A DNA stretch of 64,000 nucleotides from NCBI GenBank assembly GCA_001823925.1, contig MHWB01000004.1:22390-86389 (forward strand). The letters run 5' to 3'. The stretch's first letter is position 1, and each line of letters opens with the position of its first letter. The notes beneath the pieces are model-generated. The model did no database searches, was not told the origin of the DNA, and saw only the letters and a program-made list of their open reading frames with translations. This DNA is from Candidatus Zambryskibacteria bacterium RIFCSPLOWO2_01_FULL_39_39 (GTDB lineage: Bacteria; Patescibacteriota; Minisyncoccia; Phycocordibacterales; WO2-35-19). A program made the translations under genes and the position numbers. Positions 1 to 64,000 of the stretch are shown one piece after another.

Positions 1-71
1 AAAACACGGTACTTCTTTATCCGCATCGGTTGATGCACCTGAAAATAAAAGCAGACTGATGACATTTTTTA

Positions 72-1349
72 TTACGCTATAGCAAACTCTAGACTCGGAA
101 TAAATTCTACAACCTTATTACTTTCTTCTAGAGAATTATATAACGAAATGAGAGAATCCGCCGCTTTTTTCCAGTGGATTGTCCGTACTTCTTTTTTGCC
201 AGTTATAGAAAGTTGGCTATGCAATTTTTTATTACGCAAAACACTTATTACTTTGTCCGTCATATCATCCACATCCCAAAAATTTGATTTGAGTACACAG
301 CTTACTACCTCACTCACCCCGGACTCCTTTGATATAAGGACTGGCGTATCAGAGAGCATAACCTCAAGTGGTAAAATACCGAATGGTTCAGAGACCGAGG
401 GCATCACATATATATCAGCAGCTCTATATACAGCCGAGAGTTCATCGCCACGCAAGAATCCACAGAAAATAAATCTGTTAGAAAGTCCCCTTCTACTTAC
501 ATCTCTTATCATTGACTCCTCCATATCACCACTTCCAGAAATTACAAAATATGTATTGGGCTCAAAGCTCAAAATCTTCTCCGCCATACTTACAAAATAA
601 TCAGGGCCTTTCTGAAAGGTTATCCTACCAGCAAAGAGGACAATGTTGTTGCCTTTATTTTTTAGATCTTGAATATTTAGAGGTACGGAATTTTGATTAT
701 TTTCAAACTCTACACCGTTATGAACAACTTTTACTTTATTTGGATCTATGCGATATCTTTCTATTACACTTTTTCTTGTTCTGCCGGAAACTGCGACAAT
801 CATATCTGCCTTACGAAATCCTTCTTTTTCTATTTCAAAAATATCTTTGTTTATATCTTCCCCGCTCCTGTCATATTCTGTAGCGTGTATATGGGTGACC
901 AGAGGTCTTTTGGAAAATTTCTTTGCTTCTATACCAGCTGGATAAGTGAGCCAGTCATGCACATGAATAATAGAATGTACAGTTTTGGAAGCAATGCTTG
1001 GCGCTTTTTTTGCATACAAAAAAACTCTCTCCATGAGAGAATTGCCCTTCATGCCAGAAATTTTACTGATTAATTCTTTATTAAAATTTGTAGAAGTGTG
1101 GCTCGTATAACCAGAAACATAATCCATAACTTCTTTAGAATTTTTAAACTCCACTTCCTCATCCGCAAACACAAACTTACACCACCGAGCTTTTATGGGG
1201 ACCTTGTAAGGAAGAGCAAAGGTAAGATTAACCCCACTTGCAGAAAGAGCTTTAGACATCCCCTCGCAAGCAACACCAAGCCCCCCACTGTTATATGGAG
1301 GAAATTCCCAGCCGAACATTAAGACATTTGGTGATTTAAAATTGGCCAC
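72..1349 (-). CDS. Glycosyltransferase, GT4/GT5 superfamily (glycogen/starch-synthase-like)
   Basis: 425-aa ORF. N-terminal FPPYNSGGLGVACEGMSKAL resembles the glycogen-synthase KxGGL donor-binding motif. The C-terminal half has a GT1-type Rossmann domain. Confidence 0.6.
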   Translation of the reverse strand: MANFKSPNVLMFGWEFPPYNSGGLGVACEGMSKALSASGVNLTFALPYKVPIKARWCKFVFADEEVEFKNSKEVMDYVSGYTSHTSTNFNKELISKISGMKGNSLMERVFLYAKKAPSIASKTVHSIIHVHDWLTYPAGIEAKKFSKRPLVTHIHATEYDRSGEDINKDIFEIEKEGFRKADMIVAVSGRTRKSVIERYRIDPNKVKVVHNGVEFENNQNSVPLNIQDLKNKGNNIVLFAGRITFQKGPDYFVSMAEKILSFEPNTYFVISGSGDMEESMIRDVSRRGLSNRFIFCGFLRGDELSAVYRAADIYVMPSVSEPFGILPLEVMLSDTPVLISKESGVSEVVSCVLKSNFWDVDDMTDKVISVLRNKKLHSQLSITGKKEVRTIHWKKAADSLISLYNSLEESNKVVEFIPSLEFAIA

Positions 1350-2385
1350 TTTTTTTGTAAGTCATAATAAAAGGGCAGATTCGGATCAGAGCCATAAAAG
1401 CACTCACCACTACCGGACCAACCAAAAACCCGATCGCTCCAAAAACCTCCACTCCACCAAGTATTGAAAAAAGTACAATGAGCGGGTGCACCCTTATCTT
1501 ATCTTTTAAAAACATTGCTGATATAAAATTATCAATGAGCCCCACCGCTATCGCCCCCCAAAGGAGAAGTCCTATGCCACTACCCACGTGGTGAGTCAAA
1601 AACAGATAAGCAACCGCCGGCACAGTTATTATTGAAGTTCCCAATATGGGCACCAGAGAAGCTACTCCACCCACAAAACCCCAAAGTATCGGTGAACCAA
1701 CTCCAAAAATAGCAAAACCAATACCAATAAAAGCGCCCTGGACAATGGCAACCAAAATACGTCCACGTAAGACAGCATCAACTGATGACCTTAGTGTTTC
1801 TATAAATTCTTCATCATGTTCATCTGGCAAAGGACTCCAAACAATTATGGATTTCTTTATTTTATTGCCAGAAATGAAAATATAATAAATAGAGATAAGT
1901 ATGAGTATAAAATTTAAAACACCACCAAAAACAGTGGCAAAAATGGAGCCGAAATGCCCTATTATCCAACCCAATGTATTACGAGCATACAATTCTAAGT
2001 TAATTTGAGAATCAAGCGCTCCGGACGGAAACAGTGAGGAAAACTTGCTTACCAATACATTGACTTGTGAGATGAAAACTTGAGACCCACCGCCAAAAGC
2101 TATTGAATTATACAAATCAACGGCTTCTTTCAAAAGCAGGCCCGACAAAACAATAATCGGGATAATAATAAAGATAAGTATTAAAAAAGTGGTAGTGAAA
2201 GCGGCCAAGTTTTTCCTTTCATCAAATTTTTTGACCAGTTTTTCATACAGAGGATAAAAAGCAATAGCAAAAACTCCAGAAATAAACAAGACATTAAAAT
2301 ATGGTCTAAAGACAAAAAATAGTAAAACAAAGAGACTTATAGTCAGAGCTATAAAAAAAGTTAGTTGTATTGTTTTTTGAGACAT
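1336..2385 (-). CDS. AI-2E family transporter (PerM/UPF0118-like membrane protein)
   Basis: 349-aa polytopic membrane ORF with the typical AI-2E layout: N-terminal TM pair, central hydrophilic loop, C-terminal TM bundle. Confidence 0.55.
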   Translation of the reverse strand: MSQKTIQLTFFIALTISLFVLLFFVFRPYFNVLFISGVFAIAFYPLYEKLVKKFDERKNLAAFTTTFLILIFIIIPIIVLSGLLLKEAVDLYNSIAFGGGSQVFISQVNVLVSKFSSLFPSGALDSQINLELYARNTLGWIIGHFGSIFATVFGGVLNFILILISIYYIFISGNKIKKSIIVWSPLPDEHDEEFIETLRSSVDAVLRGRILVAIVQGAFIGIGFAIFGVGSPILWGFVGGVASLVPILGTSIITVPAVAYLFLTHHVGSGIGLLLWGAIAVGLIDNFISAMFLKDKIRVHPLIVLFSILGGVEVFGAIGFLVGPVVVSAFMALIRICPFIMTYKKSGQF

Positions 2386-2437
2386 AAAAGCAGTCGCTCC
2401 TTAGGCGACCCGCCAACAAAAAGGCGGGAAGGTTATT

Positions 2438-3076
2438 TTATTTATTTAACCTACCTTTATATTTTAACACAATAAATATCCCCAGAGCCAAAATAGTGGA
2501 TAGTAGAAGCATATTTTCTATAGAAGAAATGGTTTTTGCATATTTTTCAAAAACTTCACCCACTTGCCAACCCAAAACACCCAAAATAATACCTCTAAAA
2601 AAAACGCCAACAAAAGTAATTAAAAAATACTTAAAAACATTCATATTCAAAATGCCACAAAAAGCTGAGATGGCGACACTAGGTACTATGGGCAGTATCC
2701 TTGCCCCCCCTATCAAAAGCTCATCTTTTCTAGTACCGCTTAGACGATTTTGGAGCTTTTCTATGTCTGTCCAGTAAAGACCTATAAATTTGCCCCATTT
2801 TTCTATCAAAAATTTACCCCCAAAACGAGCTGCAAAATAGATCACATAAGATCCAATAGTAACTCCCAAAGCAGCTGGAATAGCCACCTTAAAAATTAAG
2901 GCGCCCATTGAGCTCGTAGCTACCGGTCCCGAAACAAGCAAGAAGCCCGACATTGTCATTATGAGAGCAGAAGGTATAGGAGCGACTACTTCCTCTATAA
3001 CGCTCGCCACAAAGACCCCTAGAGCCCCCCAAGGCAATACGTTTACCTGCAAAAAATGTATCAAACCTTCAATCAT
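2438..3076 (-). CDS. DedA/VTT-domain membrane protein
   Basis: 212-aa ORF. Sequence (VASVIEEVVAPIPSALIMTMSGFLL...) fits the SNARE-associated / DedA family. Confidence 0.55.
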   Translation of the reverse strand: MIEGLIHFLQVNVLPWGALGVFVASVIEEVVAPIPSALIMTMSGFLLVSGPVATSSMGALIFKVAIPAALGVTIGSYVIYFAARFGGKFLIEKWGKFIGLYWTDIEKLQNRLSGTRKDELLIGGARILPIVPSVAISAFCGILNMNVFKYFLITFVGVFFRGIILGVLGWQVGEVFEKYAKTISSIENMLLLSTILALGIFIVLKYKGRLNK

Positions 3077-3110
3077 AATTTTTTCTTATATAAATTTAAA
3101 AACTTAGGAA

Positions 3111-3413
3111 TTAGATACTACCTATAACTCTCAAAGCAAAAGGATTGAAATATGAAGACATTTGAACACGATCAATATGTTCTTCCCTTTCAGAAACTAA
3201 ATCAACCAGGGAGCCACTTATTATATCCATTTCCATATTTGCACTCTTATTATCAAAGTTTTTTATAGTCTCAATTATAGAAAGTGCCCTTTTGTAAGCA
3301 TTTTGCATAGCTTCTTTATCACCCTTTTCTTTCCAAACAAAAATCCTTTGAATTTCACTCCCCAAATTTGCAACATAGAAATGTATAGGTTTGTTTTGTA
3401 ACATATTATTCAA
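3111..3413 (-). CDS. Hypothetical protein
   Basis: 100-aa ORF in an operon-like arrangement with the next gene. No recognisable motif. Confidence 0.3.
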   Translation of the reverse strand: MNNMLQNKPIHFYVANLGSEIQRIFVWKEKGDKEAMQNAYKRALSIIETIKNFDNKSANMEMDIISGSLVDLVSEREEHIDRVQMSSYFNPFALRVIGSI

Positions 3414-3750
3414 CCAAATTACTCACTATTTCTAAAATTTTATTTTTTAATTCTTCACTTTCAATCTCCATGCTTTTATTACTCTGTTTTGGTCTTATAT
3501 TTATAAGAGAGTTATATTCTAATCTTTCTTCTTTTGGTTTATTCAAATAAATGTTAAAACCCCATAAATTTTCTTGAGCGGAACCATCTTTTATTAAAAC
3601 CTCATTTGCATCCATATGCCACTCTCCGCCCAACGCAATTATACCTCTTTCAATATCAGCCACACCTTTTACCATTTCGACATAAATCTCTTTAGCCAAA
3701 TCTTCTAGTTCAGATTTTGTTATTTTTTGCCTTATTATCTTTATATCCAT
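3406..3750 (-). CDS. Hypothetical small protein (conserved DUF-type)
   Basis: ORF track starts at a GTG (3756). I prefer the ATG at 3750 (MDIKII...). A 38-nt sequence immediately upstream is nearly identical to the one upstream of the gene at 5543, which supports this start. Confidence 0.35.
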   Translation of the reverse strand: MDIKIIRQKITKSELEDLAKEIYVEMVKGVADIERGIIALGGEWHMDANEVLIKDGSAQENLWGFNIYLNKPKEERLEYNSLINIRPKQSNKSMEIESEELKNKILEIVSNLVE

Positions 3751-3787
3751 ACCCACAGTTTAATTAAATTTCGGATAAAAAGAAAGA

Positions 3788-4030
3788 CTATAGATTTTCG
3801 TAAGTATTATCATTGCGCCTATCAATTTTTATTATATCTATTTCTTTTTCACTCATACGAAAAATTATTCTCAGATTTGATTTTCTGACTCTATACAAAT
3901 CATCAAAACCTTTCAACTTTTTAAAATTCAGATTTTCAAAATTTCTTGATTTTATCGCATTCAAATACTCCAGAGCAACAGACCTTTCTTTAGAAGAGAG
4001 CTTACTTAAAAACTTATCCAACTTGTTCAT
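3788..4030 (-). CDS. Type II toxin, RelE/ParE family
   Basis: 80-aa ORF with the YRVRKSNLRIIFRM...IDIIKIDRRNDNTY pattern typical of RelE/StbE mRNA interferases. It overlaps the upstream antitoxin-like gene by 17 nt. Confidence 0.6.
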   Translation of the reverse strand: MNKLDKFLSKLSSKERSVALEYLNAIKSRNFENLNFKKLKGFDDLYRVRKSNLRIIFRMSEKEIDIIKIDRRNDNTYENL

Positions 4031-4280
4031 TTAGTTTCTTGAGAGACTTCAGCACATTTGCAATAGACACCCCCCTCTTATTTATTTTAGTAAAATCTAC
4101 CACAGTTTCCCATAGACTATCGTCATCTTCATCAAACGGAATCACTTTAAAAACAGGCTTCGATCGTTTTACCACAGTAAAAGACTCGCCTTTATTTAAA
4201 CGATTTATATATTTTTGTATATTCAGTCTTAATTCTTTAAGCCCGATTATTTGGTTTTTCTTTTTGGTTATCATACACAA
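4014..4280 (-). CDS. Putative Phd/YefM-type antitoxin
   Basis: 88-aa ORF directly upstream of, and overlapping, the RelE-like toxin. IGLKELRLNIQKYINRLNKGESFTVVKRSKPVFKVIP resembles antitoxin N-terminal regions. Confidence 0.45.
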   Translation of the reverse strand: MCMITKKKNQIIGLKELRLNIQKYINRLNKGESFTVVKRSKPVFKVIPFDEDDDSLWETVVDFTKINKRGVSIANVLKSLKKLNEQVG

Positions 4281-4333
4281 AGTTTATCTTAAGGTAACCT
4301 TATGTCAAGCCCCATGGCATTTTTTGATGTGCA

Positions 4334-5191
4334 CTATGAATGGTGACATAGATTATTCTCGCCTAGAAATTGTATTAATATTTCAGACAGTTTTTCTTCA
4401 TTGTCCTGAAAATCGTGGTCGCAATCCAAGATTTGTACGGTTTTAGCATTTGAATTCTCTTTTCTTATCAAATCCAAAGCCTCTGTGATTGGAATTACAG
4501 TATACTCTTCTTGATCTCCGATGACTGCCAAAATAGGAATCTTTATTTTCCTAAAAGAAGGCAGGTGCTTCTTGTGGAAAGGCAATGCGTCATCAAATTC
4601 AGGATTGAGGTCTGAAAAATCAACGTATGATTCCGCACTTTTAGGCATAATATTCCCATATGCATTTCTATCAAGGAAGACTTTTCCTTTGTCCTCCCGC
4701 ACAAGGTTACGAGCATATTCAATTTTCTTTTCATAGTCTTGAACAAGCAACGGTTCCGAACCCGAAGAAGTGGCGGGGGCAAGAAGTACAAGGGCAGAAA
4801 CTTTACCAGCATATTTCCCACGAATCATATAGTACGTAATTTTTTCCGTACCTAAGCTGTGCCCAGAAAGAATTATTTTTTCGTATCCTTGTTCCAAAGC
4901 GAATTCAATCCATGAATCTATATCAATCAAGCAGTCAGAAAACTTCTCAACCGCTGCACCATTTCCTTGCCATGCATCGTAAACTCCAGTTCCCCTATTA
5001 TTCGTCGAAAGCATAGATATGCCTTGGTGGGCCAATTTTTCAGTCAAAACTTCTATAAAGTATTCTTCATAAAAGTTACTTGCTGTTCCATGTATGTTCA
5101 AAAATATAGTTTTACTGTTCGGTACACGGAGATGAAGCGCATGAAGCCACAAATTATCTGGCGTCTTTATTTGTACGATTGGATAATTCAT
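4334..5191 (-). CDS. Alpha/beta-fold hydrolase
   Basis: 285-aa ORF. GHSLG nucleophile elbow (LSGHSLGTE) with an HGTASNFYEE region upstream of it. Confidence 0.6.
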   Translation of the reverse strand: MNYPIVQIKTPDNLWLHALHLRVPNSKTIFLNIHGTASNFYEEYFIEVLTEKLAHQGISMLSTNNRGTGVYDAWQGNGAAVEKFSDCLIDIDSWIEFALEQGYEKIILSGHSLGTEKITYYMIRGKYAGKVSALVLLAPATSSGSEPLLVQDYEKKIEYARNLVREDKGKVFLDRNAYGNIMPKSAESYVDFSDLNPEFDDALPFHKKHLPSFRKIKIPILAVIGDQEEYTVIPITEALDLIRKENSNAKTVQILDCDHDFQDNEEKLSEILIQFLGENNLCHHS

Positions 5192-5270
5192 TTTTTATTT
5201 TGCATATTTTTTTGATGCTCACCTGTATTCAAAATTCCACATTTTTTGAAATGTGTCCGAAATGGAAGCA

Positions 5271-5543
5271 TCATTTTAGGGATATTATTTGTAGGCCCTT
5301 TTCCTGTATATCTTCCATCTGCCAAAACTGCGTAAGATCATCAATTTTCCACTTTCCTACATAGCCAACTTCCCTTTCCAATTCTCGCCCAGTGTACTCC
5401 TTAGATTTTGGGTCCCATTCTCGCAGGAGTAGAGTATCGCCGTCTTCAATATCAAAGTCATTGAGTCGCAATTCAAAGGTTTTCTTACCATCAGTAATTG
5501 CTTGGAAATACTCTGGCCATATCTTTTTCTCAACTTTTTTCAT
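5271..5543 (-). CDS. ASCH/DUF3850-like small protein
   Basis: 90-aa ORF. KKTFELRLNDFDIEDGDTLLLRE matches the ASCH-like DUF3850 beta-barrel core. Confidence 0.45.
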   Translation of the reverse strand: MKKVEKKIWPEYFQAITDGKKTFELRLNDFDIEDGDTLLLREWDPKSKEYTGRELEREVGYVGKWKIDDLTQFWQMEDIQEKGLQIISLK

Positions 5544-5634
5544 ACAACCAGTTTAATCAAAATTCAGATAAAAAGAAAGTCGAGATGTTTCGGTTTTCTA
5601 GGAAGCGGAAGTGCTTCTATATTTAGCGATTACT

Positions 5635-5850
5635 TCAAGATTTTAGAAAATCCTTTAGATCAACTTGAATGTCTCTAAGTATTTTATGCAAAGTGCCTCG
5701 TGCAACAGGATTATTTGCCGGCACTGTTATTGAAATATTATCCCTTCTCATCCTAATATGGCTCCCTTTCTGCCTTACAACAGAATAACCTAGTTGCTCC
5801 AACTTGTTTATTACTTTTCTATAAGGCCAAGATGGAACCTTGATTTTCAA
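5635..5850 (-). CDS. hicA: Type II toxin HicA
   Basis: 71-aa ORF with the KGSHIRM...ITVP HicA/YcfA signature. Confidence 0.7.
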   Translation of the reverse strand: MKIKVPSWPYRKVINKLEQLGYSVVRQKGSHIRMRRDNISITVPANNPVARGTLHKILRDIQVDLKDFLKS

Positions 5851-5856
5851 CTTTGA

Positions 5857-6105
5857 TTAAATAGTTACCGTATGGAGACTTATCTCTCTGGGAGAGTATG
5901 ATTCTGCTATTTCGACATTTTCCTCCTCTTCAAGACAAAGCTCAATAACTTCTCTTATGTTTTTTAGAGCTTCGTCAAGAGTTCTACCCTGGGAATAGCA
6001 GCCACTAAAAACGGGACACTCTACAACATAGAAACCATCCTCGTCTTTTTCTACAAATACGGGGAATTGCTTGCCACCCACTGATTTAAATAGTTTTTTC
6101 TTCAT
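5857..6105 (-). CDS. hicB: Type II antitoxin HicB
   Basis: 82-aa ORF. FPVFVEKDEDGFYVVECPVFSGCYSQGRTLDEALKNIREVIELCLEE is the canonical HicB/UPF0150 N-terminal domain. It lies 6 nt upstream of hicA. Confidence 0.7.
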   Translation of the reverse strand: MKKKLFKSVGGKQFPVFVEKDEDGFYVVECPVFSGCYSQGRTLDEALKNIREVIELCLEEEENVEIAESYSPREISLHTVTI

Positions 6106-6124
6106 AAATATATGATATCACAAA

Positions 6125-8605
6125 CTACGCCCCATGACACTTCTTAAACTTTTTGCCCGAGCCACACCAACAGGGATCATTTCTACCAAGATTTGAGTGT
6201 TGAGATTTAACACTTGTGGCATTTTCAGAATCTGTGACACTAGTGATTTTAAGTGCTTGGTTTTCTATGTCACGCTGAGCCGAAAGATCTGCCACTTTAT
6301 CGTCCACTTTAGTAATAGTGCCTAAAATAGCATTCTCAATACTCTCTTCCATTTCCTTAAAAAGCTTTAAACCCTCTTTTTTATATTCTACCAAGGGGTC
6401 TCTCTGCCCATAGGCGCGCAAGTTGACCGAGCCTCTCAAATAATCCATCATCTCCAAGTGGTCTACCCAAAACATATCAAAAGTTTGAAGGCTCAATTCT
6501 CTAAAGGCTTTTGTAAAATTTTCTTCTCCCAACTCTTTCCTCTTTTGAAGAATAGCGTCCTTGATTTCAGGCAGAGCATTTCCAGATATTTTTTCCAGAT
6601 AATCTAGAGTGGTTTTTTCATCTTCTATCAAAATATTTCTTCGACGCTCATAAAAAGTTTTCCTCTGAAAATTCAAGACGTCGTCGTACTCAAGAATATG
6701 TTTGCGCGCATCAAAATTAAGCCCTTCTATTTTTTCTTGAGCACTTTCCAAAGATCTGGTAATCAGTTTGTTTTCGATGGCTTCGTCTTCAGCAATACCC
6801 AAACGGCCCATCATATTTTTGACAGTATCAGAAGCAAACACTCTCATAATATGATCTTCCATTGAGACAAAAAATTGAGTCTCTCCAGAGTCCCCCTGAC
6901 GACCAGATCTCCCCCTAAGCTGGTTGTCTATTCTTCTGGCATCATGCCGCTCGGTACCCAAAACAAAAAGACCGCCCAAATTTTTTACTTTCTCATAAGC
7001 CTGTTTTTGGAAAGGCGCTCCTCCAAGTTTTATATCCACTCCACGGCCAGCCATGTTGGTCGCAACCGTCACCCCACTTTGCCTCCCAGCTTGAGCAATA
7101 ATCTCTCCTTCTCGCTCATGGTTTTTGGCATTTAACATTTCGAAATTTATTCCCTCCCTCTTTAGATATTCACCCAGAAGTTCATTTTTTTCAATTGATA
7201 TGGTACCAATAAGGACTGGTTGACCTATTTTTTGAAGTTCTTTGACTTTTTTGGCTATTGCCAAAAGCTTGCCATTTTCAGTTTGAAAAATAAGATCATT
7301 TTTATCAACTCTACCCGAAGGTTTGTTGGTTGGGATAGCGACAGTATTTAATCCATAAACTTTATAAAATTCTTCACTAGAAGTGGTAGCAGTACCCGTC
7401 ATACCAGAAAGCTTCTCATACATTCTAAAATAATTTTGATATGTAATAGATGCAAAAGTGCGACTTTCTTTTTGGACACTTACATTTTCCTTAGCTTCAA
7501 TCGCCTGATGTAGGCCCTCCGACCAACGTCTGCCCGGTTGAAGCCGACCGGTATAAGAATCGACAATGATCACTTCATCTTCTTTAACTACATAATCTTT
7601 ATCCAACTTGTACAAAGCTTTGGCTTTCACCGCCGTTTCCAAATGATGCACCAACTTGATACCTCCTTCAGCATAAATATTTTCCAAACCCAAAATTTCT
7701 TCGGCTTTGCTGATACCTTCATCTGTCAAAAGCACTGCGTGCATCTTTTCATCCACCGTATAATGATCATTTTCTTTAAGTTTATCGGCTACGCCTGCAA
7801 ATTTCTTGTACAAAACATCCGAATCTGCAGCTGGAGCGGAGATAATGAGAGGTGTCCGAGCTTCATCAATAAGTATTGAGTCTATCTCATCTACGATGGC
7901 AAAATGATGTTTTTTTTGTCTTACTTTTTCGTATTTATATTCAAGATTGTCGCGTAAATAATCAAAACCAAATTCACTATTAGTACCATAAGTAATGTCA
8001 GCTTCATAAGCTTCTACTCTACTACAGGGTTTTAAAAATTCATGCACAATGTGAAAAGAACCCTTTTCATCTCTCTCTTCGTCCGCCGAAGCTTTAGCGG
8101 AGGAGGATTGTCCGTCATAAATAAAACTTGACTCATGAGCAATCACAGAAACTCTTAATCCGAGCGCATCATAAATTTCTCCCATCCAAACCGCATCGCG
8201 ACGGGAAAGATAATCGTTGACCGTTACCACATGCACTCCTTTGCCCTCCAGAGCATTTAGATAAGCCGGCAGAGTGGCAACCAGAGTCTTACCTTCTCCG
8301 GTCCGCATTTCAGCGATACTTCCCCGATGCATAGCGATACCACCCAAAAGCTGAACATCAAAATGTCTTTCCCCCAAAGTTCTTTTGGCCGCCTCACGCA
8401 CGCAAGCAAAAGCTTCTGGCAAAATATCTTCCAATGTTTCCTTTTTTGCCAATCTTTCCTTAAATTCAAGAGTTTTACCTTTCAACTCTTCATTAGATAA
8501 TTTAGAAATAGCCTCCTCAAAGTCGTTTATTTGAGGGATCAAAGGTGATATTTCCTTTATATAACGAGAACTCCCGTCTCCAAATATTTTGTCCAAAAAT
8601 GACAT
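6125..8605 (-). CDS. secA: Preprotein translocase ATPase SecA
   Basis: 826-aa ORF with DEAD-like motor motifs, a preprotein cross-linking domain, and a C-terminal zinc-binding tail CWCGSGKKFKKCHG. Confidence 0.95.
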   Translation of the reverse strand: MSFLDKIFGDGSSRYIKEISPLIPQINDFEEAISKLSNEELKGKTLEFKERLAKKETLEDILPEAFACVREAAKRTLGERHFDVQLLGGIAMHRGSIAEMRTGEGKTLVATLPAYLNALEGKGVHVVTVNDYLSRRDAVWMGEIYDALGLRVSVIAHESSFIYDGQSSSAKASADEERDEKGSFHIVHEFLKPCSRVEAYEADITYGTNSEFGFDYLRDNLEYKYEKVRQKKHHFAIVDEIDSILIDEARTPLIISAPAADSDVLYKKFAGVADKLKENDHYTVDEKMHAVLLTDEGISKAEEILGLENIYAEGGIKLVHHLETAVKAKALYKLDKDYVVKEDEVIIVDSYTGRLQPGRRWSEGLHQAIEAKENVSVQKESRTFASITYQNYFRMYEKLSGMTGTATTSSEEFYKVYGLNTVAIPTNKPSGRVDKNDLIFQTENGKLLAIAKKVKELQKIGQPVLIGTISIEKNELLGEYLKREGINFEMLNAKNHEREGEIIAQAGRQSGVTVATNMAGRGVDIKLGGAPFQKQAYEKVKNLGGLFVLGTERHDARRIDNQLRGRSGRQGDSGETQFFVSMEDHIMRVFASDTVKNMMGRLGIAEDEAIENKLITRSLESAQEKIEGLNFDARKHILEYDDVLNFQRKTFYERRRNILIEDEKTTLDYLEKISGNALPEIKDAILQKRKELGEENFTKAFRELSLQTFDMFWVDHLEMMDYLRGSVNLRAYGQRDPLVEYKKEGLKLFKEMEESIENAILGTITKVDDKVADLSAQRDIENQALKITSVTDSENATSVKSQHSNLGRNDPCWCGSGKKFKKCHGA

Positions 8606-8631
8606 AAGTAGGGCTTATAATACCATAAAAT

Positions 8632-8664
8632 AACAAAAATTCCGCACGAGGCGGAATTTTTGTT
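8632..8664 (-). promoter_or_regulatory. Perfect 14-bp stem / 5-nt loop hairpin in the secA 5' leader
   Basis: AACAAAAATTCCGC-acgag-GCGGAATTTTTGTT. It lies 27 nt upstream of the secA start and is followed on the minus strand by a U-rich tract. Confidence 0.4.
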
Positions 8665-9037
8665 AAGTGGGAAAAGAGAACTTCTCGCTTTCGCTCGAAG
8701 ACCTCAATTTTGCAATCATATTCTAGTAAAAATAGAATGTGAGCAAAATTGGGTTATGCTCTTTTCTTCTTTGTTGCTTTCTTTTTCTTTGCTGCCATTT
8801 TATTTGTGTTCCTCCCCCGCAAAAACGAGATCGGAATGAGATTATTTTTTTAAGCGCGCTTATTCCTAAAAATTTTATTCACTTTTTAGTTAGAAAATTT
8901 TTAGGAACGTTCGACCTGCTGTAATTATCGCTCTAAAAAAATTTTTAGTAAATGATTTTTTATAAAAATATGTGGATAACTAAAAAATTTATAAAATAAA
9001 TTTTTTATACTGAACGAAGTGAATGTATTTTTGAATA

Positions 9038-9110
9038 CCAAAAAAATAATTTCAAAAAATTTTTCTTGCAAGACGAGCCTCAGAAAAATTTTTTGAAATT
9101 ATTTTTTTGG
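9038..9110. repeat. Perfect 27-bp inverted repeat with a 19-nt spacer
   Basis: CCAAAAAAATAATTTCAAAAAATTTTT (9038-9064) and its exact reverse complement (9084-9110), inside an ~820-bp AT-rich intergenic region. Confidence 0.55.
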
Positions 9111-9287
9111 AAACTAAAAAACACCTTGAGATTTTCAAATGGTGTTTTTTTGTGTCGTCGCGCGACCGGCGGAAGCTATCTCCAAAACAAATGTCTATGT
9201 GAGTGCGAACCGCCGGTCACGCCGCGACATATATTAATAATAACTCACCGCACTATCTCTTACAATAACCCCACCCTTTTCAGCAAC

Positions 9288-9313
9288 GAAAAACCCCGCA
9301 AAGCGGGGCTTTT
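9288..9313 (-). terminator. Rho-independent terminator
   Basis: CCCCGC-aaa-GCGGGG hairpin with a U5 tail on the minus strand, 110 nt downstream of the ligase/TPR gene. There is also a U4 run on the plus side. Confidence 0.6.
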
Positions 9314-9425
9314 CGCAGACATTCATTTGTGCTGAAAAAGGCTTTCAACACTCACATATATAAATATATCATAAACTTAAATTAATTGCAACTAATCTGC
9401 CACCATACTGTGTATAACCGTTATT

Positions 9426-11621
9426 TTATGGATTTCGGCCGGCTTTTATCTCGCTTATATAGTAATCCCCTTTTTCTTTAAAAGTGGGGTCTAACTTTAT
9501 AATTTCCTCCAAAGTTTGGATAGCTTCTTGTCTCCTACCAGCCTGAAGATATGCGGCCGTCAAGGTAATCCTGTGTTCTAGATTTCCCGGATCAAGCTTG
9601 ATCCTCTTTTTTGCCAGTTCAATTATTTCTGGAAATTGTTTGAGGGCAAGTAGAGCCGATATATATCTGTTGTCAAAAATAATTTTTGACTCTGGCACTT
9701 CCCCCAAAATCTCATCCGAGAGAGATCTGTTACCTCCCGCAAGTAAAACTAAACCGTAAACAAATCTGGCTTCTTCGTACGCTGGTTCAAGTTCATAAGC
9801 TGTCTTTATCACCTGCATAGCTTCTGTTGGTTTATTATCAGCCAAAAGATTGTTTGCTAGTTCAAAATATATTTGTTGTTTGTTTGGAGAAAGTTTTTTA
9901 GCTTCCTCTAGCTGTTCAATGGCTTTGCCATACCAACCAAACCTAGAAAGAAAAAGTCCATAAAAAAGTCGGTAACGAGCGTCGTTTGGCACTCTTTCTA
10001 GTTGTTTATTAAAAGCTTTATCCACTGTTTCAAACAATTTCTGCTTCAAGTCTTCCGGTGCGTTTGGATTTCCTGCCACAGCAATAGCTGTTTGAGAAAC
10101 ATGTTCTAAACTCTCCGAAAAGCCCATAGCATATGAAGAAAGCGGCCTCTGATAATCTTCAATAGTTCCTATTTTTCCTTCATTATTTAATTTTAAAACT
10201 GCCAAAAGATCTTTATTTTGTCTCCATGGTACATAAATAACAAAATATAAAATGGCTATTGTTAAAATAAGTATCCCCGCTTCTAAGATAGGTTTTGATT
10301 TTTCATTGAGAATTTTGTTTTTAATTTTTGCCGAAATTTTATCCCACCAAGAAGAGGCTAACACCGGTGTGTGGAAATGGATGTATGCAATGACTGTGAA
10401 AAATAATATGTAACTGCTTATTTGATCAAAAACAAAAAGATTGTTGAAAATATAAGCTGACAAAAGCCCAAGTATTACAGCTTTCTCTTCTTTCTTTAGT
10501 AGATCCTCTTTTGTTTTAAATATGTAATATAAAAGAGAAAAAAATATCGAGACATAAGAGAGAAATCCTAAAGCGCCACCCGCGATTAGCCACTCCAAAG
10601 GAGTACTGTGTGCCCTATCAAACCATGGCTCTTGATTATACATCCGCGGATCATAATATTTATTGAAGACAAAATTAAAACCTTCTTGTCCCCAACCGAG
10701 TATCGGCTTCTCCAAAAAGCCTTTCCACGCCATCGGCCAGACAAAATATCTGCCTTGAGTTTGGATTTCCGAGACAGAAAGAGAGGCAAAACGGCTAAGC
10801 ACCGGACTATTATTTACAAATGGAGTATTCTTCAAAGCAAAAAACAAGCCCATAAAAACAATAAGTCCAACGATGCCTACCCAAGCAATTTTCCTTATTT
10901 TATCACCCTTGCTTGATTTCAAAACTAAAAATATAAAAGTTATTAAGACCCCCCCCACCAAACCCAAGATAGCTCCTCTAGTAGCGGTAAAGTACAAAAC
11001 AATTAAATCCATAAGAGCGATTATTCCGAGCAAAATCTTCTGCCATTTTTCTTTAGACCTGACAAAGAGAAGCGAGGCAAAAAATATATGAAAAACCATA
11101 TAAATACCGAGATAAGAGGCGTTGCCGAGCGTGCCATCAACTCGGACACCACCCTGATTGATGGTTATCTTGCCTGCCAATTGGAAAAAGGAGTAAATAG
11201 CCATAATAGCGGAAGCGCCGAGACTGGTCGCTAAAAGTTTGTTCCACAATTCTTCCGTCTTTAAGACCGAACTCAAAATCATAAAATAAGCACCAAGATG
11301 TAAAAGAGTGATGAAACCCTCCATTCTTTCAAAGTTGCTCCAAAAAGCTTTAAATGAATTTTCTCCAAAAAAGTCGGCCACACCCAAAACTACCAAAAAC
11401 CCAAGTAGTGCGACAAATATCCAAGAAAATTTTGGTCTGTAGGATTCATCTCTCACGGCTAAAATAAGAAAACACCCAAAAATTATTTCAACTAAAATCC
11501 TAAAGACAAAAGCTTTACCAGTAATAAAAGGAAAGAAGAGTGAAGAACTGACAATAAGGGGTACAAACGGTATGGCAAAAAGCCCAGCCAATATAATGTA
11601 ACGAAGTTGATTGTTTGACAT
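9426..11621 (-). CDS. O-antigen ligase family (Wzy_C) membrane protein with C-terminal TPR repeats
   Basis: 731-aa ORF. The polytopic N-terminal region carries a TATRGAILGLVGG motif (Wzy_C-like). The C-terminal ~250 aa are TPR-like repeats. Confidence 0.6.
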   Translation of the reverse strand: MSNNQLRYIILAGLFAIPFVPLIVSSSLFFPFITGKAFVFRILVEIIFGCFLILAVRDESYRPKFSWIFVALLGFLVVLGVADFFGENSFKAFWSNFERMEGFITLLHLGAYFMILSSVLKTEELWNKLLATSLGASAIMAIYSFFQLAGKITINQGGVRVDGTLGNASYLGIYMVFHIFFASLLFVRSKEKWQKILLGIIALMDLIVLYFTATRGAILGLVGGVLITFIFLVLKSSKGDKIRKIAWVGIVGLIVFMGLFFALKNTPFVNNSPVLSRFASLSVSEIQTQGRYFVWPMAWKGFLEKPILGWGQEGFNFVFNKYYDPRMYNQEPWFDRAHSTPLEWLIAGGALGFLSYVSIFFSLLYYIFKTKEDLLKKEEKAVILGLLSAYIFNNLFVFDQISSYILFFTVIAYIHFHTPVLASSWWDKISAKIKNKILNEKSKPILEAGILILTIAILYFVIYVPWRQNKDLLAVLKLNNEGKIGTIEDYQRPLSSYAMGFSESLEHVSQTAIAVAGNPNAPEDLKQKLFETVDKAFNKQLERVPNDARYRLFYGLFLSRFGWYGKAIEQLEEAKKLSPNKQQIYFELANNLLADNKPTEAMQVIKTAYELEPAYEEARFVYGLVLLAGGNRSLSDEILGEVPESKIIFDNRYISALLALKQFPEIIELAKKRIKLDPGNLEHRITLTAAYLQAGRRQEAIQTLEEIIKLDPTFKEKGDYYISEIKAGRNP

Positions 11622-11699
11622 ACCCCCTATAATACTAAAAAAAACTCAAATATCAAATACTTTAAAAAAACCATTTTTTCTGTTATTATACTTCAGATT

Positions 11700-12518
11700 A
11701 TGGAAACAACTGTCATAAAACCTCGTAAGACTTTTAGCTTAAAAGACGTTAGAGAGCTCTGGCAATACAAGGAGCTTTTGTATTTCTTTAGTTGGAGAGA
11801 TTTAAAGGTAAGATATAAACAGACATCTATAGGTATAGCCTGGGCCATATTTCAACCTTTTATCACAATGGTAATTTTTTCTATATTTTTTGGCTCCCTT
11901 GCTAAAGTACCTTCTGATGGAGTCCCTTATCCTATTTTTGTTTACGTTGGTCTTTTATTTTGGCAATTTTTTTCAACTGCTCTTTCAGACACTAGCAACA
12001 CTTTAATAAGCAATCAATCTATTATTACAAAAGTCTACTTTCCAAGACTTATCTTGCCAATCTCCAGTGTTATGACAAAATTTGTAGATTTTTTGATTGC
12101 TACTTTAATACTGATCGGCCTTATGTTTTATTATGGATATATGCCACACCTTTCAGGACTTTTAATTTTACCATTATTACTTATTATTACTTTTATGGCC
12201 TCTACCGGGCTCGGACTTTTCCTAGCTTCTATAAATGTTAAGTACCGAGATGTCAGATACGCTCTACCTTTTTTTGTTCAGATCATGCTATTTCTGACCC
12301 CAGTTATTTATCCCGCCAGTATTGCTGGCAAATACTCTTACCTCTTGGCACTCAACCCAATGACGGGAGTTATCCAAAGTGCCCGAGCCGCAATACTTGG
12401 TGCCACACCAATCAATTGGTTGCTTATAATCATTTCACTTGTGGTTACATTTATACTTATGATATTTGGAATATACATCTTTAAAAAAACCGAGAGATAT
12501 TTCGCTGACATAATTTAA
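11700..12518 (+). CDS. wzm: ABC-2 type polysaccharide export permease (Wzm/KpsM/TagG-like)
   Basis: 272-aa ORF with the N-terminal RDLKVRYKQTSIGIAWAIFQP signature of ABC-2 transport permeases and 6 TM segments. Confidence 0.8.
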   Translation: METTVIKPRKTFSLKDVRELWQYKELLYFFSWRDLKVRYKQTSIGIAWAIFQPFITMVIFSIFFGSLAKVPSDGVPYPIFVYVGLLFWQFFSTALSDTSNTLISNQSIITKVYFPRLILPISSVMTKFVDFLIATLILIGLMFYYGYMPHLSGLLILPLLLIITFMASTGLGLFLASINVKYRDVRYALPFFVQIMLFLTPVIYPASIAGKYSYLLALNPMTGVIQSARAAILGATPINWLLIIISLVVTFILMIFGIYIFKKTERYFADII

Positions 12519-12522
12519 ATTT

Positions 12523-13794
12523 ATGAATTCTTCGAAACCAATTATTGAGGTAAAAAATATAGGAAAGAAGTATAATATCACCCATCAGAAAGGTAGTTAT
12601 ATTGCCCTACGTGATGTTTTGATGAATGTAATAAAATCTCCTTTTTCATTTTTAAAAACAAAAGTTAAACAAGTAGCCGGCTTTGAAAAGAAAGAGGATT
12701 TTTGGGCACTCAAAGATGTTAGTTTTGATGTTAAAAAAGGCGAAGTAGTGGGTATTATAGGAGCTAATGGCGCCGGCAAATCAACTTTGCTTAAAATACT
12801 CTCTCAAATCACTCCACCTACGACGGGTGAAATAATTTTACGAGGCAGAGTTGGTTCCCTTTTGGAAGTTGGCACTGGTTTTCACCCAGAACTAACTGGC
12901 AGAGAAAATATTTTCCTCAATGGCGCTATCTTGGGAATGAAGAAAAAGGAGATCGCAAAAAAGTTTGACGAGATAGTAGAATTTGCGGATATAGGAAAAT
13001 TTTTAGATACCCCGGTCAAATATTATTCAAGTGGTATGTATGTTCGTTTGGCCTTCTCTGTCGCGGCACATATGGAACCAGATATTTTAATCATTGACGA
13101 AGTCCTAGCCGTTGGTGATGCTGAATTTCAAAAGAAATGTTTAGGCAAAATGGAAGAAATAACAAAAGGAGAAGGCCGGACTATTTTGTTTGTTAGCCAT
13201 AACTTAGAGGCTATAGAGCGTTTATGCGACCAATGTATTCTTCTTCGTAATGGAGAAATCATAAAGAGTGGCAGAGCAGGAGAGGTTATAAATCATTACC
13301 TGAATAACGAAAGAAATTTGAGCTCAGTAATAGAATACACTTCCAAACCAAATACTGAGGCTCAAATAACCAAGATATCGATTCTTGATAAAAATAAAAA
13401 ACCAAGTGCTCAGTTACCGATTAATGATGAATTCTTTATCGCTATAGAGTATGGAGTTTTTCGAGAAATGAAAAAAGCTACCCTCTGTATAAGTATATTT
13501 TCTGAAGGAAATATGTTGTTAAATTCATCCGCAGCCGACAAAGAAGCAAAACTAGAAAATTATTCACCTGGAAAATACGCTTCCATCATCACTATTCCGC
13601 CATCTCTGTTTAATGTCGGCTATTACTATTTAAACATTTCTTTGCAAAAACCATTTATAGAACATATTGATACAAAAGAAAATATTCTATTCGAAATTTT
13701 AAATGTTAATAATCCAAGATCAGAAATTTTTAATAATCAGATCTTGGGAAAAATTGCTATACCTTTAAATTACGATACCAAAAGATTGACTTAG
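12523..13794 (+). CDS. wzt: Polysaccharide ABC transporter ATP-binding protein (Wzt/TagH-like) with C-terminal substrate-binding domain
   Basis: Walker A (GANGAGKST), ABC signature (YSSGM) and Walker B (ILIIDE). It has a ~170-aa C-terminal extension as in Wzt. Confidence 0.8.
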   Translation: MNSSKPIIEVKNIGKKYNITHQKGSYIALRDVLMNVIKSPFSFLKTKVKQVAGFEKKEDFWALKDVSFDVKKGEVVGIIGANGAGKSTLLKILSQITPPTTGEIILRGRVGSLLEVGTGFHPELTGRENIFLNGAILGMKKKEIAKKFDEIVEFADIGKFLDTPVKYYSSGMYVRLAFSVAAHMEPDILIIDEVLAVGDAEFQKKCLGKMEEITKGEGRTILFVSHNLEAIERLCDQCILLRNGEIIKSGRAGEVINHYLNNERNLSSVIEYTSKPNTEAQITKISILDKNKKPSAQLPINDEFFIAIEYGVFREMKKATLCISIFSEGNMLLNSSAADKEAKLENYSPGKYASIITIPPSLFNVGYYYLNISLQKPFIEHIDTKENILFEILNVNNPRSEIFNNQILGKIAIPLNYDTKRLT

Positions 13795-13798
13795 ATTT

Positions 13799-14521
13799 AT
13801 GCATAAAAAATTAAAAGAAGATTTAAAATACTTTGTTAGAAAATATTTCGGCTATGATTTAAGATCACTTAAGGTAAAGCTGGGAGAAGATTTTTTGGAT
13901 CAGAAGAAAATTCTGGAAAACAAACAAGTAAAAATTGTTTTCGATATCGGGGCCAATGTTGGTCAAACGACCCTGAAATATAAAAAAATGTTCCCAAAAT
14001 CTCAGATATACGGTTTTGAACCCTTTCTGGATGTTTTTAAAAAATATACAGATTTTTACAAAGGAGACAAAAGAGTATTTGCCGTAAATAAAGCGTTCTC
14101 AAACAAAAACGGAAATGCAACTTTCTTCGTCAACAATAATAGCTATACAAATTCTCTTTTACCTATTAATACTGGTTTTATGGAGGGCTTCCGAACTGTG
14201 AAAGAAATTAGCGTAGAAACTGAGACTATCGATTCATTCTGTAAAAGAAACAATGTACAATATATTGATATATTAAAACTTGATGTGCAAGGAGGAGAAC
14301 TTTTGGTTTTGGAGGGGGCGAAAGAAATGTTGACCGAAGAAGCTATCGGCCTTATTTATACTGAAGTTGAATTTGTAGAAGTTTATAAGAGTCAACCACT
14401 TTTTGGAGATATTCAAAATTTTTTGGAACAATATGGTTACAAACTATATAAAAAATACATAGTAGACAATAATGAAAATGGTGAACCGATTGCTGGAGAT
14501 GCAATCTTTTTAAAGTTATGA
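13799..14521 (+). CDS. FkbM-family methyltransferase
   Basis: VFDIGANVGQTT SAM-binding motif and the LKLDVQGGEL C-terminal motif typical of FkbM proteins. Confidence 0.7.
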   Translation: MHKKLKEDLKYFVRKYFGYDLRSLKVKLGEDFLDQKKILENKQVKIVFDIGANVGQTTLKYKKMFPKSQIYGFEPFLDVFKKYTDFYKGDKRVFAVNKAFSNKNGNATFFVNNNSYTNSLLPINTGFMEGFRTVKEISVETETIDSFCKRNNVQYIDILKLDVQGGELLVLEGAKEMLTEEAIGLIYTEVEFVEVYKSQPLFGDIQNFLEQYGYKLYKKYIVDNNENGEPIAGDAIFLKL

Positions 14522-15498
14522 TCAAAATTAAATTAAGCACCCATAACTATTCCCATTCCATCAGGGCAGAGATGTTATCTCACACTCCAAACAACTCCGG
14601 TAAATGGGGAAATTTTCAATTCTTTATAAACGAACACGTAAGCGAATGTGATTACTGGGTAGTAGTGGATTGTCTGCCAGAAAAAGAATCTGCACTGTGT
14701 CCGAAAAATAATCTTATCTTTATTACCTGCGAACCAAGCGCTATAAAAAAGTACAATCAAAAATTTCTGAGCCAGTTTTCCAAAATTATTACCAGTCAGC
14801 GCAATATAAAGCACCCCGCGGTCTATCACATGCCTTCAGGCCACGAATGGTGGCCAAAGAAAAGTTTTGACGAGTTATACGGACACGACAAAGTAGAAAA
14901 AACCAAATTGATTTCAATCGTCGCCTCCAATAAGATTTACACACCCGGACACAAGAAAAGATTGGAGTTTTGCCTTAATCTTAAAAATTATTTTGGAGAC
15001 AAGATAGATATGTTTGGTAGAGGCACTAGAGCCTTTGAGGATAAATGGGATGTGCTCGCCCCATACAAGTATTCAATTGCGATTGAAAACAGTACTGAAC
15101 CTGATTATATATCGGAAAAATTTACCGATTGTTTCGTCTGCCTAACCTTTCCATTCTACTACGGTTGTCCAAATGTCCACGACTATTATGACGAAAATTC
15201 CTATCAAACTATAGATATTGGTGATTTTAAAAAATCGTGCGATATGATAGAAAAGATTGTGGACGACAAAGATCATTACAATAGACATCTTCAGAACCTA
15301 ATCGCGACAAAAAACAAATATCTTACCCAGCGTCTTATAATGCCACTTATTGCAGATTTTATAAAAAAAGAATATAGTGCTGTTGCAGGCAGTCTTAAAG
15401 AAAGAATCACCATAAGACCCGAGAGAGAATTCCAAAAAATTATGTATGCAATTAGCGATATAAAAAAATTCTTAATAAAAATTAAGACAAAAATATGA
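14518..15498 (+). CDS. GT10-like glycosyltransferase (alpha-1,3-fucosyltransferase-like)
   Basis: YKYSIAIENSTEPDYISEKF matches the GT10 signature Y-x-F-x-L-x-FENS-x(3-4)-Y-x-TEK. It overlaps its neighbours, indicating an operon. Confidence 0.45.
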   Translation: MIKIKLSTHNYSHSIRAEMLSHTPNNSGKWGNFQFFINEHVSECDYWVVVDCLPEKESALCPKNNLIFITCEPSAIKKYNQKFLSQFSKIITSQRNIKHPAVYHMPSGHEWWPKKSFDELYGHDKVEKTKLISIVASNKIYTPGHKKRLEFCLNLKNYFGDKIDMFGRGTRAFEDKWDVLAPYKYSIAIENSTEPDYISEKFTDCFVCLTFPFYYGCPNVHDYYDENSYQTIDIGDFKKSCDMIEKIVDDKDHYNRHLQNLIATKNKYLTQRLIMPLIADFIKKEYSAVAGSLKERITIRPEREFQKIMYAISDIKKFLIKIKTKI

Positions 15499-16268
15499 AA
15501 GTGGTTATATTATGTGGCGGACTTGGAACTCGTCTAAAAGAAGAAACCGAATTTAGACCAAAACCCATGGTGTACATAGGCGACAAGCCGATTCTGTGGC
15601 ACATCATGAAAACTTACGCCCATTATGGGTTCAATGATTTTATTTTAGCACTTGGCTACAAGGGGGGTATGATTAAGGACTACTTTCATAACTACGAGCT
15701 TATGAATAGCGACATGACCATTGAATTGGGCAACCCAGAAAACAAGATTGTGCATCAAAATCACGATGAGATTGGTTGGCACATCACCCTTGCGGATACC
15801 GGCCAATATACACTTAAGGGGGCGAGACTAAAAAAACTGGAGAAATATGTGGACGGAGATGAGTTTATGATGACTTACGGTGATGGGGTTGGAGACATAA
15901 ACATTCCCGCCCTTTTGAAATTCCATAAAAGTCACGGAAAAACTGCAACAGTAACGGGAGTTATCCCAGTATCACAATATGGAAAACTATCGGTACAAAA
16001 AGACAACGTCGCTATTTTTGCCGAAAAGCCCATGTCCGATTCTTTTGTGAGTGGTGGTTTTTTTGTTTTTAATAGAGATATTTTTAAGCATCTTCGCGAT
16101 GACGATAGTTGTGATTTGGAACGCGGAACACTGGAGAAACTCTCCCAAAGAGAGCAGGTCAAAGTCTATAAACACAAAGGCTTTTGGGCTTCTATGGACA
16201 ATATAAGAGATATGGAATACCTTAATCGGCTGTGGAATGAAAAAAGAGCCAAATGGAAAATCTGGTAA
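15495..16268 (+). CDS. rfbF: Glucose-1-phosphate cytidylyltransferase
   Basis: MKVVILCGGLGTRLKEETEFRPKPMVYIGDKPILWHIM and overall length (257 aa) match RfbF/DdhA. Confidence 0.85.
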   Translation: MKVVILCGGLGTRLKEETEFRPKPMVYIGDKPILWHIMKTYAHYGFNDFILALGYKGGMIKDYFHNYELMNSDMTIELGNPENKIVHQNHDEIGWHITLADTGQYTLKGARLKKLEKYVDGDEFMMTYGDGVGDINIPALLKFHKSHGKTATVTGVIPVSQYGKLSVQKDNVAIFAEKPMSDSFVSGGFFVFNRDIFKHLRDDDSCDLERGTLEKLSQREQVKVYKHKGFWASMDNIRDMEYLNRLWNEKRAKWKIW

Positions 16269-17344
16269 AAAAATTTAAAAATAAAAAAGTTTTGATTACC
16301 GGACATACCGGTTTTAAGGGGGCATGGCTTTCAAAGATACTATTGAATTGGGGCGCTGAGGTATCTGGGATTGCCCTAGAACCTGTCGCTGGCCACAACA
16401 TGTTTGAGGCTCTCAAAATTAAAAAAGATATTAGTAATCATTTTTTAGATATCCGAGATTTTATCAAACTCAAAAAAGCGGTCGCTAAAGAAAAGCCAGA
16501 GATCGTGTTCCACCTAGCGGCCCAACCGATAGTTCGAGAGAGTTACAATAATCCTTTATATACCTTTAACTCAAATGTTATGGGTACCGCAAACCTACTT
16601 GAGGCGATACGAGAAACTAGTTCGGCAAAAAGCGTAGTTATAATCACAACCGACAAAGTTTATAAAAATAACGATTCCGGTAACCCCTTCAAAGAAGAAG
16701 ACCATCTGGGGGGTCACGATCCTTATAGTGGAAGCAAAGCGGCGGCGGAGATAGTAGTTGATTCCTATACTAAATCTTTTTTTAATCCCGCAGATTATAA
16801 AAAGAAGCACGGCACGCTTATAGCTTCGGCACGAGCCGGCAACGTTATCGGCGGCGGAGATTGGGGCACCGACCGTTTGATACCAGATTTGGTTAAGGGT
16901 ATTTTTGGTAATAAAGATGTGACCATCAGAAATCCAGAAGGGGTCAGGCCATGGCAACACGTGCTTGACGCTCTATCCGGATACCTTCTGCTTGCCGCAG
17001 AGCTTCATGGTGGTAAAAAAGAATATTGTGGCGGTTGGAACTTTGGGCCTGATGAAAAAAGTTTTTTAACGGTTAAAGAAGTGCTCGAGATGGCCTTGAA
17101 GATTTTGGGACGTGGCAGTTATATAGTTAAAAGAAATCCAAACGACCAGCATGAAGCTAAATTATTGAGATTAAATTCAGACAGAGCTAAAATGAAATTG
17201 GGTTGGCACCAAAAAATGAATACCGCCAAAACACTACAATCGACTTTTGAGTGGTATAAAAGTTTTTATAACAAAGAAGATGTTATTGCTATCACCAATA
17301 AGCAGATAAAATTATTCTTTAATAAAGGAAAAAATGAAAATTAA
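16253..17344 (+). CDS. rfbG: CDP-glucose 4,6-dehydratase
   Basis: 363-aa SDR-extended protein with VLITGHTGFKGAWL, and YxxxK within YSGSKAAAE, as in RfbG/DdhB. Confidence 0.8.
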   Translation: MENLVKKFKNKKVLITGHTGFKGAWLSKILLNWGAEVSGIALEPVAGHNMFEALKIKKDISNHFLDIRDFIKLKKAVAKEKPEIVFHLAAQPIVRESYNNPLYTFNSNVMGTANLLEAIRETSSAKSVVIITTDKVYKNNDSGNPFKEEDHLGGHDPYSGSKAAAEIVVDSYTKSFFNPADYKKKHGTLIASARAGNVIGGGDWGTDRLIPDLVKGIFGNKDVTIRNPEGVRPWQHVLDALSGYLLLAAELHGGKKEYCGGWNFGPDEKSFLTVKEVLEMALKILGRGSYIVKRNPNDQHEAKLLRLNSDRAKMKLGWHQKMNTAKTLQSTFEWYKSFYNKEDVIAITNKQIKLFFNKGKNEN

Positions 17345-17864
17345 TAAAACAAAAATTGAGGGAGTCTACACTATTGAGCTCGAATTAAGAGTTGATGAGA
17401 GAGGCTATTTTACAAGAAATTTCTGTCAGAAAGAATTGGCTGAAATGGGTATTGATTATAATATAGCCCAGATAAACCGTTCATTTACTAAAAAAGCCGG
17501 CACCATAAGAGGTATGCATTTTCAAAAGCCACCCAAAGAAGAGTCCAAAATTTTCCAGTGCCTGCAGGGAGCGATATTTTATGTAGCGATAGATTTACGC
17601 GAAAATTCAGAAACTTTTGGTAGATGGATCGGTGAAGAGTTGGGCGCAGAAAATAAAAAAATGATACTGGTACCTAAAGGATTCGGCAGTGGTTTTCAGG
17701 CACTAACCAATAATTGCGAAGTGCAGTATGCCGTCTCCGAATTTTATTCTCCGGAATACGAAAGTGGTGTGAGGTTTGATGACCCGTTTTTTGCGATCAA
17801 ATGGCCATTACCAGTAGCCTTTGTTTCGGATAAAGATAAAAATTGGCCATTGACCAAAAATTAA
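17334..17864 (+). CDS. NDP-4-keto-6-deoxyhexose 3,5-epimerase-like cupin (RmlC family)
   Basis: 176 aa with RmlC-like motifs (ERGYFTRNF, IRGMHFQ, VPKGFGSGFQ). It follows rfbF/rfbG, so it may act on a CDP-sugar. Confidence 0.65.
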   Translation: MKINKTKIEGVYTIELELRVDERGYFTRNFCQKELAEMGIDYNIAQINRSFTKKAGTIRGMHFQKPPKEESKIFQCLQGAIFYVAIDLRENSETFGRWIGEELGAENKKMILVPKGFGSGFQALTNNCEVQYAVSEFYSPEYESGVRFDDPFFAIKWPLPVAFVSDKDKNWPLTKN

Positions 17865-17869
17865 AAGTG

Positions 17870-18919
17870 ATGAGAAATACAAGAAAAAAAACAAGCCTAC
17901 CTCTTGTGAGTATTTGTATTCCAAATTATAACAATGCTCGTTATCTCAACGCCTGCATCAATAGTGCCATAAATCAAACCTATGGCAATGTGGAAATAAT
18001 TTTTGTTGATGATAATTCTTCGGATACTTCTTTAAATATTGCAAAAAAGTATGCCGGCAAAATAAAAATATTAAAAAATGAATCAAATATCGGCCAGCCC
18101 CAAAACACCAATAAATGCGTTGGATTAAGCCGAGGTAAATACATTGTGATTCTTCACAGCGATGACATGCTTTTACCGGATTTTGCCGAGAAGCTAGTGC
18201 CTTTACTTGAAAAGAATCCGAGCGTTGGCATGGCCGTTGGCGAAAGGATTCTGACCGATGAAAAAAACAAGTTAAGGAAAATTGCCCCATTTTATGATGG
18301 GGACTATCTCATACCTGGTATAAAACAAGCTAAAGTGTTCATGATGGCTTCATTTTTACCCTGCCAGGTGCTGTTGCAACGAGACATATTTTTAAAAATT
18401 GGAGGCACAGATAGCAGACATATTGTAAATCTCGACGGCTTGTTATGGTTTAAGTGCTCTCTGGAAGGAGACATAGCTTACACGCAAGAGGCAGTCTCTA
18501 TCTACCGGATACACTCCAAGCAGACAACTGCTCAATATAATCGCACCATAAACCACATGATGGAGAATTACATCACCTTGACCGAAATGTTTAGGCTTGG
18601 GAAAAAATATGCCTACCTTAGAAAATTTTTTAATGAAGCGGTGAAGAGAGTGGCGGTCATAACATTGCGCTATTGTACTGATGTTATAAGAGATAAAAAC
18701 TACGATCTCGCTAAAAAATATTTGACTCTTGCCACTGTTTTCGACTCTAAAATTATTGAGAATCATGATTATAAGGTAATAGAAAAATGCTTACGCGCTC
18801 CAGGTATAAAACGAGACCAAATGATTAAAAAGTTTATAAGTAAAGACAAACTTAGAGATAGAGGATTTAGCTATAGCCCACCTAGAGGAAGTGTTCGCAT
18901 TGACAAGAGCCTAAAATGA
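17870..18919 (+). CDS. GT2 family glycosyltransferase
   Basis: VSICIPNYNNARYLNACINSAINQTY...VDDNSSD: GT-A fold with DxD. The ORF track starts at 17843; I prefer the ATG at 17870. Confidence 0.7.
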   Translation: MRNTRKKTSLPLVSICIPNYNNARYLNACINSAINQTYGNVEIIFVDDNSSDTSLNIAKKYAGKIKILKNESNIGQPQNTNKCVGLSRGKYIVILHSDDMLLPDFAEKLVPLLEKNPSVGMAVGERILTDEKNKLRKIAPFYDGDYLIPGIKQAKVFMMASFLPCQVLLQRDIFLKIGGTDSRHIVNLDGLLWFKCSLEGDIAYTQEAVSIYRIHSKQTTAQYNRTINHMMENYITLTEMFRLGKKYAYLRKFFNEAVKRVAVITLRYCTDVIRDKNYDLAKKYLTLATVFDSKIIENHDYKVIEKCLRAPGIKRDQMIKKFISKDKLRDRGFSYSPPRGSVRIDKSLK

Positions 18920-18959
18920 GTTACTCTGTATTTGGATAGTATTTTTGAAAAGGGGAGAA

Positions 18960-20252
18960 ATGAAAACCAACTTGGTTACCGATCTGATTGGGAGCAAAAA
19001 AATCATTATCTATGGTGCTGGGAGGATAGGAAAGCAAGTTCTCCTCGCACTTCGACCTTGTGGACGCACACCAGAATTCTTCTGGGATAAGAATGCCGCC
19101 ACCATTGGCGCGTCCATCGATGATGTTAGTATATTTGAGCCAAACTTTGACTTCATTCCTCAAAACCTAAGGAACGAATACTCCGTGATCATCACAGTGG
19201 CAGCCAAAGATGTCGGACGCCGGATCGGCAACGATTTGGCGAGTCTCGACTACAACGTCATCTACGATAGAGAGACGATCAACACCTTTATCTACAAAAC
19301 ATGCGAAGTGGCTGTTGCAGATGGAACTTTCGTTTTCAACTTGGAAACTTGTCGTACGTGCCCAGTTCCAACAACCGACGGACAGGCTTCCTGCGACATC
19401 TTCAACGGATATCTAGTAAATCTAGCCGGAGGGGCAGAGAGTACTCAAACCAAAGCGGAAAAACTTATCATCCCAAGACTCGGACTCTTGATAGGCAACA
19501 AATGCAACCTGTGTTGCAATGGGTGCAACCACCTAGTTGATCTCTACAAGCCCGGCGAGGCTCAATTCTTGAAGACCTCCGACCTTCTCTACGACATCGC
19601 AAGAGTCTCGAAAGAAGCAGACCTCATTAATAAAGTGGTGGTCGTCGGAGGAGAGGCTTTCCTTCACCCAGATCTACAAGAGATTCTGAGAAGGCTTCTT
19701 GATCTGCCGAAAATAGGATTCGTTCAGATCATAACCAACGGAGCAGTCAAACCAAAAGATCCCAGCCTATTTAAGTTGTTGGGAAACGAGAGGATTATCG
19801 TCGAGATTAGTGGCTATGGTAGTGAACTCTCGGCCCGATTAAGTCAGAGCGTACAGGAATTCCAAGCCCAGCTTAGAGAATACAACGTCTCTCACCATTA
19901 TTTGGGAACACTTCAGTGGTTTGATTTTGGCAATTTCTCAAAGAGGCCTTACTCCGAAGCGGAGCACAAGCGAGTCTACGAAACATGTTGTTCCGTTTCG
20001 AACGACATCTGGGACGGAAGACTCTACAAGTGTAGTCGTAGCGCAATCGGAACACACTTAGGTCATCTTCCAGATTTCCATGGCGATTACGTCGACCTGC
20101 GACAACATTCGGGCGCGGAGTTGAGACAGAAGTTAATCCAGTTCTTTGAGAACAAAGGGCCAGAAGCGTGTCTGCACTGCAACGGGGCTTCGTCTACCTC
20201 TGTAATTGAAGCAGGTAAACAAGTCCCCAGATTTCAGATTCACCAGCAATGA
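18960..20252 (+). CDS. Radical SAM protein with N-terminal Rossmann-like domain and C-terminal Cys-rich auxiliary region
   Basis: ~50% GC. CNLCCNGC = CxxxCxxC, GGEAFLHPD and IITNG motifs. N-terminal IIIYGAGRIG glycine loop. The C-terminal Cys cluster (CCSVSND...CSRS...CLHCNG) is SPASM/twitch-like. The GGGGAG SD 4 nt upstream supports the ATG at 18960 over the TTG at 18945. Confidence 0.65.
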   Translation: MKTNLVTDLIGSKKIIIYGAGRIGKQVLLALRPCGRTPEFFWDKNAATIGASIDDVSIFEPNFDFIPQNLRNEYSVIITVAAKDVGRRIGNDLASLDYNVIYDRETINTFIYKTCEVAVADGTFVFNLETCRTCPVPTTDGQASCDIFNGYLVNLAGGAESTQTKAEKLIIPRLGLLIGNKCNLCCNGCNHLVDLYKPGEAQFLKTSDLLYDIARVSKEADLINKVVVVGGEAFLHPDLQEILRRLLDLPKIGFVQIITNGAVKPKDPSLFKLLGNERIIVEISGYGSELSARLSQSVQEFQAQLREYNVSHHYLGTLQWFDFGNFSKRPYSEAEHKRVYETCCSVSNDIWDGRLYKCSRSAIGTHLGHLPDFHGDYVDLRQHSGAELRQKLIQFFENKGPEACLHCNGASSTSVIEAGKQVPRFQIHQQ

Positions 20253-20269
20253 GTGATCTGAAACCAATC

Positions 20270-20298
20270 ACCCACCGTGTCACACTGGTGGGTTTTTT
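20270..20298 (+). terminator. Rho-independent terminator
   Basis: ACCCACC-gtgtcacact-GGTGGGT stem followed by TTTTTT, 18 nt after the stop of the first radical SAM gene. Confidence 0.55.
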
Positions 20299-20322
20299 AT
20301 TATATTAAGACTTAATTTACTG

Positions 20323-20365
20323 TTGACATCTTAATAAATTTTAAGCAGTATGGAGGAGGACTCCC
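20323..20365 (+). promoter_or_regulatory. Putative sigma70-like promoter plus GGAGGAGG Shine-Dalgarno
   Basis: TTGACA at 20323-20328, a 17-nt spacer, then a weak -10 (CAGTAT). A GGAGGAGG SD sits 8 nt before the ATG at 20369. Confidence 0.3.
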
Positions 20366-20368
20366 GTA

Positions 20369-21436
20369 ATGGGAAGTTCTTTACACAAGGAGTATCAAAT
20401 GAGATTGCCTAGATACGATATACGAGAGACAGCATTGGAGACGGTAATTCCGCTTTCCACTCCGCTTTTAATTTACGTCGACCCCTCTAGCGCCTGCAAT
20501 TTCCAGTGTGGATTCTGTCCCACTGCAGATCGAGACTTAATGAAGCAGACAAGGTTTGTTGGCTTCATGGACTTTGACCTCTACCGCAAGATCATCGACG
20601 ACTTCAGAGAGTTTGATCGACCGATCGATAAGTTGAAGCTCTACTGTGATGGCGAACCACTGCTCAACCCGCGCTTTGCGGACATGGTCCGCTATGCCAA
20701 AAAAAGCGGGCTCGTGAATCGGATCACGACTACGACCAATGCTTCCCGTCTCTCGCCTGAATTAAACCTTCGGATCGTTGAAGCGGGTCTAGATCAGATT
20801 AACATCTCGGTCTATGGTATGAACGCGGATCAGTACCGTGATTTTTCCAAAACCAAGATAGAGTTTGATTCTTTGGTAGCAAACATCCGCCACCTTTACG
20901 AACATCGAAGCCAATGTGAAATCAAGGTGAAGATCAACGGTGATGTCATTTCGCGGGAAGACGAGGTTCGGTTCTATGAAATTTTTGAACCGATCGCCGA
21001 CGGAGTAAACGTGGAGCACGTAATGTCGTGTTGGGTACAGACACCAGAGTGGAACCTTGCAGAAAATGGCCTCGCTCCCAACCCCAATACCGGAATCCAC
21101 GGTCAGTCCATTCAAGATGTCCTTGTGTGCCCGTATGTTTTCTACTCCTTTACCATTCATCCAGACGGCACGGCAAGCGCATGTTTTCTGGACTGGCAGA
21201 GAAAACTTCTGATCGGTGATGTACGGACCCAGAGCGTTAAAGAAATCTGGGATGGACCTCTCTTGCGGGAACACCAAGCTCTTATGCTCCAAGGCAAACG
21301 GAGGAGTCACCCTATCTGTGGTAGTTGTGGCCAGATGAGCCACGGTGTAGTACCCCAAGACAACATTGATCCTCACCGAGAGGTGCTTCTAGATGGGTTC
21401 GAGAAGCGACTTGTACAAATTCAACCGAGGAATTGA
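20369..21436 (+). CDS. Radical SAM / SPASM-domain protein (anSME / peptide-maturase-like)
   Basis: ~50% GC. CNFQCGFC = CxxxCxxC, GEPLLNP, and a C-terminal SPASM-type Cys array (CPYVF...DG...C...CGSCGQ). Confidence 0.75.
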   Translation: MGSSLHKEYQMRLPRYDIRETALETVIPLSTPLLIYVDPSSACNFQCGFCPTADRDLMKQTRFVGFMDFDLYRKIIDDFREFDRPIDKLKLYCDGEPLLNPRFADMVRYAKKSGLVNRITTTTNASRLSPELNLRIVEAGLDQINISVYGMNADQYRDFSKTKIEFDSLVANIRHLYEHRSQCEIKVKINGDVISREDEVRFYEIFEPIADGVNVEHVMSCWVQTPEWNLAENGLAPNPNTGIHGQSIQDVLVCPYVFYSFTIHPDGTASACFLDWQRKLLIGDVRTQSVKEIWDGPLLREHQALMLQGKRRSHPICGSCGQMSHGVVPQDNIDPHREVLLDGFEKRLVQIQPRN

Positions 21437-21456
21437 TTCTTCCGGTTGGCTATTTC

Positions 21457-21496
21457 GCGACGTATACTTCCAAGTTTACGTCGCTTTTATTTTTAT
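21457..21496 (+). terminator. Rho-independent terminator
   Basis: Perfect 8-bp stem GCGACGTA / TACGTCGC with a 12-nt loop, followed by TTTTATTTTTAT. Confidence 0.6.
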
Positions 21497-21545
21497 GGTA
21501 AGTAAGACAAGTTTTATAGGATATGCTAATATCCAATTTAATAAA

Positions 21546-22697
21546 ATGGGTAAAAAAACTAAAATTAAGCAAGCTGTGATAGTAGCTGGAGGCAAAGGCT
21601 CTCGGCTAAAATCACTTACCGACGACCGACCCAAACCGATGGTGTTAGTCAATGGACGACCTTTTTTGGAATACCTTGTCAGGATGCTCGTGGCAAATGG
21701 CCTCAAAGAAGTGTTGATTCTCGTCGGTTATAAAGGCGAGAAAATTATTGAGCATTTTGGAGACGGCTCCAAATTTGGAATCAAGATTAAATATTCAATC
21801 GGGACAATAGAGGAAAATAATGGCACTCGCTTAAAAAACGCAACTCATCTTTTGGATAAACACTTTTTATTTATGTATTGCGATATTTATTGGCCGTTAG
21901 ATTTGGAAAAATTGATCAGGCATTATGACAAGTACGATGTCTTGGGAATGATGACTCTCTATAACAACAAAGATAATCGGGGTGAATATGGTACGAGAAA
22001 CCTGGTCCAACTGACTACTTCCGGCCACATTATAAATTACGGGCCATGGCAGGATGATGTTTTGTACTCTCCCACCTTTAAGGGCATAGACTTGGGCTAT
22101 TATATCTTGAACCGAGACGTAGTGCCTTTGATGCCCAAAAAAGATTTTGAGTTTCAAGGAGGTTTGGTCAGCCAAAAACTAGCTCCAAACAAAGAACTCA
22201 TCGGTTTTGGTACCGATCATACCTATTGCACCATTACAGACATCAATTTTCTTAAAATGGCCGAGAAATTTTTGGCTCCGAAAAGAATAATATTTCTTGG
22301 GTACGATGTATTAAACGAACACTTCTCTAAAACCCTACCGGCACTCAAAATGCTTCAAGCCAATGACTATAAGATATTCGTCATGGGAAATAAACCCGAC
22401 CATACCAAATCTTATTCAAAAATAAAAAGTGAACTTAAGCGTCAAAAAATTCAAATCAAAAGATTTTATTTCTGTTCCCACCACCCAAAAGACCGGTGCG
22501 AATGCCGTTTGCCCAGAGCCGGTTTATTCTTTCAAGCAGCCGGTGATCATCATATCAATCTGACCGAATCATTTTTTATAGATTCTAATAAATGGAGTTC
22601 ATTTATCGGCGAGGAAACAGGCTGTCAAACTTTAATAATTTCTAAAAAAGATTCCCTGCTTAAATTGGTTAAAAGAATTGTTGCTCTTGACTTTTAA
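21546..22697 (+). CDS. Bifunctional sugar-phosphate nucleotidyltransferase / HAD-family (GmhB-like) phosphatase
   Basis: N-terminal AVIVAGGKGSRLKSLTDDRPKPMV (NTP-transferase G-loop). C-terminal RIIFLGYDVLNEHF...CSHHPKDRCECRLPRAGL resembles the GmhB HAD IIIA phosphatase. I prefer the ATG at 21546 because the 21393 start overlaps the upstream gene. Confidence 0.6.
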   Translation: MGKKTKIKQAVIVAGGKGSRLKSLTDDRPKPMVLVNGRPFLEYLVRMLVANGLKEVLILVGYKGEKIIEHFGDGSKFGIKIKYSIGTIEENNGTRLKNATHLLDKHFLFMYCDIYWPLDLEKLIRHYDKYDVLGMMTLYNNKDNRGEYGTRNLVQLTTSGHIINYGPWQDDVLYSPTFKGIDLGYYILNRDVVPLMPKKDFEFQGGLVSQKLAPNKELIGFGTDHTYCTITDINFLKMAEKFLAPKRIIFLGYDVLNEHFSKTLPALKMLQANDYKIFVMGNKPDHTKSYSKIKSELKRQKIQIKRFYFCSHHPKDRCECRLPRAGLFFQAAGDHHINLTESFFIDSNKWSSFIGEETGCQTLIISKKDSLLKLVKRIVALDF

Positions 22698-22738
22698 AAG
22701 TAAACAATATATGATTTCTCCTAGAAGGAGGTGCGCAA

Positions 22739-23518
22739 GTGTACACCAGCAGACAAGCAAAAGCAGCTTTGAAAAAGATTGTTTGGAAAGAAGGGAAAAT
22801 CTTCCCAATTGCAGAGGGGCCATATCGCTATCGAACTTTGGTCCACTGCAGCAAAGAAGGCCGACAAAGGACCGAGTTTGCCAACGGCGAGCGTCCATAT
22901 TTTTGTTATTTAGAGCTCGTCGCCGGCAATAGTGGTGCCATCAAGGGAGGGGTTAGTATAGTGCCGATTCTCCCCGATGGCCGACTCATTATGGTAGTGG
23001 AACAACGACCAGCTCAGTACCACCACCATCCAGCTATTAATCCCTGGATCAACGGGATAGAGACAGATTTGGGTCAATATGGGCCTTTCAGCTCTCTTGA
23101 GTTTCCAGGAGGAGCCATCGATCCCGGACAAGGACTTAAGGGAGCGTTTCTTCAGGAACTATCGGAAGAAACTGAGGTGGAGGAACAGACCGCTCTCTGC
23201 TACCGCAGAGTGCATCCCGTCCACTGCGCTGGCTCTGAAATCGTTGGGGAGCAATTCATTGCTGTGATATTTTTGTCCGGTCTCACCCATGCTTCCAAAG
23301 TGGAGACGGACGGTGGGCTAAAGGTTTTCGCCTTAAGCCCAAAAGAGGTTCAGAAAAATATCTGGAGGGGCGCCATCAGTTCCGGGCCAACATTGCATGG
23401 GTGGATGTTTTACCAAGAAGTGTTGGGGATGAGAGAAAATCTCCAACACCAAGAGCTCATGGAGCAAACCATGAGCTACGTAGAGATGGAAGAAATAAAC
23501 ATTGCCAAGCAAAAATAA
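22739..23518 (+). CDS. Nudix-like hydrolase
   Basis: ~55% GC. FPGGAIDPGQGLKGAFLQELSEETEV is a Nudix-box-like sequence. GTG start preceded by a GAAGGAGG SD. Confidence 0.5.
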   Translation: MYTSRQAKAALKKIVWKEGKIFPIAEGPYRYRTLVHCSKEGRQRTEFANGERPYFCYLELVAGNSGAIKGGVSIVPILPDGRLIMVVEQRPAQYHHHPAINPWINGIETDLGQYGPFSSLEFPGGAIDPGQGLKGAFLQELSEETEVEEQTALCYRRVHPVHCAGSEIVGEQFIAVIFLSGLTHASKVETDGGLKVFALSPKEVQKNIWRGAISSGPTLHGWMFYQEVLGMRENLQHQELMEQTMSYVEMEEINIAKQK

Positions 23519-23539
23519 GATTTCACAATCAGTCCCTCT

Positions 23540-23569
23540 GGGAGCCGCTTCGCGGCTCCCTTTTCTTTT
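23540..23569 (+). terminator. Rho-independent terminator
   Basis: GGGAGCCGC-ttc-GCGGCTCCC 9-bp stem followed by TTTTCTTTT. Confidence 0.65.
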
Positions 23570-23600
23570 GCAGAATTTCCTGATAATCTAGATTATTCAT

Positions 23601-23972
23601 ATGGAGAAGCACAAAATTCACTTACTTTTTATTTGCACAGCCAATGTTGTGCGGAGCCCGGTAGCGGCTAGCCTTTTTGAAAAATCAAACAAATATGAAG
23701 CAAGGTCAGCCGGCACATCACTTAGTCCAGACTTCCCTAACGCTACAGCCGTGAACCAAGAACTAATAGATTGGGCTGACGAGATCATTGTCATGTCGGA
23801 AAAAGAAGATCATCACGCAACTTACCTCTCCACTCATTTTGATTTGAAAGATAAAAAAATAAAAGTGCTCGATATACCCAATATTTATATCGTTGGGATA
23901 CCAGAGCATCAAGCAACTCTTCTTCAAATATTAAAACAAAAACTGGCTGGCTATCTTGACATTAATAAATAA
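23601..23972 (+). CDS. Low-molecular-weight phosphotyrosine phosphatase / ArsC-like protein
   Basis: 123 aa. LLFICTANVVRSP fits the CX5R(S) P-loop of the LMW-PTP/arsenate reductase fold. Confidence 0.5.
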   Translation: MEKHKIHLLFICTANVVRSPVAASLFEKSNKYEARSAGTSLSPDFPNATAVNQELIDWADEIIVMSEKEDHHATYLSTHFDLKDKKIKVLDIPNIYIVGIPEHQATLLQILKQKLAGYLDINK

Positions 23973-24003
23973 GTATGTATAGTACAGGGAGGAAGGAATA
24001 CCG

Positions 24004-24309
24004 ATGGAAATATTCGGAAGTTGGTCTAAAGAGATTACTTGTCCAGAGTGCGGATCACTTCTGGGCATCACTGCCGAGGACATTACTTTCAAAGTAAAAG
24101 AGCCGGCCGAACACAAAAGACGCAGTGAGCGGGGCAAGCCCATCTACTTTGTCGCCTGCCCCGAATGCCGTCGCGAAATCGTAATCCAGGAAAGTTTCAG
24201 CGGCAGCCTGCCCGAATCGGTCAAGGCGACGGCACAGGAACGGACCGGGTTTGACTCAAAAGAGTACTTCGGGCGTCCCTTGTACGCTCCGTGGGACAAT
24301 GGCACATAA
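24004..24309 (+). CDS. Zinc-ribbon hypothetical protein
   Basis: 101 aa, ~55% GC, two CPEC pairs (Cys4 zinc ribbon). Strong AGGGAGGAAGG SD. Confidence 0.4.
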   Translation: MEIFGSWSKEITCPECGSLLGITAEDITFKVKEPAEHKRRSERGKPIYFVACPECRREIVIQESFSGSLPESVKATAQERTGFDSKEYFGRPLYAPWDNGT

Positions 24310-24342
24310 ATCAGGGACGACTAACTAAGTACATTGAACCCT

Positions 24343-24376
24343 GAGGGGCACGCGCGAGCCGCCCCTCTTTTCTTTT
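24343..24376 (+). terminator. Rho-independent terminator
   Basis: GAGGGGC-acgcgcgagcc-GCCCCTC followed by TTTTCTTTT. The downstream 30 nt are paralogous to those after the 23540 terminator. Confidence 0.6.
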
Positions 24377-24409
24377 GGAAAATTTCCTGGTAGTCTTGGG
24401 GATAATAAA

Positions 24410-25318
24410 ATGACCAAAAAAAAGATTCTAATAATTGGTAAAAATGGCCAGTTGGCGGGAGCCATTCAAGCAGAAGTAGGCTCTTTTGGGTTTGAGGTGA
24501 TAGCTTTTGATAGGCAAGAAATGGACGTGACAAACTGGCCCCAAGTCAAAAAGATATTGGACAAAATAAAACCTGATATTTTAATAAACACTTCCGCCCT
24601 GCAAGTAGTGCTCCAATGCGAAGAAAATCCGCAAAGAGCAATGGAAGTAAATTTTTTGGCAATACAAAATCTGGCCAGAGAATGTAAGGAAAGAAATATT
24701 ATTTTTGTCACCTACAGTAGCGATTATGTTTTTGATGGCGAAAAAGGATCGGCTTATGAAGAAGACGACCTCCCCAATCCCCTACAGATATACGGCCTAT
24801 CAAAATTGGCTGGAGAGTACGCCGCGCTTTGCATTTATCCAGAGAAATCTTTTGTTGTCAGGACTGCCGGTCTTTATGGCGGAGTGAAAGGCAGTCCGGA
24901 AAAAGGAAATTTTGTTTTGAACATAATGAAAGAAGCGACAGAAAAAGCTAAGGCAGGAGTAGGTATGGAGGTTAGTTCGGAGCAAATAGTCAGTCCAACT
25001 TATGCCGGCGACCTTGCCAAAGCCACTCTGGAGCTACTCTCTATGAAAGTAGATCCTGGAATATACCATCTAGTAAACGAAGGGGGCTGCAGTTGGTATG
25101 AGTTCACAAAAGAAATTTTTAAGTTAGCCAAAATTAATGTGCCATTATCTCCAATTGACAGGGGTGGCTTAAGTGCCAAAGGGGGCAATACGGCCGGTAA
25201 AGTTAGACGCCCAAAATTTTCTATCCCAAAAAATACCAGAGCCAGAGCTCTTGGTATAGTTCTCCCTTCTTGGCAAGAAGGTTTGGCATCCTATTTTAGA
25301 TTTTTAAATTCTATATGA
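24410..25318 (+). CDS. rmlD: dTDP-4-dehydrorhamnose reductase
   Basis: 302 aa. ILIIGKNGQLAG N-terminal motif and YGLSKLAGE catalytic region as in RmlD. Confidence 0.8.
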   Translation: MTKKKILIIGKNGQLAGAIQAEVGSFGFEVIAFDRQEMDVTNWPQVKKILDKIKPDILINTSALQVVLQCEENPQRAMEVNFLAIQNLARECKERNIIFVTYSSDYVFDGEKGSAYEEDDLPNPLQIYGLSKLAGEYAALCIYPEKSFVVRTAGLYGGVKGSPEKGNFVLNIMKEATEKAKAGVGMEVSSEQIVSPTYAGDLAKATLELLSMKVDPGIYHLVNEGGCSWYEFTKEIFKLAKINVPLSPIDRGGLSAKGGNTAGKVRRPKFSIPKNTRARALGIVLPSWQEGLASYFRFLNSI

Positions 25319-26520
25319 AATGCCCCATCTGCAAAACAGATAAAAGTAGACCCCTGCTCAATCTGGATTGTGGTAGTTTGGACAATTCACTGATTTATAA
25401 AACTGCAAAAATAGTCACATGTAAAAAATGCGGACATATCTATAATTCTTTGTCCCTAAAAGAAATTCTAGATTTAAAAAAATATTATGACCAAGAATCA
25501 GCTCCGACTAATTTAGGATCTCCAGACAAAGTCGGAGACAAAACAGGAAATACTGGCCCGTTTACTATGCAACGTTATAATAAATTATATACGTCAATTT
25601 CTCCTTACCTCAACACAAAAATGAAAATTTTGGACTGCGGGTGCGCAACTGGTGGTTTTTTGGATTATTTGTCAGGCAAAGGATTCAAAAAACTTAATGG
25701 ATTTGAAATAAGCAAAACCTACAGAAATCAGTCCAAAAAATGGAAAGAAAAAATAAAAATTGGTGATATGGATTTGGCAGTCCCCTTCCCTCATAAATCT
25801 TTAGATTTTTTGGTGGCAGACCAAGTAATAGAACACCTCTATAATCCACGCAAAGCCTTCAAAGAAGCCGCGAGAGTTTTAAGTGATGGAGGGTATCTTT
25901 GCGTAAGTGTTCCAGATGCTTCGCGGTACATCAAGAATTATTTTTTTGATTTCTATTGGTTTATTCTCAGGGAGCATATCGAACATTTCGATATTGAACA
26001 TTTAAAATTACTTGCCTCTTTAGAAGGTTTTGAACTTGTAAGTTTTACTAGATACGAAACCCCAATGATGACAAGCAAAATGATTTTACCTGTTTTGACT
26101 GCTGTTTTTCGCTTTTCTTCAAATACAGAGCTGAAAATAAATAAAAAACATTTTTTGTTAAAAAAAGAGATAAGTAAATATATAAAAAGAGATACAAAAA
26201 AACTAAAAAATAAAAAGAAATTATTTGAACATTTAGCAAAAAAAAGATTACCTATATATGCATGGGGAATAGGAAGAGAGTTCTTGTATATTTATGAAGC
26301 CACGGGGCTTAAGAGATGTAAGATTGCTGGACTTGTAGACCTCAATCCATACAAACAAAAGCATGTTTTGATTGGCAAAAATAAAATAGAAGATAAGTTT
26401 GTGTTAACCAAAGCAGAAAATAATTCCCAGATAATCATTAGCGCAATTGCTCACAAGAAAACAATAACAGCGGAACTGAAAAAAATGGGCTACCGAGGTA
26501 AAATTATAAATTTTAAATAA
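25315..26520 (+). CDS. NDP-hexose C-methyltransferase-like (TylCIII/EryBIII family: Zn-ribbon + SAM MTase + C-terminal domain)
   Basis: N-terminal CPIC...CKKCGH zinc ribbon, SAM motif ILDCGCATGGFLDYL, and a C-terminal ~100-aa domain resembling the C-methyltransferase C-terminal domain. Confidence 0.55.
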   Translation: MKCPICKTDKSRPLLNLDCGSLDNSLIYKTAKIVTCKKCGHIYNSLSLKEILDLKKYYDQESAPTNLGSPDKVGDKTGNTGPFTMQRYNKLYTSISPYLNTKMKILDCGCATGGFLDYLSGKGFKKLNGFEISKTYRNQSKKWKEKIKIGDMDLAVPFPHKSLDFLVADQVIEHLYNPRKAFKEAARVLSDGGYLCVSVPDASRYIKNYFFDFYWFILREHIEHFDIEHLKLLASLEGFELVSFTRYETPMMTSKMILPVLTAVFRFSSNTELKINKKHFLLKKEISKYIKRDTKKLKNKKKLFEHLAKKRLPIYAWGIGREFLYIYEATGLKRCKIAGLVDLNPYKQKHVLIGKNKIEDKFVLTKAENNSQIIISAIAHKKTITAELKKMGYRGKIINFK

Positions 26521-26523
26521 ATT

Positions 26524-27864
26524 ATGAAAAATAATAAGATAACAAAAATACTCCATATTACTCCCCATCTCGGCACAGGAGTTGGTACTGTAGTATTGAA
26601 CTATTTAAAAAAAGTAGTTAAAAATCAACACTTTGAACACAGAGTTGTCTGCCTAGACTATGCAAATAAAAATTCTATAATTGTTTCAAAAAAAATAGGT
26701 TTTAAGCTGTGGGGAGATATGTCAAAGAAAAAAGAAGATGTGCTTAGTCTGATTGCTAAATCAGACATAGTTTTGGTTCATTGGTGGAACCACCCATTGC
26801 TCTACGATTTTTTGGTCCGTGAAAAATTACCACCAAATCGTATCATATTTTGGAGCCACGTATTAGGCTCTGTCCCCCCAAACAATTTCTCTAACAAGCT
26901 CCTTAAGTATCCAGATATTTTCATTTTCACCACCCCCGTAAGTTTTAAAGTCAAAGAAGTACAAAACTTGCCACCAAAATATAAAAAAAATATGAATAGC
27001 ATTTGGTCTACAGGGGGGGTAGAAAGACTAAAACACATTAAACACCAAAAGCATGACGGATTTAATGTGGGCTATATTGGTACCGTTGATTATACTAAAT
27101 TAAATCCTGATTTCTTTGATATGAGTCAGAGCGCCAACATACCAAATGTAAAATTTATTGTAGTGGGAGGACCAAATTCAAAGTTAATGGAAGAAGAAGC
27201 AAAAAACCGTGGTTTAAGTGACAAATTTATATTTACAGGGTATATCTCTGAAGAAGAAAAGTGGAAATATTTATCTATGTTTGATGTCTTTGGCTACCCT
27301 CTTGCCAGACACCACTACGGTTCCTCTGACCAGGCTCTGCAGGAAGCTATGGGTACAGGAGTTGTACCAGTGGTTTTTGATAACTTAATGGAAAAATTTA
27401 TGGTAAAAAACGGAAAAACCGGTTTAATGGTAAAAAATAAAACAGAGTATGCCAAAGCCCTAGAAAGTCTGTACAAGGACAGCAAATTAAGAGACCGCCT
27501 TTCTAAAAACACAAAGAGGTATGCTAAAGAAGTTTTTTCTCTTCAGAATATGGAGCGCGAGTGGAATAAAATTTTTATGAAAACTTTGAAACTTAAAAAG
27601 ACCGAGAAAAAATGGCAAATAAATAAATCAGCAAAAGAGATAGCGCCAAAGGACATATTTGTGGAATCAATCGGAAAGTATAGTAAACATTTTATTTCTT
27701 ATTGTAAGGCAAAAAAATTGAATGAAAAAAAATTGGCAGAAGAAAAAATTAAAAATTTAGCAAAACACCCAAATTGGAGTACAAAATCAAAAGGTACGGT
27801 TCATCAATACAATACTTTTTTGCCTGGTGACAAATATCTTTCTTTTTGGAGTAAAATAATGTAA
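26524..27864 (+). CDS. GT4 family glycosyltransferase with C-terminal extension
   Basis: 446 aa. GT-B donor domain (GTGVVPVVFDN..., E-x7-E region) plus a ~100-aa Lys-rich tail. Contains a G7 tract at 27013-27019. Confidence 0.6.
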   Translation: MKNNKITKILHITPHLGTGVGTVVLNYLKKVVKNQHFEHRVVCLDYANKNSIIVSKKIGFKLWGDMSKKKEDVLSLIAKSDIVLVHWWNHPLLYDFLVREKLPPNRIIFWSHVLGSVPPNNFSNKLLKYPDIFIFTTPVSFKVKEVQNLPPKYKKNMNSIWSTGGVERLKHIKHQKHDGFNVGYIGTVDYTKLNPDFFDMSQSANIPNVKFIVVGGPNSKLMEEEAKNRGLSDKFIFTGYISEEEKWKYLSMFDVFGYPLARHHYGSSDQALQEAMGTGVVPVVFDNLMEKFMVKNGKTGLMVKNKTEYAKALESLYKDSKLRDRLSKNTKRYAKEVFSLQNMEREWNKIFMKTLKLKKTEKKWQINKSAKEIAPKDIFVESIGKYSKHFISYCKAKKLNEKKLAEEKIKNLAKHPNWSTKSKGTVHQYNTFLPGDKYLSFWSKIM

Positions 27865-27876
27865 ATTAGACTCATT

Positions 27877-28632
27877 ATGAAAAAAACACCGTTTGAAGAA
27901 TTTGGTCTTGATATTACCAAAAGATCTAAAACCCTTAGCAAAGACCCTAAATTCCAAAAAGCAAAGCAGTCTTTTCACGACCATCTTAGTAAGTCTAAAT
28001 ATGCTTACAATTTTTATTGGATGGGAGTACCTATTATCCAGACTCCAGTTGAAACCCAGGCTCTACACGAGCTTATTTGGAAAATCAAACCAGACCTTAT
28101 TATTGAGACGGGTATTGCTTGGGGAGGCTCCATCGTTTTTAGTGCTTCCATGATAACTCTCTTAGAAGCTTGTGGAGAAATAAGGAACGGACAAGTGGTA
28201 GGTATAGATATTGAAATCAGACCACATAACAAGAAAAATCTGGCCGTTCATCCGATGTCTAAAAAAATCATTATGTTTGAAGGCTCAAGCATTGATCCAA
28301 TAATAATTGAAAAAGTCAAAAAAATAGCAAAAAATAAAAAGAGAATACTAGTTCATTTAGACAGCAATCACACCCATAACCACGTCCTTGCTGAATTAAA
28401 AGCTTATGCTCCTCTTGTCACCAGAAGTAGCTATTGTATCGTTGAGGATACAGGCATAGAAGATGACCCTGTCAATGCTAATTTAGGTAAAGCGTTTGGC
28501 AAAGGCAACAATCCAAAAACAGCAGTTTGGGAATTTTTGAAAAAAAATAAAAATTTTAAAATAGACAAAGATTTTGAGTCAAAGCTTATACTCACTGGTG
28601 CGCCCGACGGATATTTAAAAAGGATAAAATAA
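27877..28632 (+). CDS. CmcI (cephalosporin hydroxylase) family methyltransferase-like protein
   Basis: DLIIETGIAWGGSIVF and the overall 251-aa length match CmcI-family rhamnosyl O-methyltransferase-like proteins. Confidence 0.6.
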   Translation: MKKTPFEEFGLDITKRSKTLSKDPKFQKAKQSFHDHLSKSKYAYNFYWMGVPIIQTPVETQALHELIWKIKPDLIIETGIAWGGSIVFSASMITLLEACGEIRNGQVVGIDIEIRPHNKKNLAVHPMSKKIIMFEGSSIDPIIIEKVKKIAKNKKRILVHLDSNHTHNHVLAELKAYAPLVTRSSYCIVEDTGIEDDPVNANLGKAFGKGNNPKTAVWEFLKKNKNFKIDKDFESKLILTGAPDGYLKRIK

Positions 28633-29538
28633 ATGGAAAAAAAAGAAATTCTCGTAAGTGTGGGTTTACCTGTCTACAATGGAGGAAAATTTATAGAAGA
28701 GGCTTTAGATTCGGTACTTGAGCAAACTCATACCAATTTTGAGCTGATTATTTCTGATAACGGGTCAACTGACAACACGGAAGCCATTTGTAGAAAATAT
28801 CAAAAGAAAGATTCAAGAATAAAATATATCCGCCATGAGCAAAATCTTGGCGGTGTTTTTAATTTTGATTATTGCGTTAAGAAAGCGGTGGGTAAATATT
28901 TCACTTTTCTTGCATATGACGATTTATTGAATAAAAACTTTTTGGAGATAACTCTCGATTATTTGTTTTACCACAAAGAATGTGTGCTTGTTGCCGGTGA
29001 TTATGAACTAATAGATCAATTTGGAATACATATTGAAAACTTTACATTGGATAGAACAAGAGAAAATGTGTCTTGGAGAGAGCGTCGTCGTCAATTTTTT
29101 AAATACCCAACATCGTCTAAAATATACTTCTTTGGCTATGGTTTGTACAAGACCGATATAGTCAAACGGGTATACGCCGATAAGTTTAGAACCAAAATGT
29201 TTAAGGGGTCTGATATGGCTTCATTATGTCGTATAGCCACCCTGGGTGAAATGGTATCCATACCGACAATTCTCAGAAAATTCAGGATTCACGAAAATTC
29301 TTCAGTCAAAATTGAAATGTCAAAGTTGAACAAGAAACCATTATTAATTAAGAGGCTTATCCTCTTTACAAACGTATGCGAGGTGAGATTTGATCAAGCG
29401 AGAGTACTGATCAAATCTTGCCTTCCCATTAATGAAAAAATAAGAATCTTATCTTTTGTTTATTTTCAATATTTCAAAAGTTTTTTATCTAGAATATTAA
29501 ACCTTCCTAAGAAAATTAGTTCCTTGTTAAAAAATTAG
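28633..29538 (+). CDS. GT2 family glycosyltransferase
   Basis: VSVGLPVYNGGKFIEEALDSVLEQTHTNFELIISDNGSTD. Its ATG directly abuts the upstream stop. Confidence 0.7.
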   Translation: MEKKEILVSVGLPVYNGGKFIEEALDSVLEQTHTNFELIISDNGSTDNTEAICRKYQKKDSRIKYIRHEQNLGGVFNFDYCVKKAVGKYFTFLAYDDLLNKNFLEITLDYLFYHKECVLVAGDYELIDQFGIHIENFTLDRTRENVSWRERRRQFFKYPTSSKIYFFGYGLYKTDIVKRVYADKFRTKMFKGSDMASLCRIATLGEMVSIPTILRKFRIHENSSVKIEMSKLNKKPLLIKRLILFTNVCEVRFDQARVLIKSCLPINEKIRILSFVYFQYFKSFLSRILNLPKKISSLLKN

Positions 29539-30619
29539 TAATTTTCTCAGCTCTTTTTTGCCAAGTAAAATTTTTTACCTTTTCAAGAGCTTTTTCTGCC
29601 CAATCAATACCTTCTTTTGGTTCAGAATTAAATTTTTCAATTTTATCTGCAAGATCTCGCGGATTATCTGGTTCAAAAGAAATTGCACAATCTTCCAGAA
29701 CTTCACCAATTATCGGCAAATTTGAATATATAATAGGTTTTTTGCTTGCCATATACTCATACACTTTCATCGGAAAGCCCCAATCGCGAAAATGGGGCTT
29801 ATCCGGATATGGAATAACCAGCATATCCATTGTTTGCTCGTATTTTGGGACAAGTTCTTGACTTACGACCCCTAAGAAAATGCACCTATCCTCTACCCCG
29901 TTCTTGATCGCCAATGATTGATATTCTTCTATCTCATTTGGCTTTCCCCCAACAAAAACCATTTTGACTTTTTTATCCGGAATGAATCTTAGTGATTCAA
30001 TCATCATATCTACACCCTTGCTCATGCCCATAGTTTTGTAAAAACCGACATAACCAACAAGAATGCAGTCTAGCGGCAGATTCAGCTGTTTTCTCAGGTT
30101 TGGAATATCAGTGTTTGGATTAAATTTACTCAAGTCAACACCACCATACGCTACGAAAATTTTATTCTTCTGTAGTCCGGTTTTTTTAATAATCAAATCT
30201 TTAAGCCTTTCCGAGGTTGAGATGAGAAAATCGCTATTGTTGGCAATATATCCGTCTCGCCAATCTTGGAATATCTGATGCCAATCCGAGCATATTTTAT
30301 ATTTAAATCCGAAAATTTTTCGCCAAAAAATCAATACAGAGAGCAAATATGGGTCATTTGAAAAGAAGAAACAATCACTACAGTTATGCCTCCTGAATAT
30401 AAAAAACGGCAAGCTAAAGAAATAATAAACTGTTCTAACCCGGCTAGGTGCATATAAAACCTTTACATTGATACTTTTAAGTTCGGGGCCAGTTTGGCGA
30501 ACTATAAAAGTAAAGTCTTCGCTTAAAATCTTACTAAATACCTCTGCCATATTACGCACAAAAAAATGGTCGGCAGTCGAGCTCGGATATTTTTTTGAAG
30601 TTAGGTAGACTAATTGCAT
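29516..30619 (-). CDS. GT4 family glycosyltransferase
   Basis: 367 aa, GT-B fold with the E-x7-E donor region (EYMASKKPIIYS...). Confidence 0.65.
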   Translation of the reverse strand: MQLVYLTSKKYPSSTADHFFVRNMAEVFSKILSEDFTFIVRQTGPELKSINVKVLYAPSRVRTVYYFFSLPFFIFRRHNCSDCFFFSNDPYLLSVLIFWRKIFGFKYKICSDWHQIFQDWRDGYIANNSDFLISTSERLKDLIIKKTGLQKNKIFVAYGGVDLSKFNPNTDIPNLRKQLNLPLDCILVGYVGFYKTMGMSKGVDMMIESLRFIPDKKVKMVFVGGKPNEIEEYQSLAIKNGVEDRCIFLGVVSQELVPKYEQTMDMLVIPYPDKPHFRDWGFPMKVYEYMASKKPIIYSNLPIIGEVLEDCAISFEPDNPRDLADKIEKFNSEPKEGIDWAEKALEKVKNFTWQKRAEKITNFLTRN

Positions 30620-30620
30620 C

Positions 30621-31559
30621 TTATTTCTTACGAGCGATAATCCCGAGATTACCTATTTGGACAAACAAAGGAATTTTGGAAAGTCTGGTCCAATCCAAAA
30701 AACGGTGTAGCGCCGATTTTACGAAAAGTGGCCTCAGTGGCAGAAGCGAAAACAGATACCCAAGCGAGTGCCGGCTTTTGGGGTAAAAAACTTTGAGAAC
30801 CTCATAGTTACATTTTTCAAAGAGTTTCCTTATAGTGTTTTTATCATAAAGATAGGTATGTTCAATATCTATAATCGGAGACTTTTCACCCAAAATTCTA
30901 GCACTAAGTGACTTTAGATTGTGATTGATGGCGATGAGCACTCCGCCCGGCTTGAGCAAAATCAAAGCATCACTCAAAACTTTAGATGGATCAAGAAAAT
31001 GATCGAGAGTTTGAAACATACAAATAACATCAAAAGAGTTTGGCGGAAACATATTTTTATCAAACATGCCCTGTTTGATTGACGCTTTTATATTTACAGA
31101 AGCCTTTGCTATTGCTTCACTGCTTGGCTCAACACCAAAAACTTTTTTGTAACCTTGTCTCAAAGCCTCCTCTAAAAAAAATCCGTTGCCACAGCCGATT
31201 TCCAACAACGCCTCTTTTTCCGCGATAAACGACGTAAGTTTTTTCAAATAATATCCGTATGTCTTTATTAAATTACCAACCTGTCCTTCATATGTAAAAC
31301 TACTACGATTGTACAATTCGGAATAAACTTCCGGAGAAACAATCGGATCCGACCGCAAAAGTGAGCAGGTGTTGCATTTGACCATGCGAAAATGGATCTT
31401 CTCTCCATAAAATCTGCGGGCCGAAAAAGCTTTTTCATCTAGATTCTCTCCAGACAAATGAGCTGGATAAACTTCCGTAGCATTACCATAAGTGCCACAT
31501 ATAGCACACTTAGTAGCTATGGTTGGATTGACATTAGATTTTCCAGAAACCATGTACAT
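30621..31559 (-). CDS. Class I SAM-dependent methyltransferase with N-terminal zinc ribbon
   Basis: CAICG...CNTC zinc finger, then LEIGCGNGFF SAM motif and the LLKPGGVLI post-II motif. Confidence 0.65.
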   Translation of the reverse strand: MYMVSGKSNVNPTIATKCAICGTYGNATEVYPAHLSGENLDEKAFSARRFYGEKIHFRMVKCNTCSLLRSDPIVSPEVYSELYNRSSFTYEGQVGNLIKTYGYYLKKLTSFIAEKEALLEIGCGNGFFLEEALRQGYKKVFGVEPSSEAIAKASVNIKASIKQGMFDKNMFPPNSFDVICMFQTLDHFLDPSKVLSDALILLKPGGVLIAINHNLKSLSARILGEKSPIIDIEHTYLYDKNTIRKLFEKCNYEVLKVFYPKSRHSLGYLFSLLPLRPLFVKSALHRFLDWTRLSKIPLFVQIGNLGIIARKK

Positions 31560-31671
31560 AACATTATCATCTAATAGAACAGAAAGTCTATTCTTGACAC
31601 ATCTTCTAAAAAAGTTAATAATATGGCCTATAATAGACTTGCTGACAAGAAAGCCAAGTGCCTATATTACT

Positions 31672-32475
31672 GTGAAAAAAGGACAAAAAAATATAAAGGA
31701 TAAAGGTTCTCTGATTAGAGATCATATAATAAATATGTCTTATTGGAGTAAGACAGCAGAAACAGGTTCTGCTTTGTGTATATCTGATATTTTGGCTGTC
31801 CTATATTTCAAGATACTCCACATAAATCCAAAAAAACCGGATGATTTTGATAGGGATAGATTTTTATTAAGTAAGGGTCATGGAGCTTCTGCGCTTTATG
31901 CGGCTCTAGCAGAACGCGGATTTTTCTCTGTAGATAAATTAAAAAAGTATCGAGTAAATGGTGGAATTTTTCATGGTCACCCATCTAAAGAGGTTGCTCC
32001 TGGTATTGAAATATCAAGCGGATCATTAGGTCACGGCCTTTCAATTGGAGCTGGAATGGCGCTAGTACTTAAAAAATCTCTTCCAAAAAGAAAGGTCTTT
32101 GTTCTTATGGGTGATGGAGAATGCAACGAGGGGTCAGTATGGGAAGCGACAATGTTTATCGCCAGCCACAAATTGAACAATGTAATCGCGATTATAGACG
32201 ATAATGGTTTCCAGGGCTTTGGCAAAACCTCCGATGTGCACACTATGGATTTGGCTACCAAGTTCAAAGCTTTTGGTTGGCAAATATTTCATGTCGACGG
32301 ACACAACCCTGTCCAATTGGAAAAAATATTAAACAAAGCAAAGACGAGCAGTAGGCCGTGTGTTGTAATAGCCAAGACTATAACGGGCAAAAGTATCCCT
32401 AATATTGAAAACACACTGCATGCACACTACTATATAGTAGACGAGAAAACACACAAAAACCACCATGAGAAATGA
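31672..32475 (+). CDS. Transketolase, N-terminal (ThDP pyrophosphate-binding) subunit
   Basis: LIRDHIINMSYWSKTAETGSALCISDIL...SKGHGASALYA...GDGECNEG. Start uncertain. I chose the GTG at 31672, which gives a typical 13-aa lead-in; the ATGs at 31552 and 31735 are alternatives. Confidence 0.65.
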   Translation: MKKGQKNIKDKGSLIRDHIINMSYWSKTAETGSALCISDILAVLYFKILHINPKKPDDFDRDRFLLSKGHGASALYAALAERGFFSVDKLKKYRVNGGIFHGHPSKEVAPGIEISSGSLGHGLSIGAGMALVLKKSLPKRKVFVLMGDGECNEGSVWEATMFIASHKLNNVIAIIDDNGFQGFGKTSDVHTMDLATKFKAFGWQIFHVDGHNPVQLEKILNKAKTSSRPCVVIAKTITGKSIPNIENTLHAHYYIVDEKTHKNHHEK

Positions 32476-33391
32476 TTTTGTAAAACAAATGCAAATAGAG
32501 ATGGAAAACAATAAAGATATTGTTTTCCTAACCGGTGACCTCGGGTTTAACGCGTTAGAACCACTACACCAATCGTTTCCCGATCGTTTCATTAATGTTG
32601 GGATTGCAGAAGCCAATATGATAGGTATCGCTGCCGGACTAGCGCTTACTGGCAAAAAAGTTATAGTGTATTCAATCGCCTCATTTCTTACCATGCGCCC
32701 ATATGAACAAATCCGAAACGATATTTGCTATCACAATCTGGATGTAAAAATAGTGGGAACCGGGGGAGGTTTCAACTATAGCACTCATGGTATCACCCAT
32801 CACACCATTGAAGATGTGGCTATTATGAATGTCCTGCCAAATATGCAAGTTCTGTGCCCAACTTATTCGTGGGAAGCTAGAGAGGCTACCAAATCTATGA
32901 TGAAATCCAAAAAGCCGACATATCTGCGCCTAGGCAAAAGCCCAAAAACAAATTTTTTCAAACCTGATTTTAAATTTAAAATCGGCAGAGGATTTGTCAT
33001 TAGAGAAGGCAAAGATATCTTACTTTTAGTTACGGGAAATATACTGGATTGTGGAATGGAGATCGCAGAAATCATAAAAAATAAAACAGGTTTGGAAATG
33101 TCTGTGATAAGTATGCCGAGTGTAAAACCGTTGGACAAGAAACTTATTTTGGAAACATCCAAAAAAGTAAAACTTGTAGCCACACTAGAAGAACATAGTT
33201 TACATGGAGGATTGGGATCAGAGGTGGCGATGCTACTCAGCCAATCACATTTGCCAAAACTGCCATTTATACCATCCGCTCTTCCAGATGTTTTTATCAA
33301 AGATGTCGGCAGTAGAGATTTTCTCCTCAACAAAGCTGGTCTTAGTCCTAAAAAAGTTGCGAAAAATATTATTAAAAAGCTCGGAAGGTAA
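32465..33391 (+). CDS. Transketolase, C-terminal (pyrimidine-binding) subunit
   Basis: FINVGIAEANMIGIAAGLALTGK...HGGLGS. It overlaps the N-terminal subunit gene by 11 nt, as in split tkt pairs. Confidence 0.75.
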   Translation: MRNDFVKQMQIEMENNKDIVFLTGDLGFNALEPLHQSFPDRFINVGIAEANMIGIAAGLALTGKKVIVYSIASFLTMRPYEQIRNDICYHNLDVKIVGTGGGFNYSTHGITHHTIEDVAIMNVLPNMQVLCPTYSWEAREATKSMMKSKKPTYLRLGKSPKTNFFKPDFKFKIGRGFVIREGKDILLLVTGNILDCGMEIAEIIKNKTGLEMSVISMPSVKPLDKKLILETSKKVKLVATLEEHSLHGGLGSEVAMLLSQSHLPKLPFIPSALPDVFIKDVGSRDFLLNKAGLSPKKVAKNIIKKLGR

Positions 33392-33397
33392 AATTTA

Positions 33398-34153
33398 ATG
33401 CAAAATCAAAACCAATCTTTGGTTGTTTGTGTCACCGGAGCCTCTTCTGGAATAGGTCGAGAATTGTCAAAACAATTAATACAATCTGGTTATATCGTTG
33501 TTGGGATTGCACGTAGAAAAAATCTTTTAGAAGAACTTGCCTCGGAACTAAACAACAAAAAATTCCATTTTTACGAAGCTGATGTGAGCAACCTAGAAGA
33601 AATAAAGAAGGTCAAAGATGCTCTATTGTTAAAAAAACTGATCCCTGGTGCAATAGTTTGTGGAGCCTCAATCAGTCAAAATGATACTGAACCAAATTTT
33701 AAAAATGACGTTGTAAGAAAAATTATGGAAATCAATTTTTTTGGCACAGCAAACATGGTAGATGTTTTTCTGCCAGAATTTTTGAAGACTGGTCACGGAC
33801 ATTTTATTTGCCTTTCATCAATCGCATCATGGAGACCAAGTATTCAGGGAGCAACATACCCAGCCAGCAAAGCGACAGTGGGAATGTTTTTTAGAGGCTT
33901 AAATTTAAGATATAAACCCTTGGGAGTAGATTTTTCCACTATCTACCTTGGACCAGTTGAAACAGAGATGTGGGAAGGAAAACCTTCTTTTGTTGTAGCA
34001 ACTCCAAATGTGATAGCTAAAAAAATAATACAGCTAATTTTAAATCCAAAGCCAATCTCATATATACCATTTTTATCTACTACTTTGTCTCGCTTAAGCA
34101 CTTTGATTCCTGACTGGCTCTATGCTAAATTAAGCTCATATTTATTCAAATAA
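33398..34153 (+). CDS. SDR family oxidoreductase
   Basis: TGASSGIG glycine motif and the YPASK catalytic Tyr-x3-Lys. Confidence 0.7.
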   Translation: MQNQNQSLVVCVTGASSGIGRELSKQLIQSGYIVVGIARRKNLLEELASELNNKKFHFYEADVSNLEEIKKVKDALLLKKLIPGAIVCGASISQNDTEPNFKNDVVRKIMEINFFGTANMVDVFLPEFLKTGHGHFICLSSIASWRPSIQGATYPASKATVGMFFRGLNLRYKPLGVDFSTIYLGPVETEMWEGKPSFVVATPNVIAKKIIQLILNPKPISYIPFLSTTLSRLSTLIPDWLYAKLSSYLFK

Positions 34154-34154
34154 G

Positions 34155-35111
34155 ATGCTTACTAATAAAAAAATTTCCGTTGTAATTGTTTGTTACTTTG
34201 ACGAAAAAGCTATTCATGCATTATATTCACGACTTACAGAAACCCTTAAAAAGATAACGAGCATCTACGAAATCATATATGTAAATGACGCCAGCCCAGA
34301 TAATTCAGAAATGATATTGAGGGAAATTGCCGCCAAAGATAAAAATTTAACAATAATTAATCATTCGCGAAATTTTGGAGCTCAAGCTGGTTTTACAAGT
34401 GGTATGATACAGGCTACTGGAGATGCGGTTGTCCTTATGGATGGTGACCTTCAAGATCCCCCCGAACTCCTTACAGAATTTGTCCAAAAATGGCTAGACA
34501 GCAATATGGTTGTCTACGGAGTAAGGAAACAAAGGGAAAAGAGTATGGGTAAAATCAAAGAATGGTTATACCATCAATTTTATGTATTATTCAGCTACAC
34601 TTCTTATATAAAAATTCCAGAAGATGCTGGGGAATTTTCTCTTATGGACAGGGTGGTCGTTGATCATATGAACGCATTGCCTGAAAGGGACCGATTTATC
34701 AGGGGACTTCGCGCATGGGTTGGTTATAAAAGTATTGGAGTAAATTACAAAAGGCCCGAAAGATTTGACGGTAGACAGTCCGTATCCACCAAAGGACTTC
34801 TAAGCGCTTTCAGGTGGGCAAGAAAAGCTATATTCTCTTTCTCGTATAAACCGCTGGAAATAGTGACCTATGTGGCTATACTTACGACTGTCGCCGCTTT
34901 ACTTGCTATTTTATATTACATAATAGGCTTCTTTGTGTGGGGTGCACCACAAGGTTTCGCCACACTGGTTGTCATAGTCCTGTTTCTGTCATCCGTCCAG
35001 TTAGTAGCCATCAGTGTCATCGGTGAATACACGACCAAAATTTTTGAAGAAGTTAAAGGACGTCCTCGTTTTATCATCCGCGACATAGTCAACGACCACC
35101 GAAAGAGTTAG
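34155..35111 (+). CDS. Polyprenyl-phosphate glycosyltransferase, GT2 (GtrB/ArnC-like) with C-terminal TM helices
   Basis: ISVVIVCYFDE...VNDASPDNS...DGDLQDPPE and two C-terminal TM helices. Confidence 0.7.
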   Translation: MLTNKKISVVIVCYFDEKAIHALYSRLTETLKKITSIYEIIYVNDASPDNSEMILREIAAKDKNLTIINHSRNFGAQAGFTSGMIQATGDAVVLMDGDLQDPPELLTEFVQKWLDSNMVVYGVRKQREKSMGKIKEWLYHQFYVLFSYTSYIKIPEDAGEFSLMDRVVVDHMNALPERDRFIRGLRAWVGYKSIGVNYKRPERFDGRQSVSTKGLLSAFRWARKAIFSFSYKPLEIVTYVAILTTVAALLAILYYIIGFFVWGAPQGFATLVVIVLFLSSVQLVAISVIGEYTTKIFEEVKGRPRFIIRDIVNDHRKS

Positions 35112-36463
35112 CGAAACAATTTTCGATATAAACAAACTCCTCCCAGAGAAAACAGGAGGAACATAAAAGGAAAGGCTTGGAAGGCGTAGCGGGGACCAGA
35201 AGCGGGGCCAGCAAGAAGCATTAGGTAGCCGATGGTGAAAACCAAAATCCATACTAAAACTTTTTTCCTATATTCCCATATACCAAATAGTGAGAGTGCA
35301 TAAGCTGCTAACCAGCACAATCTTTCTAAAACTTTCCACCACGATTTCATAATCCCCTCCCAAAATTCTCTCCATTTACCAGCCGACAGTGCACCAATAG
35401 CCCCTTCTTGAGATGCGCTTTGTTTATGTATAGCGGAATTATAAGTGTCTAAAGCAAAAGAAATAGTCGATGGGAAAAGAAATGGCAACGATGAAACGAT
35501 GTGGTATTTAAGATAAGAAAAGGGTTTTTCAAAAATGATTCTTTTCGCTTCTTTGCCTATTTTATCCGAATAGCGAATATCATAATAATCAGAACTTTCA
35601 ATATTTATTCTTTCTATAAATTTATAATACTCGTCACTCTGACTAGTATTATTTTTACTTGATAGAAATTTGGTAGCCGCCCAGCCAAGATTTTGCGACC
35701 GGAAAGAAGTGAACCCTGCCACACCAACCTCAACATAATTCCTTATAATCCAAGGGGATACAAATACCGCAAGCAAGACAAGCAATGTCCCAATAAATTT
35801 CAATTTGTATTTAAAATTAACATTGAAAGTTAGAACCGGAGTAACAATCACGGGTATTGCAAACATGCCCAGTCTAGTATATACAGCAAAAGCAAAGACC
35901 AAAGACACCCAAAAGACTTTGTAAAATGGTCTTTCATTACTCAATGAAAGTATGAGATAAAAACTTAATGTAAATAAAAACAAAAACAAGGTGTCGGTAA
36001 GAATGGCTAAACTCAATACGAGAGTAACTGGATTTATTAAAAATAAGAAAGCAGCAATTTCACCAACTTTTTTTGAAACAAAAAGTATTCCGATTCTTCT
36101 TATAATAAAAGCAGAAAGAAAAACCATTAAAATTTGAACCAGTGTGACTGCAAAATATGATCTGCCAATAGTTTTTAGTACAGCGACAAAGAGTGGGTAC
36201 CCGGGAGTTCTGAGTGTTTCTGTTTTGCCATTTTGACTAAACCTGTCTCCATTTATTAGAGATTCCGAAAGATTATAATATCCTTCGCTATCCTGAGCCA
36301 TGACTGGCAGAAATGGCTTAATACCAGTATCGTTTTGGAAGTTATTTATGTGTATAGTAAAAAACCAAAATAATATATAAATTACAAAAATAATAATGAC
36401 ACTAATTTTAAACCATCTTGACAAATCTCCAGCTTCTTGTTTAATTCTTGAAAAAATTCTCAT
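35108..36463 (-). CDS. GT-C fold membrane glycosyltransferase (GT39/GT83 ArnT/PMT-like), putative
   Basis: 451-aa polytopic protein. The first extracytoplasmic loop has a GDRF...RTPGYPLF motif reminiscent of the ArnT/PMT family. Confidence 0.4.
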   Translation of the reverse strand: MRIFSRIKQEAGDLSRWFKISVIIIFVIYILFWFFTIHINNFQNDTGIKPFLPVMAQDSEGYYNLSESLINGDRFSQNGKTETLRTPGYPLFVAVLKTIGRSYFAVTLVQILMVFLSAFIIRRIGILFVSKKVGEIAAFLFLINPVTLVLSLAILTDTLFLFLFTLSFYLILSLSNERPFYKVFWVSLVFAFAVYTRLGMFAIPVIVTPVLTFNVNFKYKLKFIGTLLVLLAVFVSPWIIRNYVEVGVAGFTSFRSQNLGWAATKFLSSKNNTSQSDEYYKFIERINIESSDYYDIRYSDKIGKEAKRIIFEKPFSYLKYHIVSSLPFLFPSTISFALDTYNSAIHKQSASQEGAIGALSAGKWREFWEGIMKSWWKVLERLCWLAAYALSLFGIWEYRKKVLVWILVFTIGYLMLLAGPASGPRYAFQAFPFMFLLFSLGGVCLYRKLFR

Positions 36464-36473
36464 AAATTATTTT

Positions 36474-37016
36474 TTAAAAAGTTTCCGCCTCGTTTAATTT
36501 CGGTAATCTCCTATCCCGATCACAAAGTTGCGGATTTAATACTTGCCAATTTATATTTAATGCCGGGTCATTCCACCTCACCCCCTTTTCGGCATCAGTA
36601 TTATATTCACTGGTGCACTTATAAAAAAAGTGAGCCTCTTCGGACAATACCGCAAAGCCGTGGGCAAAACCAGGTGGTATATAAAAAGACAGGTGATTTT
36701 CGTCGGAGAGCTCCACACCCACCCATTTACCAAAAAATGGCGAATTTTTTCTCATATCAACTGCCACATCCAAAATTTCTCCTTTAATGACTGAGACCAA
36801 TTTCCCTTGAGCATAAGGAGGGAGTTGATAATGAAGACCTCTAACTACTCCTAATTTTGAATAAGAATAATTATCCTGGACAAAATCAGGAATATGTTCC
36901 GGCTCAAAATCACTCTTTTTATATTTCTCCATAAAAAAACCACGCCCATCTTTAAAAACAGCCGTTTCGATCAGCAACAAACCAGGAATTTCTAATTTTT
37001 TGAAGTTAAAAGACAT
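36474..37016 (-). CDS. rmlC: dTDP-4-dehydrorhamnose 3,5-epimerase
   Basis: 180 aa with RmlC motifs RGFFME, VRGLHYQ, PPGFAHGF. Confidence 0.8.
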   Translation of the reverse strand: MSFNFKKLEIPGLLLIETAVFKDGRGFFMEKYKKSDFEPEHIPDFVQDNYSYSKLGVVRGLHYQLPPYAQGKLVSVIKGEILDVAVDMRKNSPFFGKWVGVELSDENHLSFYIPPGFAHGFAVLSEEAHFFYKCTSEYNTDAEKGVRWNDPALNINWQVLNPQLCDRDRRLPKLNEAETF

Positions 37017-37024
37017 TTTTTAAT

Positions 37025-38737
37025 TTACTTATTTTTACCACAACCCAAAACTTTTGCAGTAATATATTTATCTTTCTCGACATAAATAACCTTGCAAGAA
37101 TTCATATAGCTTGTATAAAAACTATCATCTGAGATTTTCGGTATATCGATGAAAAGAATGTGCCCATTAAAACTATCCAAAATTTTTTTATATTCATCTT
37201 CAAACTGTGGAGTGGTGTACATTCTTCTTTCATACTTTCCAGTCTGCATGACACTCCAACCAGCGTTGTTGTTATACACTATGACTTTTTTTATCTCCAA
37301 ATTATTTTTTATAAATTCCACCGAACTTACAGCCAATTTCGTAGCGCTACCGTTTATTTTGCCAAACAGATATTCTTCCACAAAAACAGTATTGTATAAA
37401 AGGCCTAAAATTAAAATGCAAAAAAACACTCTTTTCTGTATATTTTTTATTCTGAAATGGGATAGAGCAAAAATAACCAAACAAATCCATATTAAAGCCA
37501 AGAATACAAAAGAGATATAAAATCCTGTTGGTCCAGACCCGCCCGTAAACGGAAACAAGAAGTTCCATTTCAAACTTATTACCCTGTTAATCCATTCTGT
37601 CTTGGGGTAAAGAGCCGGCACAAAATGATTAAAAAACTGAAGAACAAAGATCGCGACAGAAATTATAGAGATCGTAATAAAATCTATTTTTTCTAACTTT
37701 TCTTCTTTATTGCTAAATATTTTGGTAAACACCGCCCCAGAAATGAGGCATAGTGGAACAATTAAAAATTGAAAATATCTGTCCATTGCCCCTATGGAAA
37801 AATCAAAAGCGAACAAATAGAAAAACAAGCCGATAAAGATAAACAAAAAGAAAGGTCTGGTTTTCCTCCAAATTTCTTTATCTATAAATAATAATGGCAG
37901 AAGTAAGAGCGGTGAAGTATACATCACGGCCTTAGCAAATTGGATGAATGTCTGTAACCATCCCCTGTCCAAAAAACTAGATGAATTTGCAAAATGTTTC
38001 CAATAATTCAGCGAGTACTCCAAATTAAAAAACGGAAAAATATATTTAGCCAAAAACAAAACTATTACTAAAGTAATTACCCCAAACAACCCCAAAGCAA
38101 AATATTTTAATATCCTGACTTTATCTTTGAATACATTTTTTTCAAAAGCAAAATCTAAAGCCAAAGCAAATATTGGTAAAACACCGCTGACCTTTACCAA
38201 AAATCCACCTACCGCTCCAACAATTAAAACGGCTAACCATTTTAAATTTCCATCTTTCAAATTAAAACCACCGGTTTTAAGTTTAAAATAACCAACAAGC
38301 ATCACGAGAAAGAAAAATGGCATAACCGCACCATCTACATCAACCATAAGAGAAGCCAATACCGAATAAAAAGATATAGTAAAAAGTCCAGCGCTCCAGA
38401 GAGTAGTTTTGTTCACTTGTCCTGAGCTCGTCGAAGGAAAAATTATTTTAGCTAAATAAAAAATTAGAAGTAGATTTGCAATACCAAAAATCAGTGGAAT
38501 GAGTCTGAAATTATTATCACCAACAACGGGTCCGAGGAATTTTGCATAAATAAACTCTGTAAGGGGTGGGTGGGGGACAGTGCCAGGTGCAACTATCTCT
38601 GGGTGAGAATATTGAACCCATTTATATTCGTCTTGATGATAAGGAGAATGGACTGCCGGTAAACGTACAAAAACAAAAAAAATTGCTAAAAAAACAAGCC
38701 AAACAAACTCCTTTTTGTGGAAAAAATCAAGGCTCAT
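37025..38737 (-). CDS. GT-C fold membrane glycosyltransferase (GT39/ArnT-like)
   Basis: 570 aa, ~13 TM segments. The N-terminal loop carries YHQDEY and an HPPL motif as in ArnT/PMT-family enzymes. Confidence 0.5.
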   Translation of the reverse strand: MSLDFFHKKEFVWLVFLAIFFVFVRLPAVHSPYHQDEYKWVQYSHPEIVAPGTVPHPPLTEFIYAKFLGPVVGDNNFRLIPLIFGIANLLLIFYLAKIIFPSTSSGQVNKTTLWSAGLFTISFYSVLASLMVDVDGAVMPFFFLVMLVGYFKLKTGGFNLKDGNLKWLAVLIVGAVGGFLVKVSGVLPIFALALDFAFEKNVFKDKVRILKYFALGLFGVITLVIVLFLAKYIFPFFNLEYSLNYWKHFANSSSFLDRGWLQTFIQFAKAVMYTSPLLLLPLLFIDKEIWRKTRPFFLFIFIGLFFYLFAFDFSIGAMDRYFQFLIVPLCLISGAVFTKIFSNKEEKLEKIDFITISIISVAIFVLQFFNHFVPALYPKTEWINRVISLKWNFLFPFTGGSGPTGFYISFVFLALIWICLVIFALSHFRIKNIQKRVFFCILILGLLYNTVFVEEYLFGKINGSATKLAVSSVEFIKNNLEIKKVIVYNNNAGWSVMQTGKYERRMYTTPQFEDEYKKILDSFNGHILFIDIPKISDDSFYTSYMNSCKVIYVEKDKYITAKVLGCGKNK

Positions 38738-38775
38738 AAAAAAATATTATCACAAAATAGCCATGGAATAAAGGG

Positions 38776-39819
38776 TTAAAAAAATATTTTAGCCAGAGAA
38801 AGTACACCCTGCTTCCAAGGGACACGATGGTTAACACCGCTTTTACCCTTAAACTCACTTCGATGAGAGAGGTACCATTCGTAATTTCGTATCAGCGCAT
38901 CTTTGTTTGAATATTTCGGATTCCAACCGAGTATTTTTTGGGCTTTTTCGATTGACACGAAGCTGTCTCTGGAAGCTGTCTCGTAAACCCATTTATAAAG
39001 AGGTGAAAGATGTAAGGCTTCAAGAACACGCAGGATCCAAATCATAGGAGAAGCGGGGAAACCTTTTATTTTTTTACCAAAACCGGCGTAATCCAAAACC
39101 GCCTGATAATCTTCTCTCATAGTAGTAAATTCTTTGGCACCAAAATTAAACATATCATTTACTTTTTCTTTTTCCAGAGTGGAACATAAATATATCCCAT
39201 CGCAAAAATCCTCCACATCCATCAATTGATAACGGTTGTGTCCAAAACCAATCATCGGAAATCCATGTCCCGTAGAAGCCCAATCATAAAAGAGAGCAAA
39301 CACCCCAAGACGCTCCGGTCCGATAAAAGATTTTGGTCTAAGTATTGACACAATCATTCCTTTTTTCCTAAAATCCAGACAGATTTTTTCGGCGGCAATC
39401 TTGGCTTTTCCGTATTCCCCCACTCCATCCAATTTGTCTGTTTCGTAAAGGGGATGGTGGTCCGGTATTCCATAGACCGCAGTCGAAGAAATATGAATCA
39501 CTCTCTGAATACCGTTGTCTTTTGCTGCTTGACAGACATTTCTTGTGCCATCAATGTCAGTTGTACGTATATCTTCGGCTTTATACAGAGGCAGAGCCGC
39601 CGCCATATGAATAACGATATCTGTCCCTTTCATACTTTCTGTCAAAAATTCCAGATTGCGTATATCCCCCATTACCCACCTTACTTTGTTTTTTTCTGGA
39701 TAATCAAAGGGTAACAGGTCATAAGAAATAATTTCGTGCCCATTTTTGAGTAAAAATCTTACCATATTGATGCCCAAAAAACCTGACCCGCCGGTAATAA
39801 AATAAGTCATATTAAACAA
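38776..39819 (-). CDS. NAD-dependent epimerase/dehydratase (extended SDR)
   Basis: FITGGSGFLG glycine motif and YGKAK catalytic motif. Confidence 0.7.
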   Translation of the reverse strand: MFNMTYFITGGSGFLGINMVRFLLKNGHEIISYDLLPFDYPEKNKVRWVMGDIRNLEFLTESMKGTDIVIHMAAALPLYKAEDIRTTDIDGTRNVCQAAKDNGIQRVIHISSTAVYGIPDHHPLYETDKLDGVGEYGKAKIAAEKICLDFRKKGMIVSILRPKSFIGPERLGVFALFYDWASTGHGFPMIGFGHNRYQLMDVEDFCDGIYLCSTLEKEKVNDMFNFGAKEFTTMREDYQAVLDYAGFGKKIKGFPASPMIWILRVLEALHLSPLYKWVYETASRDSFVSIEKAQKILGWNPKYSNKDALIRNYEWYLSHRSEFKGKSGVNHRVPWKQGVLSLAKIFF

Positions 39820-41088
39820 TTATACTAGATAAAATAGCCAAAATATATAAACCCCCCAACTAAGGAAAGAGCCGAGTATTAAGCGATCTTTAAAAACTAA
39901 AATCTCTGGTGATTCCGCTTCGTGAGGATTAGTATATATGTGATTAAGAATCCTAAAAATTGCAAAAACAACAAAGATGGTAGAGTAGACGAGATATGGA
40001 GAATTGTGCTCTGTCACACTCCAAATTCCATATGCAATAATGGCCAAAGATGCCGAGATGCCGAGCATAAAATTGAGAGCTTCACTTGAATAATCATTTA
40101 AAACCAATCTTCTGTTCTCTTTTGTATGTTCCGCCCTCCTTTTGCCGAGAATTACAAACAAGGAACCAAAAAAAACACATACAACAATCCAAGGGGACAC
40201 ATATATTTCAGTAGCTAAACCCCCAGCAATTATTCTAAGAATATAGAACAGTGATATGAGGATTATGTCTAGAACGGCAATATGTTTAAGTTTAAAAGAA
40301 TAAAAAATATTTATAACAACATACAGTAGTATAGGTAAAATTATTGATGGAACCAACATAACCAAATAAAAAATACCTATCGCCAGAAAAAAAATAAGAA
40401 GTATTGCATTCTTTTTAGATATTTCGGCAGAAGCAATTGGACGATTTTTCTTTTTTGGATGCAGACTATCTTGTTTGTAATCTAAAATATCGTTAAAAGT
40501 ATAGACCAGGCTAGAAGCCAAACAAAAAGTGATGAAAACTAGTAAAGTCCTTGAGAACAGAGATGAGTTTAACACTCCAACAGCAAAAAACACCGGCGCA
40601 AATACAAGTAAATTTTTAATCCACTGCCATGGGCGGACCAGTCTTATATACGGCAAAACAGCCCAAACAATATCATCTAGAATATAAGAAAGCTTTGCAA
40701 CCAAAGAATCATCCCGACAACTAAGGTGATCCACTTTTATGAATTTTACTCCTAAAAATTTAGCTAGCAAACCATCTGTAAGATATTTGTCTCCCACTAC
40801 CACCACCCTTTCTTTGTCTATATTTTTTAAAATTTTGTTAAATACTCCAGTAAACGGTTTTTTACAAACCAAATATGAGCATCCGGACATCTCAGCAAAC
40901 TTTTTGGCATTTTCCCATGATCCGTTTGAACACAAATACAAATTATTTCTCTCCTTTAATTTTATAAGTTTATTAAAAACCGATGAGGAAATGTCTTTGT
41001 TTTTATCCAGAGTTAAAGTTCCATCAACATCAATTATAAAAGTATGATTTTCAAAATATTCTATGTCGGTCTCAAGAAAATTTTTCAT
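39820..41088 (-). CDS. HAD-like phosphatase fused to UbiA-family polyprenyl-phosphate phosphoribosyltransferase (DPPR-synthase-like)
   Basis: N-terminal IIDVDGTLT (HAD motif I) ... VVVGDKYLTD. The C-terminal 8-TM domain carries NDILDYKQDSLHPKKKNRPIASAEIS, which closely matches the Rv3806c-type NDxxDxxxD...HPxKxxRPIAxG motif. Confidence 0.6.
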   Translation of the reverse strand: MKNFLETDIEYFENHTFIIDVDGTLTLDKNKDISSSVFNKLIKLKERNNLYLCSNGSWENAKKFAEMSGCSYLVCKKPFTGVFNKILKNIDKERVVVVGDKYLTDGLLAKFLGVKFIKVDHLSCRDDSLVAKLSYILDDIVWAVLPYIRLVRPWQWIKNLLVFAPVFFAVGVLNSSLFSRTLLVFITFCLASSLVYTFNDILDYKQDSLHPKKKNRPIASAEISKKNAILLIFFLAIGIFYLVMLVPSIILPILLYVVINIFYSFKLKHIAVLDIILISLFYILRIIAGGLATEIYVSPWIVVCVFFGSLFVILGKRRAEHTKENRRLVLNDYSSEALNFMLGISASLAIIAYGIWSVTEHNSPYLVYSTIFVVFAIFRILNHIYTNPHEAESPEILVFKDRLILGSFLSWGVYIFWLFYLV

Positions 41089-41089
41089 T

Positions 41090-42580
41090 TTATTTTTTTA
41101 GTCTCCAAATATCAGAAATTATTTTGCCATCCAGATAAAAGGGGCTGTAGTGTGATTGTATCCATTCTTCTGAAAAACAATTTTTCAGCTCCTTTTTGGA
41201 TATGAGCAACCAATCCGGCCTCATTTCTTCAATCATTTTTGGTGGGTATGTAAATTGTAAGGTCTTATCAACACATTTATCTAAAATAGGATAAAATCTT
41301 GAAGCATCCGGATTTATAAGACCAAAAGGATCAATTATATAAGCTCCCGTCGCATATCCGATTGCTCCAAAATTGTTGACCATTACTTTTTCATTGGATT
41401 TTAAAGAAGGTTTGATCTGCCCAGCTATTTCAAATAAACCTAATATTTTGTTGCCCTCGTTATTGTTTGTGGCGAGCCCATACCACCTCACTGCTGGACC
41501 GGAAATTAAAATTAGTGTACAAAGTCCAAGCAACCAAGGTTGTCTGGTTTTAGAAATCAAAACTACTGCTCCGGCAAAAGAAATGAGTATCCAAGCTGGT
41601 TTCAACTGACTGGTATACCAAGGAAACATGACCGGATTTGAAATACTGTAAGAAATAAGATAAGCGAGAGAAATCGCTAAAATAATCCAATTATCCTTAT
41701 TCATTCTTTTTTTAATCCAAACCAACACAAAAAAACAAACAGGTAAAAGATTTACCGCTACTTGCGCGGGAATATTGTCTGGATCAAAGATATTTCCCCA
41801 ATATATTCTGCTTATAGAAGATGTCTGAACCTTAAAAGCTTGAAAACTGGACTGATTAATAATATCGTTGACGTGGAGTTTGGCCATTACAGATTGGGGA
41901 ATTGGGGAGCCAAAATATAGTGTAGCAAAAATAAGCCAGGGTAAAGAGATCCCAATCGTAACAACTGTATATTTTATAGTTTTTCGCAAACCTTCTTTTT
42001 GCCACCAATATATAAAAGCAAGAATAGCAATAAGCCCAGCATCTGGCCTTGTGAGTAAAAGTAGCGAAAGAAATATACTAGAATATATAAATTTTTTCTG
42101 AAGTAAAAAATCAAGGAAAACAAAAAATATAAGAAGGAAGAGAGACGTCTCCATTCCTTGCGGAATAATCCTCCCTGAACTCAAAAAATAAATAGTGGCT
42201 GATATTAAGGCCCATCTATCGGACACAAACCCAGAAGAGAGTCTGTAAAAAAATGCCGCCGACAAAGAAAAAAGGGTAATGTTTACATAGGCCACAAGAT
42301 CTGGAGTGTTTACTATTTGAAAAACATACTTAATGGACGCCAAAAGAAGGGTAAAAAGAGGTGTGGTAGAGCCTAAAATTTTTTCTCCCATATTGTAAAC
42401 AAAACCATCACCTCGAGCTATATTATCAATGTATCTGTATAAAATAAACTGATCATCGCTCGCATAACGCAAAGCACTATTACAATACGAATATATTGTA
42501 AAAAGAGATGCCCCAATAGTAACCAAAATTTCTTTGTTATATATCTTAGAAAGATTTTTAATCATCAATATAATATTCAT
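41090..42580 (-). CDS. Polytopic membrane protein, putative GT-C glycosyltransferase
   Basis: 496 aa, >10 TM segments. The early loop has RYASDDQFILYRYIDNIARGDGF, with an Asp-rich motif typical of GT-C first loops. Confidence 0.4.
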   Translation of the reverse strand: MNIILMIKNLSKIYNKEILVTIGASLFTIYSYCNSALRYASDDQFILYRYIDNIARGDGFVYNMGEKILGSTTPLFTLLLASIKYVFQIVNTPDLVAYVNITLFSLSAAFFYRLSSGFVSDRWALISATIYFLSSGRIIPQGMETSLFLLIFFVFLDFLLQKKFIYSSIFLSLLLLTRPDAGLIAILAFIYWWQKEGLRKTIKYTVVTIGISLPWLIFATLYFGSPIPQSVMAKLHVNDIINQSSFQAFKVQTSSISRIYWGNIFDPDNIPAQVAVNLLPVCFFVLVWIKKRMNKDNWIILAISLAYLISYSISNPVMFPWYTSQLKPAWILISFAGAVVLISKTRQPWLLGLCTLILISGPAVRWYGLATNNNEGNKILGLFEIAGQIKPSLKSNEKVMVNNFGAIGYATGAYIIDPFGLINPDASRFYPILDKCVDKTLQFTYPPKMIEEMRPDWLLISKKELKNCFSEEWIQSHYSPFYLDGKIISDIWRLKK

Positions 42581-42588
42581 TGCAGTAA

Positions 42589-43302
42589 TCAGAATTTTTT
42601 AAATTTGTAATAAATAATCAAAGGTAACATCCTAAACCCAAGTTTAGCCGCCCTCCAAACACTACCGGTATACATAGATTGGCCAATTCTTTCTTTATAA
42701 ATAACCGGCACCTCAATGAGGTTAACGTCCTTTTTAATAAGCCAGATCATCAACTCTGGAGAAAATTTACCATCACCTTTTGATAACGTAAATAGTGGCT
42801 TTATTTTTTCCAAAGCTTCTCTAGACACCAATTTATAAGTACAGCCAACATCTGTTAAAACTGGACCATTAAATAAAACTTCTATAACTTTGGCCCAAAG
42901 CCAATTGCCAAACCGTACAGGAAAGGGCATAAAAGCTCCCGACCAAATAGCTGATCGTGAGGTGCGAGTCCCCAAGACGGCATCAAATTCTTCGCTATAA
43001 GCTAAAAGTTTCTCAATATCTTTTGGTAAAAAGGTACCATCTGCCTCAGTCATTACAACCAGATCACCAGTGGCTTCATGTATACCACGCATAAGTGCAT
43101 GTCCATACCCCTGTTTATTTTCGTGAACTAGGTGGGCATTAGTTTTTCTCACTTCTTCTTTGGTATTACCGAGCGCATTATTATCAACCACTATAACTTC
43201 ATCAACCAGACCAGTTGCAAAGAAGCCATCTATCACCTCCCTAATACTTTCTGCTTCATTATAAGTGGGTATGACCACGCTTACTTGTTTATTTTTGTAC
43301 AT
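42589..43302 (-). CDS. Polyprenyl-phosphate sugar synthase, GT2 (DPM1/PPM-like, soluble)
   Basis: VSVVIPTYNEAESI...VVDNNALGNT...TEADGTF (DAD motif variant). Confidence 0.7.
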   Translation of the reverse strand: MYKNKQVSVVIPTYNEAESIREVIDGFFATGLVDEVIVVDNNALGNTKEEVRKTNAHLVHENKQGYGHALMRGIHEATGDLVVMTEADGTFLPKDIEKLLAYSEEFDAVLGTRTSRSAIWSGAFMPFPVRFGNWLWAKVIEVLFNGPVLTDVGCTYKLVSREALEKIKPLFTLSKGDGKFSPELMIWLIKKDVNLIEVPVIYKERIGQSMYTGSVWRAAKLGFRMLPLIIYYKFKKF

Positions 43303-44344
43303 TTTGTATTTCTTTAACTAACTTTTCAATTAAAACACTTAGACTATGTTTTTCCAGGACATACTTTTGGAGACTTGCCGATAATACAAATCTTTCCTCA
43401 TTACCTATATCCAATAATGATTCAATCTTTTGGGCAATTTCTGCCACCGTCTCATTCTTTGCAATCATTCTATCATCAATCTCTCCAACTAAAGATTTAT
43501 TAGCAACTACAAGCAGACAACCACAAACCACCGCCTCAAGGATGGTTTTATCAAAACTACCAGAAGGAGTCAGGTTTACAAAGATGTCATGCTCTTTGTA
43601 AATTTTAGGTGTTTCGTGATTAGCTACTCCATTACAAAAATTTATTTTGTCTGCCAATCCTAATTCTTCTACTTTAGTTTTAAGATAATTATAATAGTCT
43701 TCGCCTCCCACGGTTGGATTACCGTAAAAATCACAAACAAAATCTACATTTTTTTTATTTAAAATATTTAGAGCTTCAATCAATAAATCAGGTCTCTTTA
43801 TCGGATCCATCCTAGAAAGAAAAAGGATGCTTCTTTTTCTAGATTCTAGATTCTGGATTCTGGATTCTGGATTAAAAACACCTGTATCAATCCCAACTGG
43901 CATTAAAATCGTCTTTTCATATTTAGCCACAAAAGCAAATTTTGAAGTGCAAAAAACTTTATTGGAAAACCAAACAGCAATTCTTGTAAATAGATTTCCT
44001 AATTGATGATTGCGCCAAAAATAAATTTTTTTTCTCAAAATTTTCCACAAGAAACCTCCGAGTAAAACGTATTCCTGATTCATATGGACAAAAACCGAAT
44101 CGTATTCTTTGTGCAATCCCAAAATCAAATTGAAGAAATTTTTTATATACTTTATTCTGGCTTTGCCAGACTCTTTTCCAAGAGAATAAATTTTTATATT
44201 TTGAGGTAAATCAAACTCTCTCTTTTCTAAGCAAATAACTGTTATTTTTTCAAACTTTTTTGAAAGTTCCAAAATCCAATTATGCATAAAACCCAAAATC
44301 GAATCCTCCTTGTCTACTTTTTGAGTAATTATTAAAAGACGCAT
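43289..44344 (-). CDS. GT4 family glycosyltransferase
   Basis: 351 aa, GT-B fold. The interdomain linker contains a heptanucleotide tandem repeat. Confidence 0.65.
   Translation of the reverse strand: MRLLIITQKVDKEDSILGFMHNWILELSKKFEKITVICLEKREFDLPQNIKIYSLGKESGKARIKYIKNFFNLILGLHKEYDSVFVHMNQEYVLLGGFLWKILRKKIYFWRNHQLGNLFTRIAVWFSNKVFCTSKFAFVAKYEKTILMPVGIDTGVFNPESRIQNLESRKRSILFLSRMDPIKRPDLLIEALNILNKKNVDFVCDFYGNPTVGGEDYYNYLKTKVEELGLADKINFCNGVANHETPKIYKEHDIFVNLTPSGSFDKTILEAVVCGCLLVVANKSLVGEIDDRMIAKNETVAEIAQKIESLLDIGNEERFVLSASLQKYVLEKHSLSVLIEKLVKEIQNVQK
43839..43873. repeat. Heptanucleotide tandem repeat (CTAGATT)2(CTGGATT)3
   Basis: Five consecutive 7-nt units, in frame, within the GT4 gene. They encode NPESRIQNLESR. 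Confidence 0.85.
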
Positions 44345-44345
44345 T

Positions 44346-45896
44346 TTAGGATTTATTAAATATAAAAAACTTATAAGAAATAAAATTTTGAATCATCACA
44401 AAGAAGCCGGCAATAATTTGGGAAAAGACGTACCAGATTCCAAATATCTCCACGCATAGAGAGATTAATATGGTGTTGGTTATCACCCCCAAAATAGCCA
44501 CAATAAAGAATTTTGAGAACTGCTGATGAATGTTGCGAGTTTCAATATCTTTAAAAACTACAAATTTTTGTAAAATAAAACTTATTAGCAGGGACACTAA
44601 AAAAGCGATGATCGAGGAGTACAAATACCAAATATCAAATACATCAGTAAAAATATAAATTGAAATTATGTTAGTGGCCGCCGCCGTGATACCGCAAATA
44701 AAATAACGTAAGGCCATAAAAGAATTAAAAGCTGTTTTTTTAAAATTAAAAATTCTTGATATGAAATTTATTTTCTTAAAACCAACAACTGTTTTTGTAA
44801 TAGAATCGGCATAATTTTTAAAATAGTCTTTTTCTGACTGAAGATGTCTATAGGCAGACTCTCTGGCAGATTGCCCCATCTTTTGAGCTAAATTTTTATC
44901 TCTATAAATTTTCAAAATACTTTGAGTAAAACAATTTAAATCTTTAGCATCACAGACGAAAGCTTCTTCTCCATCTTTGAAAACCTCTCCCGCCACGCCA
45001 GTATTGGAAATCACCAATGGTAAACCATAAGTGCCAGCTTCCACCATAGACATTCCATAACCCTCATAAAGCGAAGTAGAAATGTATATATCTGACTCTT
45101 CATAATACTTTTCTAAATTATTTTGCCAACCGGCAAAAATAACTTTTTTCTCAATTCCTAATTCTCTACATAAATTTTCTAAATTTTTTCTTTCGCCACC
45201 ATCCCCAACTATCGTAAAATTAGCTAAAACTCCTAAATCTAAAACTCTTTTAAAAGCTTTTGCGGCTATTTCCAAATTTTTCTCCTTTTCCAGTCGGCAA
45301 ACAGTTAAAATATTCAGTGAATTTAAATTTTCAGAGATTACACTCTTTTTACGATCGTAAGAACATTGTAATTTTGTATAAATGGGCAAGACATCAATAT
45401 TTTTAGAAAAAGTTTCAATTGATTTTTTAATTCTCTCCGAGACCACCCTGACTCTATCGGAATATCTTAGAGTAAATTCAGACATTATAAAACGAATTTT
45501 ATTTAACAGAGATGACCCCTTAAAATATTTATGCGCTAAGTCAGTATGAATTTGGATATGTAATGGTAAACCAAAAAATAGCTTAACCATAGCGCCCACA
45601 ATACCGGTTTCAAATGGGTCCTGACAAGTCAGAACAACATTATCTTTCCCAGAATTTTTTAAAATTTTTCTTATTATCTTTATAAAATCAAAGACATAGA
45701 ACACTCTTACTTTCGATTTACTTGGGTATAAAAACACATTACGAGAAAGAGTTTGATTTTCAAATTTATCTAAGTCTGGTGTAAAAACAACCAAATGTAG
45801 TTCATCAAATATTTTTCCATATTCAATCATCCTCTGTCTAACCGCAGAATTTTCTTCAAATATTTTTTGACCCATTCCTATAGATATAACTTTCAT
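44346..45896 (-). CDS. GT4 glycosyltransferase fused to C-terminal GtrA-like membrane domain
   Basis: N-terminal ~370-aa GT-B domain. The C-terminal 4-TM region (FMALRYFICGITAAATNIISIYIF...) resembles GtrA-family proteins. Confidence 0.55.
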   Translation of the reverse strand: MKVISIGMGQKIFEENSAVRQRMIEYGKIFDELHLVVFTPDLDKFENQTLSRNVFLYPSKSKVRVFYVFDFIKIIRKILKNSGKDNVVLTCQDPFETGIVGAMVKLFFGLPLHIQIHTDLAHKYFKGSSLLNKIRFIMSEFTLRYSDRVRVVSERIKKSIETFSKNIDVLPIYTKLQCSYDRKKSVISENLNSLNILTVCRLEKEKNLEIAAKAFKRVLDLGVLANFTIVGDGGERKNLENLCRELGIEKKVIFAGWQNNLEKYYEESDIYISTSLYEGYGMSMVEAGTYGLPLVISNTGVAGEVFKDGEEAFVCDAKDLNCFTQSILKIYRDKNLAQKMGQSARESAYRHLQSEKDYFKNYADSITKTVVGFKKINFISRIFNFKKTAFNSFMALRYFICGITAAATNIISIYIFTDVFDIWYLYSSIIAFLVSLLISFILQKFVVFKDIETRNIHQQFSKFFIVAILGVITNTILISLCVEIFGIWYVFSQIIAGFFVMIQNFISYKFFIFNKS

Positions 45897-45900
45897 TTGT

Positions 45901-46914
45901 TTAAATTATTAAAACATTCAAAAATTCATCTGCAATTTGTTCCCACGTATGAACAAAATTAAAGTTTCTGACTTTTTCTTTAGCCTTCTTGTAGCCATTT
46001 TCGGTCAATAAATTTAAAATCGCTGCTTCTATTTCATTTTCATTTAAAGGATCCACAAAAATACCCGCATCCTTTATTCTCTCATACATACCAACTTCTC
46101 TTGTACATATAAAAGGCCTATTAAGTCGTATGGCATCCAAAATCATATTGGGACTTATATCTCCAAAAGAAACCAGGATTACAGCATAGCTATTTTTCAT
46201 TCTTTGCATCAACTCCCCAAATGGTAAGTTGGCAAAAAACAAACTAACTTCTGGATTATCTTTTTGTATTTTTTTGAAGACATTTTCTAGAGTATCCAAA
46301 TTTTTCCCTACAAGCTTTCTTGTTGAGCCAATAAATTCTTTTGCTGTGGGTTCTATATCTTCTTCTTTGTGTCCGTAATAATTTTCTACAATAGAAGTCT
46401 TGCTCTTGTCTAAATTATAAGCATTTATAAAAATATCTCTCTGCCAATCTGTAGAAAATATAATATGAACAGTGTTATGTAATGTCCATTTTGTAAGTCT
46501 AAATACTAACTTCTCCTTAAAAGAGAGGTTGCTTCTTTCTGTACTATAAAAATTCCTAAGCAAAATTTTTCTACCTGTTCTTTCAATATATTGCTCCCAA
46601 AGAAAATCTCCCCCCGTTCTTATTATCATTTTTTTACCAAACAACCCAGAAGCCATAGATGTCGGTAAACCTACACTAAATGTATCCAGTGCAAATATTA
46701 CATCAGCTCTTAAAACAGCCGGAATTATTTTTATAAAAAAGAAAATATGCCTAATACCAGTAGGAAGGCTGTTTTCTATATTAAATGTTTTTATGTATAC
46801 AAAGTGTCCCATCCTTTCGAAAGATTCTTTAAGGTTTAGAGCGTACTGGGCTGGGCCTCCGATTTTGGGTGGATATATGCCGGTTGTAATAAGTATTTTC
46901 ATTCTTTTTTTCAT
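45901..46914 (-). CDS. GT4 family glycosyltransferase
   Basis: KILITTGIYPPKIGGPAQYALNL N-terminal motif. I chose the start at the ATG at 46914 to avoid overlap with the upstream gene. Confidence 0.6.
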   Translation of the reverse strand: MKKRMKILITTGIYPPKIGGPAQYALNLKESFERMGHFVYIKTFNIENSLPTGIRHIFFFIKIIPAVLRADVIFALDTFSVGLPTSMASGLFGKKMIIRTGGDFLWEQYIERTGRKILLRNFYSTERSNLSFKEKLVFRLTKWTLHNTVHIIFSTDWQRDIFINAYNLDKSKTSIVENYYGHKEEDIEPTAKEFIGSTRKLVGKNLDTLENVFKKIQKDNPEVSLFFANLPFGELMQRMKNSYAVILVSFGDISPNMILDAIRLNRPFICTREVGMYERIKDAGIFVDPLNENEIEAAILNLLTENGYKKAKEKVRNFNFVHTWEQIADEFLNVLII

Positions 46915-46921
46915 ATTTATT

Positions 46922-48109
46922 CTAAACTTTTTTGAAAACTTCTTTAAACTTTTCTGCAATCAGATTCCAATCATATTTTTCTTTTGCTAGCTTATAGGCA
47001 TTTTCTAAGATCTTTTCTTTATTCGTATCTTCTAAAACCCTTACTACCGTTTTAGATATACTTTCTGGATTATTAGGCTCACAAAAATATCCTGTCTGTA
47101 TTTCCATCCCACTTCGCATCTCCTTCCGGTCGAGCTTCGCGGGATCTACGAGAAAATCTACAATGCCACCAACTGGAGTTGCTATCACAGGGATTCTTGA
47201 TGCAAAAGCTTCTATAAAAGAATTACCCATACCTTCAGATAAAGATGGGCGGATAAAGACATCACAAGCTTTCAAATATTTTGGCAGATTTTCGTGTGAG
47301 ACATTGCCCGCAAAAATTACTCTATTTTCTAGCTTCAAGCTTCTAGCTTCAAGCTTCAAGCTTTTTTCTAGTTCTCCCTCTCCACAAATTAAAAATTTAA
47401 TATTTTCTGCTAAACTAGGCAAGGATTTTATGACATCCCCCACCCCATTTTTAGTAACAAGACGTGAGGTAGTAACAAGTATGATGTCTTCTTTCTTTAG
47501 ATTAAAACTTTCTCTTATTTTTATTCTCTCTTCTTCAGACAATTGAATATCAAATCTGCTTACATCAACGCCGTTTGGGATTACCCATATCTCCCCTTTA
47601 TATCCAAACCTCTCTGCCCGATCCTTAAGAAACTGACTAAGCACAGTAAGATAAGAGGTCCTCTTAAGTGCCATCTTCCAAGATAGGTCTATTAAGCCCA
47701 ACCACCTTCTGCTGAAATGTTCCTCAGAATCACCTTCCTGTAGATTCAAAACTATAGGTGTTTTCTTTCTAGAAAAAATATTGGATATATAAGCTGCACC
47801 CGATGCAAAAGTTGCCATCACACACCAAAATGCTTTGTAGTCATTTCTCTTTTGTAAATACCTCGCAAATAGAGCCCCTTCAAAAGGTAATGAGAGCTTA
47901 TCAATCAGTGGAACCCCTACCCCAAGTCGATAAACTGTAACATTACCAATTCTCTCTTTAAAAGGAAGTTTTTTGGAAAATCTTGCGGTAATCAGATCAA
48001 ACTGTATATCAGGAATCCTATCTGTTATTTCCTTTATAGCAACCTCTGCCCCACCCACCAACGGATAGTAGGCAGTTGAAAATATGAGTATTTTTCTAAT
48101 TTTTTCCAC
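46922..48109 (-). CDS. GT4 family glycosyltransferase
   Basis: ILIFSTAYYPLVGGAEVAIKEI. GT-B fold with a second heptanucleotide repeat in the linker. Confidence 0.65.
   Translation of the reverse strand: MEKIRKILIFSTAYYPLVGGAEVAIKEITDRIPDIQFDLITARFSKKLPFKERIGNVTVYRLGVGVPLIDKLSLPFEGALFARYLQKRNDYKAFWCVMATFASGAAYISNIFSRKKTPIVLNLQEGDSEEHFSRRWLGLIDLSWKMALKRTSYLTVLSQFLKDRAERFGYKGEIWVIPNGVDVSRFDIQLSEEERIKIRESFNLKKEDIILVTTSRLVTKNGVGDVIKSLPSLAENIKFLICGEGELEKSLKLEARSLKLENRVIFAGNVSHENLPKYLKACDVFIRPSLSEGMGNSFIEAFASRIPVIATPVGGIVDFLVDPAKLDRKEMRSGMEIQTGYFCEPNNPESISKTVVRVLEDTNKEKILENAYKLAKEKYDWNLIAEKFKEVFKKV
47330..47364. repeat. Heptanucleotide tandem repeat (AGCTTCA/AGCTTCT) x ~5
   Basis: AGCTTCA AGCTTCT AGCTTCA AGCTTCA AGCTTtt, in frame, encoding KSLKLEARSLKLE. 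Confidence 0.85.
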
Positions 48110-48159
48110 TCCTTAACTATATCAAAATCCTTATTTTTAGCCACCTAAAAGAAAAGTTT

Positions 48160-49983
48160 TTAGTTTTCGCCTTTCAAAATTTTTCGCAAAACATCTTCTG
48201 GTACTTCCTTTGTCTCATCAGCGCTTTTGATGGATGTTGGTGTTTTTTCTTTACCCACATCTTGTGCCTTTTCACTTTCTAACTTTTTTAACGCTTCTTT
48301 CAGAGAATTTACATTTTCTGGCGATGGTTCCTTGTTTTTGTTTTTATTTCCGAGTCTTAATTCATTTAGCGACATCGTCTCTTTTTTTTGTTCCGGCTTC
48401 ATCTCTTCTTTTGTATTTTCTTTGCTTTTTATCGCTTCTCCTATTGCTTTTGCTAAAATATTTGTTTTCTCCACTTTTGGTGGCTCAATTTTGATTTCTT
48501 TGATTTCCGGTTTTTTTATTTCTATGGGTTTGGTTTGTTCGTATTTTATTTCTTTTCTTTCTGGAAGTGCCTCCTTCTTAACTTCTACTTTTTCACTTCG
48601 TATTTGCAAACTCCCGCCCGCCGGGGCAACGTTTCGGACAAGTTGCTCAGGTTGACCCGCCCGCCCCGGCTTCACCGCAGACGAGTCGGGCAGGTGCCAC
48701 TCTTTTATAGCTTTTTCCACTTCTTCCTTGGGATTTGCGTAAGTTTTCCTAGACATTTCCAATGCTTCGTCTCTAAAAGAAATCTCTGGTTTCAGGATGG
48801 CGGGCAGGGTGGTAGCTGAAAATGGTTGGGAGGCAACTTGGTCTATCATCAGTTTCAAATATACTTGATACAAACCCAAGTTTACAATATCCTCCATAGT
48901 AAAGACGGGAGCAAATTCTTTCTCCAAAATTTCGGCATCAAACGAGCCAACCCTGAAAGCCACCATTGTGCCCACGTTGCCAAAAACCGCCGCCTTCACT
49001 TCTTCGGCCATTTGTTCAATATATTGATGGGTAATATTTAGGCCTAATTTATATTTTCTAGATTCAGACAAAATATCGGCAAAGCTTTTGTTAGCAAAAG
49101 ATTGAAACTCATCCACATATAAATAAAAATTTGGAAGTTTCTTGAGCTCTTTTGGATCAACATCGGCACGAGACATTGCAGCCAAATATATTTTGGTCAC
49201 AAGCATTGAACCCAAAAGGTTGGCGTTGCCCTCACCCACCAATCCTTTAGACAAATTTACTATCAAAATTTTCTTCTCATCCATTATTTTTCTAACATCA
49301 AAAGAAGATTTGGGCTGACCTATAATATTTCTAATAAGTGGATTAGAAACAAACTGGCCAACTTTGTTTTGAATGGCTGGTGTCGCTTCAGCCGCATATT
49401 TGTCTGTATATTTAGCAAATTCATCAACCCAAAAAGATCTGGTGGTTGGATCTGTAACATTATCTACTACTTTGTTTCTATAAACTTTGTCGGTCAGCAT
49501 CCTGTTTATACCAAGCATAGTAGCTCCCGGATATTCAAGCAAAGCCGCCAAGGTGTTTTGCAAAATATAAGCCATCCTAGATGACCACTGATCTTCCCAA
49601 ATTTTTTCAAAAGCGCTCATAAGTCCTGAAACCACCAAGTGTCTTCTTTCGGGACCAACGTCTTCCATTACATTAAACGAAACGGGGAACTCGGTATCAA
49701 ACGGAGCAAAATAAATAACATCTTTGACGCGGTGTTCTGGAATATAATCAAGCAAAAGATCAGCGGTCTTGCCGTGCGGATCTAAAAAAGCCATCCCTTC
49801 GCCGTTTTGGATATCTTGAATAGCCATATTTTCAAGCATGGTTGATTTGCCCATACCAGTCTTGCCAATAGAGTAAACGTGGCGAAGACGGTCTTCATCT
49901 TTAATGCCAAACTTCACTCGCTTATTACGCGCATCTGTCTCGGCAAAATATGTTATATGATTAGAATTATCCATTGATACCAT
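48160..49983 (-). CDS. P-loop ATPase of the VirD4/TraD/HerA-FtsK superfamily (DUF87-like) with Lys/Glu-rich C-terminal tail
   Basis: Walker A in IGKTGMGKST, Walker B in FYLYVDEFQSF. A ~200-aa low-complexity KE-rich tail. A GC-rich ~90-nt segment at 48610-48700 is embedded in the tail. Confidence 0.5.
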   Translation of the reverse strand: MVSMDNSNHITYFAETDARNKRVKFGIKDEDRLRHVYSIGKTGMGKSTMLENMAIQDIQNGEGMAFLDPHGKTADLLLDYIPEHRVKDVIYFAPFDTEFPVSFNVMEDVGPERRHLVVSGLMSAFEKIWEDQWSSRMAYILQNTLAALLEYPGATMLGINRMLTDKVYRNKVVDNVTDPTTRSFWVDEFAKYTDKYAAEATPAIQNKVGQFVSNPLIRNIIGQPKSSFDVRKIMDEKKILIVNLSKGLVGEGNANLLGSMLVTKIYLAAMSRADVDPKELKKLPNFYLYVDEFQSFANKSFADILSESRKYKLGLNITHQYIEQMAEEVKAAVFGNVGTMVAFRVGSFDAEILEKEFAPVFTMEDIVNLGLYQVYLKLMIDQVASQPFSATTLPAILKPEISFRDEALEMSRKTYANPKEEVEKAIKEWHLPDSSAVKPGRAGQPEQLVRNVAPAGGSLQIRSEKVEVKKEALPERKEIKYEQTKPIEIKKPEIKEIKIEPPKVEKTNILAKAIGEAIKSKENTKEEMKPEQKKETMSLNELRLGNKNKNKEPSPENVNSLKEALKKLESEKAQDVGKEKTPTSIKSADETKEVPEDVLRKILKGEN

Positions 49984-49995
49984 TATACAATATAA

Positions 49996-50094
49996 ATTAT
50001 TCTAATTATACTAATTGACCTAATTATTCTAAACAAACCCCAATTCCAAATTTCTCAATTTAGGTTAATTAGAAATTATAATAATTAGGTCAAT
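49996..50094. repeat. AT-rich CTAATT-based inverted-repeat element (member of a 3-locus family)
   Basis: Left arm ATTATTCTAATTATACTAATTGACCTAATTATTCTAAACAAACCCCA (49996-50042). Right arm TTAGGTTAATTAGAAATTATAATAATTAGGTCAAT (50060-50094) is inverted and shares ATTGACCTAATTATT. Confidence 0.5.
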
Positions 50095-51277
50095 CTTTCA
50101 GAAGTGCAGCTTCTGTGTAGGTATTCCCCGGATCCCAAAGCATCCACGATGTTAAACCAACATCATAGGTGGCTTGGATTTGTTTGCGAACCATTTCGGC
50201 CGTGTAGTGCACTGGGTAATCATTGTCTTGAAGCCAAGGACGAAGTTGTAATGGATTTATTCTTTCTAGAACTTTTGCATCAGGTGTGGACGAAGCAATT
50301 TCTTTTTCCAAAAAATTTGTCCTAGCTACTCCCGCTCCCATACTAAATTTTATTATTTCATATGGCACTTTGTTTGGGTCAGGCCAACCATTAAATTTGG
50401 GCGGGTAGTGAGACGGGTAGACCATAGGAGAGACGTAGTCAAAATTTAAAAGTGCGTATTCCAAAACCTGACCAATACCTAAATCATCGGTGTTAGTCGT
50501 CGTCATCCCAAACAAATCAGCCGAAGTGACCACCCCTGTCCCTGCAATTTTAGAATCTAAGTATTCAAAAAATTGTCGGAGTATCTCTTTTTTGGTGGTA
50601 GTGCCTGTATGAGTAAAGCTTATGTCTTTCATATCACCATCAGATGGAAAACGAATATAATCAAAATTTATTTCATCAAATCCAATCGCATAAGAAGAGG
50701 TAGCTATGGAAATTATATAATCCCAAAAAGGACGAGCGCCAACGTCTATAAAAGAAATGCCTTTCCTGTCTTTCCAGACTCCACCATCACTTTTTCTTTT
50801 TACCGCCAAATTTGGGTGAGCTTTGGCAAAAGCGGGGTCTTGGAAAACCGTTACCCGACCAATCACATAAATATTTTTATTATGTAAATTTTCTACAAAC
50901 TCCTGCATATCAGAAACTTTACACCCGGTCCCAACAATAGAATCTATCTCTTTATTTCCAGTCAAAAAAGAGACTGTCCCTGTATAATCTTTTATATCTA
51001 TTATTATGGAGTTCAACTCTGTATCGTCTATAAGCCTCACCACCTTATCTCTAAAACTTGGCGTACCCGCCACACACTGCGTCATATAAACACCTTTTAG
51101 GGGCTCTGGGGTTTTCAAATGTTTTACTTCTTTTTCCTTGGCTATATTTGTAGGATTTGTGGTGATCGCCAAAGATTCGCCATAATAAGATTCGGAAGAA
51201 AAAGTGAAAGAAGAAATAAAAAAAAGTAGAGCAGTCCCTACGATACCTACACCCAAAATTCTTCTAATATTTGTCAT
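50090..51277 (-). CDS. Secreted/anchored putative glycoside-hydrolase-like protein (DUF4015-like)
   Basis: 395 aa, N-terminal signal anchor. Central GFDEINFDYIRFP motif as in the putative glycosyl hydrolase domain family. Confidence 0.4.
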   Translation of the reverse strand: MTNIRRILGVGIVGTALLFFISSFTFSSESYYGESLAITTNPTNIAKEKEVKHLKTPEPLKGVYMTQCVAGTPSFRDKVVRLIDDTELNSIIIDIKDYTGTVSFLTGNKEIDSIVGTGCKVSDMQEFVENLHNKNIYVIGRVTVFQDPAFAKAHPNLAVKRKSDGGVWKDRKGISFIDVGARPFWDYIISIATSSYAIGFDEINFDYIRFPSDGDMKDISFTHTGTTTKKEILRQFFEYLDSKIAGTGVVTSADLFGMTTTNTDDLGIGQVLEYALLNFDYVSPMVYPSHYPPKFNGWPDPNKVPYEIIKFSMGAGVARTNFLEKEIASSTPDAKVLERINPLQLRPWLQDNDYPVHYTAEMVRKQIQATYDVGLTSWMLWDPGNTYTEAALLKD

Positions 51278-51281
51278 AATA

Positions 51282-51578
51282 TTATAACTTCTCTACCACT
51301 TCTTGCTTTAAAATTGACCCTGAACCATCTTCTTTTGCATAAATATTTGATACCTCTTCCCCCTCCCCCTTAAGGTAAGGGGGATTAAGGGGGTTATTTT
51401 TTTTAATTCTTGACTTTGGTTTCGCTTGCAATTTTTTCAAAATAGTTGGCCCCAAGGCAACTATTATCAAAAATATCCCTGACAAAAATACAAGAGTATT
51501 TTTCCAAGTCCCTGGGATGCCAAAGAGTGGTAGGAGGGCTATCCAAACCCCAAACGAAATATAAAAATTATTTTTCAT
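51282..51578 (-). CDS. Small 2-TM membrane protein, hypothetical
   Basis: 98-aa ORF. The N-terminal 55 aa are hydrophobic. A perfect 9-bp hairpin lies within its 3' half, so the gene may be shorter. Confidence 0.3.
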   Translation of the reverse strand: MKNNFYISFGVWIALLPLFGIPGTWKNTLVFLSGIFLIIVALGPTILKKLQAKPKSRIKKNNPLNPPYLKGEGEEVSNIYAKEDGSGSILKQEVVEKL

Positions 51579-51609
51579 AAAAGCATTTTAACATAAAAAT
51601 TTTTTAATC

Positions 51610-51643
51610 AAAAAGAAAACCCCCACACCTTGCGGCGTGGGGG
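51610..51643 (-). terminator. Rho-independent terminator
   Basis: CCCCCACGCC-gcaa-GGTGTGGGGG (one mismatch) followed by UUUUCUUUUU on the minus strand, 25 nt after the GC-rich gene stop. Confidence 0.55.
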
Positions 51644-51667
51644 GTCGGGCACTAGACCCAAACCAAA

Positions 51668-52771
51668 CTAACTAGCAACAGACTCGGCAACCTCGGATTC
51701 GGTGGTTACCTCGGATTCGGATCCTGCGGCTACCACTTCCTCTGCCACTCGCTGGATGTCATCCAGCAATTTTTCGGTCGGCACCGAGGACTCTTCCGAC
51801 TCCTCATGCAATGCCTCAACCTCTTCCTTGGGAACATACTTTCCCCGCGGAATCGGCTTTTGGGACTTCATTGCCGCAACCTTCCTCATCAACCAATGGT
51901 CGGAACCAATAAAACCCATTTGGTTCGGGCCCATATGATTGACCGCACTCTTGGCGTCGTAGAGAAGATCCTTGGTGACTTCTTTTCCAACCGCCAAACA
52001 GCAGTCAATAATGAAGGAAATCCGGTACGGAGAGGTTTTGTTTTCGACCCTCTCAGCTTGGATCTGCTTCACCACTGCCGACACTCCTCCTTCTCCAAAG
52101 AGAAGGTCCTGGACCAACTCTTTGGGGCAGTTCTTAATGAACATTGAGGCATTTTGCCGATCGAGGAAGAGATTTTTCTTCATCTTCTCGGTGAGGCGCT
52201 CCCAGTCGACCTTTTCAACGAGAAGCCCAGGGTACAGGACATCATACACCCCGTCACGACACTTGTCCCAATAATCGCGACCGTGGCCACCATCTTTTGG
52301 ACTCATACCCATCAGTGTCCTGAACACACCCATGGGAGTGTGGTCCTCCAGCTCCAGCTGAATCGCCGCCTTCGCCAACTTTTCGGCGAATAGGTTGCCG
52401 CCCTCGATCGTCTCCGTTTTCCGAACGACTCCCAATGTCCTCGCCGGCACCGTGTCGGCAACAGGCTTCTTGGGTGGGAGCACCGCCGACGGTGGTGGCG
52501 CCACGGGCTTGGACACCTGCTGTTGGGCGGGTGGGGCCGACACTGCCGGCACCGCTACTACGACATCGGTTTTCTGTCGCCCGTCCGGCACCGACATCGC
52601 CGTGGCGATCTCGACCCAAAACTTCTGGCTGTCTCCGAAGATCGTCCTGGTTGCTTCCGCCCTCTCGGACAGAGAAGCATTTTTGTTGTTCAGGATTTGG
52701 ATGGCCTCAGCGGCCCTCTTGAGAAAATCCTCGACCCCATTCGTGGTGAGGATGTTCGTCGTGTTCATCAT
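51668..52771 (-). CDS. Hypothetical protein in a GC-rich (~55%) island
   Basis: Long ORF with codon usage distinct from the flanks. Pro/Ala/Val-rich linker (AVPAVSAPPAQQQVSKPVAPPPSAVLPP) and an acidic C-terminal tail. I prefer the MMNTTNIL start. Confidence 0.4.
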   Translation of the reverse strand: MMNTTNILTTNGVEDFLKRAAEAIQILNNKNASLSERAEATRTIFGDSQKFWVEIATAMSVPDGRQKTDVVVAVPAVSAPPAQQQVSKPVAPPPSAVLPPKKPVADTVPARTLGVVRKTETIEGGNLFAEKLAKAAIQLELEDHTPMGVFRTLMGMSPKDGGHGRDYWDKCRDGVYDVLYPGLLVEKVDWERLTEKMKKNLFLDRQNASMFIKNCPKELVQDLLFGEGGVSAVVKQIQAERVENKTSPYRISFIIDCCLAVGKEVTKDLLYDAKSAVNHMGPNQMGFIGSDHWLMRKVAAMKSQKPIPRGKYVPKEEVEALHEESEESSVPTEKLLDDIQRVAEEVVAAGSESEVTTESEVAESVAS

Positions 52772-52957
52772 GATAGAATCCTTTCTTGATTCTGTTTCAA
52801 AGGTCCATAAACACATCTCGCATTAACATGGTGCAAATGCAGACGCAAATATTCGTATCTAATCTACCTACAGTATAGCAAATCTTGTATCAAATGTCAA
52901 GCCCGATCTACGCTACTGCGCGGATCGGGCTTTTGGTGGCTCAACAGAGCCATATTT

Positions 52958-53614
52958 TTAGCGAGAGACTTTGGCGAAGTACCTCGCCACCATGTTGGCA
53001 AACTCCCTCCGCCGCCGGCATGTCCCGACATGGGGTGGAGTCAAAACGAAATGGTTTTCCGGTCTTATACTAACTACATACTCCCGAAAATCCAAAGGTA
53101 CAAATAATGGCGCCCCTTCCTCTGACGATTTTTTATTGTCTTTCTGCCACTTAGCAAGTCCACTCTTGAACCGAAACAAGTCGGACTGAAATTGAACTTC
53201 CGAGTACACCTCCCCTTCAAATTTACTGATCCAAAAATCTCGGAGAGAGACGAGTTCTCTAAATCCAATACTGAATGCGTCAATTGTTACCAAGTAAGGA
53301 AAAAGCCTCGGGAGAAAAAATAAGCCATCAGTTTGATGCTTTGCATCTGCCTTGGTATCCACTGTCGGGAGAAAGATGAGTCCGCTCGACTCTACCCCCA
53401 GCTTGTTCAGCTCTACCTCTACATGGTAGTAGAGAGATCTCCCTTTATTACAATCCGGATGTTTATCTGGATGTTTTGTCCTTGATTCCTCAATGATAGT
53501 TAAGACGTCCGACCCAAAATCTGCCTCCTCTCCTTTATATCTTTCTTTGAGATCCTCGCCGCTCGAGCGACAATTGAAGATTTCTCTCTCAAAATCAAAA
53601 CCTCTTGTAGACAT
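52958..53614 (-). CDS. Hypothetical protein in GC-rich island
   Basis: 218-aa ORF, ~47% GC, co-oriented with and upstream of the 51668 gene. No recognisable motif. Confidence 0.4.
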   Translation of the reverse strand: MSTRGFDFEREIFNCRSSGEDLKERYKGEEADFGSDVLTIIEESRTKHPDKHPDCNKGRSLYYHVEVELNKLGVESSGLIFLPTVDTKADAKHQTDGLFFLPRLFPYLVTIDAFSIGFRELVSLRDFWISKFEGEVYSEVQFQSDLFRFKSGLAKWQKDNKKSSEEGAPLFVPLDFREYVVSIRPENHFVLTPPHVGTCRRRREFANMVARYFAKVSR

Positions 53615-53659
53615 ATCATATGGTACCTTCCTACTTTACATAGTACCAAATGTATGTTT

Positions 53660-54571
53660 TTAAGTCAAATCCCTATTTTTCCAATTATCTATAGTCACAA
53701 GCAGAGTAGAGCCAATGAAAATAGAGGAGTAGGTACCAACAGTTATACCGATGAGCAGAGCCAAAGAAAAGTTTTTGATAGCTTCGGGTCCAAAAATATA
53801 AAGCACCAAAATGGCGAGTAGAGTAGTGAGCGAAGTATTTATGGAGCGAACAAACGTCTCGTTTATACTCTCCCCCACTATAGTTTCAAAATTTTTACCT
53901 TCTCTGTGTTCTTCATTTTTATGTAAATTTTCTCTGACTCTATCAAAAACAACAATGGTGTCGTGAACAGAAAATCCAAGTATCACGAGGAGTGCCGTCA
54001 CAAAAAGAGTGTCCACTTCAAAACCATAAAAATGCCCGAGCAGAGCAAAGATGCCGGTCGGCACCAAGACATCGTGGAGCAGGGCGAGCACGGTCACGAC
54101 TCCATAAATCCAAGATGATATTGGTTTAGAAACTTTTCTAAAAGCAAAAGCAATAAAAAATACGATTGCCAGAAGTACCAAAACTATTGATATCCAGGAC
54201 TTGTAAATAGCCTCTTTGCCTAATATTGGTCCAACATTGCTAAAAGTTTTCTCCAAAGGGGAATGCGAGCCACCAAAAGAAAAGGCTTCCATCACTTGAT
54301 TTTTCTCTTCTTGGGTTACCTCTTTCATCCTAATGATAAAACCGTCCTTTCCAGCTTTACGAATCAAGACTTCGCCAAATCCTTTGTCTTTCAAACTTTC
54401 TTCTAAAGCTTTGACTTCCGGAAGTCCCCCTTCATAAGAAATAGAAAGCAAACTGCCACCAGTAAAATCAATACCCGGTTTAAGTCCCCAAAAGAAAATT
54501 GAAAATACCGATACTGCCAAGAGTATTATTGATAGAAAATAAAATATTTTTCTGTGTTTTACAATTAGCAT
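53660..54571 (-). CDS. secF: Protein-export membrane protein SecF
   Basis: 303 aa. 6-TM SecF topology with a conserved C-terminal half (DRVRENL..., VGTYSSIFI). Confidence 0.85.
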   Translation of the reverse strand: MLIVKHRKIFYFLSIILLAVSVFSIFFWGLKPGIDFTGGSLLSISYEGGLPEVKALEESLKDKGFGEVLIRKAGKDGFIIRMKEVTQEEKNQVMEAFSFGGSHSPLEKTFSNVGPILGKEAIYKSWISIVLVLLAIVFFIAFAFRKVSKPISSWIYGVVTVLALLHDVLVPTGIFALLGHFYGFEVDTLFVTALLVILGFSVHDTIVVFDRVRENLHKNEEHREGKNFETIVGESINETFVRSINTSLTTLLAILVLYIFGPEAIKNFSLALLIGITVGTYSSIFIGSTLLVTIDNWKNRDLT

Positions 54572-54577
54572 AGCTTT

Positions 54578-55915
54578 TTATTTTTCCTCTCCTCCCCTTT
54601 GGGGAGGGGTTGGGGTGGGGTTATCCTTACTCATAGCAAATAATATAGTCCTAGAAGCAGTCACTGCGCTAAACATTGAAACCAAGACACCGATAAGGAA
54701 AACCAGAGCAAAGCCCTTGATGACCGGCGTAGAAGCAAAATAATACAAAATAACAGCCGTTATTATACTAGAAAGGTTGGAGTCGCGGATAGAACTCCAT
54801 GCTCGACGGAAACCTTCTTTTAAAGCTTCATATTTGTTTTTACCTCTTTTTAATTCTTCTTTGGTTCTTTCAAAGATTAAAATATTGGCGTCCACTGCCA
54901 TACCAATAGAAAGTATGAAGCCAGCAATGCCCGCCGCGGTGAGCGTCACCGGTATAAGCTTAAACAAAACCAAATTGATAATCGTATAAATAGTTAGCGC
55001 CAAGACAGCTACAAAACCTTGAAACTTATACCAAGCGATTAAAAACAGAGCCACCACAACAAAAGCATAAAGTCCAGCTTTAACGCTCGCATCCACTGCC
55101 CTGTCTCCCAAGGTGGCTCCGATAGTTTCGGTGCTCAAAAGAGAAATCGGCATTGGCAAGGCGCCATAATTTAAATCACGAACAACTTGCTTAGCCATTT
55201 CGGGAGTGAAGTCTCCGGTGATGACGGCTTCACCGCCAGTTATTTCTTCTCTAATATACGGTGCCTCTACCAAGGTGCCATCCAAGAAAATACCCAAAAC
55301 ATCACCTGTATTTTCTCTGGTAATTTTGGCAAAAAGATCTGCCCCTTCTTCATTAAACTTCAAACCAATAATCGGCTTGTTTGCAAAATTTTGATCAAAT
55401 TGGATACTAGCTTTTTGGAGCATTCTACCTGTAAGACCAGTCTCCAAAAACATACTTGAAACACTCGCCTTATCCAATGTTTCCCCTTCCAATTTTATTT
55501 TATCCTGTCCCTCTTTAGATAAAATCTTAAATTCTAGAGTTGGAGTTTCGCCTATTCTTTTGATTGCTTCATTTACATCAGTTATCCCCGGAAGCTCCAC
55601 GATAAGCCTCTGTTCTCTCTGACCACCAAGCACCCCCCCTTCTTCTATCTGAACAATCGGCTCTGACACCCCAAAAAGGTTTACACGCCTCTCTATAGTA
55701 TCACGCAAAGACTGCATCGCTCCCGAAATATCACCACTCTGAATTTCTGAGGTATCAGCTTTATAAACCAAGTGGGTCCCCCCAGAAAGATCTAGTCCTA
55801 GTTTAAATTTGCGACTAGCGTCTGGCTTTTGGCTATTCCAAATAAAAAAACCAGCCACTATTGCGAGTGCGATCATAATTATTGCCCAAAATCGGTATTT
55901 AGCCATATTGGACAC
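54578..55915 (-). CDS. secD: Protein-export membrane protein SecD
   Basis: 445 aa. Periplasmic P1 domain plus a C-terminal 6-TM bundle (NANILIFER...). The ORF track uses the GTG at 55915; the alternative ATG is at 55906. Confidence 0.85.
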   Translation of the reverse strand: MSNMAKYRFWAIIMIALAIVAGFFIWNSQKPDASRKFKLGLDLSGGTHLVYKADTSEIQSGDISGAMQSLRDTIERRVNLFGVSEPIVQIEEGGVLGGQREQRLIVELPGITDVNEAIKRIGETPTLEFKILSKEGQDKIKLEGETLDKASVSSMFLETGLTGRMLQKASIQFDQNFANKPIIGLKFNEEGADLFAKITRENTGDVLGIFLDGTLVEAPYIREEITGGEAVITGDFTPEMAKQVVRDLNYGALPMPISLLSTETIGATLGDRAVDASVKAGLYAFVVVALFLIAWYKFQGFVAVLALTIYTIINLVLFKLIPVTLTAAGIAGFILSIGMAVDANILIFERTKEELKRGKNKYEALKEGFRRAWSSIRDSNLSSIITAVILYYFASTPVIKGFALVFLIGVLVSMFSAVTASRTILFAMSKDNPTPTPPQRGGEEK

Positions 55916-55962
55916 ATATTATATGAAAACTCGTTCAGATTCAATACCTAACCTTCCCCCAT

Positions 55963-55987
55963 CCCCTTCCTTACATTAAGGAAGGGG
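55963..55987. promoter_or_regulatory. Perfect 11-bp stem / 3-nt loop hairpin
   Basis: CCCCTTCCTTA-cat-TAAGGAAGGGG, about 48 nt upstream of the secD start (minus strand). Confidence 0.5.
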
Positions 55988-55993
55988 TGACTA

Positions 55994-56371
55994 CTATTTC
56001 TCATTTAGAGATTTAATTTTATTTTGCAATTTATCTAATACACTTTTTATATCGTTTAAAACGTCATCGTTCCAGAATCTAATAGTGTCTACATCTAAGT
56101 TTCTTAAATATTTATCTCTATCCTGGTCATAGACTTTTCGTTCTTCCTTATTGTGAATCTCTCCATCAACTTCTATTCCTAAACGAATTTTGGAGCAGTA
56201 AAAATCTAAAACGTACGGTCCGACACTGTATTGCCTTAAAAATCTTAGTCCTAAGATTTTATCGTGAGATATATATTTCCATAATAACTTCTCAGCAGAA
56301 GTTTGATTGTTGCGAAGATCCCTGCGTCTATCTCTTAAAGATTTATGGTTGTAGAGAAATTTGGAGTCCAT
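55994..56371 (-). CDS. DUF559 endonuclease-domain protein (Vsr/restriction-endonuclease-like fold)
   Basis: LRFLRQYSVGPYVLDFYCSKIRLGIEVDGEIH matches the DUF559 core. Confidence 0.6.
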   Translation of the reverse strand: MDSKFLYNHKSLRDRRRDLRNNQTSAEKLLWKYISHDKILGLRFLRQYSVGPYVLDFYCSKIRLGIEVDGEIHNKEERKVYDQDRDKYLRNLDVDTIRFWNDDVLNDIKSVLDKLQNKIKSLNEK

Positions 56372-56511
56372 ACTAATAATTATAACCTATCTCTTTTATT
56401 TCTAATCTCCTTAGCCCCCCTTACTTTAAAGGGAGGTATGCCACACTCGAGTACAAATATGATCTAGAATTTATTGATTTAATATTGTTGGTGTTTAGCC
56501 TCTATGGAAAT

Positions 56512-56985
56512 TTAATTAAAATTTTGAAGTTGTTTCGTTAACTGTTCTTTTTCTTCATCTAATTTTCTTACTTTTCTTTCCGCTTCAGTTATAATTGCAA
56601 ATTGTTCATCCCGCAATTTACCAATTCTGTTTATTTCTTCGATTAGCTTTTCTCTCTGTTCTGCTTTCTCATTCTCTTCATAACTTTTATCGGCTTCGCC
56701 ACTTTCCATGAATTTTATTTGATCATTTCTCATAGAAAGTTCAAAAGTCTTTTCTTCCAGGAGTTTTTTAGCTTTCATCTTTTCATCCTCGTTAGCAGCT
56801 TCAGCAATTTGTCTATTTAGCTCTTCGATTTCAGTATTTATTCTTTCAATTCTTTCCCTCGTTTCTTTGAGATCTGTCCTTTTTATTTCTTCAATTCTAC
56901 TTTTTGGTTTTGGTTCTCCTTCCATATTTTTTATGAGTATTAATATCCACATTATCACAAGCCGCCACTTCACTGTCAACCTCAA
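56512..56985 (-). CDS. Membrane-anchored coiled-coil protein, hypothetical
   Basis: N-terminal TM segment, then ~120 aa of heptad-rich E/K sequence. TTG start at 56985, 10 nt after an AAAGAGGAGG SD. Confidence 0.35.
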   Translation of the reverse strand: MRLTVKWRLVIMWILILIKNMEGEPKPKSRIEEIKRTDLKETRERIERINTEIEELNRQIAEAANEDEKMKAKKLLEEKTFELSMRNDQIKFMESGEADKSYEENEKAEQREKLIEEINRIGKLRDEQFAIITEAERKVRKLDEEKEQLTKQLQNFN

Positions 56986-56995
56986 ATTTTAGTCA

Positions 56996-57020
56996 CCTCC
57001 TCTTTAAGATAAAGAGGAGG
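56996..57020. promoter_or_regulatory. Perfect 11-bp stem / 3-nt loop hairpin sequestering a Shine-Dalgarno
   Basis: CCTCCTCTTTA-aga-TAAAGAGGAGG. On the minus strand its 3' arm is the SD (AAAGAGGAGG) for the coiled-coil gene's TTG at 56985. Confidence 0.5.
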
Positions 57021-57075
57021 CTGGGAGGAGATTAGAGAAAAAGGGGTTTGGGAGATTATTTTTTTGAAGAGGAGA

Positions 57076-58434
57076 CTATACCCCGCTTCTAGATAAAAGT
57101 GCCTTGATGGTTTTAAGAGCGATTTTCAAATCAAGCATAAAGGAGCGGTTTTTGATGTAATAGAGGTCGTAAGAGAGTTTGCGACGAGTCTTTTCACTAT
57201 CTGCATTTACTTTTGGCGGATCGGTATGGTAAAGCTGTGCCCAACCAGAAAGTCCGGGTTTGATAAGGTGGCGAACATTATAATATGGAATCTCCGATTC
57301 ATAGTGTTTGACTAAAGCGGGTATTTCCGGCCGAGGACCTATCATAGACATGTCACCTTTAAAAACCGACCAAAGTTGAGGCAACTCATCTATTCTTGAT
57401 TTTCTAAGCCATTTACCCACTCGGGTGATCTCTACCTCGCTACGCTCGGCGTCAATGCTTCGCTTCGACATCGTCCTAAACTTTTTTACTTTTATTATTT
57501 TATTATTTTTACCAACCCTCTCTTGTTCAAAAAAGATGCTTCCCCCATCATCAAATTTTATAAGAAGCGCCACCAAAGGATAAATAAGTAGCGCAAAAAC
57601 ACCAATTAAAAACGAAAGGATCACGTCCATTATCCGCCTCAAAATATCATAAGTGGCTCTTGATTCGGTAGAAATGTTTTCCAAAAACCAATTATACCTA
57701 ACCAAAGAAAGAGGTATTCTATCAAAAAGATCTTCGTAAATTTTATACATATCTATAAACTTCACTCGAGAAAAAATCAAATTATAGAGATGGGGCAAGA
57801 TCGGCTCTACCTTTTCATTTTTTAAGTCGATCGCAATGATTTGTACTTCTTCGGAATAGACCCGAGAAAGTATTTCATTTTGAAAATCCACACCGGCAAT
57901 ACGATTGAGGTCTACCGAAGATATAAATTCTAATCCATATCTAGGGTTATTATTAACTTCTTCCAAAAGATCTTTCATCTCTTCCCCACTACCAACAATA
58001 ATACCTTTCTGTTTGACTAGCGGATGAAGTATCCGATCGCCGTATATTCTCCAGAGGAGTATGGCGACAAAAGAAATAATTAAATATATAAAGAGATTTG
58101 TTTTGGGAGTAATACCAAAATACGGAATGAAATAGAAAAAGAGAACTGCAATAAAACTGTTGGCAATTTGAGCATTAAAAACCGTACTAGGTAGACGACT
58201 CTTCAAAATCAGAGTGTGTTTTTCATAAAGTCCCGAAATAAAAAATACTAAAATCCAAACGCCAATTATAATTGTAAACGGCCAAAAATGCAGATCCCAA
58301 TAACTCTGAGATGGAATCCCCCACTCCCTCAAAGCTAACGCAGACCAAAGAGAAAAATACAACAAAATAATGTCCCCCAAAAACAGCGCTATTGTTTCCT
58401 TTTTTCCAGATATGGTCATATTAAAAAATATCAT
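57076..58434 (-). CDS. Polyprenyl-phosphate sugar-1-phosphate transferase (bacterial sugar transferase, WbaP/CpsE-like; initiating enzyme)
   Basis: C-terminal domain KFRTM...DELPQLWSVFKGDMSMIGPRP...KPGLSGWAQ is the canonical Bac_transf signature. N-terminal 4-5 TM segments. Confidence 0.8.
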   Translation of the reverse strand: MIFFNMTISGKKETIALFLGDIILLYFSLWSALALREWGIPSQSYWDLHFWPFTIIIGVWILVFFISGLYEKHTLILKSRLPSTVFNAQIANSFIAVLFFYFIPYFGITPKTNLFIYLIISFVAILLWRIYGDRILHPLVKQKGIIVGSGEEMKDLLEEVNNNPRYGLEFISSVDLNRIAGVDFQNEILSRVYSEEVQIIAIDLKNEKVEPILPHLYNLIFSRVKFIDMYKIYEDLFDRIPLSLVRYNWFLENISTESRATYDILRRIMDVILSFLIGVFALLIYPLVALLIKFDDGGSIFFEQERVGKNNKIIKVKKFRTMSKRSIDAERSEVEITRVGKWLRKSRIDELPQLWSVFKGDMSMIGPRPEIPALVKHYESEIPYYNVRHLIKPGLSGWAQLYHTDPPKVNADSEKTRRKLSYDLYYIKNRSFMLDLKIALKTIKALLSRSGV

Positions 58435-58495
58435 ACCTTATTTTCACAAAAAACACAAAAATATAAAAAATATATTCGTATTATTAATACACCAA

Positions 58496-58532
58496 ATTCT
58501 CCTTATTTATACGATCGTAGTTTTAAGAAGAA
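58496..58532. promoter_or_regulatory. Palindromic operator-like site centred on TACGATCGTA
   Basis: TTCTCCTTATTTATACGATCGTAGTTTTAAGAAGAA, between the PaaX-like gene's stop and the sugar-transferase start. Confidence 0.4.
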
Positions 58533-58555
58533 TAATAACAAAGCTATCTGGCTGA

Positions 58556-59134
58556 TTAGATAAGTTTAAAATGTTTTTTAAGCCAAGAATCATTTTCTAT
58601 TTTCTCGGCAATTATGTAGAGCACCTCTTCCCCTATTTCATAATGTGCTTTTAGTAAGGTTACGACTTCTTCACAATCATACGGAAATGCCCAAACACTA
58701 TTTTGTAGCCTAACGCATCCAATATTTTGAAGCATTACTCTGGTCGCATCTCTTTGGAATCTATCTTGCTCTTTTATATCAAAAACGATTAATCTCCATC
58801 TCTTATCCCATTTTTTTGGTTTTTTAATAACAAGATGTTTTGATTCAAGTTTCCAAAGAAATAGTTTTCCTTTATTGGTGATTTTTAAATGTTCACCGTC
58901 TCTATTTTTCTTAATCTCTATAAAACCCTTGTCTTCAAGTTTTTGAACAGTGCCCATCAAGTTGTATATCGGATTTTTCTTGGTACCAATCCAGCCACAA
59001 GTTTTAAGAATTCCCAAGGCATTAGGGGCACAGACGGCTAAAGTTATAAATCCACTTACCTTAAGGGTGGTTAAGATCGCCTGATGAAATAAATATCTTC
59101 TCCTCTGTATTTTTGCTTCTTTCTCCAAACTCAT
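58556..59134 (-). CDS. PaaX-family-like transcriptional regulator (winged helix + PaaX_C/Cas2-like domain)
   Basis: C-terminal WDKRWRLIVFDIKEQDRFQRDATRVMLQNIGCVRLQNSVWAFP resembles the PaaX C-terminal domain. The N-terminal ~90 aa are winged-helix-like. Confidence 0.45.
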   Translation of the reverse strand: MSLEKEAKIQRRRYLFHQAILTTLKVSGFITLAVCAPNALGILKTCGWIGTKKNPIYNLMGTVQKLEDKGFIEIKKNRDGEHLKITNKGKLFLWKLESKHLVIKKPKKWDKRWRLIVFDIKEQDRFQRDATRVMLQNIGCVRLQNSVWAFPYDCEEVVTLLKAHYEIGEEVLYIIAEKIENDSWLKKHFKLI

Positions 59135-59144
59135 ACTTTTATCT

Positions 59145-59180
59145 TATTTTATAATTCCTCTTATTATTACGATCGTAAGA
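59145..59180. promoter_or_regulatory. Palindromic operator-like site centred on TACGATCGTA
   Basis: TTCCTCTTATTATTACGATCGTAAGATTAAGAGGAA: 9-bp perfect outer arms plus the central TACGATCGTA palindrome, about 20 nt upstream of the PaaX-like gene start. Confidence 0.45.
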
Positions 59181-59284
59181 TTAAGAGGAATTTAGTTTAT
59201 ATATTAACTGAATTTTTAGATATAAACAAGGGAGCCTGTGATTTGGCTCCCCAGAATTTCACCCCGCCCGAGAAACCGGTGCGA

Positions 59285-59743
59285 TTATTTTTGTTCCCGA
59301 CAGAACTTGCTATCGGGACTGTACTTCTCACCGATCTTGGTAGAGAAGATAAGTCGCTCGGGTGACTGATTCGTCATCATAAGATCCACCTTATCACCTT
59401 TTGGTAAAAGAAAGTATGCCGACGGATCGAGGGAAATATAGGAGATTTCATTGCCCATCATAACCAGCTTCGGCATAACAGCAAGATCTACTGGTGGTGC
59501 AACAAATTCGTAGAAGACCATCGCGCATGGATGAGCGGTCGCTCTCTTTGCTCGCTCAATGTTGTCTTTGAATTCGGATTCAAGACGAGTAAGCCTTATC
59601 AAATTTTTAGCTCTCTCATCTTTTTCCAAGTATTCAAATCCACGATCGATCAGCGCATTAATCCCAAACACCACGAAAATCAGAAGTGCGCTGGCCAAAA
59701 CTCCAAATATTAGTATTTTCCTCTTTTCGTCACTCATCTTCAT
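59285..59743 (-). CDS. Hypothetical signal-anchored protein
   Basis: I prefer the MKMSDEKRKILIFGVLASALLIFVV start (ATG at 59743). The longer track ORF overlaps the divergent GT4 gene. Confidence 0.3.
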   Translation of the reverse strand: MKMSDEKRKILIFGVLASALLIFVVFGINALIDRGFEYLEKDERAKNLIRLTRLESEFKDNIERAKRATAHPCAMVFYEFVAPPVDLAVMPKLVMMGNEISYISLDPSAYFLLPKGDKVDLMMTNQSPERLIFSTKIGEKYSPDSKFCREQK

Positions 59744-59810
59744 CTCCAGAACCTCCTTTAATCTTATATCATAGCTTGTATTTTTAGTCCAATTGGGGTA
59801 GTATTTTACT

Positions 59811-60962
59811 ATGCAAAATAAAAAGAAAATACTGTTTATCATCACTAAAGGCAATTTTGGCGGAGCCCAGAGGTATGTTTACGACTTAGCCACTTCCCTA
59901 CCAAAAAGTGAATTCGAGGCGGTAGTAGCCTGTGGCGAAGGAGATCTTTTGCCTAATAAGTTAGGAGAAGTGGGTATAAAAACAATCAAAATAAATAATC
60001 TGGTTCGAGAAATTAAAACTTTTAATGAGTTTAGTGTCTGTAAAGAATTGGTAGCTTTGATCCGAACAGAGAGACCGGATATAATTCATCTCAATTCTTC
60101 TAAAATGGGGGGGATTGGATCAGTAGCGGGAAGAATCGCCTCTATTTTAGAGAAAAACTACAAACCCAAAATTATCTTTACATCACACGGTTGGGGTTTT
60201 TATGAAAAACATCGACCTCTATTGTTTCGTTTATTTTTTTATTTAAGTCATTGGTTAACTATTCTTTTGTGTCACCAGACAATCGCGGTCTCAGAAAAAA
60301 CCAAAAAAGATATCGCATGGCTACCATTTATAAAAAATAAAATAAAAGTAATCCATAACGGGATCGAGGATTTTAAGTTGTTACCCAAAAAAGAAGCGGC
60401 TTTAATACTTGCAAAAACTGACAAAGAAAAAACTATTATTTTTTCTCTTTCCGAACTTCATCCAAACAAAGGGCTAGATGTGGCAATCAGAGGCATTGCC
60501 TTGTTGCCAGAAAACATTAGGGATAAAATAGCTTATTACATAGCCGGCGATGGAGAAGAAAAAGAAAGTTTGCAAAAATTGGCCAGAGATTTTGGAGTTT
60601 TAACCACAGTGCATTTTTTAGGATTTGTTGAAGATGCTAAAAAACTTTTGTCAGGGAGCAATATTTTCCTTTTTCCATCAAGAACCGAAAATTTACCTTA
60701 TGCTATTTTAGAAGCCGGTACGGCAGAGCTTCCGATTATTGCGACCTCAGTTGGAGGCATTCCGGAAATAATTAGAGACATGCAAAATGGTATTTTGGTG
60801 CATCCCCGAAATCCCAAAGAAATAGCTGAGGCTATTTTGTATTTGCTAGACCACCCGGAAAATCGGAAAGAATTTGGTGAAGAAATAAAAAAGACCGTAA
60901 TAAATTTTTTCAGTTTAGAAAAGATGTTGGAGGAAACTGAAAAAATTTATAAATTGCCCTAA
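59811..60962 (+). CDS. GT4 family glycosyltransferase
   Basis: ILFIITKGNFGGAQRYVYDLA N-terminal motif. The C-terminal region has FPSRTENLPYAILEAGTAELPIIAT (E-x7-E). Confidence 0.7.
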   Translation: MQNKKKILFIITKGNFGGAQRYVYDLATSLPKSEFEAVVACGEGDLLPNKLGEVGIKTIKINNLVREIKTFNEFSVCKELVALIRTERPDIIHLNSSKMGGIGSVAGRIASILEKNYKPKIIFTSHGWGFYEKHRPLLFRLFFYLSHWLTILLCHQTIAVSEKTKKDIAWLPFIKNKIKVIHNGIEDFKLLPKKEAALILAKTDKEKTIIFSLSELHPNKGLDVAIRGIALLPENIRDKIAYYIAGDGEEKESLQKLARDFGVLTTVHFLGFVEDAKKLLSGSNIFLFPSRTENLPYAILEAGTAELPIIATSVGGIPEIIRDMQNGILVHPRNPKEIAEAILYLLDHPENRKEFGEEIKKTVINFFSLEKMLEETEKIYKLP

Positions 60963-60995
60963 TTATTCTAATTAACCTAATTGGCCTAAAAATTA
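60961..60995. repeat. CTAATT-based repeat, left arm of a MITE-like pair
   Basis: TAATTATTCTAATTAACCTAATTGGCCTAAAAATT, paralogous to 49996-50042. Confidence 0.5.
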
Positions 60996-61025
60996 AACTT
61001 GATTTTCAATTCTATTTACAAAAAA

Positions 61026-61059
61026 GTGAAATAAAAAAACGACCGGGGAACTGGGATGC
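61026..61059 (-). terminator. Strong Rho-independent terminator
   Basis: On the minus strand: CGAUCGGG-caucccaguuc-CCCGGUCG (8 bp with one G-U) followed by U7. Confidence 0.6.
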
Positions 61060-61260
61060 CCGATCGTTCGCTTGGGGGAAAGCCTCATAACTTGCCCCGT
61101 CTTTCATGGGGCTAAATCTCTGCAGAGACAATCCGGCATTACTGCGTCTCTACAGCCCAGAGATACTGCGATATCAACGAGATACCTAGTGGCTAGAGTA
61201 TCACTTTTCATTTGCATAATCAAGAATATTTATTGAGTGCTTTTAAATTGAAAACTGGGG
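61060..61260 (-). ncRNA. Candidate structured small RNA (unclassified)
   Basis: ~200-nt segment at ~52% GC in a 30% GC background. Contains several GC hairpins (GCCCC-n9-GGGGC, TCTCTGCAGAGA palindrome). It is flanked by inverted repeats and ends at the minus-strand terminator. Confidence 0.3.
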
Positions 61261-61261
61261 T

Positions 61262-61310
61262 TTGTTTAGAATAATTAGGTTAATTAGGGCAATTAGAATA
61301 ATTTTCTATT
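61262..61310. repeat. CTAATT-based repeat, right arm (inverted) of the MITE-like pair
   Basis: Its reverse complement, ATTATTCTAATTGCCCTAATTAACCTAATTATTCTAAACAAA, is ~90% identical to 49996-50038. Confidence 0.5.
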
Positions 61311-62481
61311 CGGCTATACCAATAATTTCATTTTTAGCTGCCTCTTTGTTCGTAGCTCGCGCATAAGATGATTGGCCCATGAGTATTCCCAATCCCAAAA
61401 ATTCTGCGAGCAAGTGACTGCCTCCATAACTCATAAAAGGCATCGTGATCCCGGTGACGGGCAGAAGCCCAACATTCATGCCGACATGAATTATAAAATG
61501 AGAAAGAAATATTGAAGAGAGACCCAAACCAAACAAAATTTCAAAATTAGTCGCTCCATTTTTTGCTATACTAATAATCCTCCAAAAGACTACTCCATAC
61601 AAACCAAAAATTAGGATCACCCCCACAAAACCCCATTCTTCACTAAAAGCGGCGAAAATAAAATCAGTCTCATACTCGGGCAAGAATTTTAATTTGGATT
61701 GACTACCGAGTCCTACCCCTTTGCCCCAAATTTCTCCAGAACCGACAGCGATGGTGGATTGATAAGCGTTATAACCACTACCCGAAAGGTCAGTAAGTGG
61801 ATTTATAAAGGAGATGATTCTAGCTTTCTGATAATCCTTAAAAACAAAAAACCATAACCCCCCAAAAGCCAGAAGTCCCGATAAAAACACGACGAGTAGA
61901 TGTTTTTTTGATATACCAGAAACCAGGACCATAGAGAGCCATATTAGGAAAATTATGATGGCCGAACCAAAATCTGGTTGCAAAAAAACAAGCATAAAAA
62001 TTATAAAAGTATAAAATCCAGAAGTTAGTATATGCCGCACATTGGCTATTTCAATATGTCTCCTGCTAAAATATTTGGCAAGAAGTAACACTAAAACTAT
62101 TTTGGCAAAATCAACTGGCTGGAAAGCAAAAGCTCCAAGATCAAACCAGCTTTGAGCACCTTTAAATACAGAGCCAGCAACAAACAAAAATAAAAGTATA
62201 AAACAACAAACAACAAACAAAAATACGATAGAGCTTGTCCGACGCAAAAATCTCCAGTCAACCAAACTGGCTATAAATAAAACAATGATTGAAATTACTA
62301 ACCATATTATCTGCCTCACAAACAAAACTCCCCCACCCGCACCCGCTTGTCCGTTAGGCAAAAAAGAATTCATAGTCAAAATGCCGGCCACCGATATAAA
62401 AAACACGGCCCCAAAAAGTAGCCAATCAAAAGAGTAGTTGATTTTTTTAAATAATTCTCTAATCATTTTAAACCATCTCAC
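61306..62481 (-). CDS. SEDS-family peptidoglycan polymerase (RodA/FtsW)
   Basis: 391 aa, 10 TM segments. Conserved SEDS motifs (PVDFAKI, GSGYNAYQSTIAVGSGEIWGKG, ETDFIFA). Confidence 0.85.
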   Translation of the reverse strand: MRWFKMIRELFKKINYSFDWLLFGAVFFISVAGILTMNSFLPNGQAGAGGGVLFVRQIIWLVISIIVLFIASLVDWRFLRRTSSIVFLFVVCCFILLFLFVAGSVFKGAQSWFDLGAFAFQPVDFAKIVLVLLLAKYFSRRHIEIANVRHILTSGFYTFIIFMLVFLQPDFGSAIIIFLIWLSMVLVSGISKKHLLVVFLSGLLAFGGLWFFVFKDYQKARIISFINPLTDLSGSGYNAYQSTIAVGSGEIWGKGVGLGSQSKLKFLPEYETDFIFAAFSEEWGFVGVILIFGLYGVVFWRIISIAKNGATNFEILFGLGLSSIFLSHFIIHVGMNVGLLPVTGITMPFMSYGGSHLLAEFLGLGILMGQSSYARATNKEAAKNEIIGIAE

Positions 62482-62487
62482 TATTTG

Positions 62488-63891
62488 CTATACTGAATCA
62501 CCAAATATCTTATAGGTTATTTCTATCCTGGCCGGCATTTCTTTGCAAATATCAGAAGAGATGTTTTTGTAAATAGTTTTCAGATCAAGAGCCATCGGAG
62601 CAAAGAAATAATTTTCCTTCTGGGAGGCAATAGTTTTCAAAAAAGATTCATTGATTTTGTCACCCAAACCGATAGTGTAGATAAAGAGACCATCTTTTTT
62701 GACATCTGATGATTCTTTTACAGCCAAACTTTCTGCATATTTTATGTCGAGCTCTTCCGTGCCCCCATCTGGGTTCTTCGGATAATTGGCTACCCCGTCA
62801 GTTAAAAGTATTATTATTTTTGAAGACTTGCCTTCAGATCTAGCTGAGACTAGTTCTTGCCAAGCGGAGTGTAGAGCTTCATAGATATTTGTATACTGTG
62901 TACTTCCTGATTCAATACTGACACCGTCAATTGCTTGTTTAGCTAAATCAAAATCAGAAGTAAGATTTAAGTTCAATGGCTCTTTGGATTTGGTAGCAAA
63001 AGAGATAACTCCAATTTTATCTTTGAGACTTAATTGCTCCACAAAAGATGTAGCGGCAGATTTGGCGGAAGTTAATGGCTCTGGTGGATCGGTGCCTAGG
63101 GAGGTCATTGATCCAGATCTATCCAAAAGAAGCATTATATCTGAAGGTTTTTCACACACCTTAGACCCGAGTTCAAAGGGTTTCGGCCAAGTGAAAAACA
63201 CATCGGTACTTTCATTTTTTTTAAGTGTTTCTACAAAGGTTCTAGAGGCGGCAATAGCGTTGTCAGACCCATCAAAAATCACTGCTATTAGTTCAATATT
63301 TTTTATCTCCTTAATACCATTATTTTTGACATTAGCCAAAACCCTAGGGGCACTTTCTAATCTTAAAATTTGGCCGTGAGTTACGTCTATATCTTCAGCC
63401 ATTTCTTCATTTTTGTTCCAAATGATGCCTTCGCCAAGTTCAAAAACAACTCTTTTGGGCTTAGCCTCTCCTTTAGATGCAATATTTCCTTCAAAAATAC
63501 CGACAGTTTTATTTTTTGGCAAAATAGTGGCCCCTTTCCTTTCTTCCAAAACTTTGCTTTTTTCATCATAGACAGTGAAGCTATAAGGGACGTAGACGGC
63601 GTCCGCATTGGTATTTGGATTTTCCACATAAACCAAAGTGCTCCAAAATCCGCTTGAAACTTCAAAAAGTCTAGGATCCCATTTTACAATCGGTTTCAAA
63701 ACATCGCTACGACAAATAAGAGAGCAGGATCCCCCGCAATCAACACCTGTTTCGTTTCCATTCTGATAACCATCGGAACAGGTGGGTGCCATATACCAAA
63801 ATTTCCAAAAGATGGCAAAAGATGTTGCCGATAGTAGCAAAATTGTTGCTCCCAAATAAATCGCTCTTCTACGAGATGCCCAATCATTCAT
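62488..63891 (-). CDS. von Willebrand factor A domain protein with N-terminal TM anchor
   Basis: MIDAS-like DRSGSM...TDG in IMLLLDRSGSMTS...ILLTDGVAN. An Ig-like/beta-rich region lies N-terminal to it. Confidence 0.6.
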   Translation of the reverse strand: MNDWASRRRAIYLGATILLLSATSFAIFWKFWYMAPTCSDGYQNGNETGVDCGGSCSLICRSDVLKPIVKWDPRLFEVSSGFWSTLVYVENPNTNADAVYVPYSFTVYDEKSKVLEERKGATILPKNKTVGIFEGNIASKGEAKPKRVVFELGEGIIWNKNEEMAEDIDVTHGQILRLESAPRVLANVKNNGIKEIKNIELIAVIFDGSDNAIAASRTFVETLKKNESTDVFFTWPKPFELGSKVCEKPSDIMLLLDRSGSMTSLGTDPPEPLTSAKSAATSFVEQLSLKDKIGVISFATKSKEPLNLNLTSDFDLAKQAIDGVSIESGSTQYTNIYEALHSAWQELVSARSEGKSSKIIILLTDGVANYPKNPDGGTEELDIKYAESLAVKESSDVKKDGLFIYTIGLGDKINESFLKTIASQKENYFFAPMALDLKTIYKNISSDICKEMPARIEITYKIFGDSV

Positions 63892-63968
63892 GGGTTAAGT
63901 ATATCCCAATTTTGCCTACGCTAAAAGCGTAATTACAAAATTGAGAATATTGATGATTAAATTTTTTG

Positions 63969-64000
63969 TGCTGGCGGCTACCTACTCTCCCCTTGCGAGT
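63969..64000 (-). rRNA. rrf: 5S rRNA, 3' portion (truncated by window edge)
   Basis: The minus strand reads ...CGCAAGGGGAGAGTAGGTAGCCGCCAGCA, which matches the conserved 5S 3' end (GAGAGTAGG...GCCGCCAGC, helix I closing strand). Confidence 0.55.

Follow-up and report, generated by a model that had tools for sequence, protein, structure and literature searches.

What brings two adjacent radical-SAM genes, in a stretch of unusual base composition, into the glycan locus of a tiny groundwater bacterium? The stretch analysed here (the window) comprises 64,000 nucleotides of a Candidatus Zambryskibacteria (CPR) genome, its proteins being 100% identical to those of Zambryskibacteria RIFCSPLOWO2_01_FULL_39_39, and carries an operon for a Wzm/Wzt-exported glycan, a cell-surface sugar polymer. 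The first-pass annotation read the segment 18945-24409 as a foreign island inserted between a GT2 gene and rmlD. We consider it fairly probable that the whole is better explained as a punctuated mosaic glycan locus, with a sugar-acting radical-SAM module and lineage-specific extras, and not as one island. The features concerned are:

15495..16268, +, glucose-1-phosphate cytidylyltransferase, start of the CDP-6-deoxyhexose pathway (TIGR02623, 327 bits, cutoff 300)
16253..17344, +, CDP-glucose 4,6-dehydratase (TIGR02622, 463 bits, cutoff 278)
17334..17864, +, RmlC-type 3,5-epimerase (TIGR01221, 168.5 bits, cutoff 155.75)
17870..18919, +, GT2 glycosyltransferase (GT2a), conserved partner of rSAM1 (PF00535; background GC, 0.37)
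18960..20252, +, rSAM1, with Rossmann-like domain, Cys4 linker and SpeY-like twitch radical-SAM domain (PF04055; GC 0.47)
20270..20293, +, intrinsic-terminator-like hairpin and T-run, 3' of rSAM1 (z -2.1)
20369..21436, +, BtrN-like twitch radical-SAM enzyme of 355 aa (rSAM/SPASM; PF04055, PF13186)
21457..21496, +, terminator-like hairpin and U-run, 3' of rSAM/SPASM (fold of 21437-21545, z -2.5)
21546..22697, +, NTP-transferase fused to a degenerate GmhB-like HAD domain (NTP-transferase::HAD; PF00483; NCBIfam HddC and GmhB below cutoff; background GC)
22739..23518, +, Nudix-like protein with GTG start and strong Shine-Dalgarno sequence (PF00293, 26.9, cutoff 21.1; GC 0.49)
23540..23560, +, strong terminator hairpin, 3' of the Nudix-like gene (z -3.3)
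23553..23589, +, direct repeat copy 1, duplicated Nudix-RmlD intergenic region (81% identical to 24360-24396)
23601..23972, +, short LMW-PTP/YwlE-like protein with a CX5RS P-loop (PF01451, residues 9-41 only; background GC)
24004..24309, +, near-orphan Cys4 zinc-ribbon protein (sub-threshold zinc-ribbon Pfam matches; GC 0.53)
24343..24376, +, terminator-like hairpin and U-run, 3' of the zinc-ribbon gene
24360..24396, +, direct repeat copy 2
24410..25318, +, RmlD-type 4-reductase (TIGR01214, 248 bits, cutoff 224)
25315..26520, +, zinc-ribbon and SAM methyltransferase (MT23; PF13489)
26524..27864, +, GT1 glycosyltransferase of 446 aa (PF00534, from the annotation of the identical contig L001)
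27877..28632, +, CmcI/rhamnosyl-O-methyltransferase-like protein (PF04989, from the same contig; NF045824 below cutoff)

The compositional anomaly is real but mosaic. GC content steps up at ~18.95 kb and is back at the background level from ~24.4 kb, the two edges named in the first-pass annotation, and tetranucleotide distance reaches its maximum at 19-21 kb (z 4.0), but the rise in between is not continuous. Against a whole-window GC of 0.374, the genes for rSAM1 (0.472), rSAM/SPASM (0.486), the Nudix-like protein (0.492) and the zinc-ribbon protein (0.533) are GC-rich, whereas NTP-transferase::HAD (0.380) and the PTP-like gene (0.387) lie at background level. Relative to the GC3 of the other 50 of the 55 ORFs in the window (mean 0.337, sd 0.064), z is 2.8 for rSAM1, 3.1 for rSAM/SPASM and 2.9 for the Nudix-like gene, the three of the four GC-rich genes for which it was computed, and just 0.9 for NTP-transferase::HAD and 0.3 for the PTP-like gene. 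The codon shift noted earlier is also present and broad, with NNC, AAG/GAG/CAG, CGN and GGG increased in the GC-rich stretch, and lysine falls there from 11.6% to 5.3% as arginine rises from 3.6% to 5.9%. The composition of four genes points to a different history or regime.

Translation signals within the stretch are as first described, with strong Shine-Dalgarno sequences (GGAGGAGG, AAGGAGGT, GGGAGGAAGG and GAGGTG) and a GTG start that the flanks lack. A terminator after each unit, as had been proposed, is too many: of the six genes, only rSAM1, rSAM/SPASM, the Nudix-like and the zinc-ribbon gene, four in all, have a terminator-like hairpin behind them. The best promoter-like site is found at 23956-23983, near the start of the zinc-ribbon gene.

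The nearest relatives (contigs L004 and L014) bear directly on the origin of these genes. Both carry rSAM/SPASM, NTP-transferase::HAD and the Nudix-like gene at the same place, with the GC mosaic of the window and a divergence equal to that of the flanks; synonymous divergence of the window from L004 is close to saturation, yet the GC3 offset is kept in both. Synteny of the whole block in all related genomes, at the same composition, is what the first-pass annotation had named as evidence against its own reading, and for these three genes in L004 and L014 it exists. That reading, a single recent and self-contained modification cassette, would account for the abrupt change in GC and tetranucleotides at both borders, for Shine-Dalgarno sequences, promoter-like sites and terminators of its own, for codon and amino-acid usage as in a GC-richer background, and for RmlD directly following RmlC in the next relatives. 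We nevertheless judge it quite improbable: GC is at background level in two of the six genes, the left border would split a conserved and sometimes fused GT2-rSAM1 pair, the module has the radical-SAM genes as integral parts in other phyla too, no integrase, tRNA or bordering repeats were found (the only repeats bracket an internal sub-segment of 807 bp), and the synteny in L004 and L014, with the same mosaic and flank-like divergence, largely refutes it.

In the next relatives (L094, L095, L099 and L101) the order is RmlC-RmlD-rSAM and the GC is native, which fits a replacement in the lineage of the window. Relatives beyond the L004/L014 lineage reach 71% identity at most, the majority of them ~60%, and no non-CPR donor can be named among those found. 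On the mosaic reading, a donor of higher GC, itself probably from the CPR, is the probable origin of the GC-rich genes, which would have been added, or have displaced native copies, before the split from the nearest sampled relative.

Alternatively, the GC-rich state could be kept gene by gene, through codon or expression selection or biased gene conversion, and would then be no signature of transfer; the units would be autonomously transcribed and strongly translated. Consistent with this, the GC-rich genes have strong Shine-Dalgarno sequences and, in three of four cases, a terminator-like hairpin directly 3', and both lineages retain the GC3 offset despite near-saturated synonymous sites, which is not easily squared with the remnant of a single ancient transfer. 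Deep branches (L011, L012, L031, L032, L073 and L082) are also GC-richer than their neighbours, and fall in the same clade of a neighbour-joining tree that carries no support values. Further, GT2a and rSAM1 are co-inherited yet unlike in GC, GT2a being at background and rSAM1 GC-rich, which simple co-transfer of the two does not explain. On the other hand, the shift to AAG/GAG, CGN and GGG and from lysine to arginine looks mutational, not translational, GC is native in the other CPR clade, and there is no family-wide excess (mean difference 0.000, above +0.05 in only 4 of 80 loci), so that we regard gene-by-gene maintenance as rather unlikely.

Whatever the origin of their composition, the two radical-SAM genes are regular parts of a glycan-building module in many bacterial phyla and some archaea. 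Among species-representative bacterial and archaeal genomes, about 330 relatives of rSAM/SPASM were found at 49-78% identity, the archaeal carriers including Methanospirillum, Methanoperedenaceae and Promethearchaeota. We surveyed the neighbourhoods of 80 loci of this family for homologues of the proteins of the window's own locus. The 446-aa GT1 is its most constant partner, within 10 kb in 72 loci, followed by the RmlC-like gene (60, mostly upstream), the cytidylyltransferase (47), the 4,6-dehydratase (46), MT23 (34) and the CmcI-like gene (30), and in most loci an SDR gene lies directly beside the radical-SAM gene. In the window, rSAM/SPASM lies where it usually does, with the CDP-glucose 4,6-dehydratase and RmlC genes upstream and the GT1 downstream; this slot is held across phyla, with a usual gene order that agrees with that of the window. 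The enzyme travels with a CDP-6-deoxyhexose pathway (cytidylyltransferase, 4,6-dehydratase, RmlC-like protein and reductase) and the GT1. All four pathway genes of the window pass their NCBIfam equivalog cutoffs, and their 4,6-dehydratase, 3,5-epimerase and 4-reductase steps match those of the RmlA-D dTDP-L-rhamnose pathway; the sugar is, however, CDP-activated (RfbF/RfbG types) rather than dTDP-activated, and, unlike in RmlA-D, radical-SAM, methyltransferase and glycosyltransferase genes are interleaved with the pathway genes.

A comparable setting is found on plasmid pBHWA1 of Brachyspira hyodysenteriae, where a gene at 15095-16105 shares 55% identity with rSAM/SPASM over 93% of its length and has rfbF, rfbC, an SDR and a glycosyltransferase gene as neighbours. 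By gene order, we infer that it is plasmid gene 13 in a block of four genes from the literature (radical SAM, GT1-like, epimerase and rfbC), which is present in virulent strains, missing in strains of reduced pathogenicity and without assigned biochemical function (La et al., 2014, PMC4267127). The plasmid differs from the window in being from a spirochaete, in carrying seven genes of radical-SAM type and in having no orthologues of the window-type rSAM1, Nudix or HAD-fusion proteins.

The family alignment of rSAM/SPASM has invariant cysteines at 43/47/50, 183, 221, 254, 272, 317 and 320, with one auxiliary 4-Cys cluster and two further invariant cysteines. The best PDB matches of its predicted model (pLDDT 87) are BtrN (6e-14), the butirosin 2-deoxy-scyllo-inosamine dehydrogenase (4m7t/4m7s), and then, as second and third distinct matches, DesII and BlsE; the family profile also finds BtrN (E 1.8e-16). 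Like rSAM/SPASM, BtrN combines the core with a C-terminal twitch domain (CX17-18C...CX2C), and it acts on a carbohydrate-like secondary alcohol, as predicted for rSAM/SPASM. The two are only ~16% identical, however, and rSAM/SPASM is ~90 aa longer, has the extra invariant Cys 183 and 221, and is encoded in a CDP-6-deoxyhexose/GT1 surface-glycan locus, with a predicted activity, rather than in an aminoglycoside cluster. DesII (TDP-sugar) and BlsE (nucleoside-sugar) demonstrate that nucleotide-linked sugars are accessible to radical-SAM chemistry, but are 16-18% identical to rSAM/SPASM, whose NCBIfam scores fall far short of the DesII and BlsE cutoffs (32 versus 450 and 26 versus 400).

The true start of rSAM1 is likely 18960, as given by the gene call on the identical contig L001 and a 430-aa database entry (P0121). 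Its domains are, in order, a Rossmann-like N-domain (GxGxxG, Asp48), an invariant Cys4 linker and the twitch radical-SAM domain, with the invariant residues read from the family alignment (A1). The best PDB match of its AlphaFold model (pLDDT 90) is SpeY, the spectinomycin twitch dehydrogenase (7wzx/7wzv, E 4e-13, TM 0.70-0.72 normalised to target), and the family profile detects both SpeY (3.9e-12) and the NAD-binding domain of Rex (2e-4). The core and C-terminal Cys-cluster region of SpeY (7wzv/7wzx/7x0b) align with rSAM1 over ~235 residues, but at 20% identity, and rSAM1 has an additional N-region of ~170 aa (Rossmann-like and invariant Cys4). HygY and NeoN, relatives of SpeY, are epimerases. 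Unlike SpeY, rSAM1 is genetically coupled to a GT2 glycosyltransferase: the adjacency is kept in seven other loci (L011, L012, L013 from Methylotuvimicrobium buryatense, L028, L035, L077 and L085), and in a metagenomic protein (P0170; 59% identity over 334 aa) the two form one chain. We predict that rSAM1 works with the GT2 immediately upstream, as its conserved partner.

Both radical-SAM families are widespread and still uncharacterised, and neither protein reaches the cutoff of any NCBIfam model, so that reaction and substrate are predicted here from gene neighbourhoods and from distantly related folds (16-21% identity). Radical chemistry on a sugar or glycoconjugate, which the first-pass annotation had offered as one option, is by far the best reading of the sugar neighbours in the 80 loci and of the carbohydrate-enzyme folds, and the pair most likely reshapes sugars, not peptides. 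Each enzyme would cleave SAM reductively and then abstract a hydrogen from a hydroxyl-bearing carbon of a CDP-6-deoxyhexose, or of a sugar newly transferred to a lipid-linked glycan. The radical might be oxidised to a ketone, receive a hydrogen back from a cysteine, leading to epimerisation, or lose a neighbouring hydroxyl, leading to deoxygenation followed by reduction; the Rossmann domain of rSAM1 could provide a nucleotide or NAD(P)H site.

The BtrN-like enzyme might instead be a radical 1,2-diol dehydratase (AprD4/BlsE-like) that yields a dideoxy sugar with the SDR reductase, rather than a dehydrogenase or epimerase. BlsE, cited as such a dehydratase through reference 54 of PMC10267522, is among the top structural matches, and an SDR gene adjoins the radical-SAM gene in most loci; the dehydrogenase BtrN, however, is the best match in both profile and structure searches, above all for the auxiliary-cluster domain, and the SDR would serve equally well as the 4-ketoreductase of the pathway, the RmlD equivalog cutoff being passed in the window. 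We think this unlikely, while granting it some weight.

The analogy to RiPP maturation that had been drawn for the pair finds no support. Although there is a Pfam SPASM match and there are weak NCBIfam matches to sactipeptide and ranthipeptide maturases, all of the latter score far under cutoff (e.g., 33 versus 340 bits), the auxiliary domain has the 4-Cys twitch pattern only, the recurrent neighbours among the window-locus homologues searched in the 80 loci are sugar-nucleotide, methyltransferase and glycosyltransferase genes, and carbohydrate enzymes head the structural matches; we reject peptide maturation as extremely improbable. We likewise reject, as highly improbable, an anti-phage module in which a viperin-like radical-SAM enzyme, the NTP-transferase and the Nudix protein would make or clear modified nucleotides: the weak matches to PADLOC pVip (47.7 bits) and NCBIfam viperin_w_prok (42 bits, cutoff 180) span the generic radical-SAM core only, the C-terminal domain resembles that of BtrN and not that of viperin, PADLOC gives no match for the other four proteins, and the context is constantly that of glycan biosynthesis.

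The domain calls made earlier for all six proteins were confirmed. The proposed GmhB-like fusion is present, its true start likely at ~21546 by alignment to orthologues, but the catalytic motifs of its phosphatase half are lost: motif I reads FLGYDVL instead of FLDRDGV and motif III CECRLP instead of CDCRKP, both being intact in the orthologues of L009 and L176. Judged by its sequence, it is a decayed HddC-GmhB fusion with a dead phosphatase half; no GmhA or HddA homologue was found in the 64-kb window. The Nudix-like family has 104 homologues, six of them with a taxon-specific source label, all CPR, and its relatives in L175 and L176 lie in NDP-sugar loci; by these labels it is restricted to CPR, and it is predicted to be an NDP-sugar hydrolase.

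The PTP-like gene, whose product has a weak PDB match to YwlE, is missing from L004 and L014 and from all 80 surveyed loci, and the zinc-ribbon protein has four matches among 1.84 billion representatives and a weak match to phrog_2834. From the repeat structure, the two genes form an 807-bp insertion bracketed by the duplicated Nudix-RmlD intergenic region, which came later, through that duplication; in L004 and L014, the repeat is present once only.

The proteins encoded in the window are 100% identical to those of Candidatus Zambryskibacteria RIFCSPLOWO2_01_FULL_39_39, and all the domains named in the first-pass annotation were confirmed by Pfam and NCBIfam. That annotation had singled out the stretch at 18945-24409 as a foreign island with a pair of radical-SAM enzymes. 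The finding points to something genuine and of moderate interest, but the picture of a foreign island with a RiPP-like pair has to be given up; what we have is a glycan locus with conserved, putative radical-SAM sugar-tailoring enzymes, which here appear to be GC-rich xenologues amid lineage-specific additions. The genes concerned are the following:

Genes of the stretch and its surroundings, with GC content and GC at third codon positions (GC3) where calculated
17870-18919: GT2a, family 2 glycosyltransferase upstream of rSAM1
18960-20252: rSAM1, radical-SAM protein of 430 aa; GC 0.472, GC3 0.516
20369-21436: rSAM/SPASM, radical-SAM protein of 355 aa; GC 0.486, GC3 0.537
21546-22697: NTP-transferase::HAD, HddC-GmhB-like fusion; GC 0.380, GC3 0.398
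next: Nudix-like; GC 0.492, GC3 0.512
next: PTP-like; GC 0.387, GC3 0.355
next: Zn-ribbon; GC 0.533, GC3 0.598
from 24410: rmlD; GC 0.413, GC3 0.363
25315-26520: MT23, Zn-ribbon methyltransferase
26524-27864: GT1, glycosyltransferase of 446 aa

The sugar pathway of the locus is preceded by a Wzm/Wzt ABC exporter, an FkbM-type methyltransferase and a GT10. Glucose-1-phosphate cytidylyltransferase, CDP-glucose 4,6-dehydratase and RmlC, together with RmlD 3′ of the stretch, score above curated equivalog cutoffs, and the predicted product is therefore a CDP-activated 6-deoxy-L-hexose of the rhamnose type. Further downstream follow the Zn-ribbon methyltransferase MT23, the 446-aa GT1, a CmcI-like (rhamnosyl-O-methyltransferase-like) protein and a GT2.

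The rSAM/SPASM protein is a member of PF04055 (60.5 bits, gathering threshold 29.5), with a C43-X3-C47-X2-C50 motif whose three cysteines are invariant in the family, and it also matches the SPASM family PF13186 (50.3 bits against 21.5). Its invariant auxiliary-domain cysteines are C254, C272, C317 and C320, spaced CX12GX4C...CX2C; the motif of a second auxiliary cluster (CX2CX5CX3C) was not found, as there is no X5CX3C among the invariant cysteines, and this four-cysteine, single-cluster pattern rules out a full SPASM domain with two auxiliary clusters and seven cysteines. Two more cysteines, C183 and C221, are invariant and lie outside both cluster sets. In Foldseek searches with the AlphaFold model (pLDDT 87), BtrN was the best match (E 6e-14), followed by DesII, the sactipeptide maturase 5why and BlsE (7vob), so that three of the four best distinct structural matches are radical-SAM enzymes acting on carbohydrates or nucleotide sugars, and a search with the family profile also hits BtrN (E 1.8e-16), in an alignment that extends across the auxiliary-cluster domain. 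By sequence and model, we assign it as a twitch radical-SAM enzyme of the BtrN type, with a core and a truncated SPASM domain predicted to carry one four-cysteine cluster.

This family is large, with 1776 database relatives, most of them 57-62% identical and 333-345 aa long. When each species was represented by a single genome, a scan turned up about 330 sites encoding a relative, across many bacterial phyla and the archaea, the latter represented by Methanospirillum purgamenti, a Methanoperedenaceae MAG and a Promethearchaeota MAG. When homologues of each window protein were counted within 10 kb of the 80 best rSAM/SPASM loci, the most frequent neighbours were GT1 (72), RmlC-like (60), cytidylyltransferase (47) and 4,6-dehydratase (46), followed by MT23 (34), CmcI-like (30) and RmlD-type (8) proteins. 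The HAD fusion occurred in four (with just one above 30% identity), the Nudix-like protein in two, and homologues of the PTP-like and Zn-ribbon proteins in none of these 80 loci. The common order, cytidylyltransferase, dehydratase, RmlC-like, (C-methyltransferase, SDR), rSAM/SPASM, (MT23), GT1 and CmcI, is also that of the window, where the rSAM/SPASM gene therefore sits in the normal position of its family.

The distance between the RmlC-like and rSAM/SPASM genes is constant, at 2.0-2.3 kb, in 12 loci (L015, L016, L020, L021, L026, L030, L033, L038, L062, L064, L070 and L078). Four of the five gaps that were read (L016, L026, L030 and L064) encode a Zn-ribbon methyltransferase, of about 405 aa in L026, L030 and L064 and of 321 aa in L016, and an SDR of about 290-310 aa; the fifth, L038, has an SDR and a different, 453-aa ORF. 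A 405-aa counterpart of the gap methyltransferase in L175 carries Methyltransf_13/14 domains of NDP-hexose C-methyltransferases. This methyltransferase gene is missing from the window, so its sugar is probably without a C-methyl branch.

Plasmid pBHWA1 of Brachyspira hyodysenteriae encodes a member 55% identical to the window's protein, and its gene has rfbF, rfbC, an SDR and a glycosyltransferase as neighbours. A four-gene block of such composition is reported to occur in virulent B. hyodysenteriae strains and to be missing from those with reduced pathogenic potential, and had no function assigned (PMC4267127). Seven genes of this 36-kb plasmid (NC_012226.1) are annotated as radical SAM or SPASM; they cluster with rfbF, rfbC, an SDR, glycosyltransferases and a HAD hydrolase, and the window's rSAM/SPASM protein has matches at five places on the plasmid. 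Full-text searches returned no literature on either radical-SAM family apart from this plasmid study.

The family of rSAM1 is smaller, with 59 database relatives. rSAM1 is likewise a member of PF04055 (37.3 bits against 29.5), with a C187-X3-C191-X2-C194 motif of three family-invariant cysteines. The twitch dehydrogenase SpeY (7wzv) is by far the best match of its AlphaFold model (pLDDT 90; E 4e-13, TM 0.70-0.72 normalised to the target), and the family profile also matches SpeY (E 3.9e-12), extending through the cysteine-bearing C-terminal region. The first ~110 residues form a β-α-β domain with an invariant GxGxxG and Asp48, whose profile weakly matches the Rex NAD-binding domain (E 2e-4) and the N-terminal domain of NeuD/PglD, and which is followed by an invariant Cys120/136/139/150 motif. 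Sequence and model thus agree on a predicted SpeY-type twitch radical-SAM enzyme, and a Rossmann-Cys4-twitch architecture coupled to a glycosyltransferase is unusual. The idea of one domain (PF22674) being shared by the C-terminus of MT23 and the N-terminal part of rSAM1 was rejected, with BLASTP E-values of 0.4-0.55 and no significant Pfam match.

True orthologues of rSAM1 are always accompanied by an orthologue of GT2a, as in L011, L012, L013 (the cultured methanotroph Methylotuvimicrobium buryatense), L028, L035, L077 and L085, and the order in L012, RmlC, GT2, rSAM1, rSAM/SPASM and RmlD, is that of the window minus the accessory genes. The two are even joined in a single polypeptide in the metagenomic protein P0170, residues 2-323 of which are 59% identical to GT2a and residues 322-691 38% identical to rSAM1. 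The left border drawn at 18945 therefore splits a functional pair.

The first-pass annotation had noted that paired enzymes of this kind usually mature RiPPs or install unusual C-C or C-S bonds, and had named radical chemistry on a sugar or glycoconjugate as one possibility here. RiPP maturation can be set aside: NCBIfam maturase models score far below their cutoffs, the cysteine pattern is of the twitch type, and the recurrent neighbours in the 80 loci are glycan genes, in a count of homologues of the window's own proteins. Sugar chemistry agrees with the BtrN/SpeY-type folds and the glycan-gene neighbours, by analogy with which both proteins are most likely sugar modifiers of the locus. A viperin-type defence function (pVip) was likewise rejected, with viperin_w_prok at 42 bits against 180 and a PADLOC match limited to the radical-SAM core (8-145 of 257), as was a phage or defence origin, for which we found only generic radical-SAM PHROG and pVip matches and one weak PHROG of unknown function for the Zn-ribbon protein. 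No Rfam family reached the gathering threshold across the 64-kb window, whether tRNA, rRNA or riboswitch, which also disposes of the idea that the spacers hold a riboswitch or another RNA.

As for the chemistry, both enzymes would most likely use a 5′-deoxyadenosyl radical to take a hydrogen from a hydroxyl-bearing sugar carbon, and three outcomes can be envisaged: 1) oxidation to a ketone, by analogy with BtrN and SpeY, 2) return of a hydrogen from a cysteine on the opposite face, which would amount to an epimerisation, a cysteine-mediated step as in HygY and NeoN, and 3) loss of the vicinal hydroxyl in a BlsE/AprD4-type dehydration, possibly completed by the adjacent SDR. We give dehydrogenation or epimerisation a little less than an even chance and regard dehydration as rather unlikely, with other chemistry taking up the remainder. 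The tight link to CDP-6-deoxyhexose genes and GT1 suggests that the substrate of rSAM/SPASM is either a CDP-6-deoxyhexose nucleotide sugar or the residue placed by GT1, and the fusion with GT2 suggests that rSAM1 acts on the donor or the product of GT2a. To our knowledge, radical-SAM sugar chemistry comes almost exclusively from antibiotic pathways (BtrN, SpeY, DesII, BlsE). The two families, widespread and uncharacterised, are the part worth pursuing: they belong to the core of surface-glycan loci in hundreds of species, among them archaea and CPR bacteria as well as a genetically tractable methanotroph and a swine pathogen whose orthologous block goes with virulence, and their reaction, once worked out, would be a new type of step for NDP-sugar or O-antigen-like pathways and would reveal the rare sugar or sugars displayed by these organisms.

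The compositional anomaly at 18945-24409 is borne out by sliding-window GC and tetranucleotides, but two of its genes are at background, so that the region is a patchwork and not the uniform block described before. From about 0.36-0.39, GC rises to 0.47 at 19.0 kb and stays level until 21.5 kb, returns to 0.36-0.39 across 21.5-22.7 kb, reaches 0.50-0.51 at 22.75-23.5 kb, drops to 0.39 near 23.5-24.0 kb, and peaks again at 0.50 at 24.0-24.5 kb before decaying; the whole window averages 0.374. Compared with the remaining 50 of the 55 ORFs in the window (GC3 0.337 ± 0.064), rSAM1, rSAM/SPASM and the Nudix-like gene have GC3 z-scores of 2.8-3.1 and the Zn-ribbon gene (GC3 0.60) is a fourth atypical gene, with NTP-transferase::HAD (z 0.9) and the PTP-like gene (z 0.3) at background. 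Tetranucleotide distance is maximal at 19-21 kb (z 4.0). NNY codons ending in C are about twice as common in the GC-rich genes, AAG, GAG, CAG, CGN, GGG and TCG codons are also more frequent, and lysine falls from 11.6% to 5.3% as arginine rises from 3.6% to 5.9%. A strong Shine-Dalgarno sequence precedes rSAM1 (ATG 18960), rSAM/SPASM, the Nudix-like gene (GTG start) and the Zn-ribbon gene, and a terminator-like hairpin with a U-run lies 3′ of each of the four; the flanking genes overlap or abut and lack strong Shine-Dalgarno sequences. An identical start context, TAATAAAATG(N)3AAAAAAA, is found at 21539-21558, before NTP-transferase::HAD (ATG 21546), and at 24403-24422, before rmlD (ATG 24410). 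It supports the shorter start of the fusion gene, ATG 21546, and shows that its initiation region is of the flank type, without a Shine-Dalgarno sequence.

A single inserted island is contradicted by the nearest sampled relative (L004/L014), whose flanking proteins are 60-78% identical to those of the window and which holds three of the genes at the same site, rSAM/SPASM (79%), the HAD fusion (64%) and the Nudix-like gene (60-62%), at a divergence equal to that of the flanks and with the same high-low-high GC pattern; there is no clean empty site. GT2a, rSAM1 and the PTP-like and Zn-ribbon genes are absent from this relative, which has an unrelated cysteine-rich ORF and a HIT gene in their stead. 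No integrase or transposase was found within 10 kb on either side of the stretch, nor are there border repeats, the sole convincing repeat pair being internal and bracketing just the PTP-like and Zn-ribbon unit:

23553-23589 and 24360-24396: direct repeat of 37 nt, 81% identity, with similarity reaching further

This repeat is a duplication of the Nudix-RmlD intergenic region (terminator and leader) around the 807-bp unit, a region that is single in L004/L014, and the insertion has thus left a clear duplication scar. At 11166-11923 of L004, the Nudix gene is split into ORFs of 100 and 139 aa that jointly align to the window's 259-aa protein, either a frameshift or pseudogene or an assembly error.

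The next-closest loci (L094, L095, L099 and L101, with RmlD 60-65% identical) encode RmlC, RmlD and rSAM/SPASM, then MT23 and/or GT1, with CmcI in L094 and L095, all at a uniform, native GC. Their rSAM/SPASM proteins fall in another clade than the window's copy (in a neighbour-joining tree without support values), which is 58% identical to that of L094, compared with 59-65% for the flanking proteins. When the window is compared with L004, no protein of the locus is better conserved than rSAM/SPASM. This combination fits a xenologous replacement before the window and L004 lineages split: the native rSAM/SPASM would have been replaced by a GC-richer xenologue, together with the Nudix-like gene, and the GT2a-rSAM1 pair would later have been gained or retained and the PTP-like and Zn-ribbon unit inserted. 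The Nudix-like family is known only from CPR genomes, where it also occurs in other sugar loci, and the donor pool is therefore likely the CPR itself and not a distant phylum. A metagenome scan with RmlD found no relative above 65% identity, and the protein database holds no rSAM/SPASM between 79% and 100% identity to that of the window.

Between the window and L004, synonymous sites are near saturation in both the GC-rich and the flanking genes (NG86 dS not computable or >1.7); conserved residues share a codon in a fraction of 0.37-0.63, where 0.37-0.44 would be expected, with equal residual signal in both gene classes, so the GC-rich genes cannot be dated separately. Nevertheless, GC3 is still offset by about +0.2 in the same genes of both lineages. 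If this offset dated from a single old transfer, half to three-quarters of it should have disappeared by a simple two-state estimate, and it thus points either to a very GC-rich donor or to something maintaining the bias. In most other members of the window's long-branch clade, too, GC is higher than in their neighbours (L011, L012, L031, L032, L073 and L082); family-wide, the mean GC excess of rSAM/SPASM over its neighbours is 0.000, exceeding +0.05 in 4 of 80 loci. GT2a is at background GC, unlike its obligate partner rSAM1. Why a gene-specific GC offset outlives the saturation of synonymous sites is a testable question, and the mosaic warns against taking GC jumps for simple islands. A joint reading, possible in our view but doubtful, would have radical-SAM tailoring of surface-glycan 6-deoxyhexoses, through epimerisation or deoxygenation at unactivated carbons, as a hitherto unrecognised, widespread system across Bacteria and Archaea, tied to the virulence-associated Brachyspira plasmid genes, in which rSAM1 may act on the sugar during its transfer to a lipid-linked chain and, in some CPR lineages, a force other than recent transfer keeps the GC of these genes far above that of the genome.

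Turning to the accessory genes, the fusion has, in its HAD half (22400-22697), FLGYDVL as motif I and CECRLP as motif III, with the nucleophile and the lysine gone and two deletions. The same losses and deletions are seen in L004/L006, and intact motifs (FLDRDGV and CDCRKP) in the fusions of L009, which sits with GmhA and HddA, and of L176, another CPR locus. A tblastn search with the L009 GHMP-kinase and SIS proteins found no GmhA or HddA homologue in the 64-kb window. A working HddC-GmhB bifunctional enzyme was rejected on these two counts, the loss of the motif I DxD and motif III lysine and the absence of GmhA/HddA from the window, and the fusion is best read as a putative surviving nucleotidyltransferase with a predicted dead phosphatase domain. 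Nudix boxes follow the consensus GX5EX7REUXEEXGU; that of the Nudix-like protein (PF00293, 26.9 against a cutoff of 21.1) is GGAIDPGQGLKGAFLQELSEETEV, with QEL instead of REL and the EE pair retained. The PTP-like protein has a CX5RS P-loop (CTANVVRS) and Pfam and PDB matches limited to residues ~5-50, and at 123 aa it is below the 150-160 aa of the LMW-PTP family. The Zn-ribbon protein is a near-orphan, with four matches among 1.84 billion representatives. Directly 5′ of its ORF, inside the 3′ end of the PTP-like gene, lies the best sigma-70-like match of the 19 kb scanned:

23956-23983: TTGACA-16 nt-TATAGT, 11 of 12 positions

Elsewhere in the window, a second compositional outlier was observed:

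51668-53614, minus strand: ORF of 382 aa (GC 0.543, GC3 0.658, z = 5 against the window's genes) beside an ORF of 218 aa (GC 0.449)

Neither of these two ORFs has a Pfam match, and the tetranucleotide distance reaches a z of 3.3-3.4 at 51-54 kb.

Follow-up and report, generated by a model that had tools for sequence, protein, structure and literature searches.

The radical SAM interval at positions 18960-21436 contains two plus-strand ORFs, rSAM1 and rSAM2, and lies in a window (the whole stretch of DNA analyzed, 64,000 nucleotides) from Candidatus Zambryskibacteria, an uncultured groundwater bacterium that belongs to the candidate phyla radiation (CPR). We think it probable that the products are twitch-type radical SAM enzymes that tailor the sugars of a cell-surface glycan, and that they are not RiPP maturases. 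Their most likely targets are unusual deoxy-sugars, which they would remodel, rather than peptides. Both proteins match PF04055 and carry CxxxCxxC, which places them in the radical SAM superfamily, and both fit the twitch subclass, whose marks are a C...GX4C hairpin plus CX2C, four cluster ligands and a BtrN- or SpeY-like fold. The original prediction had proposed non-peptidic substrates such as sugar nucleotides or a glycolipid, and this reading is now supported by four independent lines of evidence, namely glycan context, synteny, structures and gene fusions.

Both genes are embedded in a one-strand glycan locus that also encodes Wzm/Wzt, a glucose-1-P cytidylyltransferase, a CDP-glucose 4,6-dehydratase, RmlC, RmlD, six glycosyltransferases (GTs) and several methyltransferases (MTs). 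The features are as follows.

9426-11621, minus strand: Wzy_C/TPR ligase-like gene (Pfam)
11700-12518: Wzm (Pfam)
12523-13794: Wzt with Wzt_C (Pfam)
13799-14521: FkbM MT (Pfam)
14518-15498: GT10 (Pfam)
15495-16268, plus strand: glucose-1-P cytidylyltransferase, RfbF (TIGR02623, 327 bits against a cut-off of 300)
16253-17344, plus strand: CDP-glucose 4,6-dehydratase, RfbG (TIGR02622, 463 bits against a cut-off of 278)
17334-17864, plus strand: RmlC-like 3,5-epimerase (TIGR01221, 168.5 bits against a cut-off of 155.75)
17843-18919, plus strand: GT2a, family-2 glycosyltransferase and obligate rSAM1 partner (Pfam GT2)
18960-20252, plus strand: rSAM1, 430-aa radical SAM enzyme (Pfam Radical_SAM, AF2 model, fold match)
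20270-20303, plus strand: intrinsic-terminator-like hairpin and T-run between rSAM1 and rSAM2
20399-21436, plus strand: rSAM2, 345-aa radical SAM enzyme with a single auxiliary cluster of the twitch type (Pfam, Cys conservation, BtrN profile, folds)
21546-22697, plus strand: sugar-1-P nucleotidyltransferase-HAD fusion
22739-23518, plus strand: NUDIX hydrolase
24410-25318, plus strand: RmlD-type 4-ketoreductase (TIGR01214, 248 bits against a cut-off of 224)
25315-26520, plus strand: MTc, three-domain methyltransferase (Pfam Methyltransf_23)
26524-27864, plus strand: GT1L, 446-aa GT4-type glycosyltransferase and constant rSAM2 partner (Pfam Glycos_transf_1)
27877-28632, plus strand: CmcI-type (rhamnosyl) O-methyltransferase (Pfam RMNT_CmcI, 279 bits)
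28633-29538, plus strand: GT2b (Pfam GT2)

The four sugar-nucleotide enzymes (cytidylyltransferase, dehydratase, epimerase and reductase) all score above their NCBIfam equivalog cut-offs. Judged by its genes, the locus appears to be an ABC-transporter-dependent (Wzm/Wzt) glycan pathway that would make a rhamnose-type CDP-activated 6-deoxy-L-hexose. The export and assembly block (9426-15498) has the same arrangement in loci L026 and L110. The nucleotidyltransferase-HAD and NUDIX genes also follow rSAM2 in L029, L110 (64% identity) and L025, and the NUDIX gene is further present in L031, L032, L061 and L110. MTc consists of an N-terminal zinc ribbon, a class I MT and a C-terminal Rossmann-like domain homologous to the N-domain of rSAM1, and its orthologue in L025 carries PF22674. 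The CmcI-type O-methyltransferase and GT2b form a conserved cassette tail that recurs downstream of GT1L.

The glycan context of the two genes is kept in more than 100 loci from many phyla. Around rSAM2 there is a widespread cassette of NDP-sugar 4,6-dehydratase, RmlC-like epimerase, 4-reductase, rSAM2, methyltransferase, 447-aa GT4 and CmcI-type O-methyltransferase. The 6 kb upstream of rSAM2 include an RmlC-like gene in 31 of 32 loci, the 6 kb downstream include GT1L in 32 of 35, and a reductase is directly upstream in 17 of 32 related loci. In most loci a methyltransferase gene directly follows rSAM2 (MTc in 11 of 35, B12-rSAM in three). No query matched the following gene in 12 further loci; all ten ORFs tested from eight loci with such an unmatched gap carry an FkbM domain, and two of the ten also carry a PglD_N or CoA_binding-type N-domain. 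For rSAM1, GT2a is directly upstream in 18 of 19 informative genome loci (43-62% identity), and the two are joined in the GT2-rSAM1 fusion proteins P0050 and P0182; fusion partners in this family are GT2 and, weakly, cytidylyltransferase. Relatives of rSAM1 at about 25% identity also occur in glycan loci, one of them directly 3′ of a GT2 (L113). Of the closer loci, 16 contain both radical SAM genes. Among relatives of rSAM2 on long contigs, the nearest is in L110 (79% identity), a locus that matches the layout of the window over most of its length and lacks GT2a-rSAM1; rSAM1 is an accessory module.

This synteny, kept across phyla, bears directly on whether the pair might be housekeeping cofactor-maturation enzymes (MoaA, NirJ, AhbD, a tungsten-cofactor maturase or a PqqE-like protein) that reside in the locus by chance, an idea to which we give almost no credence. 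The best NCBIfam E-values do belong to W_rSAM_matur and MoaA, but the scores of 30-77 bits against cut-offs of 284-380 (MoaA, 30.4 and 63.4 bits against 284; W_rSAM_matur, 77 against 380) reflect the generic radical SAM core only, and all cofactor-maturation models fall far short of their cut-offs. The families also have a patchy phyletic spread and atypical GC content, a pattern that points to horizontal acquisition along with the glycan cassette and argues further against a housekeeping role. A cofactor-maturation identity is thus effectively refuted by the sub-cut-off scores and the conserved synteny.

The rSAM1 gene (ATG at 18960, end at 20252) encodes a protein with 100% identity to one annotated as hypothetical in Ca. 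Zambryskibacteria RIFCSPLOWO2_01_FULL. It comprises an N-terminal Rossmann-like domain, a Cys4 site, the radical SAM core and a C-terminal twitch domain, with the following parts.

18996-19262, plus strand: N-terminal Rossmann-like domain, GAGxxG ... FWD (weak NeuD/PglD_N matches, PDB profile, hhalign)
19302-19394, plus strand: Cys4 site, putative third metal or Fe-S site (Cys conservation in homologues)
19503-19526, plus strand: CxxxCxxC motif, CNLCCNGC (C182/C186/C189)
19986-20180, plus strand: twitch domain (alignment to SpeY, invariant Cys, model)

The Pfam Radical_SAM model (PF04055) scores 37.3 bits on rSAM1 against a gathering score of 29.5, and the AF2 model has a pLDDT of 92. The GxGxxG loop, KKIIIYGAGRIGK, occupies residues 13-25, and the Cys4 stretch reads CEVAVADGTFVFNLETCRTCPVPTTDGQASC, with the spacing C115-X15-C131-X2-C134-X10-C145; none of the library models matches this site. 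At the C-terminus, the pattern CC...C...CxxC corresponds to C343, C344, C358, C404 and C407, within a region modeled as a beta-hairpin and helix. The twitch ligands are C343, C358, C404 and C407, and C344 is an extra, family-specific residue. All of 19 homologues (35-62% identity) keep C115/131/134/145, the cysteines of the radical SAM triad and C343/358/404/407. The Rossmann-like loop followed by a second cysteine cluster ahead of CxxxCxxC, and the C-terminal partial-SPASM or twitch region, both hold as originally described. Among 63 more distant relatives (about 25% identity), the triad and the four twitch cysteines remain invariant and three of the Cys4-site cysteines are kept in at least 90%. 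Given this invariance and the substantial retention in distant relatives, the cysteines of rSAM1 are not a chance occurrence. The fused Rossmann-rSAM architecture had been called unusual, and it is indeed unannotated, but it is not rare, since a Rossmann-rSAM-twitch profile matches 1,064 clusters (50% identity) at E ≤ 1e-30, many of them aligned full-length.

Several weak similarities converge on the N-domain of rSAM1. It matches TIGR03570 (NeuD N-terminus) at E 2.3e-5, under the family cut-off, and Pfam PglD_N (PF17836) at E 0.11, and a CoA_binding match is likewise weak. Profile searches against PDB sequences return 3nkl, Rex and TrkA. By hhalign, the domain aligns with the C-terminal domain of MTc with 87% probability (E 4.5e-6). 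Among the 63 distant relatives, nine match NeuD at E ≤ 1e-5. Precomputed annotations place PF17836 or PF22674 on rSAM1 homologues, and these two families are found on MTs and GT2s as well. The signature itself is GxGxxG plus an acidic residue, which NAD(P) binding would fit too.

The start of rSAM2 is most likely the ATG at 20399 and not position 20369, because AAGGAG lies 7 nt upstream and an identical public protein is annotated as 345 aa. The protein carries the motif CNFQCGFC (C33/37/40), scores 60.5 bits with Pfam Radical_SAM, and has a Pfam SPASM match of 50 bits that spans the twitch-equivalent half. The original prediction took rSAM2 for a canonical anSME-like rSAM-SPASM protein, and the two do share a radical SAM core and, C-terminal to it, a Cys-rich domain. 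However, anSME acts on a peptide and binds two auxiliary clusters (7-8 Cys), whereas only four cysteines follow the core of rSAM2, in the arrangement C244-X17-C262 (with GX4C) and C307-X2-C310. CX5CX3C is absent, so that the seven-Cys full-SPASM motif CX9-15GX4C...CX2CX5CX3C...C is not formed. anSME ranks only 15th by fold, no anSME model is among the NCBIfam matches listed, and no sulfatase gene is among the annotated ORFs at 9-44 kb of the window. With four auxiliary cysteines only, rSAM2 is a BtrN-like twitch enzyme, and the earlier assignment has to be given up.

Conservation scored over 60 homologues reveals two additional invariant cysteines in rSAM2, C173 and C211. Identity among its relatives is 52-61%, with the two closest at 79%. 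The sugar pathway upstream varies by locus (6-deoxy, 3,6-dideoxy with an E1-like dehydrase, or heptose), and such good conservation of rSAM2 is unexpected if the enzyme recognizes this changing sugar. The steady sequence could reflect one constant substrate across loci.

Between the two genes, the hairpin at 20270-20293 has an 8-bp stem with 5 GC and is followed by TTTTTTATTAT; given this terminator-like element, rSAM1 and rSAM2 need not work jointly. A 19-aa ORF, MSDLKPITHRVTLVGFLLY (20249-20308), overlaps the hairpin, as had been noticed earlier, and neither it nor a 20-aa ORF by the pair contains cysteine. Between 11.6 and 31.6 kb of the window, all but one of the ORFs that encode 15-110 aa and at least three Cys overlap a longer gene on a different frame or strand by 60-100%, and most lie wholly inside it. 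The one free-standing exception is a 101-aa zinc-ribbon ORF with two CxxC motifs (24004-24309), 2.6 kb downstream of the pair, of which none of 113 related loci has a homologue. Neither here nor in those 113 loci is a small Cys-rich ORF conserved next to rSAM1 or rSAM2, in agreement with the original observation that no precursor gene is visible. It is therefore very improbable that the pair matures a RiPP or protein, be it encoded in trans, an option that nothing supports, or represented by the zinc-ribbon ORF. Such a role would account for that ORF, for the SPASM match on rSAM2 and for many weak matches to RiPP maturase models, but all of the latter score 15-40 bits against cut-offs of 340-850. 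Moreover, Pfam detects no RRE/PqqD-type domain on the pair, there is one auxiliary cluster only, and glycan genes are kept in >90% of loci.

Literature searches found no named or characterized member of either family, and no NCBIfam model reaches its cut-off on rSAM1 or rSAM2, so their chemistry is assigned by analogy with precedents at 15-21% identity. By that analogy, we infer that a carbinol carbon of the sugar loses a hydrogen and is then oxidized or epimerized. Twitch enzymes also catalyze deamination, decarboxylation, C-C bond formation and thioether formation, and in view of this diversity oxidation or epimerization is only the most frequent precedent.

In the mechanism we propose, rSAM2 would be the core cassette enzyme, acting after the 4-reductase and before the methyltransferase and the dedicated 447-aa GT4. 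As in BtrN and DesII, SAM would be reductively cleaved to a 5′-deoxyadenosyl radical, which would then abstract hydrogen at a secondary carbinol position in the deoxy-sugar. The substrate radical might become a ketone, with the electron leaving via the single auxiliary [4Fe-4S] cluster, or the invariant free C173 or C211 might re-quench it from the opposite face to give an epimer. The modified sugar would next be methylated and then transferred by the GT4. With its SpeY/HygY-like catalytic core, rSAM1 would perform an analogous oxidation or epimerization on the sugar handled by GT2. Its N-terminal Rossmann-like domain, apparently common to cassette methyltransferases and PglD/NeuD acetyltransferases, probably grips the nucleotide handle of the substrate, and an additional metal or Fe-S center is probably bound at the Cys4 site.

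Fold class, cysteine conservation, synteny, gene fusions and the lack of a precursor gene are observed directly, whereas the nature of the substrate (NDP-sugar or lipid-linked glycan), the carbon attacked and the choice between oxidation and epimerization are inferred. It is possible, although we do not favor it, that the same chemistry takes place on a growing lipid-linked (undecaprenyl-PP) glycan or on the finished polymer after the GT step, and not on a nucleotide sugar, in which case the Rossmann-like domain would recognize the carrier or polymer. The radical SAM genes are tied to GTs and not to the nucleotidyltransferase (GT2a-rSAM1 adjacency and fusion; rSAM2-GT1L), rSAM2 is strongly conserved across varying upstream pathways, the C2185-like_N domain is also found on GT2s and TylF-type MTs, and SpeY reportedly acts on a glycoside rather than an NDP-sugar. 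Yet rSAM2 most often comes directly after the NDP-sugar 4-reductase and before the GT, the nearest named relatives of the N-domain (PglD/NeuD) work on NDP-sugars, and a Pfam search matched neither protein to a membrane-associated family.

The methyltransferase that nearly always lies 3′ of rSAM2, and is sometimes a B12-dependent radical SAM methylase, raises the question of whether one or both enzymes might catalyze another radical sugar reaction. Such an enzyme could dehydrate a 1,2-diol or deoxygenate the sugar (AprD4- or viperin-like), build a C-C bond or a branch, or produce a radical or keto intermediate for C-methylation by the adjacent methyltransferase. MTc has a zinc-ribbon/MT/C-domain layout, which we take to recall sugar C-methyltransferases, but at a threshold as loose as E ≤ 1 it still matches neither of the C-methyltransferase domains PF08421 and PF08484. 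Vinelose and other CDP-linked C-methyl sugars exist, and we know of no pathway assigned to them. There are weak matches to the viperin and HpnH families; viperin-like enzymes, however, lack a twitch domain, and the best fold matches are dehydrogenase- or lyase-type twitch enzymes. In addition, 10 of 32 loci have an E1-type 3-dehydrase together with rSAM2, which therefore does not take the place of that enzyme. On balance, a different reaction of this kind seems unlikely.

The closest solved structures by fold are all carbohydrate-modifying twitch enzymes: SpeY for rSAM1, and BtrN, DesII and BlsE for rSAM2. SpeY (spectinomycin) and HygY (hygromycin B) are a twitch radical SAM sugar dehydrogenase and epimerase, respectively. 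SpeY (7wzv, ‘twitch radical SAM dehydrogenase’) is the best PDB fold match of rSAM1 in Foldseek (E 2e-13, TM 0.71 over about 270 residues), an rSAM1 profile finds it among PDB sequences at E 1.5e-12, and its TC...YRC...CRNC residues align with the four twitch cysteines at an overall identity of only about 20%. SpeY has about 300 aa, whereas rSAM1 adds the 110-aa Rossmann-like N-domain and the conserved Cys4 site, and SpeY has Lys at the position of C344, beside the first cluster ligand. Both belong to carbohydrate pathways, but SpeY and HygY are found in aminoglycoside clusters and rSAM1 in a surface-glycan locus with a GT2 partner.

BtrN (butirosin), the 2-deoxy-scyllo-inosamine dehydrogenase and founding twitch enzyme, is the best fold match of rSAM2 (E 6.7e-14, TM 0.75). 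A BtrN profile matches rSAM2 at E 1.2e-16, and the GX4C and CX2C ligands of the same single auxiliary cluster line up, although identity is 16%, rSAM2 is about 100 aa longer and the pathway differs. Unlike BtrN, rSAM2 has the extra invariant pair C173 and C211 and many invariant Arg/Lys residues, which are compatible with a phosphorylated substrate. DesII (desosamine) is second by fold (E 8e-13; sequence E 1e-5) and acts on TDP-4-amino-4,6-dideoxy-D-glucose, a radical SAM precedent for direct action on an NDP-6-deoxyhexose. However, it has 490 aa with a different N-terminal extension, its model TIGR04426 scores 32 bits against a cut-off of 450, and the window has no aminotransferase to supply an amino-sugar. 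BlsE follows at E 1.7e-11.

Outside the radical SAM core, the N-domain of rSAM1 has weak but repeated matches to the PglD/NeuD/VioB N-domain (PF17836) and to C2185-like_N (PF22674), with the scores of rSAM1 itself under the family cut-offs. In PglD/NeuD this domain joins a left-handed beta-helix acetyltransferase, whereas in rSAM1 the matching region joins the radical SAM core. An rSAM2 orthologue (55% identity, 95% coverage) is carried by plasmid pBHWA1 of the spirochaete Brachyspira hyodysenteriae, where it adjoins rfbF, rfbC, SDR and GT genes. This plasmid differs from the window in having seven radical SAM genes, none close to rSAM1, and a radical SAM gene where rfbG would be expected. Its radical SAM/GT/rfbC block has been linked to virulence in pigs (PMC4267127).

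rSAM1 and rSAM2 are new, uncharacterised families within the twitch radical SAM enzymes that tailor carbohydrates. No NCBIfam name or curated model was found for either, and a keyword search of a limited library for radical SAM enzymes in CDP-sugar, O-antigen and capsule pathways returned no characterised member and no description of these families. The interval flagged in the original prediction holds two plus-strand ORFs, which together fill it, and lies within a run of genes at about 11.7-29.5 kb that are all on one strand.

Gene order of the glycan locus (window positions; + strand)
Position 1: Wzm, then Wzt with a Wzt_C domain
Position 2: FkbM methyltransferase and GT10
Position 3: glucose-1-P cytidylyltransferase, CDP-glucose 4,6-dehydratase, RmlC-like epimerase
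Position 4: GT2a (17843-18919, family-2 glycosyltransferase), rSAM1 (18960-20252, radical SAM), rSAM2 (20399-21436, radical SAM)
Position 5: nucleotidyltransferase-HAD fusion, NUDIX, LMWP-like gene, zinc-ribbon ORF
Position 6: RmlD (24410-25318, 4-ketoreductase)
Position 7: MTc (25315-26520, three-domain methyltransferase), GT1L (26524-27864, 446-aa GT4), CmcI-type O-methyltransferase, GT2b (28633-29538, family-2 glycosyltransferase)

A divergent Wzy_C/TPR ligase-like gene lies upstream of Wzm. Four sugar-nucleotide enzymes of the window score above NCBIfam equivalog cut-offs and, on the strength of these and of the gene set, the locus is predicted to make a rhamnose-type CDP-6-deoxy-L-hexose and to assemble a methylated glycan exported by the ABC transporter. 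A check of the window for a heptose pathway revealed no homologue of GmhA, HddA, E1 or B12-rSAM.

The features that had been listed for protein 1 are all present in rSAM1, a protein of 430 aa with 100% identity to a public hypothetical protein of Candidatus Zambryskibacteria RIFCSPLOWO2_01_FULL, a Patescibacteria/Parcubacteria lineage within the candidate phyla radiation (CPR). Its motifs are IIIYGAGRIG, C115-X15-C131-X2-C134-X10-C145, CNLCCNGC and a C-terminal CC...C...CxxC. The listed cysteines are invariant across 19 homologues of 35-62% identity, the closer sequences used for the conservation scan (a wider alignment of 24 sequences contained no conserved stretch). A more distant set of 63 relatives (about 25% identity) keeps the radical SAM triad and all four twitch cysteines without exception, and three mid-site cysteines nearly so. 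Such retention in close and distant relatives marks the conserved cysteines as functional rather than due to chance. Close relatives are scarce (59 matches among 5.8 billion sequences); a profile search (E <= 1e-30) gathered 1,064 clusters at the 50% identity level, and for many the alignment is full-length, N-domain included. None of the 63 distant members reached an NCBIfam cut-off. The architecture is widespread yet unnamed. When the Cys4 segment was scanned alone against the family library, it matched no family.

The AF2 model of rSAM1 (pLDDT 92) has as its closest PDB fold SpeY, a "twitch radical SAM dehydrogenase" (Foldseek, E 2e-13, TM 0.71), and the relation is also evident in the sequence profile (E 1.5e-12). 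Alignment to SpeY gives C343, C358, C404 and C407 as the twitch ligands, and SpeY has a lysine where rSAM1 has an additional cysteine, C344. An assignment of PDB entry 7wzv as BlsE was rejected, since TIGR04466 scored 26 bits against a cut-off of 400 and Foldseek names the entry SpeY. The N-domain of rSAM1 (GAGxxG ... FWD) gives weak matches to NeuD/PglB/VioB, PglD_N, CoA_binding, Rex and a WbpM-like fragment. Its kinship with the C-terminal domain of MTc is visible in profile-profile comparison only (probability 87%, E 4.5e-6), pairwise BLASTP being not significant (E 0.19). Homologues of rSAM1, MTc orthologues, and FkbM or TylF methyltransferases and GT2s of such loci have PF22674 or PF17836 among their recorded Pfam domains. 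Because the domain is common to radical SAM, methyltransferase, glycosyltransferase and acetyltransferase classes, it is more likely to bind a substrate handle (a nucleotide) than to serve a redox role.

rSAM2 most likely starts at the ATG at 20399, which has AAGGAG 7 nt upstream and yields 345 aa, matching the public annotation of an identical protein from the _39_39 bin of the RIFCSPLOWO2_01_FULL series. Between the two genes lies a terminator-like hairpin (20270-20293) with a T-run, and the 19-aa ORF said to overlap a terminator does exist, is Cys-free and overlaps this hairpin. rSAM2 matches Pfam SPASM, and its post-core cysteines are only C244, C262, C307 and C310; it also has two invariant non-cluster cysteines, C173 and C211. 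The auxiliary ligands align to those of BtrN (profile E 1.2e-16), and the cysteine arrangement reads as a single-cluster twitch pattern. By fold, the rSAM2 model (pLDDT 88.6) ranks BtrN first (E 6.7e-14, TM 0.75), followed by DesII and BlsE, with anSME 15th. Given this cysteine pattern and fold ranking, the original description of protein 2 as a canonical anSME-like SPASM protein is incorrect. A sequence search gave 1,776 matches (clusters at 90% identity), of which the best 120 of 1,776 are all at least 57% identical, and a metagenome scan found more than 549 loci encoding rSAM2. The family is tightly conserved across phyla, including CPR bacteria, methanotrophs, Nitrospira, sulfate reducers and Brachyspira hyodysenteriae.

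The reported absence of a small Cys-rich ORF near the pair was borne out by a scan of 11.6-31.6 kb, in which all Cys-rich ORFs (15-110 aa, at least 3 Cys) share 60-100% of their length, mostly all of it, with a longer gene in a different frame or on the other strand, with the sole exception of the 101-aa zinc-ribbon ORF at 24004-24309. None of the 113 related loci contains a homologue of this ORF or of the neighbouring LMWP-like gene, and the ORF was rejected as a precursor peptide on that ground. Pfam detected no RRE/PqqD domain, and RiPP-maturase models scored 15-40 bits against cut-offs of 340-850. We consider it very probable that the substrate is a glycan or sugar, not a peptide. The window yielded no RNA genes in Rfam and tRNA scans. 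The LMW-phosphatase/ArsC-like ORF (123 aa) and the zinc-ribbon ORF (two CPEC motifs) occupy 23601-24309, between NUDIX and RmlD.

Related rSAM2 loci were annotated by tblastn with the window proteins, and the neighbours were then counted. Of 32 loci, 31 have an RmlC-like gene no more than 6 kb upstream of rSAM2, and 17 have a 4-reductase as the immediate upstream neighbour; GT1L follows rSAM2 within 6 kb in 32 of 35. Immediately 3' of rSAM2, 11 loci have MTc, 3 have a B12-radical-SAM methylase and a further 3 have a paralogue of rSAM2; for 12 loci, the gene in this place gave no match to any of the query proteins. All 10 ORFs scanned, from 8 loci with such an unmatched gap, carry an FkbM methyltransferase domain, and 2 of them also match PglD_N or CoA_binding in the N-terminal part. 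The sugar pathway upstream of rSAM2 varies, being plain CDP-6-deoxy in some loci, supplemented by an E1/DegT-type 3-dehydrase in others and a heptose route in L025 (GmhA, HddA and an HddC-GmhB fusion). The possibility that the rSAM enzymes replace the E1/E3 3-deoxygenation system was rejected, because an E1/DegT-type 3-dehydrase gene accompanies rSAM2 in 10 of 32 loci and such a gene co-occurs with rSAM1 in locus L004. Genes for B12-binding radical SAM proteins (class B methylase-like) often occur between rSAM2 and GT1L or just after GT1L (L025, L032, L042, L043, L050, L057, L083 and L110, among others), where they alternate with SAM-dependent methyltransferases bearing a PglD_N-like domain.

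The 24 loci recovered by a genome scan for rSAM1 are spread over very different phyla. Among 19 informative loci, 18 have GT2a as the gene directly 5' of rSAM1. Sixteen of the closer rSAM1 loci also contain rSAM2, the remainder being short contigs. Two proteins (P0050 and P0182) are GT2-rSAM1 fusions, and one rSAM1 relative has a weak cytidylyltransferase match. Relatives at 25% identity are also found in glycan loci, one directly behind a GT2. The closest rSAM2 relative on a long contig (L110, 79% identity) shares the gene order of the window over most of its length, lacks the GT2a-rSAM1, LMWP-like and zinc-ribbon genes and has an extra B12-rSAM gene. The absence of GT2a-rSAM1 despite the shared order marks GT2a-rSAM1 as an inserted accessory module.

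Base composition is uneven across 18960-24309. GC content is 47% in rSAM1, 49% in rSAM2, 49% in NUDIX and 53% in the zinc-ribbon ORF, compared with 37% for the whole window and 33-41% for the interleaved GT2a, nucleotidyltransferase-HAD, LMWP, RmlD and MTc genes; in GC content, GT2a (the obligate partner of rSAM1) resembles the host. This mosaic suggests that individual genes were acquired horizontally, separately and relatively recently. The fusion of a sugar-1-P nucleotidyltransferase to HAD-IIIA (GmhB-like) lies 3' of rSAM2 in the window, in L029 and L110 (64% identity) and in L025; GmhA and HddA accompany it in L025 and are absent from the window. Its ORF as mechanically called (21393-22697) overlaps rSAM2 at the start, a start at Met-52 (21546) is likelier, and HAD motif I looks degenerate (FLGYDVLNE for DxDGT). 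An O-antigen-ligase-like Wzy_C protein that has TPR repeats at its C-terminus occurs with Wzm/Wzt (Wzt_C) in the window (9426-13794), L026 (1-6526) and L109 (294-2492). The source, a CPR bacterium, probably lacks an outer membrane and, since the set in L026 also adjoins type IV pilin-like (N_methyl) genes, the glycan carrier may be a protein (pilin or S-layer) rather than lipid A. Within the glycan locus, at 31492-33391, a transketolase split into N- and C-terminal subunits precedes an SDR and a GT2 and may supply an unusual sugar phosphate. The minus strand carries a second glycan block (36474-44344). Besides an RmlC that scores higher than the first (235 bits) and an SDR, this block encodes a DUF2079 membrane protein, a fusion of HAD with a UbiA prenyltransferase, and one glycosyltransferase each of the GT2 and GT1 types; its HAD-UbiA pair recalls the synthesis of polyprenyl-phospho-sugar (decaprenyl-phosphoribose-type) donors.

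By analogy with known enzymes, we infer that rSAM1 and rSAM2 would each cleave SAM reductively to a 5'-deoxyadenosyl radical, which would attack a deoxy-sugar by removing hydrogen from one of its secondary carbinol carbons. Loss of an electron through the auxiliary cluster could then turn the substrate radical into a ketone, as in BtrN and SpeY and in DesII when it works as a dehydrogenase. Alternatively, a Cys thiol could return a hydrogen to the radical and so produce an epimer, with the invariant C173 and C211 of rSAM2 as candidate hydrogen donors. In HygY, the hydrogen donor was reportedly identified through a mutant that switched from epimerase to dehydrogenase. The rSAM2 product would next be methylated and transferred by GT1L, and rSAM1 would serve GT2a likewise. 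We lean towards an NDP-sugar as the substrate and regard a lipid-linked glycan as rather doubtful; whether the chemistry is oxidation or epimerisation, as against some other radical reaction, is an even call. What sits least easily with this picture is that rSAM2 is 52-61% identical (79% in the two closest relatives) across loci with differing upstream sugars; this constancy could reflect attack at a shared position (C2, C4 or C5) or a constant substrate.

The B. hyodysenteriae plasmid pBHWA1 (36 kb) carries an rSAM2 orthologue, at 55% identity, in a radical SAM/GT/rfbC block. Seven radical SAM/SPASM genes are found there in one glycan locus (L028, 7256-20818), where the slot after rfbF, expected to be that of rfbG (4,6-dehydratase), is taken by a radical SAM gene. 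The radical SAM/GT/rfbC block, part of this locus, is reported to correlate with virulence in this pig pathogen (PMC4267127).

A broader and, taken as a whole, unlikely reading would join these observations. rSAM2, with its obligatory downstream methyltransferase and dedicated GT4, would perform an unrecognised late radical step in nucleotide-sugar biosynthesis, in which a reduced 6-deoxy-L-hexose or heptose is re-activated at an otherwise inert carbon to give a sugar (for example C-branched, or an unusual epimer) beyond classical 4-keto chemistry. The step would be widely used in bacterial surface glycans, including that of the virulence-linked Brachyspira plasmid, and rSAM1 would represent a new three-cluster twitch subclass with a built-in nucleotide-binding domain, in physical complex with its GT2.

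Once the reactions are defined, thousands of proteins that O-antigen-like loci encode under the annotation "radical SAM/SPASM domain protein" could be given a function, and new rare sugars or epitopes could be revealed. Methylotuvimicrobium buryatense 5G, which carries the whole cassette in locus L004 and is genetically tractable, is a candidate cultured host. rSAM1 further adds a GT2-coupled architecture with three putative metal sites. To our knowledge, nearly all characterised radical SAM enzymes that act on carbohydrates (BtrN, DesII, SpeY, HygY, BlsE and AprD4) come from antibiotic (secondary-metabolite) pathways. Unlike the characterised twitch sugar enzymes, which belong to antibiotic pathways, rSAM1 and rSAM2 reside in primary surface-glycan pathways and are coupled to dedicated glycosyltransferases, and rSAM1 differs from them also in having a Rossmann-like domain and a Cys4 site before the core.

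Follow-up and report, generated by a model that had tools for sequence, protein, structure and literature searches.

A likely lipid-linked pentofuranose glycosylation cassette in a cell-surface polysaccharide operon of Candidatus Zambryskibacteria

RESULTS

Genes at the locus

We analyzed a window of 64,000 nucleotides on a contig of Candidatus Zambryskibacteria, an uncultured lineage of the Patescibacteria (candidate phyla radiation). The open reading frames (ORFs) and domains named in a first-pass annotation of this DNA were all found in place (Table 1). The region studied here makes up two-thirds, on the 3′ side, of a minus-strand operon of 11 genes that runs from 48109 to 35108, in which neighboring ORFs overlap or lie no more than 38 nt apart. 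The GtrB-like GT2 gene converges on the gene for GTC451 and overlaps its 3′ end. The operon also contains a gene for RmlC, which was absent from the first-pass account of the region.

Table 1. Features of the window, with strand and basis of assignment
Feature	Position (nt)	Strand	Basis
GtrB/ArnC/PgfS-like GT2, candidate polyprenyl-P-sugar synthase	34155-35111	+	PF00535, 90 bits
GTC451, PMT_2-type GT-C	35108-36463	-	PF13231 in family, profile against PDB
RmlC, dTDP-4-dehydrorhamnose 3,5-epimerase	36474-37016	-	TIGR01221, 236 bits (cut-off, 155.75)
MEM570, ArnT/PMT-like GT-C	37025-38737	-	Predicted structure, Foldseek
Extended SDR (GalE-like), candidate polyprenyl-P-ribofuranose epimerase	38776-39819 (ORF)	-	PF01370, 119 bits
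HAD + UbiA fusion, 422 aa	39820-41088	-	Pfam, NCBIfam
Predicted UbiA-fold polyprenyl-phosphate 5-phosphoribosyltransferase part, aa 145-422	39820-40656	-	PF01040
HAD phosphatase part, aa 1-140	40669-41088	-	PF13242, PF00702, YqeG-type TIGR01668
AftB-like GT-C, most likely pentofuranosyltransferase	41090-42580	-	Fold, family profile, linkage
Dpm1/AglJ-like soluble GT2, candidate polyprenyl-P-hexose synthase	42589-43302	-	PF00535
GT4, same operon, probable cytoplasmic polymer assembly	43289-44344	-	PF00534
GT4 with C-terminal GtrA domain	44346-45896	-	PF00534 + PF04138
GtrA domain of this GT4, aa 397-513	44358-44708	-	PF04138 (GtrA_DPMS_TM), E 7.8e-21
Two more GT4-type genes, operon head	45901-48109	-	Pfam
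Wzm/Wzt ABC transporter, elsewhere in window	11700-13794

The HAD-UbiA fusion

The UbiA part of the fusion matched PF01040 over residues 167 to 387 (84.1 bits; cut-off, 34.2) and aligned with the structure of Rv3806c (PDB 8j8j, E value = 1.9e-41). The first-pass annotation had placed this domain in the Rv3806c/DPPRS family, and an HMM search bore this out: the NCBIfam DPPRS models NF008977 and NF008978 scored 186.8 and 185.4 bits, and the UbiA models outside DPPRS (ubiquinone, MenA, CyoE, ChlG, and MqnP) scored at most 46 bits on the same protein. All three DPPRS equivalog cut-offs lay above the scores obtained (186.8 against 234, 185.4 against 207, and 158.8 against 474), and by sequence we regard the UbiA part as a member of the DPPRS clade, not a curated equivalog. 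The motif proposed earlier, NDxxDxxxD...HPxKxxRPIAxG, is present except for its final G, which is an A here (N199-D200-ILD203-YKQ-D207-SL-H210-PKKKN-R216-PIA-SA).

Next, we looked at the residues of Rv3806c that bind PRPP and Mg or act in catalysis, and 8 of the 9 mapped positions were kept. K28, which binds the 5′-phosphate, corresponds to K158, and Y70, N73, D77, Y138, and K143 are likewise identical (Y196, N199, D203, Y263, and K268, respectively). The motif residue D81 is kept as well, N (N260) takes the place of Q135, and K208 is lost, with the neighboring R327 invariant. Across 26 homologues of the fusion (417 to 441 aa), the catalytic residues of both parts were invariant. In the UbiA part, the invariant residues included N199, D200, D203, D207, H210, K213, R216, K316, R317, and E320. 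The fused phosphatase domain recognized in the first pass is intact, with HAD motifs I to IV (DxDGT, K77, and GDxxxD) invariant, as were D20, D22, G23, T24, K77, G99, D100, and D105. The fusion is not an assembly artifact, because the identical 422-aa protein was called on 24 contigs, with three independent assemblies shown.

In Citrobacter youngae ORF15, an N-terminal HAD on the PPPRS dephosphorylates its product, as determined by experiment (PMC11127046). The HAD part here is a candidate phosphoribose phosphatase. This role is assigned by analogy, since the domain is of the YqeG/IIIA type, whereas the HAD of a rhizobial ORF15-like fusion is of the PF12710 type, and the two aligned at motif I only.

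The adjoining SDR

The likely true start of the SDR is the ATG at 39810. The protein has TGGSGFLG, SSTAVYG, and YGKAK motifs (TGxxGxxG and YxxxK types), of which SSTAVYG and YxxxK are GalE-like. Motif inspection of the sequence found no Asp-Glu pair, the mark of RmlB-type 4,6-dehydratases. The nearest solved structures were dTDP-glucose 4,6-dehydratases and UDP-glucose 4-epimerases. The C-terminal tail (HRVPWKQGxLxxAKxFF) is conserved and hydrophobic, as would suit an enzyme acting at the surface of the membrane.

The epimerase/dehydratase gene directly downstream had been put forward as the partner of the UbiA gene, and comparison across genomes agrees: in all 54 related loci having an SDR, the two genes adjoin, with the SDR no more than 3.5 kb from the start of the UbiA gene. 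SDR identity across these loci was 63.5 to 84% (median, about 70%), compared with 42% for UbiA, and the SDR is about 70% identical across classes of Patescibacteria. Linkage of the SDR with DPPRS genes extends to haloarchaea, Streptomyces, and rhizobia, and the two genes are adjacent in haloarchaea, Streptomyces, and Nonomuraea. It was 48 to 51% identical to haloarchaeal homologues beside a DPPRS gene and 34% identical (E value = 3e-70) to an epimerase encoded in the locus that Kelly et al. list for Rhizobium CCGE531. Among the strong SDR matches on plasmids, at least 12 of 15 were on replicons with a DPPRS homologue (among the 30 UbiA matches listed).

GT-C enzymes and their partners

The first-pass annotation had described three polytopic proteins as GT-C transferases, and predicted structures for two of them together with family profiles support this description. 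The model of the AftB-like protein (AlphaFold2, pLDDT 93) had AftB as its best Foldseek match (9dlf_C, E value = 1.4e-8, query TM-score 0.59), and its family profile matched AftB in the PDB (E value = 4.4e-22). AftB residues D62, T91, E172, and R221 aligned with D43, T72, E144, and R178, and the catalytic DD motif is kept as D42-D43. These positions (D42-D43, T72, E144, and R178) were invariant or at least 90% conserved in the family, AftB R372 and T274 being outside the aligned stretch. The protein scored 29.9 bits against the AftB equivalog NF041481, whose cut-off is 1050; judged on these alignments, it is a distant homologue of AftB and not an AftB orthologue.

MEM570 (pLDDT 90) had ArnT as its best Foldseek match (5ezm/5f15, E value = 7.5e-8). 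A Pfam scan of the window protein itself gave no match; most of its homologues, which were 51 to 70% identical, carried PF13231 (among the matches listed). This domain was present in 45 of the 47 members of the GTC451 family. The profile of that family matched GPI mannosyltransferase 1 in the PDB (E value = 2.5e-7) and, in hhalign, the AftB-like family (98.7% probability), with the invariant D58 aligned to D43. By these profile comparisons, GTC451 is a GT-C enzyme.

Both genes proposed as polyprenyl-P sugar synthases are present as GT2 genes, and their products are candidates by sequence. For the GtrB-like GT2, PgfS (217 bits) and ArnC (122 bits) scored best; for the Dpm1-like GT2, AglJ (100 bits) and dolichyl-P-hexose transferase (72 bits) did so, all below the equivalog cut-offs. 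A hydrophobic C-terminal tail could be read from the sequence of the GtrB-like enzyme.

To see which GT-C belongs with the pentose genes, we compared neighborhoods. Of 54 loci, 29 had a GT-C of the AftB-like family no more than 5 kb from the UbiA gene; for ArnT-like GT-Cs the count was 11/54, and for PMT_2-like GT-Cs it was 2/54. Compact UbiA-SDR-GT-C-HAD operons were found in four loci (L035, L037, L072, and L076), and in a DprE1/E2-type locus from Bacteroidota the DPPRS gene has a GT-C gene of the AftB-like family beside it. In loci without the pentose module, the Dpm1-like GT2 lies just upstream of MEM570 homologues, with one or two small ORFs between them. Locus L089 has the same operon minus the pentose module; there, the GT2 is followed by a methyltransferase and then the ArnT-like GT-C. 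In L091, the AftB-like GT-C and HAD-UbiA occur together, upstream of the GT2; neither L091 nor a Vibrio locus has an SDR. Upstream of the GT2, the first GT4 gene is kept in related loci, and the order of the GT4-type genes at the operon head is kept in L006 to L016 and L089.

These results indicate that the pentose module probably pairs with the AftB-like GT-C and the Dpm1-like GT2 with the ArnT-like GT-C. Of the earlier proposal that a pentose donor feeds three GT-Cs, one thus probably stands, the AftB-like enzyme, whereas the neighborhood comparison speaks against the other two; the ArnT-like and PMT_2-like GT-Cs most likely use hexose donors of the two GT2s.

Flippase and oxidase searches

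In the operon, the one flippase-like candidate is the GtrA domain carried by the upstream GT4; in several related loci, this part is a separate ORF of 130 to 153 aa. Pfam scans of the window ORFs of at least 120 aa, a floor at which a small SMR-type protein (about 110 aa) would be missed, found no MATE or SMR flippase. No FAD-oxidase family, DprE1-like or other, was found among the window ORFs of at least 120 aa; an FAD-dependent DprE1-like oxidase is present in a Bacteroidota DPPRS locus.

DISCUSSION

Proposed pathway

The evidence computed here (family placement, conservation of catalytic residues, GT-C folds, and gene linkage) makes it likely that the operon includes a cassette for lipid-linked pentofuranose glycosylation, within a set of genes for a cell-surface polysaccharide. 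The steps that follow are inferred from homology. At the cytoplasmic face, the UbiA domain would move 5-phosphoribose from PRPP onto polyprenyl phosphate, and the fused HAD would strip the 5-phosphate to give polyprenyl-P-ribofuranose. The adjacent GalE-like SDR would then invert one ring hydroxyl via transient NAD-dependent oxidation and reduction; inversion at C3 would yield Xylf and at C2 Araf, so that the candidate pentoses are Ribf, Xylf, and Araf. The donor would be flipped across the membrane, perhaps by the GtrA domain (the weakest step), and the AftB-like GT-C would add the pentofuranose to a polymer that is probably built by the cytoplasmic GT4 and GT2 enzymes and probably exported by Wzm/Wzt. 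Two parallel side-branch systems, one formed by the Dpm1-like GT2 and the ArnT-like GT-C and the other by the GtrB-like GT2 and the PMT_2-like GT-C, probably add hexoses.

Alternative readings

The pairing of donors and transferases could be swapped, such that the ArnT-like GT-C is the pentofuranosyltransferase and the AftB-like GT-C takes the polyprenyl-P-hexose of the Dpm1-like GT2, an arrangement that we consider unlikely. In its favor, 7 homologues (about 730 aa) are fusions in which a Dpm1-like GT2 forms the N-terminal part and the AftB-like GT-C the rest, which could mean that this GT-C uses a hexose donor instead; moreover, the ArnT-like gene directly follows the SDR in the window, and the GT136 enzyme ORF12 is closest to ArnT, according to Kelly et al. 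(PMC11127046). However, because the GT2 and GT-C genes already adjoin in this order, with 8 nt between them, such a fusion needs only the loss of a stop codon. The ArnT-like family accompanies UbiA and SDR in far fewer loci than the AftB-like family does (11 and 29 of 54), UbiA and SDR are missing from L089, where the GT2 and ArnT-like GT-C are retained, and the AftB-like GT-C and HAD-UbiA remain together in L091. The conservation of the AftB donor-contact residues in the AftB-like family likewise argues for a pentofuranose donor for this enzyme.

It is less probable still that the SDR acts on nucleotide sugars in the ordinary way, as an epimerase, dehydratase, or reductase serving the GT4 and GT2 enzymes, the lipid-linked sugar staying ribofuranose. 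Its nearest solved structures, the presence of RmlC in the operon, and the two SDR-free loci (L091 and Vibrio) are consistent with such a role. Against it, the SDR adjoins UbiA in every one of the 54 loci and is conserved far above its neighbors, members of its subfamily occur in linkage with DPPRS genes in Archaea, Actinomycetota, and Alphaproteobacteria, it combines the missing dehydratase pair with a conserved hydrophobic tail, and in C. youngae an SDR encoded at the corresponding position decides between Xylf and Ribf (PMC11127046). Least credible of all is a conventional prenyltransferase (quinone, heme, or archaeal-type lipid) whose HAD fusion is unrelated to sugars. Some source annotations do name homologues "4-hydroxybenzoate polyprenyltransferase," and Pfam resolves the UbiA superfamily only, but the gap between the DPPRS scores and those of the other UbiA models, the PRPP-specific contacts, and a position among glycosyltransferases, beside the AftB-like GT-C, all disfavor this identity.

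Within the preferred reading, a lipid-linked pentofuranose donor used by the AftB-like GT-C, the first-pass annotation had suggested 2′-epimerization for the SDR. This is one option of several, since the sole characterized SDR partner epimerizes C3 to give Xylf. That the SDR is a single-enzyme, NAD-dependent 2′-epimerase giving polyprenyl-P-arabinofuranose without DprE1/DprE2, with the linked arabinan, is a tentative and rather doubtful proposal. If it were true, Patescibacteria would build an arabinan-like envelope glycan via the AftB-like GT-C, haloarchaea and some Streptomyces would perhaps do likewise, and there would be an alternative route to DPA-like donors that is both ancient and widespread.

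Significance

Very little is known of the cell-envelope glycans of Patescibacteria, and our search of a literature library found no paper linking a lipid-linked pentose pathway to this phylum. The cassette of UbiA, SDR, HAD, and AftB-like GT-C is found again in the genomes of dozens of Patescibacteria species; this recurrence and the unusual conservation of the SDR suggest that these bacteria commonly build their surface polymers with a lipid-linked pentofuranose, a sugar that could play a part in attachment to host cells. That SDR and UbiA are also paired in haloarchaea, Streptomyces, and rhizobia suggests an epimerase subfamily that is so far uncharacterized.

Comparison with known systems

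The two GT2/GT-C pairs (the GtrB-like GT2 with GTC451 and the Dpm1-like GT2 with MEM570) follow the logic shared by Gtr-type O-antigen glucosylation (GtrA/GtrB/Gtr*), streptococcal PgfS, and GacI/GacL, although both GT2s here fall below all equivalog cut-offs. The mycobacterial DPA pathway comprises the UbiA protein Rv3806c, the phosphatase Rv3807c, DprE1/DprE2, the GtrA-family protein Rv3789, and AftB (Rv3805c). Here too, the first enzyme is a homologue predicted to depend on PRPP, a GtrA-family module is nearby, and an AftB-like GT-C is encoded beside ubiA, as aftB is in Mycobacterium tuberculosis. In contrast to the mycobacterial pathway, whose phosphatase is separate and outside the HAD family, the predicted phosphatase is a fused HAD; a single extended SDR stands in place of DprE1, with no DprE1-like oxidase among the window ORFs of at least 120 aa; and the GT-C has 496 aa, compared with 669 aa in the solved AftB chain.

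The closest likeness is to the three-component system of C. youngae O1/O2 (ORF12 to ORF15), which also has an N-terminal HAD fused to a UbiA-type PPPRS, an adjoining cytoplasmic GalE-like SDR, and a GT-C for extracytoplasmic transfer, all embedded in an ABC-transporter-dependent polysaccharide locus. The linked GT-C is AftB-like here, whereas ORF12 is an ArnT-like GT136, and three-component systems have a dedicated MATE/SMR flippase, whereas only the GtrA domain was found here (ORFs of at least 120 aa). The earlier remark that such a pathway is poorly documented outside Actinobacteria is out of date: the HAD-PPPRS fusion, SDR epimerase, and GT-C have been proven in Citrobacter (Kelly et al. 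2024, PNAS; PMC11127046), and the same paper lists Gram-negative, Gram-positive, and phage examples. The text of that survey does not include Patescibacteria, the phylum from which the present cassette comes. This type of pathway has already been shown experimentally in mycobacteria and Citrobacter, and the locus is a new example, not a new mechanism; because the mechanism is established elsewhere, its value lies in the extension to new lineages.

Genomic setting of the cassette

The UbiA part of the 422-aa ORF at 39820-41088 is 100% identical to a protein of Candidatus Zambryskibacteria bacterium RIFCSPLOWO2_01_FULL. The source organism belongs to the Parcubacteria group within the Patescibacteria, and the window is AT-rich, with a GC content of ~0.30 to 0.39 across most of its length. 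Pfam scans showed that the stretch from ~9.4 to 48 kb holds almost exclusively genes for glycan biosynthesis, among them those for a Wzy_C/TPR ligase-like protein, a Wzm/Wzt ABC transporter whose ATPase bears a Wzt_C carbohydrate-binding domain, many GT4 and GT2 glycosyltransferases, two RmlC paralogues, RmlD, and methyltransferases that include a CmcI-type rhamnosyl O-methyltransferase. The cluster singled out by the first-pass annotation comprises the 3′ portion of a minus-strand operon of 11 genes (48109 to 35108), whose neighboring open reading frames (ORFs) overlap or lie no more than 38 nt apart, together with one convergent plus-strand GT2 gene. All the ORFs and domains listed there were recovered by our ORF calls and by Pfam and NCBIfam.

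Features of the glycan region and its flanks (window coordinates)
Position	Strand	Length (aa)	Feature
9426-13794		731	O-antigen-ligase-like Wzy_C protein ending in TPR repeats (length given) and, next to it, Wzm/Wzt
17334-17864	+		RmlC paralogue
18945-23518	+		Two radical SAM genes (one with SPASM), nucleotidyltransferase (434 aa), NUDIX protein
24410-25318			RmlD
27877-28632			CmcI-type rhamnosyl O-methyltransferase
31492-33391	+		Split transketolase, N- and C-terminal halves as separate genes
33398-34153	+	251	Classical SDR
34155-35111	+		GtrB/PgfS-like GT2
35108-36463	-	451	PMT_2-like protein, predicted GT-C enzyme
36474-37016	-		RmlC paralogue
37025-38737	-	570	ArnT-like GT-C
38776-39810	-		SDR, candidate epimerase
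39820-41088	-	422	HAD-UbiA fusion
41090-42580	-	496	AftB-like GT-C
42589-43302	-		Dpm1-like GT2
44346-45896			GT4 with C-terminal GtrA domain
48160-49983	-	607	Weak TrwB/TraG coupling-protein similarity (E 5.5e-5)
55994-56371	-		DUF559 endonuclease-like gene

The HAD-UbiA fusion

The GenBank call (P0001, 287 aa) covers the UbiA part only and leaves out an N-terminal HAD domain of 135 aa with intact catalytic motifs. The full ORF is continuous and starts 1 nt past the end of the upstream gene; 24 contigs, drawn from several samples, yielded the identical 422-aa protein, and 26 homologues (417 to 441 aa) keep both halves. The phosphoribosyltransferase motif that the first-pass annotation had read in the UbiA domain is present, as NDILDYKQDSLHPKKKNRPIASA, with one residue differing from the pattern proposed. 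The domain matched the structure of Mycobacterium tuberculosis Rv3806c (8j8j; E 1.9e-41, residues 146 to 411), and three NCBIfam models of decaprenyl-phosphate phosphoribosyltransferase (DPPRS) scored 159 to 187 bits on it, whereas the ubiquinone, heme O, chlorophyll, and menaquinone UbiA models reached at most 46 bits. These scores place the domain in the phosphoribosyltransferase clade, as had been proposed, and led us to reject an aromatic prenyltransferase. They fall below all three equivalog cutoffs, so we regard the domain as a member of the clade and not as a curated orthologue; public annotations call many homologues “decaprenyl-phosphate phosphoribosyltransferase.” The clade is widespread, occurring in rhizobia, Bacteroidota, Vibrio, Legionella, and haloarchaea among the plasmid-database matches listed.

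Through the 8j8j alignment, we transferred the Rv3806c residues to which Gao et al. 2024 (PMC10994848) assigned roles with PRPP, Mg, or catalysis. K28, which contacts the 5′-phosphate, corresponds to K158, Y70 to Y196, N73 to N199, D77 to D203, Q135 to N260, Y138 to Y263, and K143 to K268, and the family conserves all seven of these positions completely or almost completely. K208 is the only mapped residue lost, and the neighboring R327 is invariant.

The HAD domain is of the YqeG-type HAD-IIIA subfamily (NCBIfam), with invariant motif I residues D20-x-D22-G-T, K77, and G99-D100...D105 in the homologue alignment. In Citrobacter youngae ORF15, mutagenesis and mass spectrometry showed that the N-terminal HAD phosphoribose phosphatase (PRP) domain strips the 5-phosphate off the product of the polyprenyl-phosphate phosphoribosyltransferase (PPPRS) (Kelly et al. 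2024, PMC11127046). The HAD domain of the rhizobial ORF15-like fusion belongs to another subfamily (PF12710) and aligns with that of the window at motif I only, so the two fusions probably arose independently, and it is by analogy with ORF15 that we infer a 5-phosphate phosphatase acting on the PPPRS product. Across 54 related loci, the HAD domain was fused N-terminally in 26, encoded by a separate ORF in 25, and not found in 3.

The SDR partner of the UbiA gene

We compared the window proteins with 80 loci taken from GTDB species genomes, nearly all of them from Patescibacteria. A UbiA domain was present in 70 loci, 54 of which also encoded a homologue of the window SDR at above 55% identity, in every case at most 3.5 kb from the start of the UbiA gene. 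In these 54 loci, the median identity of the SDR was 70% (range, 63.5 to 84%) versus 42% for UbiA. Outside the Patescibacteria, the SDR had 15 plasmid-database matches at E < 1e-30, all 32 to 51% identical; 11 of the 15 replicons were among the 30 DPPRS-homologue matches listed, and the other 4 were outside those listed. Among these 11, the SDR and DPPRS genes are adjacent in the Natrialbaceae haloarchaea Haloterrigena and Halostagnicola, Natronococcus sp. AD-5, Streptomyces sp. SAT1, and Nonomuraea. The distance between them is 3 to 9 kb in Natronococcus sp. CG52, Rhizobium sp. CCGE531, and two Mesorhizobium replicons; in a third Mesorhizobium it is 23 kb. The window SDR shares 34% full-length identity (E 3e-70) with the epimerase of the CCGE531 locus, a candidate pentofuranose system according to Kelly et al. 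(PMC11127046).

The family keeps the motifs TGGxGFLG, SSTAVYG (GalE-like), and YGxAK, and its alignment has no Asp-Glu pair at the SSTAVYG motif. This pair is a hallmark of RmlB-type dehydratases. The nearest solved structure, a dTDP-glucose 4,6-dehydratase (E 2.6e-21), is not close, and a conserved C-terminal tail (HRVPWKQGxLxxAKxFF) may anchor the protein at the membrane interface. The SDR of C. youngae O2, ORF13, lies in the ORF15 locus and turns undecaprenyl-P-Ribf into undecaprenyl-P-Xylf (PMC11127046); the present subfamily may act at either C3 or C2. Pfam scans of window ORFs of at least 120 aa found no DprE1-like FAD oxidase. A Vibrio locus with an orf15-like gene encodes no epimerase, and a blastn search of Escherichia coli genomes with that gene gave no match.

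Several loci depart from this arrangement. Three of them (L014, L041, and L047) carry a second, divergent SDR directly after the conserved one and 25 to 28% identical to it, an arrangement reminiscent of the “multiple epimerases” noted for Xanthomonas and Bacillus by Kelly et al. (PMC11127046). On plasmids of Haloterrigena (L086, NZ_CP149788.1) and Streptomyces sp. SAT1 (L087), subfamily members 48% and 40% identical, respectively, lie beside the DPPRS gene; nearby phosphatase candidates are a PHP-domain protein in the former and an endonuclease/exonuclease/phosphatase-family protein in the latter, and in both loci there are proteins bearing the LPG-synthase transmembrane domain. The UbiA-SDR pair is apparently an old cassette, one that takes up phosphatases of different kinds. 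In L091 (ENA ERZ27248180, contig k141_859419), a relative at 58% identity, a 467-aa B12-binding radical SAM enzyme (4103-5506) replaces the SDR after HAD-UbiA and may perform another modification of the lipid-linked ribose, e.g., methylation or radical epimerization.

The GT-C enzymes and the pairing of donors

Single-sequence searches of the PDB were uninformative for placing the GT-C proteins, and structure models or profile-profile comparisons were therefore required. The AlphaFold2 model of the AftB-like protein (pLDDT 93) matched AftB (9dlf/9dlh) best in Foldseek, followed by OST/STT3, PglB, AglB, and ArnT, and its 46-sequence family profile matched AftB at E 4.4e-22 (profile positions 13 to 257). 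D62 of the catalytic DD motif of AftB and the donor contacts T91, E172, and R221 (PMC12041299) align with D43, T72, E144, and R178, all of them fully or almost fully conserved. The ArnT-like protein had no Pfam match itself and found nothing in the PDB by single sequence or by family profile; most of its homologues among the matches listed (51 to 70% identical) carry PF13231, and its model (pLDDT 90) had ArnT as the best structural match (E 7.5e-8). The PMT_2-like protein gave a weak PMT_2 match and only noise in a single-sequence PDB search. In its family alignment, built from a library-wide search, 45 of the 47 members matched PF13231, and its family profile matched GPI mannosyltransferase 1 (E 2.5e-7). 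In hhalign, it aligned with the AftB-like family at 98.7% probability, with the invariant D58 in the column of the catalytic Asp, and not significantly with the ArnT-like family. All three membrane proteins are thus assigned to GT-C, as first annotated, two by AlphaFold2 and Foldseek and the PMT_2-like protein, a predicted GT-C enzyme, by sequence profiles only.

We scanned every fetched locus with one HMM per GT-C family. Of the 54 UbiA-SDR loci, 29 have an AftB-like GT-C no farther than 5 kb from the UbiA gene, 11 an ArnT-like one, and 2 a PMT_2-like one. In several distant loci (L035, L037, L072, and L076), UbiA, SDR, GT-C, and HAD form a compact operon, and no Dpm1-like GT2 lies nearby. 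The related locus L089 has the operon of the window (GT4, GT4, GT4-GtrA, GT4, GT2 at 76% identity, methyltransferase, and ArnT-like GT-C at 56%) with no AftB-like GT-C, UbiA, or SDR; in L091, the AftB-like GT-C and HAD-UbiA form a pair that precedes the GT2 and ArnT-like GT-C; and a Bacteroidota plasmid locus with a DPPRS, a DprE1-like FAD oxidoreductase, and an SDR has a GT-C of the AftB-like family (104 bits) beside the DPPRS gene. Together, these three loci indicate that the pentose module (AftB-like GT-C, HAD-UbiA, and SDR) is an accessory cassette between a preexisting pair of GT2 and ArnT-like GT-C. We consider it unlikely that the pairing is swapped, with the AftB-like GT-C taking the hexose donor of the GT2 and the ArnT-like GT-C taking the pentose. 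Seven homologues in which the Dpm1-like GT2 is fused to the AftB-like GT-C speak for such a swap, but the fusion joins genes that are already neighbors, 8 nt apart and in unchanged order, and it was therefore weighted lightly and not taken as decisive. The AftB-like GT-C is the probable pentose transferase. The GtrB/PgfS-like GT2 would be the most economical partner of the PMT_2-like GT-C, on which it converges.

Pfam scans of window ORFs of at least 120 aa detected no MATE or SMR protein. The GtrA domain of the GT4 protein (PF04138, E 7.8e-21) is the only flippase candidate; several related loci encode GtrA as a free-standing ORF of 130 to 153 aa. Rv3789, the proposed mycobacterial DPA transporter, is a member of the GtrA family. 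It was described as SMR-like by Kelly et al. (PMC11127046). That the GtrA domain might flip the donor is the least supported step of the pathway.

Surroundings of the operon

The two RmlC paralogues, RmlD, and the CmcI-type O-methyltransferase in one window suggest methylated rhamnose in the acceptor polymer. Near its cassette, L091 also encodes a Bac_transf phosphoglycosyl transferase and a Wzy_C-TPR protein resembling that of the window. The radical SAM block has a GC content of 0.42 to 0.45 versus 0.32 to 0.39 around it, and this raised value suggests that it may be a horizontally acquired sugar modification block. GC content rises to 0.47 at 52 to 54 kb, and the TrwB/TraG-like and DUF559 genes are possible mobile-element remnants flanking the glycan operon.

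The split transketolase and the classical SDR lie directly upstream of the GtrB-like GT2 on the same strand. None of the related loci has a counterpart of the transketolase, which was therefore dropped from the pentose module. The classical SDR, considered as a DprE2 analogue, was rejected: it has only generic similarity (22%) to the SDR of the Bacteroidota DprE-type locus and a counterpart in 0 of the 80 related loci. Both may serve housekeeping pentose-phosphate metabolism or an unrelated sugar modification step.

Comparison with known systems

The cluster was confirmed as first described, and its reading as a DPA/DPR-like lipid-linked pentose donor pathway feeding three GT-C enzymes is supported with three qualifications: such pathways are already documented outside Actinobacteria, epimerization at C2 is one option among several, and the pentose donor probably feeds the AftB-like GT-C and not all three. 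Our literature search found no paper linking the pathway to Patescibacteria, and the cassette offers a concrete, testable handle on the surface glycans of this phylum, with the SDR as an uncharacterized, widely distributed partner of DPPRS. Kelly et al. foresaw that transporters would vary, that PRP domains could be separate, and that a system could have more than one epimerase or GT-C enzyme (PMC11127046). The cassette shares the logic of their three-component pentofuranose systems and of mycobacterial DPA synthesis, although it occurs in another phylum, and it has a single SDR instead of the DprE1/E2 of the latter. From the systems of Kelly et al. it differs in the HAD subfamily, in a transferase that is AftB-like and not GT136/ArnT-like, and in that no MATE or SMR transporter was found among the window ORFs of at least 120 aa. 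The locus extends a known mechanism rather than revealing a new one.
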